A stretch of 64,000 bases of DNA, from contig CAUYUJ010000059.1 of assembly GCA_963575745.1 (NCBI GenBank), positions 372,001 through 436,000 of the forward strand, written 5' to 3'. Each line of letters begins with the position of its first letter. The stretch's first letter is position 1. The notes beneath the pieces were generated by a model. That model was given only the letters and a program-made list of their open reading frames with translations. It did not search any database and had not been told where the DNA came from. Positions 1-64,000 of the stretch are shown here, in pieces. The stretch is from Prorocentrum cordatum (Eukaryota). The position numbers were made by a program, and so were the translations under genes.

Positions 1-2290
1 CGAGAGCCCGATGGCGCTCCCCCCCCAAGAAGCCGCGCACCTCCACCCCGGACGGTTTGGACGCCTTTCACCGCGAACAGCACGCGGCCTTTGAGCATCG
101 CCAGCGCCGACAACAGGATCAGACGCAGCGCGGTCCGCATGCACATCGAGCTGGACGCGGCCCCCCGGGGCCCCCAAGTCGCAACAGGGGTCTCTCCACG
201 GCCGGTCGACGCCGGTGAACTTGATGGACGTCGAGGAAGCAATGCTCCACCATTCTTTCGTCTGCGAGGACTCGGCGGCGGCGCCCTTCGACTGCGAAAC
301 CGCATTTCCGAGCGTCAGCCAGGAGTTCTTGATGGATGTGGCCCGCGCGCGCGGCTGGCCTGCGTGGCGCGCGCGCGTTTTGCCTGGGCACATCATTGGA
401 ACAACTATTGCAATATGGTCATATCCGAGGCGAAGTTCAGCGGCTTCCTTTTGACGGCAAGGGCGCGTCAAGGCTGCCCATTGCCACCACTTCTCGGCGA
501 CCATGAACTGCATCAGCGCGTCGACGTCGGGCTCGCGGAAGGTGACGTCGATCTGGTGGGCGGGGCTGTTTGCGGTGGTATACGGCGTCCTCCTGCGGCG
601 CCTCGCCCATCGCCATCCTGATGCTACTGCTCGCGCCTACGCCGACGACCTCGCGGTTGCGCCAGTGCACGGGGCAACCGACCCCCCCGTCTTGGAGCGC
701 ACGTTCGAGCCGCGCGCGCGGTTCTCTGAGCTCCAGCTTCGCCATGGCAAGTCAGCGCGGGCACCGTTGTCATCGGTCATTGCAGACGAGGTGACGACCC
801 AGGTCCAAGCTGCCGCCCCCACCCGGAGCGACTTTACGATCCGCCGCCACGCCAATTACCTTGGACTCGCAGTGGGCCCGGAACGCGCCGAGCACGCATG
901 GACACAGCCATTGGAGAAGTTTCTGGCTCTAGCCCGGACCTGGAGATGCATCGGGCATGGCTTGCTGCTGACGCTCTAGCCTTACCGCGCTTACATATTC
1001 CCGACCCTCGCCTTCGCGTCGTGCTCCAGCTGGACCGCCCCCCTTCTGGCTGGGCAGTCCACGAGCAGAAAGCGCGCACGATCCTCTTTCCAGGTCCGCG
1101 GGGCTGGGGCCCTCCCGCAGCCCTCCGGCGCTTGCGCGCCCTCGATTTCCAGAGCACGCTCATCGATGCCCACGCGACGGCTGCGGCGGCGAAGTGCCAA
1201 ATTTACCAATGGGAGAACGTTGCGCACGGCGGCCTTGAGGTTCGGCGCCGCGCCTGGGCCTTGCAGGATGTTTGGGCGAGTTCTGATCGCGCGACGCGGC
1301 AGGCAGTCTGGGGCGACTGGCACGACAACAGCTTGTTCGCCAACCTCGACCGGGCCCACGGGCAGCTCCAGCAGAAAGCGACGGGAGCGAGGATGTCGAT
1401 CGCAGAGCTGATGCAGAGGGCCACCTCTGAGCCCACCTTGCGGGCGCACGGGCAGATGCGCTCCCGCGCTCGCTTGCAGGAGCCGTTCCCGACGGGCTCG
1501 GCGAGTCACCTGAGTCGTTACCTCGCCCGCCTGTCTTCCCCAGTGCCTCCAAGTCGCCGCCTGGAGCGGGCCGCCTGCGCCCTCCGCGGGCTGGCGCGTT
1601 TGGTGCCTCCCCGCGTTTTGCTGCAATGGCTGGAACACCAGCCACCCCATGCAGCGACGCATGGAGTGCGTTTTCGGATGTCGAGCTGCCGAAGACAGCC
1701 TTCGATATGATGCTCCAGTTGCGGATTGTAGCCAGAGGCGGCTGGGCCCCCTCCCCGCCCTTCCTCTGGAGCGGTTGTCTTCTGTCTCCTCTTAACCCCG
1801 CAGTTCCGCGAAGACACGGGCAATGAACTCGTTCGACGCGCTTTTACTACTTATGCGGCGTACGTTGCCGGAACCGCCGCGCGCCACGGGCAGACTGTCA
1901 ACGCGCATGAGGCCCTGGGCGCATGAGGCCCTGGCGCAGTACGCGCGCGAGGCGTGTGCGGCACACGCTGGTCTGGCTAATATTGTAGCTGCTGTGTGGA
2001 CTAGTTGGCTCATCCCTCTCCGTCCTCCCCTCTGCCGCTTCGCTTCGTTGTCGTTTAGCTGGCCTCTGCGTCTTTCCTTCAGAGTGTCTATCAGAACTCG
2101 CCTTGGCACTCTGCGCCCATGGCCAAGTTCGATGTTTTAGGGCTTACATTCCTTCCATGGCTGCTCGTGGTAATTCATGGCGGGCCCTGGTCGCCCTGTC
2201 ACGGCGGAGTGTTTGCAGGTCATGTGCAGTTTAGTCTCTCCTCCTCCTCCGCCTCCTCCTTATTCTCCTCATCATCATCATCCTCCTCTC
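1..2290 (+). mobile_element. Decayed non-LTR retrotransposon (LINE): RT domain, C-terminal Cys-motif remnant and probable 3' UTR/simple-repeat tail
   Basis: RT motifs occur in order across shifting frames: LSIASADNRI (~91), FDCETAFPSVSQEFL (~290), RQGCPLPPL (~465), RAYADDL (~635) and YLGLAVGP (~860). A VFGCRAAEDSL remnant lies at ~1670 and a (TCC/TCA)n tract at ~2236-2290. Multiple frameshifts; the 3' boundary is approximate. Confidence 0.85.
490..565 (-). pseudogene. ~75-nt antisense fragment resembling FEN1/XPG-family flap endonuclease coding sequence, inserted in the LINE RT
   Basis: It interrupts the RT motif PL|LFAV. Minus strand 564..490 reads PAHQIDVTFREPDVDALMQFMVAEK and all 25 codons end in G/C. 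This resembles the FEN1 'EPDEEGLxxFLVxEK' segment as recalled, not searched. Confidence 0.6.
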
Positions 2291-2519
2291 GCTTGTTGTG
2301 TTGGATTTTTGATTGTGGCCGTTTGGGCCCTGGGACAGTAGCTTCCGCACAACTTCACGTACAGCCGCGGGCCCGATACGTGTCAGGGCGAATTCGTATC
2401 AGACGCCAGTTGGCTTCCCCCCTTTCTCCTCCACCCCCCCTAGAGTCTAATAACTTGCCCCTCGTCTGCTCCACATTCCCTGTTGAATCACCGCGTGCGC
2501 CCCCATCTTTTCCAACAAA

Positions 2520-4930
2520 AAATGAGAGGACGGGGTAGCTGCAGAGGAACGCGACGCGCGAGGGAAGAGGGAGCGACGACACAAGAGAGAGAGAGAGAGA
2601 CCGACGGCCCACGGAGAGGCGAGGACTCCGGGTCCAAAGACACGTGGGATGGGGATCGAAGGGTCCAGCGTTGCGCCTCAGTAGAGTGGGAGGGGGCGGT
2701 CGGCACCGCCGGATGTAGGCAGGCGGGTCGCGCGAGGCCTGGCCTGCCCTGCAGTTGGCGGGGGTAGCCGGATGAGCTGGAAGAAGGCGAGAAGACCGGG
2801 GCGGTAAGGAAGACCCAGCACGAGGGGCCAACGCAGATGAGGCCAGAGCCCCGTCGAGCCATAAGACGTGCAGAGTCGATCTCGCTGAGAACGTAACGGT
2901 CTGGACGCCGGTGCTGCATATAGAGTGAGAGAGGTGGCATGATTTATCCGCCCCATCGTGCCCCATGAGCAGAGAGCAAAGGGCCGAAACACTTCACAAC
3001 ACAGTGTGGTTCATGCTGTTTGCTTGGTTTCAGCCATCACAGCCGATAAGAAGGTGAAGGGCGAGGCGAGCGACGGAACGAAACTTAAGCTTAAGGCTGT
3101 GGCCGAAAAAGACGAGATCACGGCCAGACAGCTAACGTGCACAGGGCAGGTCGAGCAGACGGGCACCAGGCAGTCGAGAGGAAGGACATCGCGCGGAGGG
3201 GAGCAATGAATGCGGGGATGGGCCCAATGTTGCAGGGGGCAAGAGAATGGGGACGGCAGGAAGAGAGAGAGAGAGGGGGAGAGAGAAATGGAAGAAAGCC
3301 GAGCGTAAGGCAGGGCCGAGCAGGATGGGAGCACTGGCGGGTATCCCAAAAGGAACATGATGGGATATGCGGGGCGAACGGCAAACCGAAAAATGAGGGT
3401 GATGATGTGAGCGCAGCACCACACGGCGTGCATAATCGATCTCATTGAGGGCGTAATTGTGTGAACGCCGGCAATGTAGTTGGTAGAGCCGGCGGGAATG
3501 AGATAGGCAACGAATGGTATCGCGCTCAAGGCAGAACCCGAGAGGGATAAGGGATCGGGCGGCAAGCCAGACATGAGGAGGATGGAAAAAACAGCGGGAA
3601 TCAGGCAGGCAGAATGGGTGATGAGGCAAGGGCAGGGCAGGCGGGCATCAGATCGGCCAAAAGACTGAAATCGTTTTCGAAGGAAAGACCGAGAAGGATA
3701 AGAGACTGGACGGGTGGACAGAAAGGAAAAATATAGGATAAGTGCGGAAATCAGGTAAGCTGAATTGGGGGTGATGATGCGAACGCAGCGCTACAGGACG
3801 TGAGGAGTCGATCTCATTGGGAGGATGACGGTCTGGACGTCGGCATTGCATATAGAGTGACAGTGGTGGCGTGATTTGTCCGCCTCGTCGTTCCCCCATA
3901 GGCTCAGGGGTGGACAGACCTCCTACCCTGACACGTCGATTAAGGAATTGGCCGTTTTCGGTTCGCGAGAGGGCGTCGCGGCCGTCATTTGTGCGGGTCC
4001 AGGTCCGTCGGTTTCGGTCCCAGGCCGTTTTCACTAAGGGGAGGTCTACTAAAGGGAGGTTTGTCCACCGCCGATAGGAAAAGAACAAATTAGGGCCGAC
4101 ACTGGCCACAACAAAGTGTGGCTCCTTTTGTTTGCTTGGTTGTTGCTCTCACAGCCGATAAGGAGGTGAAGAGTGAGGCAAGCAGTTGCGGCGCATGCGC
4201 CACAACCGAGCTTATAGGTGACAGGTTGGCCCGGCGAGTCATCGGATCAATTAGCGACATGTCCGATTTTAGTTGTGAAGATTAGGGCTGTCCTCGCTCA
4301 ACATGGAGAATGCTGAAACGCCTTGGCTCGCAGGGCCGAGCGAAGAGCAGGATGGAAGAGGATCGCGCGCCCCTTGCTCTGGCATCCCAGAGCCATGAGC
4401 CCTCGAGTCGGGCAATGGGCCGCGCGTTAGCCATGAGCCGCGCAGGATGGACAGCGGCGGAGGGGAGACGGAACGGAAATAGAGAGTAAGGTTGCGGCCG
4501 AACAAGATGAGAGAGCGGCGGGATAGCCAACAGACGCAGGAAATGTCTAGCCTGCGGGCACCAGGCAGCAGGCAGGAAGGATATCATGCGGTGGGGAGCA
4601 ACGGGGGGGACGGGCCCACGAGTGCTGGGGGCAAGAGAGGAAAAGAGAGAGAGAGAGAACATAAGAGAGAGAGAGAAAGGGAAGAGAAGCCCAACGAGGG
4701 CATGAGAGATGGTAGCCGCGGTGGAGCACGAAGCGGGATGTGGACCAAAACTTCCGGGCCAGGCTCCAACACATGTGGGGGGTAATTAGTGGTCGGTGCC
4801 GATGGGCGTGGATTGAGGCCGCACGACCTTGGACCAACGGTCCACGGAGAAGCGATCCGCGGGTCCAAAGATACGCGGGATGGGGACCGCAAGGTCCAAT
4901 GTCTTGCCCCGGTAAACGGGAGGAGTAACG
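2520..4930. repeat. Diverged, duplicated interspersed-repeat segments
   Basis: Paralogous blocks: 2855-2960 vs 3790-3890, 2995-3075 vs 4105-4185, and 2600-2670 vs 4838-4900. Confidence 0.7.
3904..4074. mobile_element. MITE with TCRG...CYGA ends and a 5-bp TSD
   Basis: TIR TCAGGGGTGGACAGACCTCC / GGGAGGTTTGTCCACCGCCGA, flanked by TAGGC/TAGGA. The paralogous segment at ~2950-2990 lacks the insert (empty site). Confidence 0.8.
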
Positions 4931-4939
4931 GTTGATGCC

Positions 4940-7900
4940 GCGGAGGCCCTCGTGGGGGCTCCTGGGGGCTTCTTGGTAGCTTCTTGGGGGCCTCCGAGGG
5001 GCCTTTTGCAAGCCTCCTGGGACCTCTTGGTGACCTCTTGGGTGGGGCCTCTTGGGTGGGGCCTCTTGGGCCGTCTTGCGGGCCTCTTGGAGGCATCTTG
5101 GGCCGGCTTGGGGCGACTTGGGGGGCCTGTTTGGCCGTCCTGAAGTTGTCGGCAGCCCGAGAAGGCGAGAACGCAAGAGTCATTGAAACACCAACGGAGT
5201 ATCCAGGATGTTGGCTTCCCGGAGGTCCTCTTGAAGCCCTCTTGGGGCGTCTTGGGGGCCTCTTGGGCCGTCTGGGGGGCACTTGGGACCGTCTTGGGGA
5301 CACCTTGGGCGATTTGGGCCGTCTTGAAGGCTATCGTGGGCCATCTCGGCCGCCTTGGAGGCGACTTGGGCAATGAGAACATACGAGGGACCTACTTTCC
5401 ACAAGTCTGGCGGGTTGGGCCGGAGGCCAATGGGAACAGCTATTTAGAAAACACGTGAAAGTTCAGCATGCCAAGCACCCTTGCGATAAATACATGGGGT
5501 GGCGGATCGAAGACGCCCTCGGGGAATCACCGCCTCCCTCTGCCTTTTGGAAGCGCCCACGCGGCCAAACGTTGGGCCGAAGTCTGGCCAAGCTATTAGG
5601 CTGTGTGTTCCTCCAGCCGGTGTGGAGCCCCTTGGGGGGAACATTTGGGAGAGGAAGAGAATGAGGAAGGAGAGGGAGGAGAAGGACGAGGAGGAGGAGG
5701 AGGAGGAGGAGGAAGAAGAGGAGGCCTCTTGAGGCCCTCTTGGAGCCTCCTGGGCGGGTCCTCGACGCATCTTGGGAGCCTCGTGGGGCCTCCTGAGGCC
5801 TCTTGGGGATCCCCTAGGCCTCTTGAGGGCCTCTTGGGCGCTTTTCGGGGCCTCTACGGAACCTCTGGGGGGGCCATCTTTGGGCAGTCGTGGATGCCTC
5901 TCTGGGCGCTTCAGGGCCGTCTTGGAGGTCTACGGGGCCGTCTTGGCAGCCTCTGGGGCTGTCTTTGGGCCCTGTTGGACCGTATTGCGGGCCACCTCGG
6001 GAGCCTTTGGGGCCCGTCTTGGGGCAATCTTGGGGACGCACCGGAAGTCCGAAACGGCGAGAACGCTGAAATCATTGAAACGTTTGCGGAATATCAATGA
6101 TGTGGGCTTCCCGGAGGGCCATCTTGGCCGTCTTGCAGGCGTCTTGGGACCGTCTTGGAAGCCATCTTGGCCGTCTAGGAGGCATCCTGGGGGTCATCCT
6201 AGCCGTCTTGGAGGCCCTGTTTGGCCGCCTTCAGCTGGAAAACCGATGGAATATGCAATTTGGGTGGCTTCTGGGTGGCCAGCGCGAACCTTTAAATGAC
6301 GCAACGCGCTCAGACATTTGGCACGCCGCGCACCCGCGCGTTAAGCCACACATGGCGGCGGATCGAAGGCGCCTGTTGGAATCGCCCATGTGGCTGAGCG
6401 TGGTGGCAAGAGCTCTGCAAAGCTATCGGACCATGTGTTCCCCCAGCCGGTGTGGAAACCCTTCGGGGAACACTTGGGGGAGGATGGCGGGGAGGATCAG
6501 AAGGAGGAGGAGGAAAAAGGAGGGGGCCTCTTGGGAGCTTTTGGGGGGCACTCCTGGGGCCTCCTGGGAGCTTCCTGGGAGCCTCTTGGAGGCACCTTGG
6601 GAGCCTCCTTGGGCCTCTTGGGGAGCCTTGGGGGGCCTTCTCGGGGGCCTCCTTGGACGTCTTAGGGCATTCCTGGCCCGTCTGACGCCGTCGGAAGCCG
6701 TCTTGGGGCCCCCGCTGGGCCGACTCAGGGCCCTCTTGGGGTGCTTCAGGACCGTCTTGGAGGCCATCTTGGGCGCCTTGGGGCCCTCTTGGGCCGTCTG
6801 GGGACCGTCTTCGGGGCCTCTAGGGCCGTTCTGGGGTCCTTTGGGAGGCCTTTGGGGCCATCTTGGGGCGATCTCGGGGGTCTCTTGGGCGATCGTGGGG
6901 CGATCTTTGGGGGCTCTTGGGCCGTCTCGGGCTGTCGGAAGGCCGAAAAGAAGCAAATGCCAGATTCCTTCAAAAAACCATGACAAATCAATGACTTGGA
7001 CATCTTCGGGCCTTCCTGGAGGCCCTCTTGAAGTCCCCTTGGACCGTCTTGGAGACCTCTTGGGGTCTTCTTGGGACGTATTGGGCCATCTTAGAGACAG
7101 CTTGGGCCGTCTTGGTGGCCTCCTGGCCCGTCCGACGCCGTCGGAAGCCGCCTTGGGGGCCTCTCGGGGCCGTTGTATGGCCCTCTTGGGGTGCTCCAGG
7201 GCCGTCTTGGAGGCCATCTTGGGCGCCTTGAAGGCCTCTTGGGCCGTCTTGGGGCCCTCTTGGGGCCGTCTTGGAGGGCTCTTGGGCCGTCATGAGGTCA
7301 TCTGGGAGGCCTTCGGAGCCATCTTGGGGCGATCTCGGGGGCATCGAGCGGTAGTGAACCCCCCCCCTCGGTTTTCCGTAGGCGGGGGGGAGGGGTTAGG
7401 GGGGGGTTTTGCCGGGAGAAGGGAAGGGGGGGGGGTCGAGCAGGGAGGGGGATTTTCGGAGGGGGGGACCCCCGGGTAGGAAGAGGGGGAGGAATTTTCC
7501 ACAGTAAAGTTGCCGTGGATCACGCTCTTCCGGAGAAGCACATGGCAAAATCTTTTAAACAAACCCAGGACAATCAATGATTTGGGCCTCTTCGGGCCTT
7601 CCTGGAGGCCCTCTTGGAGTTCTCTTGGGCCGTCTTGGAGACCTCTTGGGGGCTTATTGGGCCGTCTTGGGTAGGGCCATCTTGGGCCGTCTTGGTGGGC
7701 TCCTGGCCCGTCTGACGCCGTCGGAAGCCGCCTTGGGGGCCTCTCTGGGCCGCTGTACGGCCCTCTTGGGGTGCTCCAAGGTCGTCTTTGGGCGCCATCT
7801 GGGAGGCCTTTGGGGCCATCTTGGGGCGATCTCGGGTGCCTCCTGGGCGATATTTGGGGGCTCTTGGGCAGTCTCGGGCTGTCGGAAGACCGAAAAGAAG

Positions 7901-9626
7901 CAAATGCCAGATTTTTTTTTAAACCATGGAAAATCAATGACTCAGGCATTTTCGGGCCTTCCTGGAGGCCCTCTTGGAGTCCTCTTGGGCGGTCTTGGAG
8001 ACCTTGGGGGCCTCTTGGGCCGTCTTGGGGCCTTCTTGGGGCCGTGTTGGGGGCCTCTCTGGGCCGTCATGAGGTCATCTGGGAGGCCTGTGGGGCCATC
8101 TTGGGGCGATCTCGGGGGCCTCTTGGGCCGTCTTGGGCCGTCGGAAGGCCGAAAATTAGAAAATGCCAAAATGTTTCGAACATCTACGGGCAACCCATGA
8201 TTTGTGCCTCTTCGGGCCTTCCTGGAGGTCTTCTTGGGGGCGTCTTGGGAGCCTCTTGGGCAGTCTTGGAGGTTTCTTGGGCAGACTCGGAGCCATCCTG
8301 GGCCGTCTTGGTGGCTTCTTCGGCGGACTTGGAGGCAACTTGGACCATATTGGGCTATCCTGGAGGCCATCCTGGAGGCCATCTTGGGCCAACGTGACCA
8401 TCTTAGATCGGGTATAGCCAGGGCCCAGGGTAAGGGGACCCTGTTAGTGGTAGGGACTTGGGGCCCCTCAATTGGCCAGATTCACCACACCAGGTTTGCC
8501 GTAACCGGTGTTTTCCGGGTGGCGGCAGTTCCGGTTCGTGGAGATGGGACGGGGGGGCGCCCCCGGTACAAATCGCTAAACCAGGTTCCATTAAACCCAG
8601 TTTTGCCAACGCCCGATTAGAAGCCATCTTGATCCGTATTGGGGGACTTTTTTTCTTGACGTTGTGCTCGTGTGTGCGGCCTTCCGGGTGGCCGGCGGCG
8701 TGCACCAGAACCCCAGCGGAAGTTCTTCTGGAAGAAGAAGAAGAAGACGAAACACCAAAAAGAAGAAGAAGAAGAAGAAGAAGTTCTTCTGGAAGAAGAA
8801 GCAGAAACACCAAAACCAAGCCGTATAGCGGTTAGCACGCCAGGCACCCTTGTGACAAGCACAGGGGGCGGCGGATTTAGCGGCTTTCGGCCCATCCCGC
8901 TACCGCCATTGGGATGTAGGTCAGAGGCCTCTTAAATGCAGGTCTGTCAGGAGGGGAAAAAAAACACACAGACACAATTAATCGTCCACTCCCAGGAAAA
9001 TATAGGAAAATATGGGAAGTGGGGGGGGAAGACAAAAACCCAGAAAATATGCGAAAATATGGGGAATCTTTTTATTTGTGTGTATTTATTTGTGTGTCCT
9101 GGGGCCCCTTCAGTCTGGGGATCTCTTGGAAGGCCTCTCCGAAGTCTCTTGGAGGCGGTGTGGGGGTGTCTTGGGGGCTTCTTTGGGGGCGTTTGGGGGT
9201 CTGATTTGGGCCTTCTGTGGGGGACTACTGGGGATTTGAGGGGCAACTCCGGGGCCTGTTAGTGGTCCCCGGGAACTTTAGGGGGCGGAGGGCTCGAAAT
9301 GTCGGTTCATGTTCCCTTCTTGAGGTTCTCTTGGGGCCCTCTTGTGTCGTCTTGACGCCATTTTGGGCGTCTGCAAGTGCTCTTGGGTCGTTTCGGGGCG
9401 TTCTTCCACCGTCTCGGGGACCGTTGGGGACCATCTCGGCCCGTCTCAGGGCCTCCAGGCTCGGGAGAAGTCACGCGGGAATACGCCCCAAATCCCAAGA
9501 GCGCCCGAGAACGTTCAGGATCGCTTGGAATTCGGGGCTGTGGAAGAGTAGTCTTGATTCTACGCAGAGGGTTCTTGGAGTTTTGAGGGCACTCAACTTC
9601 GTGTCTCTGGGGGCACAGTGGCGGAT
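4940..9626. repeat. GGCC(G/A/T)TCTTGG-type satellite-rich composite repeat array with hairpin modules
   Basis: Dense degenerate 10-11-mers. CACGCC...GGCGGAT modules at ~5463, ~6318 and 8834; the array ends in hairpin + GGCGGAT at 9626. Confidence 0.9.
8408..8616. mobile_element. MITE with TCGGG...CCCGA ends and 5-bp TSD TTAGA
   Basis: TTAGA at 8403-8407 and 8617-8621. Removing the insert and one TSD restores the host satellite (…ACCATC TTAGA AGCCATCTTGA). The TIR is imperfect beyond 5 nt. Confidence 0.8.
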
Positions 9627-9632
9627 TACAAG

Positions 9633-10173
9633 GACATCGTGCGCATCGAAGACCATAAGGTGACCGCTACGCGCACGGTGCCAGGTCCAACAGCGGAACG
9701 CAGCTTTTGGCATGGCCGCGAGATTCCAGGGATGCGTTCTCACATCTTCTTGATGACGCATGGTGGTGAGCAGACTAAGGCCGCTGTGGGCCTGAGCAAA
9801 GTGAACAACTTCGAAGCAGAATTGGTGGTATACCTCGCGTACTACTTGGTTTCGTGTGGCACGCCGCGCCCATCCATCGTCATAATCACACCGTACAAGG
9901 GGCAACTCATGCTCATCCGCAACATGCTCCTCAAGGATAAAACGAAGGACCGATTGCTGTCGTACGACAACACGGAGAAGGACCAGATTCGCGTGTCGAC
10001 AGTCGATCGTTTTCAGGGCGACGAGGCGGACGTCGTTATCGTCTCGCTGGTCGTGGACGAGAACTCGAGAACTCCCTTCGTGAAGTTGGTCAACCGCATG
10101 ATCGTGCTGCTGTCTCGCGCGCGTTTGGGTTTGTACGTGCTGGGGAACGTCAAGTACTTCGAGAGCCAGAAAG
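9633..10173 (+). CDS. ZNFX1-like gene, exon A: Upf1/DNA2-like SF1 helicase C-terminal domain (AAA_12-type)
   Basis: Motifs NNFEAELV, IITPYKGQ, STVDRFQGDEADVVIVSLV and NRMIVLLSRARLGLYVLGN. Probable AAG|G acceptor at 9632/9633 (start could be 9619-9633); AG|GA donor at 10173/10174. Confidence 0.9.
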
Positions 10174-10366
10174 GACCTCAGTATCCTTTAAACGATCCCC
10201 ATCCCCATCCCCATCCCCTTCGAGACCCCCACCAAATTACCACCCCAGTTGGGGATACACCCCTCGAAACCCGAAGGGAACGACATATCCCCACCTAGGG
10301 GGGCAAGTCGGCCAGTGGGGCCCAGGCCACGCCGCTGGGGATGGGGATCGGTTAAACGATACTCAG
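10174..10366 (+). mobile_element. 193-nt GA-AG intron created by a 188-bp TIR element (Introner) with TSD GGACC
   Basis: Element 10178-10365 has ~30-bp TIRs (3 mismatches) and GGACC at 10173-10177 and 10366-10370. Removing 10174-10366 joins FESQK-GPHGAAG in frame. Confidence 0.9.
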
Positions 10367-12399
10367 GACCGCACGGCGCAGCGGGCGTTGAACATTGGAT
10401 GAAGACTTTCGACATTCTGCAGAAGCCGCCCCAAAGCAGCGACAACGACGAGGAGCAGAGGGTTGTAGACCCGTTGGCGCACCTTGCGGTTGCCGGCGGC
10501 GACGGGGCCGATCCTCCCAGGCCGCCGGCTGAGCCGCAGACTATCGCGCTGACGGATGCCTTGTTCACTGAGCCACGTGTCGGCTCCAAGTTGCCACTGT
10601 GCTGCCCACAGCATCCGCGATTGTGTGGCAAATGCGTGGACAAGCCGAAAGATTTGATGTTGGGTTTCTGTGCAGTGCCTTGCGAGGTGAAGTTGCCGTG
10701 CACACACGCGTGCGGCATGAAGTGCCACTGGCCGCAGACGAAGCACGAGCGCAACTGCAAGGTCAAAGTGACCTCGCCGTGCTCGTACCATCCCGACGAA
10801 GTGACTTGCCGTTCAGTGTACGACAACAGCACTGCCGACCTGTACACCGACCCTACTATAGCCAATGCCCTGCAGCACTATCGCTGCCCTGCTCCAGTGT
10901 CTGTGACGCTCCCTTGCACGCACGAAAAGGACATGCCGTGTTGCGAGGAGACAGCTATCCGAGAACGTGGGGCTGCTTACCCACGGTGCGTGCGAGAGTC
11001 GCCACAGCCGTATGTCTACCCAGCCTGCCGGCACGAGAAGAGCGCCACGTGCGACAAGTTTGCGGAGTACACGAGGGACCCGACGTCGGCGCCGAAGTGC
11101 GTGGAGCTCGTGACTTACTGCCCGCTTACGTGTGACCACACGCGGCAAGTGAAGTGCCATCAGGAGCAGGATTACCGCGGCGGCAGGGCGTCTTACCAAT
11201 GTCCACAGAAGGTGAAGGTGCCGCTGCCACGCTGTGGGCACGAGCACACAGTAGCGTGCGCGAAAGCCAGGGAGCTGGATCAGTGGCAGGGTGCGAGAAG
11301 CAGAGAGCAGGACGTCGTGGAGGAGAACAGTACCTACGGCCCGAAGGACTACCAATGCCGTCAGAAGGTCACGTTCAAGCGCGCTTGCGGCCATGAGGTG
11401 TTGGATGTCGCCTGCGAAGAAGCGTTCTTGTGGGCTGCCAACGGGCCGCCGCCATGCATGGAGAAAGTTACTCGCCCGAGCCCATACTGCCAGCATGCGT
11501 GCGAGATCACCTGCCACGAGGCGATGGGTCTGAGGGATATGGCCCCAGTGGCGAGCGCACCGGTGGAGGTGGTGCACGAGGGCTCGGTGGAGTCGATGCC
11601 ACCTGGGCTTCCGCGGGCCATGGCCGAGTGCAAGACGATGGTCATGATGCGCCGCAGGTGCGGACACTCAAAACAAATGCAGTGCCACAGGGCCTCGCGA
11701 ATTCCAGACAAGTGTACTGAGGAGAAGTCGATGCAGAGTCCGCTCTGTGGCCACGAGATCAGAGTTCCTTGTCACTTACAGGCCACTTTGCACAAGTGGG
11801 CCCCGTGGAGCGACGACGTGCTGGGCACGCTCAGCAGTGAAGAGCGCTTACCGACCAGAGCAAAGCCGACGGGCCCAGCACCGTCCGAGGCACCGCTGCT
11901 GAATTGCTTGAAGGCGTGCAAACGGCACGTGATGGTGGAGAAGCCATGCGGCCATGAAACACGCTTGCAGTGCGGCGAGCTGATACAGGTGATTCGCGAT
12001 GGCGGCGAGGTCTTGAGGGGCAAAAAGTGTCAAGAAAATGTCGACTGGGAGTGCGAGAAGTGCGGGGCCGTGCACGAGATGGAGTGCAGCAAGCGCAAGC
12101 AGATCTCTGACGGCAGCCACAAGTTTGCATGCAAGGGCATGCGGGATATGCCTTGCTGGAACGTGGCCGCTTGCGGCTCGCAGGCGGTCACGGTGCCATG
12201 CGCCACAGAGGAGACTGCAGCGGTGTGTTGTGACCGCAGGTTGGAGTGGGTATGTTCTGCAGGCAAGCACAGGCACGTGCTGGCCCTGTGCGCGAAGGGG
12301 ATCCCGCGGAGCTGCCCAGACTGCAACAGCGACGCGATTGCTGAGTCCATGAATGCGGCGCAGCACTACGCGGAGGCGACCGATGAGGACTTGGCACAG
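10367..12399 (+). CDS. ZNFX1-like gene, exon B: NF-X1-like Cys/His zinc-finger repeat region
   Basis: About 11 C-x-H-x(5-6)-C motifs (e.g. LPCTHACGMKCH, LPRCGHEHTVAC, PLCGHEIRVPCH). Open for 677 codons. Probable phase-0 donor CAG|GT at 12399; an alternative is ATAG|GT at 12442. Confidence 0.88.
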
Positions 12400-12659
12400 G
12401 TGCCGATGAGCGAAGACACGACGGTGCTCAAGGGCAAAATAGGTAGGAAGACATTGCGAGAGCATGCCGCTTCTCGCTTTCAAACGCTGGCCTACCTCGA
12501 CACGTGTTCAGGGCTCGCGGGACTCCATGTTATGTAATCGTCCCGTTCATCCCGCCGGCCCGCACAATGTCATCGTTGCCGCGTGCCCGTCTGGTCTAAG
12601 CGACCGGGGGGGTGTTCGTGTATTCGTGGTCGACGGGAGATGTCTGGAAGGCGGTCGAT

Positions 12660-15600
12660 GGTTTTTCAGGGTACTCTTGAGACTAAGCTGGGTTTGCACC
12701 AGATGCCTCTGTATGAGGTTTCTTGGCGTCTCTTCGGGGGCCTCTTCTTGGCGGCACTGGACCATCTGCCTCTTTGGGAGACTTCTTGGGGCCCCTTCGG
12801 ATGCCTCTCGGGGTCTTCTTGGCCGCGTTGTTGTGACCTCCTGGAGCCTCTTGGGAGCTTTCTTGCCTTAGCTTTTGAGCCAGGCCATCTTGAGCCGTCT
12901 TGGAGGAAAAATTGTGCAATTGAGGTCCTTTCCGGGTGGCTGGCGGGACGGGCCGAAGCCCAAGGGGGAGGTCTTTGGGAAACAGAACCAAAACCAAAAC
13001 CAAAACCGAGAGGATTCAGCACGCCAGGCACCCTTGCGACAAGCACAGGGGGCGACGGATCGAAGACGCCTACGGCGAATCACCGCCGCCCCCTGCCTTT
13101 TCTGGAAGCGCCTATGTGGCCGAACGTTGATGCCAGACCTGCCAAGCTATCGGACCATGTGTTCCCCGAATCGGTTTGGAAAGCCTTCGGGGAGCACGTG
13201 GGCATCTTGAAGGTCATCTTGGCCGTCTGGAGGCCATTTTGACCCTGTCGGGCCTTCTGGAAGAGTCTTGGAGGGCTCTTGGGCCGTCTTGGAGGCCATC
13301 TTGAGCGTCTTGGAGGCCTCTTGGACCGTCTTGGGGGCCTCTTGGGGCCGTCTTGGGCCTCTTGGGCGATCTTTGGGGGCACTTGGGCCGTCTCGGGCCG
13401 TCGGAAGGCAGAAAAAATGCAAATGCCACAATCCTTCAAACACTTTTTTTTGAAAATCAATGATTTTGATCTTTTCGGGCCTTCCTGGAGGCCCTCTCGG
13501 GTGCGTCTTGGGCCGTCGTGGGCCATCTCAGGGCCATCTTCGGTCGTTTTGGTGGGCTCCTGGCCCGTCTGACGCCGTCGGAAGCCGTTTGGGGGGCCTC
13601 TCTGGACCGACTTGGGGCCCTCTTGGAATGCTCCAGGGCCGTCTTGGAGGCCATCTTGGGCGTCTTCAAGGCCTCCTGGGCCGTCATGAGAGCCTCTTGG
13701 GGCCGTCTTGGGGGCCTCTTGGGCCGTTCTGGGGCCATCTTGGAAGCCTCTTGGGCGATCTTTGGGCGATCTTTGGGGGCTCTTGGGCCGTCTCGGGCCA
13801 TCGGAATGCCGAAAAGAAGCAAATGTCAAAATTCTTCGAAAACCAAAGGAAAATAAATGTTTGTGCCCTTTTCTGGCCTTCCTGGAGGCCCTCTTGGAGG
13901 CCTCTTGGGCCGTCTTGGGCCATCTTCGTGCCATCTTCGGCCGTCTTGGTGGGTTCCGGGCACGTCTGACGCCGTCGGAAGCCGTTTGGGGGCCTCTCTG
14001 GGCCGACTTGGGGCCCTCTTGGGGCGCTTCGGGGCCGTCTTAGAGGCCATCTTGGGCGTCTTGGAGGCTTCTTGGCCCGTCTTGGGGCCCCCTTGGGGCC
14101 GTCTTGGAGGCCTCTTGGGCCCTCATGGGGCCATCCTGGAGGCCTCGTGGGCGATCTTTGGGCGATCTTGGGGGCCTCCTGGGTCGTCTGGAGCCGTCGG
14201 AAGGCCGAAAAGAAGCAAATGCCAAAATCTGTCGAAAACAATAAGGAGAGTAAGTGTTTTTGGCCTCTTCGGGCTCTCCTTGAGGACCTCTTGGAGGCCT
14301 CTTGGGTCGTCTTGGGCCGTCTTGGAGGCTTCTTGGGCGAACTTGGAGGTATCTTGGACTGGACTCTCTTGGGCCGTCTTGGAGGCCGTCTTGGACCATC
14401 TTGGGCGGACTTGGAGGCAATCTTGGAGGCCATCTTGGGCCAACGTGGCCATCTTGGGGGCCATCTTGGGCCATCTTGAACGAAAAAATGTGGAATTGGG
14501 CTCCTTGAGAGCCTTTCCGGGTGGCCGGCGGGACGCGCAGGAGCCCCAGGGGGGTTCTCTTGGAAAAGAACCAAAACCAAAACCGATAGGATCCAGCACG
14601 CCAGGCACCACTGTGATAAATCACAAGGGGGCGGCGGATAGAAGACGCCTACGGCGAATCACCGCCGCCACCTGCCTTTTTAAAACCGCCTATGTGGCCG
14701 AACGTTGAGGCCAGACCTGCCAAGCTATCGGACCATGTGTTCCCCGAATCGGTTTGGAAAGCCTTCAGGGAACACGTGGGCATCTTGAAGGTCATCTTGG
14801 CCGTCTGGAGGCCATTTTGACCCTGTCGGGCCTTCTGGGAGGACGTCTTGGAGGGCTCTTGGGCCGTCTTGGAGGCCATCTTGAGCGTTTTGGAGGCCTC
14901 TTGGACCGTCTTGGGGGCCTCTTGGGGCCGTCTTGGGCGATCTTTGGGGGCACTTGGGCCTTTCGGGGCCCTCCTGGAGGCTTTCTTGGGCCGTCTGGGG
15001 CCATCTGAAGGCCATCTTCGGCCGTCTTCGTGGGCTCCTGGCCCGTCTGACGCCGTCGGAAGCCGTTTGGGGGGTATCTCTGGCCGACTTGGGGCCCTCT
15101 TGGAATGCTCCAGGGCCGTCTTGGTGGCCGTCTTGGGCGTCTTAAAGGCCTCCTGGGCCGTCTTGGGGGCCTCTTGGGGCCGTCTTGGGGGCCTCTTGGG
15201 CCGCTCTGGGGCCATCTTGAAGGCCTCTTGGGCGATCGTTGGGCCGTCTCGGGCCGTCGGAAGGCCGAAAAGGCGCAAATGCCGCAATCCTTCAAGAACA
15301 TACGTGTTTTTGTCCTTTTCTGGCCTTCCTGGAGACACTCTTGGAGCCCTCTTGGGCCAGCTTCGAGCCAACTTCGGCCATCTTGGTGGGTTCCTGGCAC
15401 GTCTGACGCCGTCGGGAGCCGTCTTGGGGGCCTCTCTGGGCCGACTCGGGGCCCTCTTGGGGCGCTTCGGGGCCGTCTTAGAGGCCATCTTGGGCGTCTT
15501 GGAGGCTTCTTGGCCCGTCTTGGGGGCCTCTTGAGGCCGTCTTGGAGGCCTCTTGGGCCGTCATAGGGCCATCTTGGAGGCCTCGTGGGCGATCTTGGGG

Positions 15601-18600
15601 CGGTCGTGGGGGCCTCTTGGGCCGCTTGAGCCGTCAGAAGGCCGAAAAGAAGCAAATGCCAAAATTCTTCAAACATGTCTTTGGAGAATCAATGATTTTG
15701 GCCTCTTCGGGCCCTCCTGGGGGACCTCTTGGAGCGTCTGGGAGGCCTCTTGGGAGTCTCTTGGGCCGTCTTGGGCCATCTTGAGGCTATCTTAGGCCGT
15801 CTTGGGTGCATCTTGGGCCGTCTTGGAGGCATATTGGGACCATCTTAGCCGTCTTGGAAGCCATCTTGGGGCCGTCTGGGACAGGAAAACCGTTTGCAAC
15901 CAGGTCTTCCGGGTGGCCGGTGGGACGGGCCGAAGCCCCATGGGGGGTTATTTTGGAAAAAGAAAAAAAAACAAAACCGAGCGGATTCAGCACGCCAGGC
16001 ACCTTTGCGATGAATCGACAGGGGGCGGCAGATCGAAGACGCCTACGGCGAATCACCGCCGCCCTCTACCTTTTGGGAAGCGCCTATGTGGCCGAACGTC
16101 GAGGCCAGACCTGCCAAGCTATCGGACCATGTGTTCCCCAAATCGGTTTGGAAAGCCTTCGGGGAACACGTGGGCATCTTGAAGGTCATCCTGGCCGTCT
16201 GGAGGTCATTTTGACCCTTTCTGGCCTTTGGGAGGACGTCTTGGAGGGCTCTCGGGCCGTCTTGGAGGCCATCTTGAGCGTTTTGGAGGCCTCTTAGGCC
16301 GTCTTGGAGGCCTCTTGGGGCCGTCTTTGGCTATCTTTGGGTGCACTTGGGCCGTCTCGGGCCGTCGGAAGGCAGAAAAAAAGCAAATGCCACAATCCTT
16401 CAAAACCTCATGGGAAATCAATGATTCTGGGCTTTTCGGGCCTTCCTGGAGGCCCTGTTGGAGGCCTCTTGGGCCATCTAAAGGCCATCTTCGGTTGTTT
16501 TGGTGGGCTCCTGGCCCGTCTGACGCCGTCGGAAGCCGTTTGGGGGGTCTCTCTGGGCCGACTTGGGGCCATCTTGACTCCAGGGCCCTCTTGGTCGCCA
16601 TCTTGGGCGTCTTAAAGCCTCCAGGGCCGTCCTGGGGGACTCTTGGGGCCGTCTTTGGGGCCTCTTGGGCCGTTCTGGGGCCATCTTGAAGGCCTCTTGG
16701 GCGATCTTTGGGGGCACTTGGGCCGTCTCGGGCCGTCGGAAGGCCGAAAAGAAGCAAGTGCCACAATCATTCAAACACCTGAAGAACATACGTGTGTTTG
16801 GCATTTTCTGGCCTTCCTGGAGGCCCTCTTGGAGGTCTCTTGGGCCATCTTGAGCCAGCTTCGAACCAACTTCGGCCATCTTGGTGGGTTCCTGGCACGT
16901 CTGACGCCGTCGGGAGCCGTCTTGGGGGCCTCTCTGGGCCGACTTGGGGCCCTCTTGGGGCGCTTCGGGACCGTCTTAGAGGCCATCTTGGGCGTCTTGA
17001 AGGCCTCTTGGCCCGTCTTGGGGGCCTCTTGGGACCGTCTTTGGGGCCTCTTGGGCCGTCATGGGGCCATCCTGGAGGCCTCGTGGGCGATCTTGGGGCG
17101 ATCGTGAAGGCCCCTTGGGCCGTCTTGAGCCGTCGGAAGGCCGAAAGGAAGCAAGTGCCAAAATCCTTCAGAAACCTTAGGAGAACATGATTTTGGCCTC
17201 TTCGGGCCCTACTGGACGACCTCTTGGAGCGTCTGGGAGGCCTCTTGCCAACATGGCCATCTTGGAGCGTCTGAGAGGCCTCTTGCCAGGATTATGTGGG
17301 GACGCTGAGGTGGTTTACGCGGCCTTCCGAGACCCCAGCGGAACGGGTTGAAGCCCCAGGGGCAGTTATTTGGGAAAAGAACCAAAACCGATAGGATTCG
17401 GCATGCCAGGCACCCTGCGATGAATCGACAGGGGTCGGCGGATCGAAGACGCCTACGGCGAATCACCGCCGCCCCCTGCTTTTTTGGGAAGTGCCTATGT
17501 GGCCGAACGTTGAGGCCAGACCTGCCAAGTTATCGGATCATGTGTTCCCCGAATCGGTGTGGAAAACTTTCGGGGAACACGTGGGCATCTTGAAGGTCAT
17601 CTTGGCCGTCTTGGAGGACGTCTTGGAGGACTCTTGGGCCGTCTTGGAGGCCATCTTGAGCGTCTTGGAGGCCTCTTGGGCCGTCTTGGGGGCCTCTTGG
17701 GGCCGTGTCTTGGGCCTCTTGGGCAATCTTTGGGGGCACTTGGGCCGTCTCGGGCCGTCGGAAGGCAGAAAAAAAGCGAATGCCACAATCCTTCAAAAAC
17801 CCATGGGAAGTCTATAATGTTGGCCTTTTCGGGCCTTCCTGGAGGGGCCTCTTGGGCAGTCTTGGGCCATCTTAGGGCCATCTTCGGGGCCCTCTTGGTG
17901 GTCTCTTGGCCCGTCCGACGCCATCGAAGCCGTTTGGGGGGCCTCTCTGGGCCGACTTGGGGCCTCTTGGTATGTTCCAGGGCCGTCTTGGAGGCCATCG
18001 TGTGTGTCTTAGAGGCCTCCTGGGCCGTCTTGGGGGCATCTTGGGGCCGTCTTGGGGGCCGCTTGGGCCGTTCTGGGCCCATCTTGGAAGCTGGGCGATC
18101 TTTGGGCGATCTTTAGGGGCTCTTGGGCCGTCTCGGGCCGTCGGAAGGCCGAAAAGAAGCAAATGTAAAACATCCTTCAAAAACCTTCGGAAAACCAATG
18201 TTTTTTGGCTCTCTGTTTGTTGCCTTCCTGGAGGCCCTCTTGGGAGCCTCTTGGGCCGTCTTGGGCCAGTTTCGAGCCAACTTCGGCCACCTTGGTGGGT
18301 TCCTGGCACGTCTGACGCCTTCGGGAGCCGTCTTGGGGGCCTCTCTGAACCGATTTGTGGTCCTCTTGGGGCACTTCGGGGCCGTCTTCGAGGCCATCTT
18401 GGGCGTCTTGGAGGTCTCCTGGGCCGTCTTCTTGGGCCGTCATGGAGCTCTCTTGGAGGCATCGTGGGCGATTTTGGGACGATCTTGGCGGCCTCTTGGG
18501 CCGACTTGAGCCGTCGGGATGCCGAAAAGAGGCAAAAGCCAAACATCTTCACAAACCTAAGGAAAATCAATGATTTTGGCCTCTTCGGGCCCTCCTGAAG

Positions 18601-21600
18601 GACCTCTTGGAGGCCTCTTGAGTCTTGAGGGCCTCTTGGGCCGCCTTGGAGGCCATCTTGGACCATCTCTAGGCCATCTTGGCCATGTTGGAAGACATCA
18701 TGTCGGCCCTCTTCGATCATCTTGGCCATGTTGCAGGCCATCTTGGGCCATCTTCGCGATTTGTTGAGGATGTCCCTAGCGAAACGGCCTTTTTGGGGGC
18801 TTTGCAGCCACCTCTGGGCAAGCGTCCCGGGACCCCGGCGGGACGGGCCGAAGCCCCAGGGGGAGTTCTTTTGGAAAAAACAAAAACAAAACCGATAGCG
18901 TTCAGCACGCCAGGCACCCCTGGGGCGACGGATCTAGTACGCCTACGGCGAATCACCGCCGCCCCCTGCCTTTTTGGAAGCGCCTATGTGGCCGAACGTT
19001 GAGGCCAGACCTGCCAAGCTGTCGGCCCATGTGTTCCCCGAACCGGTTTGGAAAGCCTTCGGGGAACACGTGGGCATCTTGAAGGTCATCTTGGCCGTCT
19101 GGAGGTCATGTTGACCCTTTCGGGCCTTCTTGGAGGACATCTTGGAGGGTTCTTGGGCCGTCTTGGAGGCCGTCTTGAGCGTCTTGGAGACCTCTTGGGC
19201 TGTCTTGGGGGCCTCTGGGGGCCGTGTCTTGGGCCTCTTGGGCAATCGGGCACTTGGGCCGTCTCGGGCCGTCGGAAGGCAGAAAAAAAGCAAATGCCAC
19301 AATCCTTCAAAAACCCATGGGAAGTCTATGATTTTGGCCTTTTCGGGCCTTCTGGAGGCCCTCTTGGAGGCCTCTTGGGCCGTCGTGGGCCATCTTCGGG
19401 CCATGTTCGGCCGTCTTGGTGGGCTCCTGGTCCGTCTGACGCGCCGTCGGAAGCCGTTTGGGGAGCCTCTATGGGCCGACTTGGGGCCCTCTTGGAATGC
19501 TCCAGGGCCGTCTTCGAGGCCATCTTGGGCGTCTTAAAGGCCGCCTGTGCCGTCTTGGGGGCCTCTTGGAGCCCTCTTGGGCCGTCATCGGGCCATCTTG
19601 GAGGCCTCTTGGGCGATCTTTCGGCGATCTGTGGGGGCTCTTGGACCGTCTCGGGCTGTCGGAAGGCCGAAAAGGCGCAAATGCCGCAATCCTTCAAAAA
19701 CCCATGGAAAATCAATGATTTTGGCCTCTTGTGGCCTTCCTGGAGGACCTGTTGGGGGCCTGTTGGGCCGTCTTGGGCCAATTTCGAGCCAACTTCGGCC
19801 ACCTTGGTGGGTTCCTGGCACGTCTGACGCCGTCGGGAGCCGTCTTGGGGGCCTTTCTGGGCCGACTTGGGGCCCTCTTGGGGCGCTTCGGGGCCGTCTT
19901 GGAGGCCGTCTTGGGCGTCTTGGAGGCCATTTTGGGCGTGTTGGAGGCCTCTTGAGCCGTCTTGGGGCCCTCTTGGGGCCGTCTTGGAGGCCACTTGGAC
20001 CGTCATGGGGCCTTTTTGGGGGCCTCTTGGGCGATCTTGGGGCGATCTTAGGGGGCCTCTTGGGCCGTCTTGAGCCGTCGGAATGCCGAGAAGAAGCAAC
20101 TGCCAAAATCCTTCAAAAACCTAAGGAAGATCAATGATTTTGGCCTCTTCGGGTCCTCCTGGAGGACCTCTTGGATGCCTCTTGGGTCGTCTTGGGCCGT
20201 CTTCGAGGCGTCTTGGGCGACCTTGGAGGTATCTTGTACTCTCTTGGGCCGTCTTGGACCATCTTGGGCGGACTTGGAGGCCATCCTGGGCCATCTTGGA
20301 GGCCATCTTGGGCCAACGTGGCCATCTTGGAGGCCATCTTGAACCATCTTGGAGGATTTTTTTCCGGATTGAGCTCCTTGATCTTTTCCGGGTGGCCGGC
20401 GGGACGGGCCGAAGCCCAGGGGGAGTTCTTTTGGAAAAAGAACCAGAACCAAAAGCCATCTCGTTTGGCACGCCAGGCACCCCTTTGCTAAAGCAAAAGG
20501 GGGCGGCGGATCGAAGACGCCTACGGCGAATCACCGCCGCCCCCTGCCTTTGTGGAAGCGCCTATGTGGCCGAACGTTGAGGCCAGACCTGCCAAGCTAT
20601 CGGACCATGTGTTCCCCGAATCGGTTTGGAAAGCCTTCGGGGAACACGTGGGCATCTTGAAGGTCATCTTGGCCGCCTGGAGGCCATTTTGACCCTTTCG
20701 GGCCTTCTTGGAGGACGTCTTGGAGGGCTCGTGGGCCGTCTTGGAGGCCATCTTGAGCGTCTTGGAGGCCTCTTGGGCCGTCTTGGGGGCCTCTTGGGGC
20801 CGTCTTGGGCGCCTCTTGGGCCGTTCTGGGGCCATCTTGGAGGCCTCTTGGGCGATCCTTGGGCGATCTTTGGGAGCTCTTGGGCCGTATCGGGCCGTCG
20901 GAAGGCCGAAACGAAGCAAATGTCAAAATCCTTCAAAAACCTTTGGAAAAAAAACACTCTTTTTGACCTTTTCTGGCCTTCCTGGAGGCCCTCTTGGAGG
21001 CCTCTTGGGCAGTCTTGGGCCAGCTGCGAGCCACCTTCGGCCATCTTGGTGAGTTCCTGGCCCGTCTGTCGCCGTCGGAAGCCGTTTGGGGGGCCTTTCT
21101 GGGCCGACTTGGAGCCCCCTTGGGGTGCTCCAGGGCCGTCTTAGAGGCCATCTTGGGCGTCTTCGAGGCCTCCTGGGCCGTCTTGGCGCCCTCTTGGGGC
21201 CGTCTCGGGGGCCTCTTGGGCCGTCATGCCAAAATCCTTCAAAAACCTAAAGGAAATCAAGGATTTTGGCCTCGTCGGGCCTTCCTGGAGGACCTCTTGG
21301 AGGCCTCTTGGGCCGTCTTGGAGGCCTCTTGCGGGCCTTTTGGGCCGTCTTAGACCATGTTGATGCCATCTTGGGCCGTCTTGGATGCATCTTGGGACCA
21401 TCTTAGCCGTCTTGGAGGCCATCTTGGCTGTCTTGGAGGCATCTTGCAGGCCATCTTGGGCCATCTTCGCGATTTTGTGAAGATGTCCCGAGCGAAACGG
21501 CCGTTTTGGGCATTGACTGATGCAGTTTCCGGGTGGCCGGCGGGACGGGCCGGAGCCCACTGGGGAGTTCTTTTGGAAAAGAACCAAAACCAAAACCAAG

Positions 21601-23250
21601 AGGGTTCAGCACGCCAGGCACCCCTGCGATGAATCGACAGGGGACGGCGGATCGAAGACGCCTACGGCGAATCACCGCCGCCCCCTGCCTTTTTGGAAAC
21701 GCCGATGTGGCCGAAAGTTGGACTAGAGCTTGGCCAAGCTATCGGACCATGAGTTCCCCGAGTCGGTTTGGAAAGCTTTCGGGGAACACATGGGAGAGAA
21801 TGATTATGAACAGGAAGAGGAAGAGGAAGAAATAGAGTAGGAGGATGAGGGTTGTTAGGAGTCTCTTGGGGCACCCTTGGGGTCTGTTGGGGCTTCTTGG
21901 GGGCCTCTTCGAGGCCTCTTGGAGGCATCTTGGGGGCCTCCTTGGGCCTCTTGGGGGCCTTTGGGGGCTTCCTGGGGGTCTCTTTGGCCGTCTTAGGGCG
22001 TTCCTGGTCCGTCTGACGCCGTCTGGAGCCGTCTTGGGGGCCTCTCTGGGCCGTCTTGGGGCCCTCTTGGGGCGCTTCAGGGCCGTCTTGGAGGCCATGT
22101 TGGGCGTCTTGGAGGCCTCTTGGGCCGTCTTGGGGCGCTCTTGGGGCCGTCTTGGGGGGCCCTTGGGCCGTCATAGGGCCTTCTTGGAGGCCTCTTGGGC
22201 GATCTTGGGGGCCTCTTGGGCCGTCGGAAGGCCGAAAAGAAGAAAACGCAAAAAACCTTCAAAAACCTAAGGAAAACCAATGATTTTGGCCTCTTCGGGC
22301 TCTCCTGGAGAACGTCTTGGAGGCCTCTTGGGCCATCTTGGAGGCATCTTGGGGCCATCTTGGCCGTCTTGGAGGGCATCTTGGGCCGTCTTGGAGGCAT
22401 CTTGGAGCCATCTTACCCGTCTTGGAGGCCATCTTGGCCGTCTTGGAGGCATCTTGGAGGCCATCTTGGGCCATCTTGGCCGTCTTGGAGGCCATCTTGG
22501 GCCAAGTTGGGGCAACAAAGGCATTGACAGACGGATTTTCGGAAACTTGCGGGTGGCCGGCGGGACGGGCCGAAGCCCACTGGGGAGTTCTTTTAGAAAA
22601 AGAACCAAAACCAAAACCTGAAACGTCCAGCACGCCGTGCACCCCTGTGGCAAGACCACAGGGGGCGGCGGATCCTAGTGGCCTTCGGCCCATCCCGCCA
22701 CAGTGCATGGGTTGTGGGTCTGAGGCCTCTTGTATATGTGTTGGGGTGTCGTGGGGAGCTTCTCGGGGGCCTCCTGGAGGCGGTTTGGGCGCCTCTTTCG
22801 GGCCTCTTGGGGCCTCGTGAGGTATCTTTTGGGTCTCTTGGAGGCCTCTTGGGCGCCTCTTGGCGGCCTCTTGGGGCCTCCTGGGGGCTTTCGGGGCACA
22901 AATATGAAATTTTCAGTTCGTGGTCCTCTGCTTGGGCCCTCTTGGAGCAGTCTTGGGGCCCTCTTGGGCCGTCTTGAGCGCTTCTTGGGCAATCTTGGAG
23001 CCCTCTTGGGCCGTCTGGGAGCCTTCTTGGAGGCCTCTTGGGCTGTCTCTGGGCGGTCTGGGGAGCTTTTTGAGCCGTCTTGGAGCGTCGGACGGCCGAA
23101 AATGCGAGACGGCCAAAATGTATCAAAACCCTAGTAAAATCAACGATGTGGGTCTCTTGGGGCTCTGTCGGGAGGCCTCTTGGGGTCTCTTGAGGCCCTC
23201 TTGGGCCGTCTTGGAACCATCTTCGGGCGCTTTGGAAAATTCTGGGCCTC
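12660..23250. repeat. Head-to-tail tandem array of ~1.0-1.6 kb satellite-filled units, each with a structured module
   Basis: The module AGCACGCC...GGCGGAT recurs at ~13018, 14595, 15989, 17399, 18904, 20466, 21607 and 22628, with shared flanks such as CCGGGTGGCCGGCGGGACGGGCCGAAGCCC and CTATCGGACCATGTGTTCCCCGAA. Confidence 0.92.
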
Positions 23251-23600
23251 GGCAATGTGAAGACGGCGCAACTTGCAATGGATTATGGACTCGGGGACGC
23301 GAATATTGCAGAAGTTACGAATGTTTGTTGCCTCGGGGGCGCACAAATTCTATACTGTTGGAGGTTTGTGGCCTCGGTGACGCGAATCTGATGGACACTA
23401 CAACGGATTATGGTCTCGGGGACACGGATATTGCAATTTACCCGGGTTTGTTGATTCGAGGTCGCGAATATTATGTAATTTAAGCAGGTTCGTTGCGGAC
23501 GCAAAAATTGTGTAATGTAGGAAGGGCTGTGGCCTGGGAGACGCGAACATTGCATAACTTACCAAGGGAGTATGGCCTCGGGAATGCACAATTCGTGTAC
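23230..23600. repeat. Degenerate ~60-bp tandem repeat (TGGCCTCGGGGACGCGAATATTGCA-like)
   Basis: The motif recurs about 6-7 times with substitutions. Confidence 0.6.
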
Positions 23601-24142
23601 TGTTACGTGTCTCACGCTCCCCAGGAGCTCAGAGAACGCGACCCGGGCGTGGTAGCCGGGTGGTTAAGGGCTCCAGCCCCCTCGCGCGGGCTTCAACCAT
23701 TTTCAGTAGGAAGCAGACAACAGCATTGCAACATCTGGAGACGTGAACTTGCAACCGGCGCAGGGAGCAGCAACCACAAGGGGGCCGGCGGATCCTCCCG
23801 GGAGGGGGAGCGGGGGTCCAGACCCCCCCTTAGGTTTTTCCCACGGGCGGGGGGCGGACGTGGAGGGGAGGGGGGTTTGGTGGGGGGGTGACCCCCCCTG
23901 AGGAGTTGCATATGGAAGGGGGGGTGCCCGCTGGCTCCTCCTCCTCCTCCTCCTCCTCCTCCTCCTCCTCCTCCTCCTCCCCCTCCTCCTCCTCCTCCTC
24001 CTCGTTCCTGACCCTCGTTTCGGGCCGGCGACGGTGGAGCGCGCCCCCCTCGGAAGTGTTGCTCCTTGAGCTGCGCGCGCCGGGCCTCGTTTGCCCGCGT
24101 CCTCGCGTGCCGCTCAGCATCACTTTATACAGTCGGGGCGCT

Positions 24143-24292
24143 GGAGAAGGAACCCTTGTCATTGGGGAGGGGCTCCGTGTTCCTTAATTGTTTGACAGCT
24201 TGCCTCAGGGTTTCCTTAGGTTTCCGATGGGAAATCGAAATTTAACTGATGGGAAAAAGGGGCCTCGTTCCTTATTTAGCGTTCCTTAGGTC
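24143..24292. mobile_element. ~150-bp inverted-repeat-bounded dispersed element (also at ~29151-29302 and ~43073-43222)
   Basis: Ends are TGxxxAAGGAAC...GTTCCTTRGGTCA, with a shared internal GGGGCTCCGTGTTCCTT-like and GGGGCCTCGTTCCTTAT sequence. No TSD is visible. Confidence 0.65.
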
Positions 24293-24704
24293 AACGCCCC
24301 CACTGTAAGGAAGGGGGGGGTGCCCGCGACGGTCCTGACCCACCCTTCCGATACCTGTTTCGGGGCGGCGACGGTGGAGCGCGCCCCCCTCTCGGAGGTT
24401 CTGCTCCTTGAGCTGCGCGCGCCGGGCCTCTTTTGCCCGTTGCCTCGCGTGCCGCTCAGCATCACCTTAGGAGGGGAAGAAACACACAGACACAATTAAT
24501 CGTCGATTTCCAGGAAAATATGGGAAAATATGGGAAGTGGGGGGGAGATAAAAAGCCAGAAAATACAGGAAAATATGGGGGATCCTTTTATTCGCAACCC
24601 TCATGCGTTGGGTTCTCGTTTTGAATAGAGCACTGCTCGCGCGAACCTTCCTTCCCGTCCCTCTCTCCCCCCCTGCCTTTTACCTGGCTCGTCGCTGCGT
24701 TTCG

Positions 24705-26800
24705 AGGGCTGCTGGGGGCTGCGATCTGTGAAACTGTCGCCACTTTCGAGGGCTGCTGGGGGGCCCAGCACAGTGGGTACCCACGGCAGACTCACATGGG
24801 ACCTCGCCATCCGTGGGGGGCTGCGATCTGTGAAACTGACGCCACTTTCGAGGGCTGCTGGGGGGCCCAGCACAGTGGGCACCCACGGCGGATTCAAATG
24901 GGACCTCGCCATCCCTGGGGGGCTGCGATCTGTGAAACTGTCGCCACTTTCGAGGCTGCTGGGGGGCCCAGCACAGTGGGCACCCACGGCGGATTCAAAT
25001 GGGACCTCGCCATCCCTGGGGGGCTGCGATCTGTGAAACTGTCGCCACTTTCGAGGCCTGCTGGGGGGCCCAGCACAGTGGGTACCCACGGCGGATTCAA
25101 ATTAGGACCTCGCCATCCCTGGGGGGCTGCGATCTGTGAAACTGTCGCCACTTTCGAGGCCTGCTGGGGGGCCCAGCACAGTGGGTACCCACGGCGGATT
25201 CAAATGGGACCTCGCCATCCCTGGGGGGCTGCGATTTGTGAAACTGTCGCCACTTTCGAGGCTGCTGGGGGGCCCGGCACAGTGGGTACTGGGGTGGCGA
25301 TCCCGCCACTTTCGAGTGTAAATTCAAATGGGACCTCGCCATCCCTGGGGGGCTGCGATCTGTGAAACTGTCGCCACTTTCGAGGGCTGCTGGGGGGCCC
25401 AGCACAGTGGGTACCCACCGCAGACTCAAATGGGACCTCGCCATCCCTGGGGGCTGCGATCTGTGAAACTGTCGCCACTTTCGAGGCCTGCTGGGGGGCC
25501 CAGCACAGTGGCCCACGCGCCATCCCTGGGGGGCTGCGATCTGTGAAACTGTCGCCACTTTCGAGGGCTGCTGGGGGGCCCAGCACAGTGGGTACTCACC
25601 GCAGACTCAAATGGGACCTCGCCATCCCTGGGGGGCTGCGATCTGTGAAACTGACGCCACTTTCGAGGCTGCTGGGGGGCCCAGCACAGTGGGTACCCAC
25701 GGCGGATTCAAATAGGACCTCGCCATTTCTGGGGGGCTGCGATTTGTGAAATTGTCGCCACTTTCGAGGGCTGCTGGGGGGCCCGGCACAGTGGGTACCC
25801 ACGGCAGACTCACATGGGACCTCGCCATCCCTGGGGGGCTGCGATCTGTGAAACTGTCGCCACTTTCGAGCCCTGCTGGGGGGCCCAGCACAGTGAGTAC
25901 CCACGGCGGATTCAAATGGGACCTCGTCATCCCTGGGGGGCTGCGATCTGTGAAACTGTCGCCACTTTCGAGGGCTGCTGGGGGGCCCAACACAGTGGGC
26001 ACTCACGGCGGATTCAAATGGGACCTCGCCATCTCTGGGGGGCTGCGATCTATGAAATTGTCGCCACTTTCGAGGCCTGCTGGGGGGCCCAGCACAGTGG
26101 GTGCCCACGGCGGATTCAAAGGCTGCTGGGGGCTGCGATCTGTGAAACTGTCGCAACTGTCGACGGCTGCTGAGGGTCCCAGCACAGTGGGTACTCACCG
26201 CAGATTCAGATGGGACCTCGCCATCCCTGGGGAGCTGCGATTTGTGAAACTGTCGCCACTTTCGAGGGCTGCTGAGGGGCCCAGCACAGTGGGTACTCAC
26301 CGCAAACTCAACTGGGACCTCGCCATCCCTGGGGGGCTGCGATCTGTGAAACTGTCGCCACTTTCGAAGGCTGCTGAGGGGCCCAGCACAGTGGGCACTC
26401 ACCGCAAACTCAAATGGGACCTCGCCATCCCTGGGGGGCTGCGATCTGTGAAACTGTCGCCACTTTCGAGGGTTGCTGAGGGGCCCAGCACAGTGGGTAC
26501 TCACCGCAAACTTAAATGGGACCTCGCCATCCCTGGGGGGCTGCGATCTGTGAAACTGTCGCCACTTTCGAGGCCTGCTGGGGGGCCCAGCACAGTGGGT
26601 ACTCACCGCAGACTCAAATGAAACCTCGCCATCCCTGGGGGGCTGCGATCTGTGAAACTGTCGCCCCTTTCGAGGGCTGCTGGGGGGCCCAGCACAGTGG
26701 GTACTCACAGCAGACTCATACTAGACCTCGCCATCCTTGGGGGGCTGCGATCTGTGAAACTGTCGCCACTTTCGAGGGCTGCTGAGGGGCCCAGCACAGA
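24705..26800. repeat. Minisatellite, ~102-bp unit, ~20 copies
   Basis: GCGATCTGTGAAACTGTCGCCACTTTCGAG recurs at 24721, 24823, 24925, 25026 and onward. The whole unit is conserved, with no unique spacers. Confidence 0.97.
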
Positions 26801-27879
26801 GGGCTTCCCGCACGTCTTTCTCCTTCTCTTCGTTCCCGGTTCCCCACGTTTTCTTCGAGCCTGTAGTTGTCGCCCCTCGTTCTTGTATGGTTCTCCTGCG
26901 CATCATGCCATTGGCGCGTGTCCCAAGTAGCTTACATATCAAACAAAGGATCCTGCAATTTGATGGTCCGTGCAAGTTTCGGCCAACTCCTCGTTTCCCA
27001 TGGTACAAATGGGTTGGGTACGTCACAGGGTAATTGTGTGTATTTATTTGTGTGTGTCCCAGTTCCCCTTCACTTCTATCGTGCATCTCATGATACAGAC
27101 GGATACAAGTCTGCCCCTGTCTCCTCCCTCCCGGCGAAGGGGAGTTCATTGGGGGTCGCAGGGTGTCTCTATCCGTTACTGGCTGGCCCACGTACTTCAG
27201 GCAGGCGCGCCATTTCCGTCAGAACACATTCGCGCATTCTATTTGCCAGGAAAACAACCCCATCCCCCTTTCACCCGAATCATGTGTTACAAATGTAGAT
27301 GATGGCCCTGGATGAACGCTTCCGACGGCTTTGGTTTTCTTACGCCATTATGGGCCATCTTGCGAGATTGGGGCCTTTGGCGCCACCAAGAGCGAAGAGC
27401 TTGGAGGATGGGCGGACCATGTGGTAGGAATGCGCGAGGGTGTTTCTGCTCCTTGCCACCTGGCAAGATTGAAAGATCCCCATCCGTCATGCTTCGTCCC
27501 AGCCAGCGCCACCCTTGTTCCGAGCTTTACTCGCACGATAGGGGCAGTTACAATGCACACGCAAAGCGGGAGTCACGGCGGGCCCCCGCAGAGAAGCGAG
27601 CGCGCAAGTATCGCGACTAATGAGAGCGCATAGGTATGGAGTGACAAGGGAGAGGGGGAGGAGGGGGAGGAGGAGAAAGAGGAGGAGAAAGAGGACGTTG
27701 ATCGAATTTTGTTGTCCGCATCGTGGTGCTGAGGGGGGGGGGGGGATGAACAAGCTAGGTGCGCTCGCGTCATATCTGAAGTCCTACCCCTCCCTCCAAT
27801 CCCTTACCATGGCGTAGATATCCTCTCTATTCGCCCAGTCGGATGTCGCAGCATGGCATAATATTACATGGCATAGCAT

Positions 27880-28570
27880 GGTGTCGAAGATCAACGCGTA
27901 GCATGACACAGCATGGCGTGGGGACGCCCCAAGGTGGGGGGGGGGCTTCTGCGGCCCAAAAATCAACGAATCTACACCGAATGTGTAGTCACTTCCGATG
28001 GTTTCTTCGGGAGACCATTTTTCAGATGGTGGGGCCCATTTGGAAGGGGCATGGCACTCGAAATAATGACGCCAGCGCTGCAGCGCTGCAGCGCGGAAGC
28101 GCGGAAATGAGGCCAGCGCTGCAGCGGGAGCACGATTCGGAACGAACGGTAGCACGAAAATGAGGCCAGCGCTGCAGCGAGAGCAGCAGCATTTTGAAAA
28201 AAAATCAGCGCGGAAGCGCGGAAATGAGGACGCGTAGCTTGACATAGCATGGCGTGGCGACGCCCCAAAGTGGGAGGGCGAGGGGGGGGCTTCCGCGGCC
28301 CAAAAAATCAATGAATCGACACCGAATGTGTAATCACTTCCGATGGTTTCTTTGGGTGGGCATCTTCTAGATTTGGGGGCCTGTTTGGAAGGACCGAAAA
28401 CCATGCCGTGGCATGGCGCTGGAAATAATGACGCCAGCGCTGCAGCGGGAGCACGATTCGGAACGAGCGGAAGCGCGGAAATGAGGCCAACGCTGCAGCA
28501 GGAGCACGATTCGGAACAAGTGTTAGCCCGAAAATAAGGCCAGCGCTTCAGCGGTAGCAGCATGTTGGAA
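27880..28570. repeat. Local ~330-bp duplication with GCCAGCGCTGCAGCG sub-repeats
   Basis: 27900-28200 resembles 28230-28560. Confidence 0.75.
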
Positions 28571-29489
28571 AAACAAAACAAAAAAACACGAATACCCATC
28601 TCCCGGGAATCCTGTGTGTCAAAAAGCCAGTACGCGGGGGGCCGGACATTCCCTGGACGCACGCCACCAGGGGAGCAAGGAGAGTAGCATTCATATTGTG
28701 CATTTATAGAGACATCTGATCAGGCGGAGGAGGAGGAGGAGGAGGAGGAGGAGGAGGGAGGCGGAAGAGGAGGAGGAGGAGCTGTGATAGTCCGAGCGCG
28801 TTTCCGATGCGTCTGTGTTTTGGGGCTGGTTTGATCTCCTGGTGGGGCTGCTGAGGGGCCTTCTTGAGGCCCTCCTCGGTTCGCTGGGGCTTTGGTGGGA
28901 GCTGTTGGGGGCCGCATTGAACCCAATGGGTGCGTGCGTGGTCACCCGAAAAGTCAGGAGGGGAAATAAAAACACACAGACATAATTAATCGACGGTCCC
29001 CCGGAAGAGATCGGCAAATGTGGGAAGACATTTGAGAATGTAGGGGGGAAGATGTGGGAAAATGTGGGAAGGGAATGGGGGGGAGACGAAAACCCAGAAG
29101 ACATTTGAGAATGTAGGGGGGTCCTGGAATTTGCGTGTACAGTCGGGGCCCTGAAGAAGGAACCCTTTTCGTTGGGGAGGGGCTCCGTGTTCCTTGATTG
29201 CTTCACAGTTTGCCTTGGGTTTTCCTTTGGTTTTCGATGGGAAATCGAGGTTCAACTTTTGGATAGAAGGGGCCTCGTTCCTTATTTCGGGTTCCTTGGG
29301 TCAACGCTCCCACTGTATTTGGTCGTGTGTCCCAGGGCCGAGAGGGACAGCCGGACGCCACGGGGGCGACGACTGGCGGCCCGCGGGCAGGGCCGGCCTC
29401 GAGCTCCCACGAGGCCGGGCGGCACCTCGAGGGCGCGGCGGGCCCCTTCGAGGTCCCCCGGCCGAGGGCGCGGCAGGCCCGAGAACCCT

Positions 29490-29534
29490 CCCTCCTCCAC
29501 CTCCTCCTCCTCCTCCCTCCTCCTCTCCTCCTCC

Positions 29535-29566
<32 letters not shown>

Positions 29567-30170
29567 TCCCCCTCCCCCACCTCTTCCTCCTCCTCCTCCT
29601 CCTCCTCCTCTCCTCCTCCTCCTCCTCCTCCTCCTCCCCCTCCCCCACATCTTCCTCCTCCTCCTCCTCCTCCTCCTCCCCCTCCTCCCCTCCTCCCCCT
29701 CCCCCACCTCTTCCCCCTCCTCCTCCCCCTCCTCCCCCTCCCCCACCTCTTCCTCCTCCTCCTCCTCCTCCTCCTCCTCCTCCTCCTCCTCCTTCTCCTC
29801 CCCCTCCTCCCCCTCCCCCACATCTTACTCCTCCTCCTCCTCCTCCTCCTCCTCCTCCTCCTCCTCCTCCTCCTTCTCCTCCTCCTCCTCCTCCTCTCCT
29901 CCTCCTCCTCCTCCTCCCCTCCTCCCCCTCCTCCTCCTCTTCCCCCTCCCCCACCTCTTCCTCCTCCTCCTCCTCCTCCTCCTCCTCCTCCTCCTCCTCC
30001 TCCTCCTCCTCCCCTCCTCCCCCTCCCCCTCCTCCTCCTCTTCACCCTTTCCTCCTCCTCCTCCCCTCCTCCTCCTCCTCCTCCTCCTCCTCCTCCTCCT
30101 CCTCCTCCTCCTCCTCCTCCTCCTCCTCCTCCTCCTCCTCCTCCTCCTCATCCTCCTCCTCCTCCTCCTC
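29490..30170. repeat. (CCT)n polypyrimidine microsatellite block
   Basis: Direct inspection. Confidence 0.98.
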
Positions 30171-30605
30171 GGTCGGTCGGTCGGTCGCATGGCGGACAAT
30201 AGGTGCCAAGATGGAGAGAAAAGGAAGAGAAGCCCGATGAGTGAAGAACGAAGCAGGCAGCATGAGCAGAACGGCGAGGCGGACTATACACACTGCAACG
30301 CACAAGGCGCGGCCACATACGTGGTGACAAACAGGGGTACGATCACAATGCGGATGAGACAATACAGACAGGGAAGAGGAAATAGCAATGCAATTGGAAA
30401 AGTAGAGCCTTCCCCCACATCAGAGAACAGGGTACTGCCCATGGCGCAAGGTGCCGCCCAACTGGTGACGCCAACCCCACTGGTACTGCGAATCATTCGG
30501 CCGCGCGCCGAGTGGCTCCCTAGGGAGCGACAACCTTCCCAGCAGAGCCCTTCCCCCGTCAACTGACGGTGCTTGAAGAAGCGGCAGTTCTGCAACAGTG
30601 ACGGC

Positions 30606-30649
<44 letters not shown>

Positions 30650-31224
30650 CATTTTACCCGAACGCTCAGTGTTCTCACCAGTGCCAGGGTTTTCATACGA
30701 CGCCCGCCAATACCCCCACTTTGTGGGGGGGCCGGTTCAAGCTCTACCACATTTCCAAACGACTCTTCGCCACCACCCACACCCAGCTTCCCGCCCTATG
30801 ACGTTCGGACACTTCACTTCGTGGCATGCGGACGACCGTGGCTACTACACTGGCGCATGGTTTCAATGACTTCTTGTGGTAACATCTTGTGGAAACTAGC
30901 TTAGTATACGACGACGACGATTTGAAGGGCCTACGGTGCGAAAAATGATTTTATGTTGCGCGGTGCTAAAATTCCTACGAAACCCAATGGTTTTTGAAGA
31001 TTTCGGCGTGCGCACGGAAAGAAAAAACGAATGTGTCCCGCATGGTATTATTTGACAGGGATGATGGCCCTGGCAGGTGCGCAACCGTTGTTGGAGAAGT
31101 TCGAAGCACGTGAAGAAGTTGATCGCAAAAGCCCGTTTGACAGAAATGTTTAAAAAAGTTGGGTTTCCTGCAAATCCGCAAGAGCGCGCGGGATGAAATT
31201 GTGACACTTTTTTTATATATATAA

Positions 31225-31291
<67 letters not shown>

Positions 31292-31611
31292 GTTTTTTGA
31301 TGTTTTTATGTTGAAATCGCTACGAACACTAAGGTTTTGGAAGGATTTCGTCTTGCGCGCGCGAATGTCCACTTTACCTTATTTTTTGCAAGGGATTCTT
31401 GAAGTTTGGTTATTTTAGAACAAGAAATTTCATTTTATAGTGTTTTTTGCAAGGGACAGCGGGGGGGAACAAAACAACCGGATCTTGATGACATCGTATT
31501 ACCTGAGGCTTCCTCACGAAAATGATGAAAATGTAGCTGCGGCCTAGGCGCGGCGAGGGGGTCGCGCACCAGGGGTCCCAACAATAATTATTCTTTAGAA
31601 TAAATAATGTT

Positions 31612-31612
31612 C

Positions 31613-31643
<31 letters not shown>

Positions 31644-34600
31644 GGAAGAAAGAGAGTGCCGAGGTCGTCACAACGCAGGCGCAATGGGCACCCTGTGATG
31701 CATGCAATCCATGGCCAGGGTTTGGATCACATATGGGTTGTATGGTGTGGCAAACCATGGCAGTGAAAATGTGACACCCCACCCGTCGGACCCGTCGGTC
31801 AAATCGATGGCCTGGCCCAACGATCTCTCATCCTGCACAGTCCAACGCAGTGGTGGTTTGGTCAGGTCCAGGACAAAAGGGGTCGGGGGGAGATCCGGAC
31901 AAATCTCAGGGAAGCGATCGCGAGTCTCCTGAACGATAGCGGAGGCCAAGAACTGGCACAGTCCAGGGGGAGACGTTTTGCGATGTGCCGTCCGCCAAAG
32001 CCCATCAGATCCGACCCCCCAGACGCCACGGTGCTGCACCATCCAACAAGGTACAAAGGGCGGGGCACCTGACAGGCAAAAGTGTCGTGGGTTTCTTGGC
32101 CTCCCCCCCAAACATACACCGATGGATCTTAAGCACTCGAACCTGTGGGGGGGCCTCGAGACGCCTAATCTGAGGCAGTTTCCAAGAGCTGGGGGCCTCA
32201 GGGAGTCTTTCGCTGGCAGAGGGGTGCCTCATGATACCTGGGATGCTCAACAGCCAACACTCATGCAGAAGACGCACGGTGGTCTTCAGAAGTAGGCTCC
32301 CAAGACGCACCCGCTCCCTCTCTCTGGGGGAGATGTGGCCCAGACCCCAAGGGAACTCGCAGGCCCGCAGGGGCCCGAGGGGCCTGCGACCTCCAGGAGC
32401 ATCGGCAGGGCCTGGGAGGCACCGCGCCGCGGACCAGGTCTCGCAAGGGGGACCCGCTGCAATGGCAGCCACCCTGCCAGATCTCATGAGCGCAACCCAT
32501 AATTGGACTGTCTCCTCGCGCGTGAAGTCGCCGTGCTCGGGGTGGCTAGCGACATCTATACTCAGCATGTGCGAACGAGTGGGGAAGCGGGATACAAGCT
32601 CATCGACGCACCATTGGAGATCACCCTCTCTTCTGAAACCTGAGACAAGGTGCAAGACAAACTTGGAGGCGCGAGTGGGCAGAGGGGAGGGGACAAAAGA
32701 GGAAGCAGGGGGCACAGGAAGAGGGGAAAGGAAATGGAGCTCTGGCCTGTCCTCCCGAGCTTGCTTGCGAGAGTAGGCAATCCGTGGGGCGATGGATGGT
32801 CCCACACATTGAACAGGTGACTGCACCGCGAAGGTGGGTGATCTGCCAGCTGCTCGGTTAGCCGCCGTGATCCTCGTAGCCTCCTCCTTGGCGTCCTGGA
32901 GCTCACTCTCACTATGCCCCCCTCACACCTGCTACCCCACGACAGACGACATGACGGGGAGTTACGAAGATGCTGGGTGAGTCTGGGTACACAGGGAAAG
33001 CCCTTGAGACACATCTGACAGACACTACCCACAGCCAGCATGGTCGGGGAGGACACGCACCTGCGTTTTCTTCCGACGTGCGCTCGCACCACTTGCTCGG
33101 AGGAGGACCGGACATCACGACGTGGGCACTTCACGAAGGGATCCTCATTACAGTCAGAAGCAAGAGGTGAGTCCTTCGCTAGCACTCGGGGCAAGTGTCC
33201 CCACGAAGCCAAGTGGTGCTGGCCATCACAGAAGGCTCGCATCTTGGGTATGGCAGAGCGCAACAAGCAGCTGAGCTCTCTGGGATGAGCTCGAGCAAAA
33301 AGGATAAACCTCACTCACTGACTCACATGTAGACCGTTTCGAGGGGCCCAAGAAAAAGCCAAGGGCGCGAATATCTCCCGCGACTTGCGAGGCCCAAGAC
33401 ACACCGAGGGGGGTTGTGAGATCAACGAGGACACGGACAAGAGGCTGAGCATATCGGATCATACGATACAGGTATCTGAGCCTAGCAACAGTGACCACCA
33501 CATGAAGAGGGAGCCTCCCTGTTCCTCGGTACACCTCTGCAGACACATCGCGGGAGCTGGCGTCGTTGGCAGAAGGAAGGTTCAGCGCCGCGCGGTAGAT
33601 GGCACAGCGCGCCGCACGCATCTTTCGCGCCTGCGCTTCCGAGAGGGGGGGGCCACACGCCCACTCCACACAGGAGCACAGAGGCTGACATTGCTTCCGA
33701 GTAAAGAGCTTTAGCAGAGAGGGAATGGGCCACCCTGCGCCCCACCGTGGCCTTAATGGGCGTCAAAGCCGCTCTCGCTTTGGAGACCCGAAACGCGACC
33801 TCACTAGCCATGTTCCCTGAGGCGTCAAATGGGGCACCCAGAATCTTGCGGGCGGAGCAGACAGGGGAACAGAATCCCCACTTCCCCACTTTTCAGAGGA
33901 AACACGCACAACAGAGCGGTCCGAAAACAGAAGAACACCACGGGATCCAGGACCCCTCAGATGGAACAACACCTTGGTCTTGGCGGAGTTGGGGCGCAGC
34001 CCATATGATAGGCACGACGCATAAACAGTCGCCGATATGGCCATAGCGGTGGCCGTCACGTCGCTCGCTCTTGCGTGCGAATGAAGAAACTGTGAAATCG
34101 TCAAAGGATAAATCGCCCTGCACGCGCTGCCGGTCCTGGGGCGAGGAGCAGGAAGGTTCAGGGGGCGCAGAAATATCAGCAATTCCCTTCCCGAGCTGTC
34201 GAACGCCCTCGCGGATTTTAAGTGGGACTGACCTGGAAACGAGATTGAAAACATCAGCGGCCAAAAGAGCGCCAGGCCTTGCGCCACCTCCAGGTAGCAC
34301 AAGTCCCGACGCTCGCCGCACCTGCCAGAAGGAACAGCGCTGCGATTCCCGAAGAAGCGCCAACAGGTGGCCAGAGGAAATACTCTCAAGGGGTTTCTCT
34401 TCGCGGAGGGCATTCATGGCCCCCTGACACAACAGAGGGGGGAGAGAAATCTGTTCCGAAGCCTCCTCCAATATGTCCTCTTCTCCAGGAAGAGAGGCAG
34501 CACATTGCTTAATAACCCTATAAATGGCATCCACGAGGTCCAGAGATAGCGAAACAAAGGAAAGTCCGTGCCCTCTGGCAATCTGCGCGCACAGAAATAG

Positions 34601-37600
34601 GCCGCGCAAAAGCATCTTAGGGCCCTTGCGGGGGACCCCATCCACACTGCTCGGCCAAGAGACGCGCGCAGAAGAAGTCCGTCGCCAAAGAACGAATATG
34701 ACGATGATAGAGTTTGCAAATCGCACTTGCCATCGTAATGTTTCGCTGGCCTTTTGCCGCCATGGGGGGGCCCAGATCCCTTGTGCAAAAAAAGGCCACC
34801 TCACCAAACTTGAACAATGGGCTCACGGACCGCCAGGGTTATTTTACACATCAAAGAGCAAAGAACCTTGGCCATAGCCTGGGGAGCAGCCTCGAGCAAG
34901 TCAGAGGGAAGCCCATCGATCGGGCCCAGGGGCCTTTCCCGTTCGCAAGTTTCGCACAATGTGTTCGAGGTCGATCACAGCGGGGATGAGATCGGGCGCA
35001 TGAGGCTGAGATGGGGGTAGCAGATCAGGTAGTCGGTTAAAGGCTTGAATGACCTCTTGTAAAGATGCATGTCTACCTGGCTCGACTTGGCAGAAGCGTC
35101 TCTGCATGTAAGAACTTACCTCTTCTTGAGAGGCAAGCACCTTACCTTGCGGAGGCGGCACACCTCTTCCAGCAGCACGCGACATGTCGCCACTCGCAGG
35201 GGGGTCGATCAGGGGGAGAACATCCAGTGTCCTCGAGGCCCCCTTTTTTCTGCCACCAGCGACCAGGAGGGCCTGGAGTTGTTTCCATTGTTGGCGCGGC
35301 AGTTTGGCGCCGACCGGCACCGAAATATCCCCGGCGGTTTCTCGAGGAACCGCGCGCGGTCCTGGCCCAAAGCACACGCCCAGACAACCTTGCTCGAAAT
35401 CAGAAAAGCCACCACCAGATCAGCAAAACGGTAGGGGTCCACGGCCAGCCTCCTAAACTGCCACGCTTGCTGGATGATCACATCCACTGGCTTCCAGAAG
35501 GTCGGTGTGAATCTGGCCTCGGCAGCCTGATGGAGATCTCCTCCTGTGATCCTCTTGGCAAACTTAAAAAAGAGAGGGCAAAAGGGCGAGCATGATCCGA
35601 GCTGGCTGGGGCAGTGTCGAGGGCATGCCACTTCCTAGTGGCACGAATGGCATCCCTCCCCCAGCCGATAAGGTCAAGAACCTGTGGAGAGACGCGTTCT
35701 TGCTTGGGCACTCGGCCAGGGTGTCCGAAGCACCCCTTGGCCAACTCGATGGTGCCCTCTGAGATCTCTTGTAAATGATCCTTCATGTCACGCTCCCATG
35801 GGATGATAGACTTTGGAGGCCGTTAGCAAGTTTGGCGTTGGCCTCATCACAACCCAACAAACGAGGGTCCATCTTGGGGCATCTGGGAATAAGGGCAGAG
35901 AAAGGAGATAGCGACCATTGAAAGGAGGCAACAATGGGAATGTGATCACGAATAGAAAGGCAGTTGTCAAAAGAGGCACGGGTGTGACAAGCAGACGCAA
36001 GTGAAAGAAATGTCCGATCAACCATGATGTAGTCAATACGGTGCGCCTTGCCTCCCATCTCAGTAAACGCGTGACCAGGCTGGTCATCAGGTAGGAAGGT
36101 GTTGACAAGCGGAAGATCACATTGCATGGTTGTTCGGTGAAGCTCGTCACCGCTTGCATCCTGATCTTGTGCGAATCCCTCATCGCCAACAACGTTCGAG
36201 GTGATGTTACCCACGCGGGCGTTCGCGGCATTGAAACATAACTGAGGGGCCCACTCTGTGAGGAGTGCCCGAAGCTTATCCCAAAAGCTCAGCCGAAACT
36301 CAGGTGTTCTCTTGGCATGAAGAGCATGGGCAACCACCGCTGTAAGCGCGATGGGAGGGGGCATATGCGCGCGACAAGTATCCGAGGATCGGCATAAAGG
36401 ATGCGCACGCGCCTACCTTCTAAGACCAGGCTGCGCGTCCCCATCTTGGCATAGTGAGCCTTGCAGTTGACCCAGAGCTCGACACCCAGCCCATCTTCAC
36501 CCTCAACGGCAGAGGTCCCAGAAGAAAGGATCACAAAACCGTCCGCACATCTTACCCCGCGAGGATTTCTGGCTTCTTGAATGCCAACCAGGTGGGTACC
36601 CAAGGAGCCAAACTGAAGCCCGAGAGTCTTGCTGCGGGCACGGCGGGCCTTACCCTGGGCCCCATAAGCCTTGCGGGAAGACGCAGACTTGGCGTTGCAC
36701 TGGGCCACTTTGAGGCCGACGACCGCGTCCTGGGCCTTGACCTCTTTTGATTTCTTGAGATCAGCTATGTGCGACTCCACGGCCCTACAAGAGGGCAAAG
36801 GTGTAGTGACGTCAAAATCCCAGACAGGAAACGCACCCGCAGGCCCCTCGCCCAGGTGGCGAACCCATTCCCGCTCGAGGCCCTGGTGGAAATCGGCACA
36901 GGCGACCAGCCCGCAGGGGAGGACAGAGGGAGAAATATGGCCCAGAAGAGTATCCCGAGCAACGTGGTCCACGAGGCTGTTCCAAGGATGGCCATGATGA
37001 GCCTTGACGTGGGAAACGCGCGCTTGCCTGCGCAGGCATGGGACTAGCCGCAACGAACAAGTGACACGCGCCAGGGGGTCGTCTCTGGCCGGCGCTGTCT
37101 CTCCAAGAATGAACTTGACTGCATTCATGGAATCAGACTCTATGTGGACAGGGAGCGAGTCGGGCAAGAAGAGAAGCATAATGATTGCCCACAAAAGGGC
37201 GGCATACTCCGAGTCGGTGCCGGCAAGGGCGCGGTCGGGCATCGCCTTGCACGTGCGACACACTTTACCACAGTATTTACCACCACATGCGAAGCCCTGA
37301 TCGTCGTGAAACACAAGTACGAAGGCCCAGGCCGCGATATCATCATCACTGTTTTTGACAGGGCCGTCACTGAACACGGAAATGGACTTCCAGGCCCCCT
37401 GACGAGAAGGGCAGAGCTCCAACGCAATTTTGGCCTCCTCTGGCGCACCCATTAAGTCGTCGAGGGACAAGTCAGGGGCTGGACAGGAGCAGCAGAGAAT
37501 CCTATCAAGCACCCAGGGCACGCAAGGCAGCTTAAAGCTGGTGAGGGCTCTAGGGGTCTCATGGAGGCGCGGAGCCGAACTCCTAGGGCACACGTCCGTA

Positions 37601-38056
37601 GCACAACTAGGACCCCCCGATTGGTTGCCACTGAAATTGACGACCAACGAGAGATCGGCACAACAAACGAACATATAAGAGAAACAACAACTAACGATGC
37701 GACTGCTGCAGAACTGGTAAATCGCATGACAGGCGATTGCTAATTCATCACTCGCTTGGCGCAGGGAAGATAGAGTGAGAGCATCGATCACATGGCAAAG
37801 TGGGGTGACGCGCAGAGGTGCACGGGTCGCGCTTCCCCACGAGAAAAAGTTAGGTGATTCCCAATGCGTTAGCGTGGCGTCGATCATCGCCAGCAGCATG
37901 AGTTCGGAGGCCGAGAGCCAGGCTTGCAGTGTTAGCAGGCTGCCAAAGCACAGAGCTGAGCTACCGCAATGGTTACCCACAGCCGGTGCTCCAAGCTCGC
38001 TGGTTGGCTCAAGTTGCACCGCCCAAAGGCCTGACCGTTGAGATCCCATAATCCCC
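31612..38056 (-). mobile_element. Decayed LINE with RNase H, APE endonuclease, RT, Zn finger and C-terminal C5-cytosine methyltransferase-like domain; (TTG)n tail
   Basis: RNase H: VFSDG, SEYAAL, IESDS, HVKAHHGHPWN (~36950-37380). APE: GIQEAR, ANARVG, RIDYI, DHIP (~35930-36710). RT: KAPGPD, SLDLVDA, LSFDDF, AKTKVL (~33500-34930). Zn finger CQMC..HLRNSPSC (~33000). DNMT: LHLVSG, AGPPCETWS, FGGEAKKPT (~31950-32660). (AAC)n on the + strand at 31612-31642. Many frameshifts. Confidence 0.9.
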
Positions 38057-38087
38057 CTCCTCCTCCTCCTCCTCCTCCTCCTCCTCC

Positions 38088-38138
<51 letters not shown>

Positions 38139-39506
38139 CAAGCCCAAACCTCCCCGCACTTCCTCGCATCCAAGCCGAGGGGCTCGAGAAGGCGCCATCG
38201 AGTCTAGCGCGCGGCAACCTATACCCAGGCGCCGACTCTAGCGGGCAGGCACAGGACAGGCAACGCGAGAGACCATCACTCCCCTCCTCCCGTTCGCCTA
38301 CCTTCCCCCCTCAAGCATTGACGCGCCCGAGCAGCCATCAAGCGGCAGCTCCGAGGCACGCGCTTCATCCCTATACCCAGGGCCGCGCGAGCTTCCTGGC
38401 GCAAGGTTGGTAACTAATGAGGCAAGCTGCATGTCTCGCCGAGTGGTGTTTCCCACCTCCACGCAGCCCCCCCCCCCATCCGGCGACGAACGGTCAGCCG
38501 CAGGGCTGCTGCAGAGGCTAGAAGAAGACGGGGGTGAGCCATGAAAGGAGGAAGGGGGGGTAAAGTGCTGCCTGGCGATTTCGAGTCCACAGGCAGCCGA
38601 AGGTCGGACCCTGGCCCGCACTCGTGGAGAGCATGGCGCAGCTGGCACCGCCCTCACAAGAGGCAATGGGATTGCCGCTAGGGAAGAGAACGGGCAACGA
38701 AGACTCATCAACGTCGCACAGAAAACAGACGCCTGAGAGATGAAGGAGGCGAGATCGATGAATATGAGCTCTATGAGGAAGAGGGGAGAGAATGCTACGC
38801 GAAGCGCTGGAGCCAGCTGCGGCTCTGCTCTGCATCGCCACGCTCAACCCTGCGCGGTCGCTGCCCCCCTCCCTGCTGCTTGCGAGGGGAGGGGGGGTGC
38901 AACCGCGCCGCTGGGCTCTGAAGGGTCTGGGGACCCGTCTGCTGGGCAACTGCAAGCCTCCTCGATCTTGGCCACAGCGTTTGACAGCTGGGTCGCCCCG
39001 TCCGCGGTGGTTTGCGAATCTGGGGCGACGATCAGATTCGTGGCCGAGTAAGTCGGGGCCGTCACCAAAGGGTCCTCCCCGCAGGCGCCTCCTCGCGCCA
39101 TCGTCTGAGTGGGCGAAATCGGCTCGAGCGCGCGAGGCGCAGGGATCTGCGCGGGGTCGAGCTCCTCCTTGACTTCCTGCCTGGCCTGAGGCGAGGGCGT
39201 CGGCCAGGAGCCGGGCAGCGTCTCTGGTGCCTTCGGCGTCGCTGGAGCAGGAGTCGGCGGGTCGGGCTGCGCAGGCGGCGGCGTAGGAGGCCCCGGGCAC
39301 CTTCCGTGGGCCGGAGGTGCGGCCGCGCACGGTTTCGGAGACGCTCCCGTGGTCGGCGACGTCCGCGCCCGACTCGGGTTTGATTGGCGTGGCGCTCCGC
39401 CAGTCGGCCCAGTGAACCCCGACGCTGATGAGGGACCTCCGTCACTGGCCGCTCGAATTGCCTGAACAACCTGGCCAGTGGTCGCGATGCTCTGGTCCTG
39501 CTGGTT

Positions 39507-40500
39507 CTACCTGTCGATCCGCATCTTCATCACGGCCATCGTCTGCGCGACCTGATCTGGCGGTGCCGGTTGGGCTGCTGGCGCCGAAGGGGCGCGAACA
39601 GCAGCAGGCGGCGGCGGAGGCGGGCACCTGGGCTGGACGTTCAACCTCCCGATGACATTCGTCGCAGGCGGGGGCCCAGCGCCGATGGCGTGCTCAGGCG
39701 GCGGCGGGACGTAGCCAGGCTGAGCGCCGAAGGCAGGCGCACGCTCCTGCGGAGGTGGGGCCGCCTGGAGGGGCTGCTGCCAAGCGCGGGCGCCAGGGCG
39801 AGGGCCTACTCCCGCTGCGCCAGTGGCCGCCCACTCCATGTCGTCCTCGGCGCCCTCCTCCTCGAGCTCGCACTGCTCCAAATCCTTACATTCCATGTAA
39901 AGCAGGTTGATGTTGTCGAGATCACGAAGCAGCTGTGGCTCCTCATTCTGGAGATGAGCAAGCTTGTCACGTACTGCTCGTAGCTTGTAATTGGAGACGT
40001 CCCGCATCGACTTGATCTTTCCAAGCTGGACCGATATCTCGTCGCACGACTGGGCCATAAGTTTCAGCACTAAAATATATGTCACCAAAGAATGTCTACA
40101 CTTGCCCGCGTCGTGAGCGCTAAGTGCGAGAGCCTCGATCTGGTCCATCTTCCTGTACACACGAGCCTTGAAATCCTTGACCTGAGCGGGGTCTGTCGGG
40201 GCCGCTTCGAAGGTGTCGGACCAGGGCTTCTGCGGCGGGTTCCCGATGGCAGCACGAGACACGGGGACAATCCGAGATAGGAAGCCACGTAGCGCCTTGG
40301 AGCGCTGAGGGGGTCCATCACCTTTGCCCTTCTGCCCTCCCTTACCGCGGGGCGTCCTCGGCTGGCTGATGGGGCGCTGCTGTCTCCAAGACCAAGAGTG
40401 CATACTGTTCTTCACGTAGTTGCTGTCGAAATCCTGGCCGCACAGACATTGCCAATGGTGTCCTTTCACATGTCGAGCAGATGAGACGCAGTTCCAGTGA
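39507..40500 (-). CDS. Probable retroelement ORF1/Gag-like protein: N-terminal Cys motifs, helical middle, Pro/Ala-rich tail
   Basis: A 320-aa open frame with HWQCLCG near the start and a Leu/Glu-rich helical segment. It lies upstream of, and on the same strand as, the LINE pol. Confidence 0.55.
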
Positions 40501-40809
40501 CGTCCTGGGACCGGTCCCTAAGCTCGGTAAGCCACTTGAGCAGAATGATGGGAGCGAAGAAGAACCTCTGCACTGGCCAGCTTCACGAGGGTCCTCGCGT
40601 TGGACCTCTGTTGCCTCTGGCGGCGGTGCCACGAAGGCTCTGGCGCGGCACGGCGCCCTGCGGTCACTGAAACAAAAGGGAAGAAGCAACAATGGAATGT
40701 AGAAAGTGATGCGCGCGGCAGGATGCACGTCTGAGGTTCGAGCTGCACTCGGACAAGGCACACCAATCTGGAGGGGTCGGTGCCGTCCAAGCGTTGGAGC
40801 CCTAACCTT

Positions 40810-41660
40810 CTCCTCCTCCTCCTCCTCCTCCTCCTCCTCCTCCTCGACCTCCTCCTCCTCGACCTCCTCCTCCTCCTCCTCCTCCTCCTCCTCCTTCCCC
40901 TCCTCCTCCTCCTCCTCATCCCCCTCCTCCTCCTCCTCCTCCTCCTCCTCCTCCTCCTCCTCCATCCTCCTCCTCCTCCTCCCCTCCTCCTCCTCCTCCT
41001 CCTCCTCCTCCTCCTCCTCCTCCTCCTCCTCCTCCTCCTCCTCCTCCTCCTCCTCCTCCTCCTCTCCTCCCTCCTCCTCCTCCCCCTCCCCCTCCCCCTC
41101 CCCCTCCCTCTCCCCCTCCCCCCCCCTCCCCCCTCCCCCTCCCCCTCCGCCTCCTCCTCCTCCTCCTCCTCCTCCTCCTCCTCCCTCCTCCTCCTCCTCC
41201 TCCTCCTCCTCCTTCTCCTCCTCCTCGACCTCCTCCTCCTCCTCCTCCTCCTCCCCTCCTCCTCCTCCTCCTCATCCCCCTCCTCCTCCTCCTCCTCCTC
41301 CTCCTCCTCCTCCCTCCTCCATCCTCCTCCTCCTCCTCCTCCTCCTCCTCCTCCTCCTCCCTCCTCTCCTCCTCCTCCTCCTCCTCCTCCTCCTCCTCCT
41401 CCTCCTCCTCCTCCTCCTCCCTCCTCCTCCTCCTCCTCCTCCTCCTCCTCCTCCTCCTCCTCCTCCTCCCCCTCCCCCTCCCCCTCCCCTCCCCCCTCCC
41501 CCTCCCCTCCCCCTCCCCCTCCCCCTCCCCCTCCCCCTCCGCCTCCTCCTCCTCCTCCTCCTCCTCCTCCTCCTCCTCCTCCTCCTCCTCCTCCTCCTCT
41601 CCTCCTCCTCCTCCTCCTCCTCCTCCTCCTCCTCCTCCTCCTCCTCCTCCCCTCCTCCTC
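40810..41660. repeat. (CCT)n polypyrimidine microsatellite block
   Basis: Direct inspection. Confidence 0.98.
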
Positions 41661-41730
41661 TCTGGGTTTCTACCGTGCGGCAGAGACCCAAGGACCATCC
41701 GAGGGCGCGCTGGCCACAGGGACCAGCGCG

Positions 41731-41922
41731 CGGCCGAACGAAAGGGGGGATGTGGAAAGGGGGGGTCACGAAATCTGCTGCATGCAGCTGGTTTCAGCCC
41801 CACCGAGGGGCCCAGTCCTCGATACACGGCCGCCTCCCGGCGCCGGAAGGCGCCGGGAAAATCAGCTGCGTGAGCTGATTCTCAACCCCCCCTTTGCAAT
41901 CCCCCCCTTTCGCCCGGCCCGA
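41731..41922. mobile_element. 5'-damaged copy of the ~200-bp TCGGG MITE
   Basis: Same internal sequence as 43655-43857 and 63090-63286. CCAGCGCGCGGCCG occurs on both sides (41723-41736, 41925-41938). Confidence 0.85.
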
Positions 41923-43654
41923 TGCCAGCGCGCGGCCGCGCCTGCCGAAAGCAAAGGCACCACTGGTGCGAACCACAGCGCACCAGGGCCCCAAAACGCA
42001 CAAGGGAGGAGGAGGAGGAGGAGGAGGAGGAGGAGGAGGAGAAGGAGAAGGAGAAGGAGAAGGAAAAGGGCCCCCCCAACAAGACACCCACCAGGGCGCC
42101 CTGCAGCGCCCCCTTTTGCGTCGGTGCCGTTCCTCGAAAGTGAGCTCGCACTTGGGTACTCCCAGCTGCATTCTAGGAAGGTGGCCCTATGGGACGCGAT
42201 CGGCTGGGGGTGTCCTATGGTGTATGGCCCCTCGTGGGTCGGCCTCTGGCACGTGGTGCTCTATGGTTCGTGTACCGTGGCTGCTGCCCTACGATTGCTG
42301 CCTTACGGTGACGTGTGGATCGAGGTCTCGTGTCCGCGGGACGGTGCCCTCTGGTTGACGCCATATGGTCGGTGCCCTGTGGTGCCCTGTGCGATCATGC
42401 CACTTGATTGAAGTCCTCTTGTTGGTGCCATGCGGCTTGTGGCCTCTGGTTGGTGCCATCAGGCTTGCACCGCCACCTTGCTCGTCGGAAGCGCAAGGGT
42501 CTACTTTTTGAGGGCACCCGTGCTAGCAGCATCGTTCTGGGCACCTGAGGTATCGTTTTTTTTAATCGCTTCGCTCATTCCGGCGGCCCTCGAGCGCTCT
42601 ACGGGGCCTCTTTGAAGCCTCTTGGGGGCCTCTTTGGGGCCTCCTCGGAGGCCTCTTGGGGGCCTCTTGGGGGTCTCTTGTGGATCCTTGGCGGCGTCTT
42701 GAGGCCCCCTTGGGCCTCTTGGGGGGCTCTTTGGGGCCTCTTGGGGCGGGGTAGTCGAGTGCACCCCTCTCGGAGGCCGCGATCCTCGTGAGGGGTGTCG
42801 AAAAAAGGCCCTGAAAACCATCTCTGACCCGAGTCTGCCGGGACCCTGCCGGGGTACTTTTCGTCCAGGGACCCCCAGGGGCGGCCCCGCGCGCGCGAAC
42901 TAGAAATATTGTTAACCAGTTGCCGGAGATCTTAGCACGCCTCTGGCCCGTTGGGCCGGCGAATTTATCAAGGATTCCGGGAGACGGCTTCGTGAGAGGG
43001 TGCTGACCTCGTGCGGGCCTGGCGCGGCGAGCGAAGTGGCGGGAGCCGCTCGCGTGCTTTGGATCAGGATCACCTCCATACAGGATCCGGCTTGAATAAG
43101 GAAAACTTACTTTTCAAAAGGGGCTCGGTTTTTTGGCGGCAAGTCACCCTGGTGTTCCTTCGGATTTCCTAGACTCACTTGGAAAAAAGGGGCTTCGTTC
43201 CTTATGTATCGTTCCTTAGGTCAGGACGAATACCGTATGCTTCCACGTGGGACGTGCCAGAAAGGGCTCCGCCCTCGAAGGTCGAAGGAGTTGTGGCGTC
43301 TCCGCCTCGGCGGAGGGCGGCCGGAGTAGAGAGCGAGAGCGGCTGCGCCCGCGGCTAAGCCAGCGGAAGGCCTGCGAGAGCGGGCTGGTGTGAAGCGTGC
43401 GTCCGTGAGAGGTGGCAACAGTTTCGGGTCCAGTGTTAAGTCGGGCATGTCCCTCTGCAGGAGGAGTATGCAAAGATGGTCAAGAACAGTCCAGGCGCGA
43501 TGCTTCGTCTGTGGTTGACTACGTTTTGGCACGTTTGACTACCTGTATCTTGCTTCCAGAAGCCGCCTGTAGGAGGACATGCCCGACCTAAGCCCAGGGT
43601 TTCAGGATTCCGCCAACTACTTGGTTGGGATGGGGTGATCGGGGGGCACACGTT

Positions 43655-43857
43655 TCGGGCCGGACGAAAGGGGGGGATTGGGGGGATTGGGAAAGGGGTG
43701 GGTACGAAGTGTGTTGCATGCGGCTGGTTTCGGCCTCATCGAGGGGCCCAGTCCTCGATACACGGCCGCCTCCGGCGCCGGGAGGCGCCGGGAAAATCAG
43801 CTGCGTGAGCTGATTCTCAACCCCCCCCTTTGCTATCCCCCCCTTTGCCCGACCCGA
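43655..43857. mobile_element. MITE, TIR TCGGGCCGGACGAAAGGGGG / CCCCCTTTGCCCGACCCGA, TSD ACGTT
   Basis: ACGTT at 43650-43654 and 43858-43862. Internal hairpins CCGGCGCC-GGGA-GGCGCCGG and AATCAGCT-GCGTG-AGCTGATT. Confidence 0.92.
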
Positions 43858-43883
43858 ACGTTGTTTCTGTTTCGGGTCCTCAG

Positions 43884-44195
43884 GCGCTCTGGCCATGGCC
43901 AGCCGTAAAGGCAGAGAGCATCGTTTCTGCAGTACAGCGCCTCCAGCGCAGCGGGAAAGCGATAGAGTTCCCGATCACAGTGGAAATTAAGCGTAAGATG
44001 GCAAAGGCGAACGCCACACAGCTCATCAAGTTCTTAGCAAATGATAAAGTTGGCGGCAAGTTCGACCGGCAGCTATGTTTGCCGATGAGGTTGCCAGTGT
44101 TCTACGAGATCGCGGGAATGCAAGAGCAGAAGTTGCCGGATGGGTTTTCTTCGCCGGCAAGCTTTGTGAAAGCCGCAACGCTCAATGGAATACAG
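43884..44195 (+). CDS. ZNFX1-like gene, putative exon C (104 codons)
   Basis: Acceptor CCTCAG|G and donor CAG|GT, both phase 0. The protein-like sequence ALWPWPAVKAESIV...LNGIQ is an island among repeats and joins exons B and D in frame. Confidence 0.7.
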
Positions 44196-45229
44196 GTCCA
44201 AGGGCTCAAGCCAATCTACGTTGCCCCATGCATAATGTTAAAGCAGCTGTGGCGCACAAGAGGGAAAACATGTGGCGGACGAGGAGGAGGAGAAGGAAGA
44301 GGGGTCAGGTTGGCCCCCATACATCTCGAGCTGTCCGTACATATGCGTTGCGTCCCTTCGATTCGGCCCCAATCCATAAAAAGTTGGACCCCCCACCCAG
44401 CGCTCTCGCGCCCGGTCCGCATACCAGAAAAATATGCCTTTGCTTGGCGAGAGTAGTGTTGATCTCTTCCGAATCTAATCGGGTCAAGTTTCTGGGCAAG
44501 AGGAGCATTTCATCGGCCATTCACACCAGATTCGACGGTTGAGAGTATGGTGTCCTTCAAGACGTGTTTTCTCTGATCCTTGTGCTGGAGGGTGTGCGCG
44601 CAAGGTCAGGTACCAACCGTGCTTGTCTGGACACTCAAATCCATTGCAGGCTTGCGGTAGCACGTTCGCACATGCGCGCGCGATTGAATGCAATCCGTTG
44701 CGCACGTTCGAATACAAGCGAGGCGTACCACGACAAACATACAAGCATTCAAGGGTCCGTGAATGCGCCTCAGCCTCTGGACATGCACGCGCGTGCATTC
44801 GCGCACTAGCCTACCTACATTGTTGTTGGCCATGTGCCACTGTTGGTTGCGGATGTGTTTGCTTATCAGCTTATGTACAACATCACCCTCACATGAACCC
44901 GTCAGTATGATATTGGGTACTTGTGCTCATCTACACATGCATGCTTCGCGTAAAATTCATTACACACGCACGTGCTTCCACATGTGTGGGAGAGGGATTG
45001 ACGATTGACGTTGCTCTCGCCGATCCAAACAGCCATTGCGGCAGAAGCAATCACACGAGTAGCTTCAGAAACAGCGGCGGTGGTAACAGTTGGGCCAGCT
45101 GGGCGCAAGCCACGACGGGTCCCTCTGCGGGAGACGAGCCCACAAATGTCGCATGTGGGGCATGTCGTTAGGCCGCCTGGGGGAGGAAGAGGGAGGACGA
45201 GAAGAGGAAGGAAGGTGAAGGAGGCGGGA

Positions 45230-47650
45230 GTGGGGACAAGGAGGCCTCTTTCCAGTCTCTTGGGTCCCTCTTGGGATTTTGGGGGATCTTGTGGGGGTCC
45301 TCCTAGGCTGTGAGGCTTGGCCCGTCTGATGCCTTCGGAGGACGTCATGGAGATACATACGTTAGGGTGTGGTTGGCGTTATTTGGTAATCTTGGAGCTT
45401 CTTGGGCCGTCTTGGGATTATCTTGGAGGCCTCTCAGGCCGTCCTGTATTGTCAGAAGCTCTAAAAGGCGAGAACGCCAAAAAAGCATTCTAAAGCGGGA
45501 GATCGATCATTTGACTTCGTTTGGGCCGTCTTGGAGGGCCCCTTGGCGCCCTTTTGGGACGCATTGGGGGCCTTCTGGGTCTTCTTGTGGCCACGTGGGT
45601 CTCTCTCGGGACCATCCCAGCCCGCTCGCGCCATGCTGAGGCCATGTCGAGATCACATGGAGCCATCTGGAGGCTCCAAAGGCCCGGGAAGCTCGGCAAT
45701 CCAGACCCGGGGGTCGGCCGAGAGCTGGTGCCGCGGAAGGAACGCGCGAGCTGCCCACGCAGTCCTCACTGCCCTTCCGTCCTATAGCATGCCTGGCCTT
45801 CCTCGTGCGCTTCTTCTCCAGACTCCAGGCAGAGAGGAGTTATCCATAAGGAGAAGAGATGGAGAAGGAATGGAGGAGGAGGAGGAGGAGGAGGACAGGC
45901 AGGAGGGGGGCGAGCAGAAAGGCCAGAGGCCACTTGGATGCCTCGTGGGGCGTCCTGGGAGAATCTCGGCGGTCCCGGGGCGTTCTGCGCGGCCAGAGGC
46001 CGCCCGGCGCTCGCAGGCGCGCGCGCGCGCCAAGCGCCCGCCCTGCTCGGCCCGCGGGGCGGGGGGCCACGGCGGGGAAGCCTGCCCGCACGTGTGGTGG
46101 CACTCGGGCATGTCATGACGCCGCTGAGGGAGGAGGGGGTCGGGGGCGGCAGAGAGGGGGGTGATGAGTAGGGGGAGGGGGATATCATGGCATGGGCCAT
46201 GATACTTCCCCAGATTTCATGGCGCCTCTTCTCATTTCATTGCATCCCTGGCCCCCCCTTGGGCCGCGCACATGCCGCTGGCCACGATATGCACCCCCCC
46301 CTCTTGGATGCCCACCTCTTGGCCGCCCCCGAGGGGGGAGAGGATGGAGAAGAGGAGGGGAGGAGGAGAAGAAGGAGGCGGAGTTGGAGGAACACCCGGG
46401 GGGGGCCTCTGGGGGGCCCCCATCTGGGCCCGTCGTGGGGCGCTCTTGAGCAGTCCTGGGGACACCTGTGGCCTCAGACGCCCAGCGGGAACGAAAGTAC
46501 AAGAATCAGGCAACTGTGATGCACACTCAGGTCGTTCACGGATCTTGGCCTCTCGGGGAGGCGTCCTTGGGAGGCTCCAAGGCCGCGTGGAGCCATCTTG
46601 GAGGTATGCTGGAGGCTGTCTTGGACCATATGGCGCAATCCTGGAGGTCATGCAATGCGTCTGGAGCCATCTTGGAGCAATAGGTGCCCAAAAACCTCCC
46701 AATGATGCCCCCGAGCTACCAAAATCCCCTAGAATCTTGGGGCTGTTCACTGCTTTTGGCTTTGAGCGGAAGGGGGTCCTCAATCAGAGCCCCCCCGTCG
46801 GAGGCTGGCACATCGTTTCTTGGGCCGTTCTTGGGCGTTCTCGGGGGTTCCCTTGTGCGATGCTGGAGCCATTCTGAGGCTTCAGAAGCGAATCGGCCGG
46901 AAAAGGCGGGAAGCCAAAACACATTGACATACGCAGCAATCGCAACAATGTTGCACCTTTTTCTCAAGCTGTCATTTTTGCATGGTTTGGGCCTCTAGTG
47001 GGCGTCCTTGGAATGCTCCAAGGCCTCTTGGAGCCGCCTTGGAGCATATTGGAGTTATAGTGGAGCCTAGGTTGACACATGTTGGCCACTTTTGCGTCGT
47101 GTTGGAGGCAATCCTTCAGCATATGGAACCATCTAGGAGACATCGTGGCCCAAAAGCCTGCCCGAGAGGCCAAACTTGTTCAAAAGCATTGGGTGCTTTG
47201 TTGGCTTTGGGCAAAGGGGGGGTCACAATTAGAGTCTCCCCGTCGGAGGCCAAACACATTCATTGGGGCCCTGTTGGGGTGTTCTTGGGCGCTTCGTTGC
47301 CCGTCTTGGAGACATCCGTGGTTGGTCCCTCTTGGTATCCCTTTGAGAGATATTGGAGCTATGTTGAGGCCTCAGGAGCCCATCGGGAGCGAAAAGGCGA
47401 GAAGCCAAACAAACATTGAAATTGGATAGGGTATTGAAGGAGTTGGGCCTCGCGGGGGCGTTCTTGGGAGGCTCTTTGGCAATTTCGAAACTTTTTGGGG
47501 TAGGCTAGGGGCCTCTTGGAGGCATGTTCGAAACCATCTAGAGCCATCTGGGGATACATTGTGTCATCCTGCAGACCATCTTGGGCTACCCGAGGCCTTC
47601 TCGGAGCCACATTTTGGCGGAGCGCCTCTCTATGGGCCGCGCCCTCCCTG
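45230..47650. repeat. Older, diverged GGCCGTCTTGG-type satellite-derived sequence
   Basis: Scattered degenerate GGCC(A/G)TCTTGG units. Confidence 0.65.
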
Positions 47651-47764
47651 TCGAGACCAGCGGGAGCGGGGAGGGGACCCGAAAGGGGAGAAGAAGGGTG
47701 GAAGAACGAATTTGCTAAACCACCTACGCCCAGATGGCGGATGGGGTAGCGACTGACTTCCGAC

Positions 47765-47919
47765 GAAGGCATCTACACACCACCACCGTGACAGGCCAGG
47801 GTCATCCTGAGCCCCAAGATGGTGTATAGACCCTCCTGGCCTCGGCCAGGATGGCGTATACACCATGCCAGGGCCAGGATGGCCCTGGCCTGGCACGGTG
47901 GTGGTGTATAGATGCCTTC
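47765..47919. mobile_element. 155-bp fold-back element with ~45-bp terminal inverted repeats
   Basis: GAAGGCATCTACACACCACCACCGTGACAGGCCAGGGTCATCCTG pairs with CAGGATGGCCCTGGCCTGGCACGGTGGTGGTGTATAGATGCCTTC (3 mismatches). No clear TSD. Confidence 0.85.
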
Positions 47920-47938
47920 TGCGTATGACTTTTCCCAG

Positions 47939-48851
47939 GTGTACCGAACGACAATGGGAAATTTGCAGGGCGTGGCGGCGAAGATTTCGGGTGATGCCTG
48001 CAAGACACTGCTGTTCGGATACGTGTGCGCTCTGAAAGCTGAGGAGAAGGCAACGTGGCCGCCGAAGAAGGGGGCAAACAAGAGCGGACAAAGGTGGCGA
48101 GAACAGGGTTGCGATTGCGTGGAGTTCGTTCAAGAGAAGGGCTTGAGCCGTCTGGTCGTGTTCGACCCGTTCCCGTTGTATGCGACGCACCGCGTCGGCC
48201 CTTTGTCCAAGAGCGAGCTCGAGCAGCTCGCATCCTCGGTTGGCTCTGGCGCAGCTGCTGCGAGCTTAGCGCGCTGCTTCCCGGCGAACGACGAGCCAGC
48301 CAACGGGGCAAAACCGCTTGTCCATGGCAAGGGTTCGGGCGATCTTGCGGGCGCTGCTCTGGCTGATCAACCACACACGACGTCCGATGGAGCAGGCGAC
48401 CATGCTGCCGAAGGTGGTCCGAATGCCAGCGTCAGGCAGGTTGTGAAGATCGAAGAGTTGCGTGAAACATGGGCGGAGGAACTCACATTTTTCACTGGAT
48501 GGGATGGCACGACGCTGGAGCTTCCTGGCGTGAAGCCCACGAAGGAGCGAGAGCTGTTGGACAAGCTTCTGTTCATGAACCCGAAGGCAGCGACTTTTGC
48601 CGGCAAGAAGGTCCTCGAGAAACAGCTGGAGAAAGCCGTGGGGGACCCCTCCAAGGAGGTGCTCGTCTGCTACCTGCGCCTCTTGAACGCGCTGGAGCTG
48701 CTGCCCAAAGACAAGGACCAGGCGGTGGAGCAGTTCGACCTGCACCGCGCGCTGCTGAAGAAGTTGGGCGGCTCGTGCCCCGCGCACCCGCTGGCGCTGC
48801 TGGCCGCGGCGCGCATGCCCGCCGGCGCGCCGGGCGAGGACCCCTCCCAAG
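47939..48851 (+). CDS. ZNFX1-like gene, putative exon D
   Basis: Acceptor TTTTCCCAG|G (phase 0). High-GC3 coding sequence VYRTTMGNL...EDPSQ. Phase-1 GC donor AAG|GC. Confidence 0.78.
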
Positions 48852-49063
48852 GCCAGGGGCGCAGACGGGGGGACCGGCTCCGTGGGGCGGGCGGCATGGA
48901 CCCCCGATCGCCCATCCCTCGCCGATCGGGGCCCGGATGTGCCAACCTGCCCACGAGCACTGGCCCAGTGTTCCCCATGGATTGCCTGTCGCCGTTCTGG
49001 CGTCGATCGCAGTCCAGTGCTTCCCCCCTAGGCCGGCCCCCTCCTTTCCGCTCCCCTCGCAAG

Positions 49064-49278
49064 GTGACGTGTTCCTGCGAGCTTTCGCGGCGCGGTACCC
49101 CGCCGCGGCCGACGGCCTTTGCACTGACTCCGAGAGGGAGCGCATCCGCCAGCGGCTCTCGGCCAGCGATGGCGGGGGCGGCGACGACGAGGGCGGCCGC
49201 GCGCCCGGCGGCGCGCCGGAGGATCCTGTCGCGATGTGGCGCGAGCTGGTGGAGGACCTCGGCCCCTGTGCGGGGGAG
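49064..49278 (+). CDS. ZNFX1-like gene, putative exon E (3' boundary approximate)
   Basis: Acceptor AAG|G at 49063 continues in phase 1 as G-DVFLRAFAARYP...DPVAMWRELVEDLGPCA. Intron 48852-49063 is a 212-nt GC-AG intron. Confidence 0.7.
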
Positions 49279-49659
49279 GGTCGGGTTGGACGAAGGGGTC
49301 GGGCGACGAGGGCGGGCCCATGCCAAGAAGCACCCTGCTCGCCTCCAGGGTGTCCTGGGCTTCCTGGGAATTCGGGGACTGTGCTGCGGAAGGCGTGACG
49401 TTCCCACATCACAAAATCAATGGACGTCCTGGGGTCTCAGGGTTGGGTTTCTTGTGGAAGGTTTCTTGTGGACTGGCCTCCACTGTGTACGCTTCCCTTG
49501 GCTTGACCAGGGAGGGATGTGCACCGGGCCCAGGAGGGGCCTGGCCTTGGGCGGTGGCCCCCCCCGCCCCCATGCTAGCATCGGGCCCCCCACCCCCCCC
49601 GCTGGGTGGATGCGCCCGTGAGCCTCGCGAATGGGATCGCGCCCCACGGCCCAGGCCAA

Positions 49660-50100
49660 TTCGGCAAAGACCAGTTCGGCAGACCAGCAGTGCAGACCAG
49701 CGCGGTTCAGACCAGCATTGCAGATTAGCGTGATAGACCAGCTAGGCAGACTAGCTAGGCAGACCAGCACGGCATACCAGCACGGTTAGCCAGGACGGCA
49801 GACCAGCAAGGCCGGCCGACCAGCACTGCAGACCAGCACGGCAGACCAGCACGATTTAGACCAGCACGACACACCAGCGCGGCAGACCAGCGTGGCGAAT
49901 CAGCACGGCAATCCAGCACGGCAGACCAGAACGGCAGATCGGCACGGCAGACCAGCAAGACAGACGAGCACGCCAAAGACCAGTTTGGCAGACGAGCACG
50001 GCAGACCAGCCACGCAGACCACGGTTCAGACCAGCATGGTGGACCAGCGCGGTAGACCAGCAAGGCACACCAGCACAGGCAGACCAGCACAGCGGACCAA
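49660..50100. repeat. GCAGACCAGCACG ~13-bp degenerate minisatellite (also 52070-52185)
   Basis: Direct inspection. Confidence 0.85.
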
Positions 50101-50519
50101 CAATTCATACCACTAATTACCCGGATCCTAAGTGGGGGTCTTGTTTTCTTTATCAGAGAAACTATGGATTCAGTTTGTGTCGGGGTTTCGGTATTCTGCT
50201 ATGCCTGGCGGCCCATAGGGGCCAGACGGATCGCGAGGAGGTGGACACCTCGCACAGTCACCCCAACTCACCCGCTGCCTTCACCACCACAGATCACACT
50301 CATCAAGATGGCCACGACCATCATCACAGCCATCAAAATACACTACCATCGTTATCATCAACACTGTCACAACCCCATCACGATCGTGATCATCATCCGC
50401 ATCAGCAGAAGCATCATCATCATCAGCATCACCATCGACCATCGATCGTCCTCATCATCACAACCACCATTATCATCATATTGCGTCACTGAATTCAACT
50501 GATCATCTTACCAGAGCTC

Positions 50520-51236
50520 CTCAAGCTTGAATTTTGAGGAAGTATCAGACGGAAGCCTCGTCTGTGTGTGAATTGCGAGGACGTCTCAAGCGGGAACCCC
50601 TCCCCATATGGGGCCCGCAGATCATACTACTAATCCGAGCGAGCCATCGGAAGCATGTAAGTGTCGTCGCTTCTAAGCTCCTGAATCCTGACTATAGAGC
50701 CTCGTGTGCGAGGGAGTTGCGAGGAAGTCTCAAGCGGAAGCCCCCTCCCCATGGGGCCCGCACCTTTATTATCAATCCGAACGGGTCATCGGAAACTTGT
50801 AACTGTCGTCACCTTTCGGCTTCTGAGAGCGGGAGTATCAGGCGGCAGCCTCGTCTGTGAATGAATTGCGAGGGCGCATCACGCGGGAGCCCCTCCATTA
50901 TGGGGCCCGCGGATCATATTATTAATCCGAGCCTGTCATCGGAAACATGTAATTGTCGCCACTTTTAGGCTAGCCGGGATTTGAAGGATGTATCAGGCGG
51001 GAGCGTCATTTGTGAGTGAATCGCGACGAAATCTCAAGCGGGCGCCCCCCTCGCTATAGGGCCCGCATTTCATGTTATTAATCCGAGCGGGCCATCCTGA
51101 GGCCCGAATATGGCGGGAGTCTCAGGCTGGAGCCTCGTTTGGGGAGCCCCTCCCCTATGGGGCCCGCAGAGCATGTTATTAATCCGAACGGGTCATCGGA
51201 AACCTATAAGTGTCGCCACTTTTGGGCTCCTGAGGC
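50520..51236. repeat. About 5 degenerate ~145-bp tandem units
   Basis: GGGGCCCGC...TAATCCGA...CATCGGAA recurs at ~50610, 50753, 50902, 51059 and 51159. Confidence 0.8.
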
Positions 51237-51566
51237 CTGACGCACGCGCCCTACTTGACCCACACGCTGTCGCAGGGCCAGACGTTGCGCAAAGGCGTCA
51301 CCATCGATTGCACCAGGGATGAGAACGCTGGTCGCACGGGCATGTCGAAAGAGCAGTGGTGGCTGCATTTTTACGTCATGCTCCCCCGCGCCACGCGCAT
51401 GCGGAACATGCTGGTCTTGCGGCCGCCTTCGCGAGAGTTTTTGGAGCGCGGGCCGCCGGCGTCCCTGCGGAAGGCGCCCCGGGAGTTCGCTAAGGTGGCT
51501 GCGAGCTCCAGGACTGAGGCGGAGCAGTTCGCGGCAAAGCCACGTTCCGTGCTGCCCCCCGCCTGA
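51237..51566 (+). pseudogene. C-terminal fragment of a Pif1-like SF1B helicase, possibly from a Helitron-type element
   Basis: LTHAPYLTHTLSQGQTL...VTIDC...FYVMLPRATR matches Pif1 motif V (TxHxSQGxT) and motif VI (YVxLSR). It is 5'-truncated against a tandem repeat. Confidence 0.75.
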
Positions 51567-52889
51567 GCGCCGCCGCGACTTGTTCGAGACTTGCGGGGTT
51601 GTCCCAACGGTTGGCTCCCGCGCCCCAGCGGCTCGCGTGGTTGCCCCAAGGGCCTCGCCCGCGGGGCTGTCCTAGCGGCTTCGCGGCGTGGCCATCGGTG
51701 GACACGCCCATGCCAGCCGCGGCGGCGACGGCGCCACGGAAAGTCTACTTGCCCCGGCCAGGGGGCAAAAGAGACGCATGGGGAAACAGGCGGGAATCTA
51801 ATAATATAGGGAGACCGGGGAGAATAGCGAGGGGGGGAAGATGAGAAGGACGGGGAGGGGAGGGGAAGGAGGAGGAGGAGGAGGAGGGGAGGACGAAAAA
51901 GAGAAGGAGACGGAGGGCGAAGATGACAAGGAAGAGGCGGCGCAACAAAGAGCGGGAGGAGAGCCTCCGCGAAGGCGAATGGGAAAAAACAAGGGCAAAT
52001 GAAACAGATTCCCATGCGGGGTCTTACCGTCGGAGTAGTTTACGGCCGCGCCATACCATACCATACCAGCGGACCAGCATGGCAGACCAGCACGGCAGGC
52101 CGGTTGTGCAGACCAGCACGGCAGACCAGCCAAGTTGACCAACACAGCACGGCACACAGTTCGGCAGACCAGCACATCAGACCAGCCGCCTATTTCAAAA
52201 CTCAGGACGAGACGTTCCATCAGGCTTCGTAGGCGCAACGACGCTTCCCGTTTTTGTCCGGTCTGGTTTTGGAAAATGGCAGCCTCGCCAGAAGATTCTT
52301 CGAAAAATCGGTTCCGGAGACGACTGCGTACCAGCATTATCTTGGAATCGTTCCCGGAGGGCTTCAAAACGACCCGAGAGTGAACCCAAGAGAGCTTTCG
52401 ATGGCCCCCCAAGGAACCCCAAAAGCGTCTCGATGGGCCCCCCAAGAGGCACCCAGGGGCCCCCGAGAGCGCCCTGAGAGGCCCCGGGGTTGCCAAAGAG
52501 AGCACCCAGACGGCCCAAAACAGCCCAAGATGGCGCCAAGATGGCTTGAGAGAGCCCCCACAGAAGCTTAAGACCCCAGCAGCCCCCAAAGGGGCCCCGA
52601 CAGGCCCTCAAGAGGCCACCATGATGCCCCCAAGATAGCCCCAGACAGCCCCAGCAGCCCCCATGGTAGCTTCAAAACAGCACGAGGACCCTTTTGTTCT
52701 TCGACGTCCTTTTCGTCGGGTGCCTTGCCGTCCTTCGTCGTCGTCTTCATTATTGGTTTTCTCCTCCTCCACTCCTTCTCCTTATAGATAACTTCTCCAT
52801 GTCGCACCCCGAGGCCAGTCGAAAGGGCGGGCTGGGCGTTTCGCTTGAGATTTCTTCACCATGTATGACCCTAATGCCCGAAAGCTGAC

Positions 52890-53470
52890 AACAGTTTCAC
52901 GGATGGAAGGCGGGTGGTTGTTCGAAGTGTGATTCTCGATTTAGCGCACCGCACATTCTTTTTTGCAAGAGCTTCGCAGATTGAGGGCGAGTCGTTTTCA
53001 AAATGTGGTTCTCGCCTGAGCGCCGCGCACAGTGCTTCTTTGAAAAAATGTCAGAGCTTCACGGATTGAGCCCAGGTCGTTTTCAAAATGGGGTCCCCGC
53101 CGTAGTGACGCGCACATTCTTTCTTCTTAGAATTTGCACGAGCTTCACGGATTGAGGGTGGAATGTTTCAAAATGTGGTTTTCGCCTCAGCGCCGCGCAC
53201 ATTCGTTTTTTATGTGCCAGAGCTGGACGGATTGAGGGCGGATCGTTTTCAAAAGATGGTTCTCCCTTTAGTGCCGCGATCATTGGTTTGTTCTTTCTTA
53301 GCTTACAAGAGCTTCACGGATTGAAGGCGGGTGGCTTTCAAAATGTGCCTCTCCCCCTTGGAGCCGCGCACCTTCGTTTCTTCAAGTTGCAAGACTTCTG
53401 CGGATTGGATCACAGATTGCAGGCGGGTGGTTTTCCAAATGTGGTTATCCGCCTTGGCGCCGCGCACATT
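52890..53470. repeat. ~75-85-bp tandem repeat, ~7 copies
   Basis: GAGCTTCACGGATTGAGGGCGG...TTTCAAAATGTGG...GCGCCGCGCACATTC recurs. Confidence 0.85.
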
Positions 53471-54109
53471 CGTTTAACAAAAAAAAGTTGCATTGTTTAC
53501 CATGGTTGCCGTACCAGAAATGATGTGTTGGAATGATTGGGGACTGCCAGGGCGCAACAGTGATTAGTGGTGTTGAAGTCCCAGGAATGGTGTTCTGGCA
53601 CGGTTCTGGATCGCCAAGAAGTAACGGTCAGGTTTGTGTTGAAGTCTTGAGAATGGTGTTTAGGCACGCTCCAAGATGTTCACACGCTTGTCCTTCACCC
53701 GGGCAATTCCCTCAGTCAGAATGGCCTTCTATGGGGCTTTATGAAGAAGGGTTTTGGATGGAGTGTGTATTTCAACATCGTTGATGAGCTTTGGGCTTAC
53801 ATCGGTCCTCCTCCTCCGCTTCGTTCTTCCTCGTACTCGTCGTCCTCCAACTCTTCCTCCTTTTCCTCGTGCTTGTCTTCCTACTCGTTGTGCTTGTGCT
53901 CCCCTCGCTGCCCTCCCCTATCATCCATGCTGCCACCCTCGACATCCGCCACCATGGCGTCGCCATCATCCTCTTCTTTGCTCTCCCCTACGAGCCCAGT
54001 GAACAAAAAATCTGCGCGTCCCGTCCTTGTCCGATGAGGCTCTCGTGCGACCTGGAGAGATTGTAATGCGGGGTGCCACCGCCAGAGCACTCCACAAAGA
54101 GTGCTTGCA

Positions 54110-54835
54110 CGTCAGGTTTCGCCGCGTCGCCGCCCCGTTGCCGCCGCCCACCCGGATGAGTCCGCCGAGGTTTCGCCGCGGCGCCGCCCGTCCAGGTTTC
54201 GCCGCGCCGCCGCCCCGTTGCCGCCCCCCCTTGGATGGTCCGTCGAGGTTTCGCCCCGCTGCCGCCTCGCTGCCGCCCACTCGGGGGGTCCATCGAGGCT
54301 TCGCCGCGTCGCCGCCCATCGCCGCCGCGTTGCCGCCCACCGCGGGGGGGGTCCGTCGAGGTTGCACCACCTTTGTTCCAACGCATGGCTTGCGCCACAC
54401 AGCTTGCACCAGACGGCTGGCACCACGTGGATTGCCCGTCGCCGCCCCGCTGCCGCCCACTTGGATGGGTCCGTCGAGGTTTCGCCGCGTCGCCGCCCGT
54501 TGCCGCCTCGTGGCCGCTTCGTTCCCGCCCCCTCGGATGGTCCGTCGAGGTTTCGCCGCGTCGCCGCCCGTTCCCGCTCTGTTGCCCCCATATCGGGGGA
54601 GGGGGTCCCAGGGTCCGTCGAGGTTTTGCCACGTCGCCGCCCGTTGCCGCCTCGCTGCCCCCCCGTTGCCGCCCACTCGGGGGGGGGGGCCCGTCGAATC
54701 CGCAGAGTCGCCACCCCGTCGCCGCTTCGTTGGCGCTTCCTCTCCACCAACTTCTGGGGTCCGTCGAAGTTTCGCCGCGTCGCTGCCCGTTGCCGCCTCC
54801 TTGCCGCCCACCGCGCTTGGGGGGTCCGTCGATGT
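54110..54835. repeat. ~60-bp GC-rich tandem repeat
   Basis: GGTCCGTCGAGGTTTCGCCGCGTCGCCGCCCGTTGCCGCC recurs about 10 times. Confidence 0.85.
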
Positions 54836-54899
54836 TGCACTACATAGTTTGCACCACATAGCTTGCACCACATGGCTTGCGTGCAATATTTATAGTGGG

Positions 54900-56560
54900 G
54901 GGCCTGGTGGTCAATTGGATGCACAGCAGCAGGCCCCAGATCCAGGGGATTGCTACTTGATTGGTCTCGGATTCCAATTGGATTCCAAGACGGATGGAGC
55001 AGACACCATTTCCAGATGATTGCCAGTGAATCCGAACAGAGTTCCCATTGGATATTGGTAAGAGCAGACCCTGTACTCGAATCTGTTGCATACTGAGTTT
55101 GCATCGGATTCCCATCGGACTCCGCCCCGAAAAAAGCGGACCCCCGATCCGGGGGAAGCCGATGGGAATCGAGCAGCACCCAGCCAGGAGCACAGCAGGC
55201 AGGGAGCAGACAACCCAAGTCCGGAGGACGCCGATCGGATGCTGGCAGGCTTCCAAGGCAGCCCCGACGCTGGCACGAGGACCACCGCGGGCTCGAGGGG
55301 GGCCTTGGTGCTCGGGCCGCTCCCCAGGCCTGGGTCGGGGAGCCCCCCTTCGCGGCAGAGGCTCTCCTCCTCTCTCCTCCTCCTCCTCCTCCTCCTCCTC
55401 CTCCTCCTCCTCCTCCTCCTCCTACCTCCTCCTCCCTCCTCCTCCTCCTCCTCCTCCTCCTCCTCCTCCTCCTCCTCCTCCTCCTCCTCCTCCTCCTCCT
55501 CCTCCCGCCGTGGCCAGAAAAACCCTTTCGTTCATTACTCTGCGTTCTTTGAGCTTGCACGGTGACTGCAGGATTCCAATCAGCATGGGGCACACCTCAG
55601 GTCCAGAGGGATTTTGATGGAGTGCAACAGAATTTAGATCAGGTGTAGCTTGGAATCGATCAGACCCCACGGTCAGATGCATTCTATCGAATTTCAATCG
55701 GATTACAGTCGGACTCCAATAGGAATGGAGCAGACCCTCGATCCATAGGATCTCCATTTCATGTAAATAGCATTCAAATTAGATTCCTGTGAAAATGGAG
55801 CAGACCCTAGATCCCGGGGGCTCGCATTGGATTTGAATCGAGTTTCTATCGAAATCCATTGGGAACAGAGCAGACCCCAGAGCCACGGGAATGTCATTCG
55901 TTTTGAATCAGATCCCAATCGGATTCTGACAAGCATGAGTCGGTCAGACCCCAGATCCACAGGTGTTTTCTTTCATTGAATCTGCTGGATACGAATAGGA
56001 TTTCAGCAGGAATGGAGCAGACCCCAGATTGGGTGATTTATTTGGGCTTTGTATAGGCTTGCGCAAAGGACGCCAATCAGCTTGGGGCAGACCCAAGGTC
56101 CAAAGGACTCGTAATGGATGTGGACCGGCTTTCATGAGGATTCCAATGGGCATTGAGAACACCCCAGATTCATACGGTAGAGGGAAACGATTACTGAACA
56201 CTCCCCCTCCCCCCCAAACTCAACGTTGGCACGCGCGGGGGAGACTGCGGTCGAAGTGCATCTCATCAGACCCACCGCTAACTTTGAACATTGGGGGGAG
56301 AGGGAGGCGTTGACGGATGAATGTGGCATGTGTTCGCTAATTTGTTCCGAGGCCTGTATGATGTCTGTAGGATGAAGCAAAGATGTCATTTGGGTTCCAA
56401 TCTCCTGGAGCAGACCCCCGGTCTAGTGGACTTACGCTTGCTGCGAAGTGCATTCCGGCAGGATTTCAAGAGGCATCGAGCAAACTCGAGGTCCAGGTGA
56501 CTTCTTTTTGACGTGTACAGGATCCGCGCAGGATGTCAATCGGAATGGTGCAGACCAGAT
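54900..56560. repeat. Highly diverged repeat with recurring (A)ATGGAGCAGACCC, interrupted by a (CCT)n tract
   Basis: The motif occurs at ~54995, 55063, 55725, 55796, 55868, 56012 and 56407. Confidence 0.6.
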
Positions 56561-56617
56561 GTGTGTATAAGTACGCATTTACCAATAACATAAATGCATG
56601 CGTATCCCCGTATGTGC

Positions 56618-56662
<45 letters not shown>

Positions 56663-57859
56663 CATACCTACAGACATACATATACGTGTGTATATATATA
56701 TAGATATATGGATTCAGATGTGTGCCCACAAGGAGCGCTCCAGAAATGGCCTCGCCTTCGAGGTTCGAAGGAGTTGACGCTTCTTCATCGGCGGAAGGGC
56801 TGCGCTAGCAGGCGGAATCAAAGTTGCGTTCCGGAGAGATTAACGTTTTAGGGGGGGCAGGGTTTTTGGAGCCCGCTGTACATGTGTACATATATAACAA
56901 TTCCAATGAGAATGTGGTGGCATTCTTTGGGTCCTCCCCGTTCTTACCCTCCTATTATCGTTGGAATATGTGTTGGTTTGGGCTTCCTGATTGCGTTCCC
57001 ACAGCTTCTGCCACCAACCTTTTGAATTCTTTGTGTTGCACTGTTTTCTTGAGAATGTTCTTAAAATTTCAGCATTCCAATTCGTTTTGCCCTACTCCCC
57101 CCAACTGGATGGATGGGGAGCAGAAAGACGACATAGAGGATTGGAAGAAGGAGGAGGAGGATGACGAGGGCCTGAGGACCATGCTCTGCAACACTGCTGC
57201 ACGGTCAGGCGCATGGGGGGTGGCAGAAGGAGGCATCCCAAAGTGGATACCCCTTCTGCCATATGTGGAACAGGCCGCGATAGGTTGTTGTCAAGATTTG
57301 GCCAGCAAAAGTATTGCCGCGTACGAATTTCCCGCTTCACCATTGTAAGTCCCTTTCTCTTCCAAATGGATGACTTGCGAAATCTGGTTTGCTATAGCAA
57401 GAAGCTACGCCCTTTATTAAATGTTGTTTGGGGGCCTCGTCTAAGTCTGGAGACCCACGGCAAAGGACACCGGGCGAAATGTGGGGCAGGGGACAAACGT
57501 AAGGGACAAGAGCAAACACGAGGGGACACGAGGAAAGACGAGGGGACGCCAGGGGGCACGAGGGGACAGCAGGGGACACGAGGGGGCACGAGGGGACAAC
57601 AGGGGACGAGGGGGCAACAGGTGGACACACGCAGGAAACCTTTTTACCTCGCAGCGCGGCAGGGGCGATCCGCTGGCGCGCTCTAGTAGCTGGAAATGCG
57701 CAAACAGAAGCGCGGGAAACACGAGGGGGCACGAGGAAAGACGAGGGGGCAGCGGCGGAGGCGCCGCTCGAGAGATAAAAATGCGTTGGTTCGAATCCTG
57801 GAGGGGGTGCGTGTTCATTTATATGTGTGTAGATATACGATGTACAGATCTACATGTTA

Positions 57860-59000
57860 TAAATACATATATATATATATGTGCATATATATGATACCGG
57901 AGAAAAATCTATCAGAGTCTTTTGATATAGGATGAGATCCTTTTGCAATTGCTCCTTAGGTTTATGAAGTCTGCGAGGGCTGTGAAGAAGGCCATGAGGG
58001 CTAGGACGATAGGTCTATAGGGCTGTAGGGCTTTGGGGCTATCAGGCTATAGGGCTATAGCGCTATAGGATTATAGCGCTATAGGGCTATAGGGCTATAA
58101 GGCTATAAGGCTACAAGGCTACAGGGCTGTAGGGCTATAGGGCTATATGGGCTACAGGGCTATTGGGCTATTGCGCTATAGGTCTGTAAAACTATAGGGC
58201 TGTAGGGCTACAGGGCTATTTGGCGGTAGGGCTATTGGGCAGTAGGGCTATCTGGGCTACAGGGCTATTTGGCTATAGGGCTGTAGGGCTATAGGGGTGC
58301 AGGGCTCTGGGTCTGTAATTAGGGCTGGAGGGCTATAGGTCTATAGGGCTACAGGGCTATAGAGCTACAGGGCTATAGGGCGAGAGAGCACCCGGGCACC
58401 CAGGCACCCCCAAGGCACCGCCGGGCACCTCCGGGCACCATTGGGCCCCCCCGGGCACCCGGGCACCCGGTCACCCGAGCCGGCCACCGAAATCGGCGAC
58501 GCACTTCACCTAACTATATGAATCCGCTAGGACCCCTGCAGAGGCAAGCTCCGATTGGGAAACATATATATATATATATACACATATGTGCATATATATA
58601 TATATAGATATGATACCGGAGAAAACCAATCCGAGTTGTTTTCATCTTATATGTGATATGTTTGCAATTGCTCCTAGTGTTGAAGGTTATATAGGGTAGG
58701 GCTATAGGGCTGTAGGGCTATCAGGCTATAGGGCTGTAGGGCTATATGGCTATAGGGCTGTAGGGCTATATGGCTACAGGAGGGCTATAGGAGGGCTATA
58801 GGGCTATAGGGCGAGAGAGCACCCAGGCACCCAGGCACTCGCCGGGCACCGCCGGGTACCCCTGGGCACCTCTGGGCACTCCCGGGCACCTTGGCACCCC
58901 CGGTCACCCAGGCACCCCCGGTCACACGGGCGGGCCACCGAAATCGGCGACGCACCTCACTTAACCATACGAATCCGCTAGGACCCACTCAGAGGCAAAC
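57860..59000. repeat. Tandem duplication of a composite unit: (TA)n, GGGCTATA array, GGCACCC array, conserved tail
   Basis: 57865-58560 vs 58565-58998 share GATACCGGAGAAAA, TTTGCAATTGCTCCT, GGCCACCGAAATCGGCGACGCAC and GAATCCGCTAGGACCC. Confidence 0.88.
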
Positions 59001-59799
59001 ATACATACATACATGTACACATAAAGACATACATCCATCCATCCATACATACATACATGCACACATAAGGGTATATATACATATATACACATACGTAGCA
59101 CCCCGCAATTGCGGATAAGAGTGAGGGGGCGGGCGCGGGCGACGCGGGCGTCGTCGAGCCGGCGGACCTCGTGGCCCCCACCTTCCTTGTCGATGGCGCT
59201 CTCCTCCTCTTCCTCCTCCTCCTCCTCCTCCTCCTCCTCCTCCTCTTCCTCCTCCTCCTCCTCCTCCTCCTCCTCTTCCCCTTCCTCGTCCTCATCGTCA
59301 TCGTCATCGTCGTCCTCCTCCTCCACCTCGTCCTCCTCCTCCTCTTCTTCCTCGTCCTCCCTCTCCCCCCCTCGTCCTTTCATCATCGTCCTCCCATTGT
59401 AGTCTTCCCCCTCATCGGCCTCCATCATCGTCCCTCCCATTGTCGTCCATCATCATCATCCTCCCCCTCCTCCCCCTCCTCGTCCTCCTCCCCCCCTCCT
59501 CCCCCTCCTCGTCCTCCTGCTCCTCCTCCTTTTCTGTCTCCACCTTCTCCTTACATCCTCTCTTTTCCGCGTTTCCTCGTCCCCTGTTTACTCCTCCTGC
59601 CTCCCCCTCCTTTCCCAAGATAACTGCAACGCAATCCTTTGTTCCACTTTATGCTCCCCGCCTTCTCTGATCAAGGCAACTCGCCAGGGCAGAGTTGCTG
59701 GACGGGCTGGTGTGGATGCGCGGGGCTTGAAGAGGTCCTTGCGGGTTCAGACGGCATGCAGATATCCGCCGCCGCGCTTGTGCGGCATTGGTTTATTCA

Positions 59800-60470
59800 G
59801 TGAACGTGGTTTAGGTCGCGGGTGGGTCGCGGGCTCTCCACCTCCACCTGGAAGGAATGCAAAAGCAGCCCGCCGCAGGCGCCCCAAAAAATGGTTCGTA
59901 CACTGAACGTGGTTTGGGTCGCGGGTGGGCCGCGGGTTCTCCACCGGGAACGAATGCAAAAGATGCCCGCCGCAGGCGCCGAAAAATGTGGTTTGTACCT
60001 TGCACGTGGTCGCGGTGGGCCGCGGGCTCTCCACTTGAAACGAATTCAAAAGATGCCCGCCGCAGGCGCCGAAAAATGTGGTTTGTACCCTGAACGTGGT
60101 TTGGGTCGCGAGTTGGTCACGGGTTGGGTCACGGGCTCTCCACCTGGAAGGAATGCAAAAAATGCCCGCCGCAGGCGCCGAAAATTGTGGTTTGTACCTT
60201 GAACGTGGTTTGGGTCGCGGGTGGGTCGAGGGGTAGGTCGCGGGTGGGTCGCGGGTGGGTCGCGGGTGGGTCGCGGGTGGGTCGCGGGCTGGGCCGCGGG
60301 CGGGTCGCGGGGTGGGTCGCGGGGTGGGTCGCGGGGTGGGTCGCGGGGTGGGTCGCGGGGTGGGTCGCGGGGTGGGTCGCGGGGTGGGTCGCGGGTTTGT
60401 CGCGGGTGGGTCGCGGGGTGGGTCGCGGGGTGGGTCGCGGGTGGGTCGCGGGGCGGGTTGCGGGTGGGAC
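59800..60470. repeat. ~85-110-bp tandem repeat ending in a (GGGTCGCGGG(G)T)n array
   Basis: CCCGCCGCAGGCGCCGAAAA recurs four times, followed by an 11-12-bp G-rich array. Confidence 0.88.
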
Positions 60471-60913
60471 GACGACAACAAACAACAAACAACAACAATA
60501 ACAAACAACAACGAGAATCCGCACCGCGGAATTCCACTTCAGCCACGCACCCAGGGACAGTGAATGACCGTTCGGCCCCCTCACTCTGACATCCATCCAT
60601 CCATCCATCCATGTTGACTGTCTGACCGTTGCCGTAATAATTGGGTCCTCGGTTCGGTGCATGATGGGGTTGGGACCGCTGTTTTGAGTGTCAGGTCAGA
60701 GCTGTTGGGGCGGGTCAGGAGGTTCTTCGGAACATCTTGGGGCCCGTTTGGGAGCCGTTTGGAGGCCTCTTTGGGCCTCGTGGGGCGGAGGGCCACCGGG
60801 CCAGAAATCAAGGCGGATCCGTATTCTAAGTACATAGGCATCCATTGTGTTAGCACAGCTACACGTATATATATATATATATATACGCATACACACATAC
60901 ACACATACATACA

Positions 60914-60945
<32 letters not shown>

Positions 60946-61239
60946 CATACATACATACATACATACATACACATAAACACACATAAATGTACGTGTGCAT
61001 ACATACATACATACATACATACACATTGCATGCATGCATGCATGCATGCATGCATACATGTGTCCGTAAGGGTTTCGCCCCCTGCTGCCAGCCCCCTCTC
61101 TCGGATAATGGGCGATGCAAGAGCTAATTCATGAGGTTTCGGCGCCGCCGTGAAGCAGCATCGGCAAGGGAAATTGAGATTCTGATGAGATTGTTGAACT
61201 CAGTGTTGCATTTTGAACCTGCCCCCGTATGCTGTGCAC

Positions 61240-61908
61240 TGAGGTTTCCCACAGAATTTCGGACATGTGGCAAATCCCTTTGGTTTTTCGACTCTGACTC
61301 CGCCGATCTGCATGAGGGGTACCGCCGAATTTCAGAAATGTCGCAAATCCCATTGGTTTTTCGACCCTGACCCCGCCGATCTGCGTGAGTGGTGCCACCG
61401 AATTTCAAGACATGTCGCAAATCCCATTGGTTGTTCGACCCTGACCCCGCCGGTCTGCATGAGGAGTGCCACCGAATTCTAGAAATGTAACAAATCCGTT
61501 ATGTTTTTCGACTCTGACTCCGCCGATCTGCGTGGGGGGGGCCACCGAATTTGAAGACATGTGACAAATCCCATTGGTTTTTCGACCCTGACTCCGCCGA
61601 TCTGCGTGAGGGGTGCCGCCGAATTTCAGAAATGTAGTCAATCCCTTTGGTTTTTCGACTCTGACTCCGCCGATCTGCATGAGGGGTACCGCCGAATTTC
61701 AGAAATGTCGCAAATCCCATTGGTTTTTCGACCCTGACCCCGCCGATCTGCGTGAGTGGTGCCACCGAATTTCAAGACATGTCGCAAATCCCATTGGTTG
61801 TTCGACCCTGACCCCGCCGGTCTGCATGAGGAGTGCCACCGAATTCTAGAAATGTAACAAATCCGTTATGTTTTTCGACTCTGACTCCGCCGATCTGCGT
61901 GAGGGGTG
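61240..61908. repeat. 73-74-bp minisatellite (~9 copies) with a 367-bp five-unit higher-order repeat
   Basis: The G(A/G)TCTG anchor lies at 61305, 61378, 61452, 61525, 61599, 61672, 61745, 61819 and 61892. Unit variants recur every fifth copy. Confidence 0.93.
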
Positions 61909-63089
61909 TCAATTTCGACCCCTCCAGAAATTCTGAGACCCCTTCCAGGAGATGCTAATCAAGCTGATTTTCGGCACCCCCCCCTCGCGCGCTCTACAAC
62001 AAGGAACAGTAAGCAGCATAAAACAATATTGTAACTGTGGAAACTGGAAACGGGAACTGGCGCAGGGAACAGCAAACCCTCGTCCTACAGCCTGGTTACC
62101 CCACAAGGGTGCCGACGGACATCTATGTGTAAATATAACGGTTCAATGATGTTGGCCTTTTTGGCCGACCCCGAGGGCTTCCACGACTATCTGGTTCTGA
62201 CATGCTTGGGTTTCTCGTGCTGCTTTTGGGACATGTTGGGCAACATTGAGGCTATACCAGGACCTCTGGGGTCAATTTTGAGGGGCACCTTGTGACTCTG
62301 TTGGACCACACTGCGCAAGATTGGCGACATTTTTGCGGCCACCGTGGGATAGTCTTGGGCAATATCTAGAACTCTGGGAGGCGTCTTGAAGCGACCATGC
62401 AACATCTGAGGAGCAGAACATAGGACAGGGAAAGAAATTCAATGTAGCAAGATGTGTGTATGTGCTTTGCTTTCTCTCTCGGGGGCGTGTTGGGGCCCTA
62501 CTGGGCCGTCTCAGAAGCATCTCGAGGCCATCTTCGGCCGGGCCTCTTCGGTGCCTCTTGGAGCCGTTCCGGAGGCCTCTCAGGCCCTCTTGGCTCTCTG
62601 GCTGCGTCTTTGTAGGAAACCCAGAGCAGCCTAGAGCGGCCAGCAGGCTGAGGGGCCCCCTCCACACACACACACACACACACAGTGCTTTCTTTGCCCG
62701 CGCGGGCCCCCTAGTCGACAGCAGAATGGAGGCAGGGCTGGCGAGGCAAGAGACAAAACCAGAAGACAGCACGAGGGACACGAGACAGCAGTCCAGCAGC
62801 AAGTTTCACAGCCTTTGCTAGACGTTCCAGCCCTGAGGGCTACCGTCGTCTTTGCAAAACGGTTGGCAGAAGATAAGTCGGCTTCGATGCTCGCGGTTGG
62901 CTCGGGGGCCTCTGGCGTCCGTGTCTCTAGCACATCGCTGGCATCTTGAAGCTCCGTGGGGACACCGTGGTGGCTGGCCCGAGAGGATCGCACACCCTTG
63001 CTCCTGATCTCGAGGGCTCCCTTTTCTGAAGACGACTGCCGCAGAGAGTGGAACCTTGATGGACAAACTCTTAAGCACCCCCAAGTTGA

Positions 63090-63286
63090 TCGGGCCGGAC
63101 GAAAGGGAGGAATTGGGAAAGGGGGGGGTACGAAATTTGCTGCATGCAGCTGGTTTCGGCCCCACGGAGGGGCCCATTCTTCGATACATAGCCGCCTCCG
63201 GCGCCGGGAGGCGCCGGGAAAATCAGCTACGTGAGCTGATTCTCAACCCCCCCCCTTTTGCTATCCCCCCCCTTCGCCCGACCCGA
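63090..63286. mobile_element. MITE of the same family as 43655-43857, TSD GTTGA
   Basis: GTTGA at 63085-63089 and 63287-63291; ends TCGGG...CCCGA. Confidence 0.92.
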
Positions 63287-63952
63287 GTTGAGGTCCTGGG
63301 TGAACGACCCCTGCTGTGGCGCGCCAGCTCCTCCCGGCGCCGCAGATCGTGGCGCTGCGCCTTTTTCCCCTCTTGGGCGAGCCGCGGAGACAGGGCTCGC
63401 AGCACCACGGCACTGCTCCCGCGGTGCCTTCGCGAGCCGGGCAGGGCCAGATGTGGCAGGACTAGACAGCACGTGCCTCCAAAGTTGTAGTCGTGGGGCC
63501 ACGTTGGCTTCAGGTGGCCTCCAGCAGGGCCCGTCGGGGCTCCAAGGAGGCCTCGAGGTAGATTTCGGGCGGCCCTCGAGCCTCCCAGGGATGGCTCGGA
63601 GGCGCCGGAATCAATGGAAGCAACAATCGGCTGTCGACTGCGATTGTCGCTTCCTCTTTAAATCTGCCTCCGAGAGGCTTCTGAGGCCCCAAGTCGCCCA
63701 ACAGTGGTCCAGCAGAGCCCCCAGGCGGCCTCAAAGAGCACCCTGGGAGAGCCTCTCGTGGGCCCCAACAGTCCCCTCCAAGCTTCAGATCACAGGTCAA
63801 GCCCGAAGGGGAGGTCCATCCGTGCCCCAAGCTGGCCGTAGGACAGCCCCAAAGGCTCTGGGAGCCCCAAAGGGCCAAGAGGTCCCAAACAGGGCCCAAC
63901 AGCGCCAAAAAGGTGATCCTTTTCTTGTTCATTGTTTGGCCGATCGGCGCGG

Positions 63953-63991
<39 letters not shown>

Positions 63992-64000
63992 CCATGGAGT

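What the first reader, a model, noticed from the sequence alone, without database searches (positions are those of the whole stretch)
10173..10370. An intron made by a TCRG...CYGA / 5-bp-TSD MITE, with both splice sites formed at element/target junctions
Seen: AA-GGACC-[TCAGTATCC...GATACTCA]-GGACC. The donor (AG|GA) lies inside the left TSD. The acceptor AG is the element's terminal A plus the first G of the right TSD. Removing 10174-10366 deletes exactly the element plus one TSD and restores the frame (QK-GPH). One TIR mismatch (expected ...ACTGA, observed ...ACTCA) turns a GAG acceptor into CAG, which looks like post-insertion optimisation. Known: Introner transposons and GA/GC donors are described in dinoflagellates. 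Inference: any element of this end-type landing at A^GG[ATC]NN in an exon becomes a precise intron, which would link the common MITEs here to intron gain.
Basis: partly seen in the sequence, partly recalled or inferred. Interest (0 to 1): 0.82.

Follow-up and report, generated by a model that had tools for sequence, protein, structure and literature searches.

The report
Transposon-made intron in a helicase gene
A 188-base miniature transposon sits inside a helicase exon of a dinoflagellate-type genome and is removed from the message as a precise 193-base intron, which is a clean example of a route to new introns already well described in this group.

Summary
A non-coding 188-bp element (10178-10365) has terminal inverted repeats matching at 26 of 29 positions. 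It is flanked by a perfect 5-bp repeat, GGACC, and interrupts the AAA_12 helicase exon of a ZNFX1-like gene. Read through, the frame stops at a TAG. Removing 193 nt restores a frame that aligns without a gap to the closest homologues. In 1 of 4 public runs laid on the region, a contig skips exactly these 193 nt. Contigs of that run and two others also cross a separate 31.4-kb GT-AG intron, so they come from spliced RNA. Of the seven equivalent cut positions, only 10174-10366 gives GA...AG. Contigs from three runs match the element's right end and diverge at 10365, so that end is repeated elsewhere and the boundary is real. Five other TIR elements with 5-bp duplications lie in the window.

The mechanism is not new. 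Introners whose splice sites come from the duplication or span the element/duplication junction, and GA donors in young introns, are published for dinoflagellates. The claimed post-insertion change of GAG to CAG is not supported. I rate this a new member of a known kind, of modest interest.

The parts
9625..10173 (+). Exon piece encoding the C-terminal part of the AAA_12 (UPF1/ZNFX1-type) helicase domain. Its last base, G at 10173, is the first base of the left duplication.
   Evidence: Pfam AAA_12 E=1.3e-27. All 12 homologues used in tblastn begin to match at 9627. Contigs of X1 and X2 begin to match at 9625.
10173..10177 (+). Left copy of the 5-bp target-site duplication GGACC. The inferred donor G|GA lies inside it.
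   Evidence: (D6). The joint is ambiguous over 6 nt, as a duplication predicts.
10174..10366 (+). The intron as most likely spliced: 193 nt, GA...AG, phase 1.
   Evidence: An X2 contig of 647 nt skips 193 nt (10171->10365, movable by up to 6). This is the only one of the 7 equivalent cuts with G[ACT]...AG. The frame and the match to homologues are restored.
10178..10365 (+). 188-bp non-coding TIR element (MITE-type). The RNA folds into one long hairpin.
   Evidence: Fold -96.4 kcal/mol against a shuffle mean of -72.2, z=-5.09, 0 of 200 shuffles as stable. Other copies end their match at 10365 in X1 (2 contigs) and X2 (1 contig).
10178..10206 (+). Left terminal inverted repeat (29 nt), followed by CCCCAT short repeats.
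   Evidence: 26 of 29 positions match the right arm.
10337..10365 (+). Right terminal inverted repeat (29 nt). Its last base A supplies the A of the acceptor AG.
10366..10370 (+). Right copy of the duplication GGACC. Its first G completes the acceptor AG, and the exon resumes at 10367 with GA.
10367..12423 (+). Next exon: a linker followed by Cys/His-rich NFX1-type repeats of the ZNFX1-like protein.
   Evidence: Open frame. Aligns to P0002 and other homologues. Covered by contigs with 0 mismatches in X1, X3 and X10.
12424..43883 (+). Inferred 31.4-kb GT...AG intron of the same gene, full of repeats. It serves here as an internal control that the contigs come from spliced RNA.
   Evidence: Contigs of X1, X2 and X10 leave the genome at 12429, each with 1 mismatch. 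P0002 residues 876-980 match 43887-44210. The joined model aligns to P0002 end to end.
43884..44453 (+). Last detected coding exon of the gene.

Best explanation
A non-autonomous cut-and-paste DNA transposon, 188 bp long with roughly 29-nt TIRs and making 5-bp target-site duplications, inserted into the coding exon of a ZNFX1-like helicase gene of a dinoflagellate-type genome. The target was GGACC, preceded by A.

The duplication starts G-G-A and the element ends in A. The insertion therefore created a donor (AAAG|GACC...) inside the left duplication. It also created an acceptor (...CTCAG|GA) from the element's last A plus the first G of the right duplication. The spliceosome of this lineage accepts GA donors. 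It removes exactly the element plus one duplication (193 nt), so the mRNA is identical to the pre-insertion message. The TIRs and internal palindrome can fold the intron into a hairpin that brings the two splice sites together.

Shown: the anatomy, the frame restoration, a 193-nt skip in an RNA-type contig, and repetition of the element's right end elsewhere.

Inferred: the transposition event itself, the exact GA/AG cut, and any role for the hairpin.
For: - Anatomy: the sequence, TIRs and duplication are as stated.
- The element must be removed: the unspliced frame stops at TAG 10296-10298, and 193 is not a multiple of 3.
- Spliced product: it is open for 870 codons. It aligns across the junction without a gap to the two closest homologues (P0002 ...YFENRKGPHASADVKHW..., P0003 ...YFDSQRGPNGSAEVKHW...), with the junction codon Gly conserved.
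- Direct skip: 1 of the 4 runs laid (X2) has a 647-nt contig explained entirely by 9956-10171 plus 10365-10795. The skip is 193 nt with 6 nt of positional ambiguity.
- Hint from a second run: in X10, which is on record as polyA RNA, a contig with 0 mismatches ends its match at 10177. That is the last position the ambiguity allows. It has 8 further letters that do not follow into the element. This is a weak hint only.
- The contigs are spliced RNA: contigs of X1, X2 and X10 all leave the genome at 12429 with one mismatch each. This fits a GT donor at 12424 joined to an exon starting at 43884.
- The element's end is repeated elsewhere. Loose ends lie exactly behind 10365 in X1 (2 contigs) and X2 (1 contig). 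An X10 contig matches 10322-10369 and then diverges. Two X2 contigs start to match at 10309. X1 depth is about 5 times higher in the element bins (23.5 and 25.6) than in the flanking bins (4.8 and 4.3).
- Related elements: five further TIR elements with perfect 5-bp duplications lie in the same window.
- Hairpin: z=-5.09.
- Splice-site context: both this intron and the 31-kb intron have AG|GH at the acceptor. Roy et al. report this motif for dinoflagellates, and report GA donors enriched in young introns.
Against: - The skip is seen in only 1 of 4 runs. In the other three, no listed contig bridges the site in either form, and 122 contig pieces were not shown.
- The X2 contig differs from the window at 7 positions in the 431 nt downstream. 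It therefore comes from another allele, strain or paralogue, which might simply lack the element.
- The label RNA for X2 is the tool's guess. I rest it on the behaviour of the contigs at the 31-kb intron.
- The contigs are assembled, so they cannot show retention levels.
- No full-length second copy of the element was seen. There is none in the window, and the whole genome is not held.
- No transposase was found in the window.
- DNA of orthologues could not be examined, so the age of the intron is unknown.
- The GA donor is chosen by elimination and was not read from a strand-resolved junction.
Confidence: 0.8

Rival explanations
1. The insertion has disabled this gene copy and is not spliced. 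The 193-nt 'skip' contig comes from an intact allele or paralogue with an empty site, so what is seen is an insertion polymorphism and not an intron.
For: The X2 contig with the skip carries 7 differences from the window in 10365-10795. No contig identical to the window bridges the junction with 31 or more letters on each side. Dinoflagellate genes are often multi-copy (general knowledge).
Against: The flanking exons of the window's copy are intact over more than 870 codons and through the next exon. Contigs with 0 mismatches to the window cover both flanking exons in X1, X3 and X10, so this copy or an identical one is expressed. The X10 polyA contig with 0 mismatches stops matching at 10177 and does not run on into the element. 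The cut offers a donor and acceptor of the types this lineage uses.
Confidence: 0.1
2. The mechanism is the same but the anatomy differs. On this reading the element is 189 bp (10178-10366), carries its own AG acceptor and makes a 4-bp duplication, GACC. This is the 'Symbiodinium-like' GHNN class. The extra G at 10173 would be coincidence.
For: Roy et al. describe this exact pattern, a 4-nt GHNN duplication with the 3' splice site at the element's end, as common in Symbiodinium and in Polarella classes 4 and 5. One X10 contig keeps matching to 10369.
Against: Three contigs of other copies (2 in X1, 1 in X2) stop matching at 10365, not 10366. The 5-nt repeat is perfect. The five other TIR elements in the window all have 5-bp duplications.
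Confidence: 0.07
3. The segment is removed by a hairpin-guided route that does not depend on the spliceosome's dinucleotide rules. This has been proposed for the non-canonical introner elements of Amoebophrya, and the cut could then lie anywhere in the repeat.
For: The segment has inverted repeats and a 5-nt direct repeat overlapping the boundaries, as in the definition of Farhat et al. (IR 8-20 nt, DR 3-5 nt). The hairpin is strong.
Against: A GA...AG cut with AG|GH context is available. The other intron of the gene seen here is plain GT...AG. The closest named protein relatives are core dinoflagellates (Symbiodiniaceae, 65-68% identity), not Syndiniales.
Confidence: 0.03

Closest known systems
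Introner-like elements (ILEs) of Polarella glacialis and Symbiodinium (Roy et al., bioRxiv 10.1101/2020.10.14.339549; I read parts 1-2 of the full text. The published version in Curr Biol 2023 I saw only as a reference.)
   Same: These are TIR DNA elements with 3-8-nt target duplications. They become introns because splice sites are recruited from the duplication, from the element's end, or across the element/duplication boundary. Splicing restores the original mRNA. GA donors are typical of young introns, and GH follows the acceptor. A class with a 5-nt duplication exists (class 12).
   Different: The layout here is a GGHNN duplication, with the donor at duplication bases 2-3 and the acceptor made of the element's last A plus duplication base 1. 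That layout is not one of those spelled out in the text I read. Class 12 uses NAGGH or NNAGG and starts with C. Boundary-spanning sites are described for class 9, which has a 3-nt duplication.
Introner elements of Amoebophrya (Farhat et al. 2021, PMC7789003; passages read), with the same operational definition applied to Prorocentrum cordatum and other dinoflagellates (Dougan et al., bioRxiv 10.1101/2022.07.25.501386; passages read)
   Same: Introns with inverted repeats of 8-20 nt at both ends and direct repeats of 3-5 nt overlapping the boundaries, forming hairpins. The intron here meets that definition.
   Different: Most Amoebophrya cases lack any conserved splice dinucleotides. Here a GA...AG cut is available. 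The supplementary tables listing the P. cordatum cases could not be opened, because bioRxiv supplements are closed.
Introners across eukaryotes (Gozashti et al. 2022, PMC9860276; Gozashti et al. 2025, PMC12130899; passages read)
   Same: These papers describe Symbiodinium microadriaticum introners with TIRs and 4-bp duplications that carry the 3' site and co-opt the 5' site. [quoted passage not shown]
   Different: Here the duplication is 5 bp and the family is different. The copy number and the share of copies that are introns are unknown.

Membership tests
Introner / introner-like element of the DNA-transposon type | The segment is an intron, that is, absent from the mature message | tested here: met
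   A 193-nt skip is seen in one contig of 1 of the 4 runs laid (X2). The contigs of that run behave as spliced RNA at a second intron. There is a weak hint in the polyA run X10. Frame and homology are restored. Caveat: the contig is from a variant allele.
Introner / introner-like element of the DNA-transposon type | Terminal inverted repeats | tested here: met
   26 of 29 positions match. 85-nt arms are 71% complementary.
Introner / introner-like element of the DNA-transposon type | Target-site duplication flanking the element | tested here: met
   Perfect GGACC on both sides. Shuffled windows gave 0 such TIR-plus-5-nt-repeat structures.
Introner / introner-like element of the DNA-transposon type | Splice sites come from the duplication or the element's ends, so that splicing removes the element plus one duplication | tested here: met
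   193 = 188 + 5. Only the cut 10174-10366 gives GA...AG.
Introner / introner-like element of the DNA-transposon type | Many similar copies in the same genome | tested here: inconclusive
   The right-hand 45-57 nt recurs in at least 4-6 contigs with different flanks in X1, X2 and X10. No full-length second copy was seen: none in the window, and the genome is not held.
Introner / introner-like element of the DNA-transposon type | Other copies also form introns in other genes | not testable with these tools
   This needs the whole genome and its transcriptome. Of the right flanks seen, one begins GGAC and the others begin TC.. and AA... Not all copies can therefore use the same acceptor.
Introner / introner-like element of the DNA-transposon type | Recent gain: the orthologous site in relatives has no intron | not testable with these tools
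   Only protein homologues were available. Their DNA could not be fetched.
MITE of a transposon superfamily that makes 5-bp duplications | Short, non-coding, with TIRs and a 5-bp duplication shared with other elements of the genome | tested here: met
   The element is 188 bp. Five other elements with 5-bp duplications lie at 43655-43857, 46140-46332, 47759-47925, 55042-55865 and 63090-63286.
MITE of a transposon superfamily that makes 5-bp duplications | An autonomous partner encoding a transposase with matching TIRs | tested here: not met
   No transposase domain was found in the 126 ORFs of 170 aa or more in the window. This says nothing about the rest of the genome.
Amoebophrya-type non-canonical introner | IR of 8-20 nt and DR of 3-5 nt at the boundaries | tested here: met
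Amoebophrya-type non-canonical introner | No usable GY/GA...AG pair at the boundaries | tested here: not met
   A GA...AG cut is available within the ambiguity of the joint.

The most novel reading that the evidence does not exclude
The element may represent a so far uncatalogued introner family of a high-G+C dinoflagellate, belonging to a MITE group that makes 5-bp duplications and ends in T...A. In such a family the acceptor would be assembled across the element/duplication junction and the donor would sit at duplication bases 2-3 (GGHNN targets). Its ...CTCA end, a departure from the TC.G...C.GA symmetry of its neighbours, could be a family-level adaptation that turns GAG into CAG. The insertion in this helicase gene may also still be polymorphic: the variant X2 allele might be an empty site. 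That would give a natural before-and-after pair for an intron gain.
Probability: 0.25. Interest if true: 0.45.

Novelty: new member of a known kind. Interest (0 to 1): 0.3.

Why it matters
This is a clean, single-locus illustration of how a MITE landing on a proto-splice site becomes a precise intron. It sits in a conserved gene where the pre-insertion protein sequence can be read from homologues. It adds a 5-bp-duplication layout to the published list of splice-site recruitment modes in dinoflagellates. It does not change the picture: the mechanism, the GA donors and the boundary-spanning splice sites are all in print. Its practical value is for annotation. Gene callers for this genome should allow GA...AG introns bounded by TIRs and short direct repeats.

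Tried and rejected
- Whole-genome search for copies: no genome is held for this window.
- Sensitive blastn of the element against the window: only itself and its own palindrome, with no second copy.
- Scan of JGI metagenome contigs with a 20-nt degenerate TIR pattern: 1 hit (L001). On reading, it has no element structure, so it is a chance match.
- The same pattern in viral contigs: 0 hits.
- Earlier notes of this scan by place, sequence and words: nothing.
- Pfam on ORFs upstream of 9625, and tblastn with 12 homologues: the N-terminal helicase exons are not in the window.
- Search for a partner of a possible 8-nt repeat (ATTACAAG) at the upstream acceptor, and for GTGCTC downstream: no partner was found in the window.
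- Transposase search in the 126 window ORFs of 170 aa or more: none.
- Alternative parse with a CTCAG duplication and a 180-bp core: rejected. Removing 185 nt breaks the frame, and other copies end at 10365.
- Runs X1, X3 and X10 gave no listed contig bridging the junction with enough letters on both sides. I do not count that absence of cover for or against splicing.

Full report
**What is in the sequence.** At 10173-10370 the plus strand reads GGACC, then a 188-bp segment (10178-10365), then GGACC again. The segment starts TCAGTATCC... and ends ...GATACTCA.
- The first and last 29 nt of the segment are inverted repeats matching at 26 of 29 positions, with mismatches at positions 2, 9 and 15.
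- The whole segment is an imperfect palindrome with 85-nt arms that are 71% complementary.
- As RNA it folds into one long hairpin: -96.4 kcal/mol against a shuffle mean of -72.2, z=-5.09, with 0 of 200 shuffles as stable.
- It has no coding capacity.
- I scanned the window for TIRs (at least 13 of 16 matches) with a flanking direct repeat. The scan found 4 distinct elements with a 5-nt repeat, a second reading of this element, and one row with a 6-nt repeat. Two shuffled windows gave none with 5 nt or more.
- A laxer scan (11 of 14 matches, 5-nt repeat) gave 23 rows against 9-12 in five shuffles.

**The host gene.** The segment lies in a plus-strand gene for a ZNFX1-like helicase.
- The upstream reading frame carries the C-terminal part of an AAA_12 domain (E=1.3e-27).
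- Of 104 homologues with E<=1e-10, the named ones include 'NFX1-type zinc finger-containing protein 1' of Durusdinium trenchii (65% identity) and an Effrenium voratum protein (68%). The best, unnamed hit is 72% identical.
- The genome is therefore of dinoflagellate type, and this organism's own protein is not in that collection.
- Window G+C is about 0.60, at the top of the range reported for dinoflagellates. I did not determine the species.

**The segment must be removed.**
- Read through, the frame runs into a TAG at 10296-10298, and 193 is not a multiple of 3.
- Removing 10174-10366 gives ...YFESQK-G-PHGAAGVEHW... and 870 open codons.
- In an alignment with 18 homologues, the two closest (P0002 and P0003) run across the junction without a gap and share the junction glycine. 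More distant ones vary in length just after it, in a linker.

**Evidence from transcripts.** One search found 20 runs holding part of the stretch. I laid 4 of them (X10, X1, X2, X3) on 5000-13400.
- In X2, a 647-nt contig is explained entirely by 9956-10171 plus 10365-10795. The skip is 193 nt and its position can slide over 6 nt, as a direct repeat predicts.
- The other three runs have no listed contig bridging the site in either form, and 122 contig pieces were not shown.
- In X10, the one run on record as polyA RNA, a contig with no mismatches stops matching at 10177. That is the last position the ambiguity allows. It has 8 more letters that do not continue into the element. I count this only as a hint.
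- The X2 contig differs from the window at 7 positions downstream, so it comes from another allele, strain or copy.

**Are these contigs spliced RNA?** Contigs of X1, X2 and X10 all leave the genome at 12429, each with one mismatch. Residues 876-980 of homologue P0002 match 43887-44210. A model that joins 12423 to 43884 aligns to P0002 end to end. The single mismatch is what a GT donor at 12424 predicts, because the next exon begins GCGCTC where the genome at 12424 reads GTGCTC. The gene therefore has a 31.4-kb GT...AG intron, and the contigs come from mature RNA. This makes splicing the simplest reading of the 193-nt skip.

**Where the cut lies.** The joint can lie at seven equivalent positions. 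Only 10174-10366 begins G[ACT] and ends AG (GA...AG). The exon then ends AAAG and resumes GA. This matches the dinoflagellate pattern of GT, GC or GA donors and AG|GH acceptors. The donor is therefore bases 2-3 of the left duplication.

**Is the element mobile?**
- No second copy is in the window, the genome is not held, and scans of metagenome and viral contigs gave nothing real.
- The laid runs do show that the right end is repeated. Contigs match up to 10365 and then go on differently in X1 (2 contigs) and X2 (1 contig). One X10 contig matches 10322-10369 and then diverges. Two X2 contigs begin to match at 10309.
- X1 depth is about five times higher over the element than over the flanking exons.
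- This places the element's right boundary at 10365. It favours a 5-bp duplication over the alternative reading of a 4-bp GACC duplication with an AG-ending element.
- The window holds five more TIR elements with perfect 5-bp duplications. They lie at 43655-43857 and 63090-63286 (one family), and at 46140-46332, 47759-47925 and 55042-55865.
- None is related in sequence to the 188-bp element, and none has a GGHNN duplication.
- No transposase was found in the window.

**What is not supported.**
- The TIR has three mismatches in its first 16 positions, so one at position 2 is unremarkable.
- One copy cannot show which arm changed.
- Contigs of other copies align through 10363-10365, which suggests the ...CTCA end is shared by the family.
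- If it is an adaptation at all, it arose in the family and not in this locus. I could not test that.

**Comparison with what is known.**
- Roy et al. describe dinoflagellate introner-like elements with TIRs and 3-8-nt duplications. Their splice sites come from the duplication, from the element's end, or from across the boundary. The classes include one with a 5-nt duplication, and GA donors are enriched in young introns.
- Gozashti et al. describe the same range across eukaryotes.
- Farhat et al. and Dougan et al. define introner elements in Amoebophrya and other dinoflagellates by inverted repeats of 8-20 nt plus direct repeats of 3-5 nt at intron ends. This intron meets that definition.
- The exact layout here is a GGHNN target, with the donor at duplication bases 2-3 and the acceptor made of the element's A plus the duplication's G. 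It is not one of the layouts spelled out in the text I read, but it is a small variation on them.
- A search for papers holding 'dinoflagellate', 'MITE' and 'target site duplication' returned 4 papers. None describes this family (listing only).

**Verdict.** The core interpretation, a MITE insertion that became a precise GA...AG intron, is well supported at about 0.8. The main open alternative is that the spliced-looking contig comes from an empty-site allele (0.1). The finding is a new member of a known kind, and its interest is modest.

Noticed in passing
window 12424-43883: The ZNFX1-like gene appears to have a 31.4-kb GT...AG intron. RNA-type contigs of three runs leave the genome at 12429, and the homologue's C-terminus resumes at 43884. 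The intron is filled with repeats.
   Followed up: partly
window 43655-43857 and 63090-63286: Two copies of one MITE family with TIR TCGGGCCGGACGAA... and 5-bp duplications ACGTT and GTTGA. The first copy ends 26 nt upstream of the acceptor AG of the 31-kb intron.
   Followed up: partly
window 46140-46332, 47759-47925, 55042-55865: Three more TIR elements of different families, each with a perfect 5-bp duplication (GGGGG, TGACT, CAGAG). The 824-bp element contains a long CCT microsatellite.
   Followed up: partly
window 9625-9632: Contigs of X1 and X2 begin to match at 9625, but the nearest AG|G acceptor is at 9631-9632. This implies that the upstream exon ends in the same 8 letters, so the boundaries of the upstream intron may carry an 8-nt direct repeat and it may be a second transposon-derived intron. 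Its 5' end is not in the window.
   Followed up: partly
window 8954-9112: A segment of about 160 bp in the upstream intron has 30-150 times the contig depth in all four runs. Many contigs diverge at 8954 and at 9112-9116. It is a highly repeated, transcribed short element.
   Followed up: no
window 13265-22479 and 24714-26803: Tandem arrays lie inside the long intron. One set has units of about 96, 386 and 396 bp rich in CTTGG/GGCC motifs. Another is an array of 20.6 copies of a 102-bp unit, with a 306-bp higher-order period.
   Followed up: no
window 29491-30170 and 40806-41660: Two long CCT microsatellites of 229 and 287 copies. The strong negative GC skew at 40-42 kb comes from the second one.
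   Followed up: no
window 36292-38310 (- strand): A 673-aa open frame with a weak, sub-threshold RNase H match (E=8.9e-4). It may be a retroelement remnant inside the long intron.
   Followed up: no
window 10369-12537: The Cys/His-rich exon gave no Pfam hit in the local Pfam copy. Its homologues carry precomputed PF26600 and PF26601, which are probably newer models than those held here.
   Followed up: no
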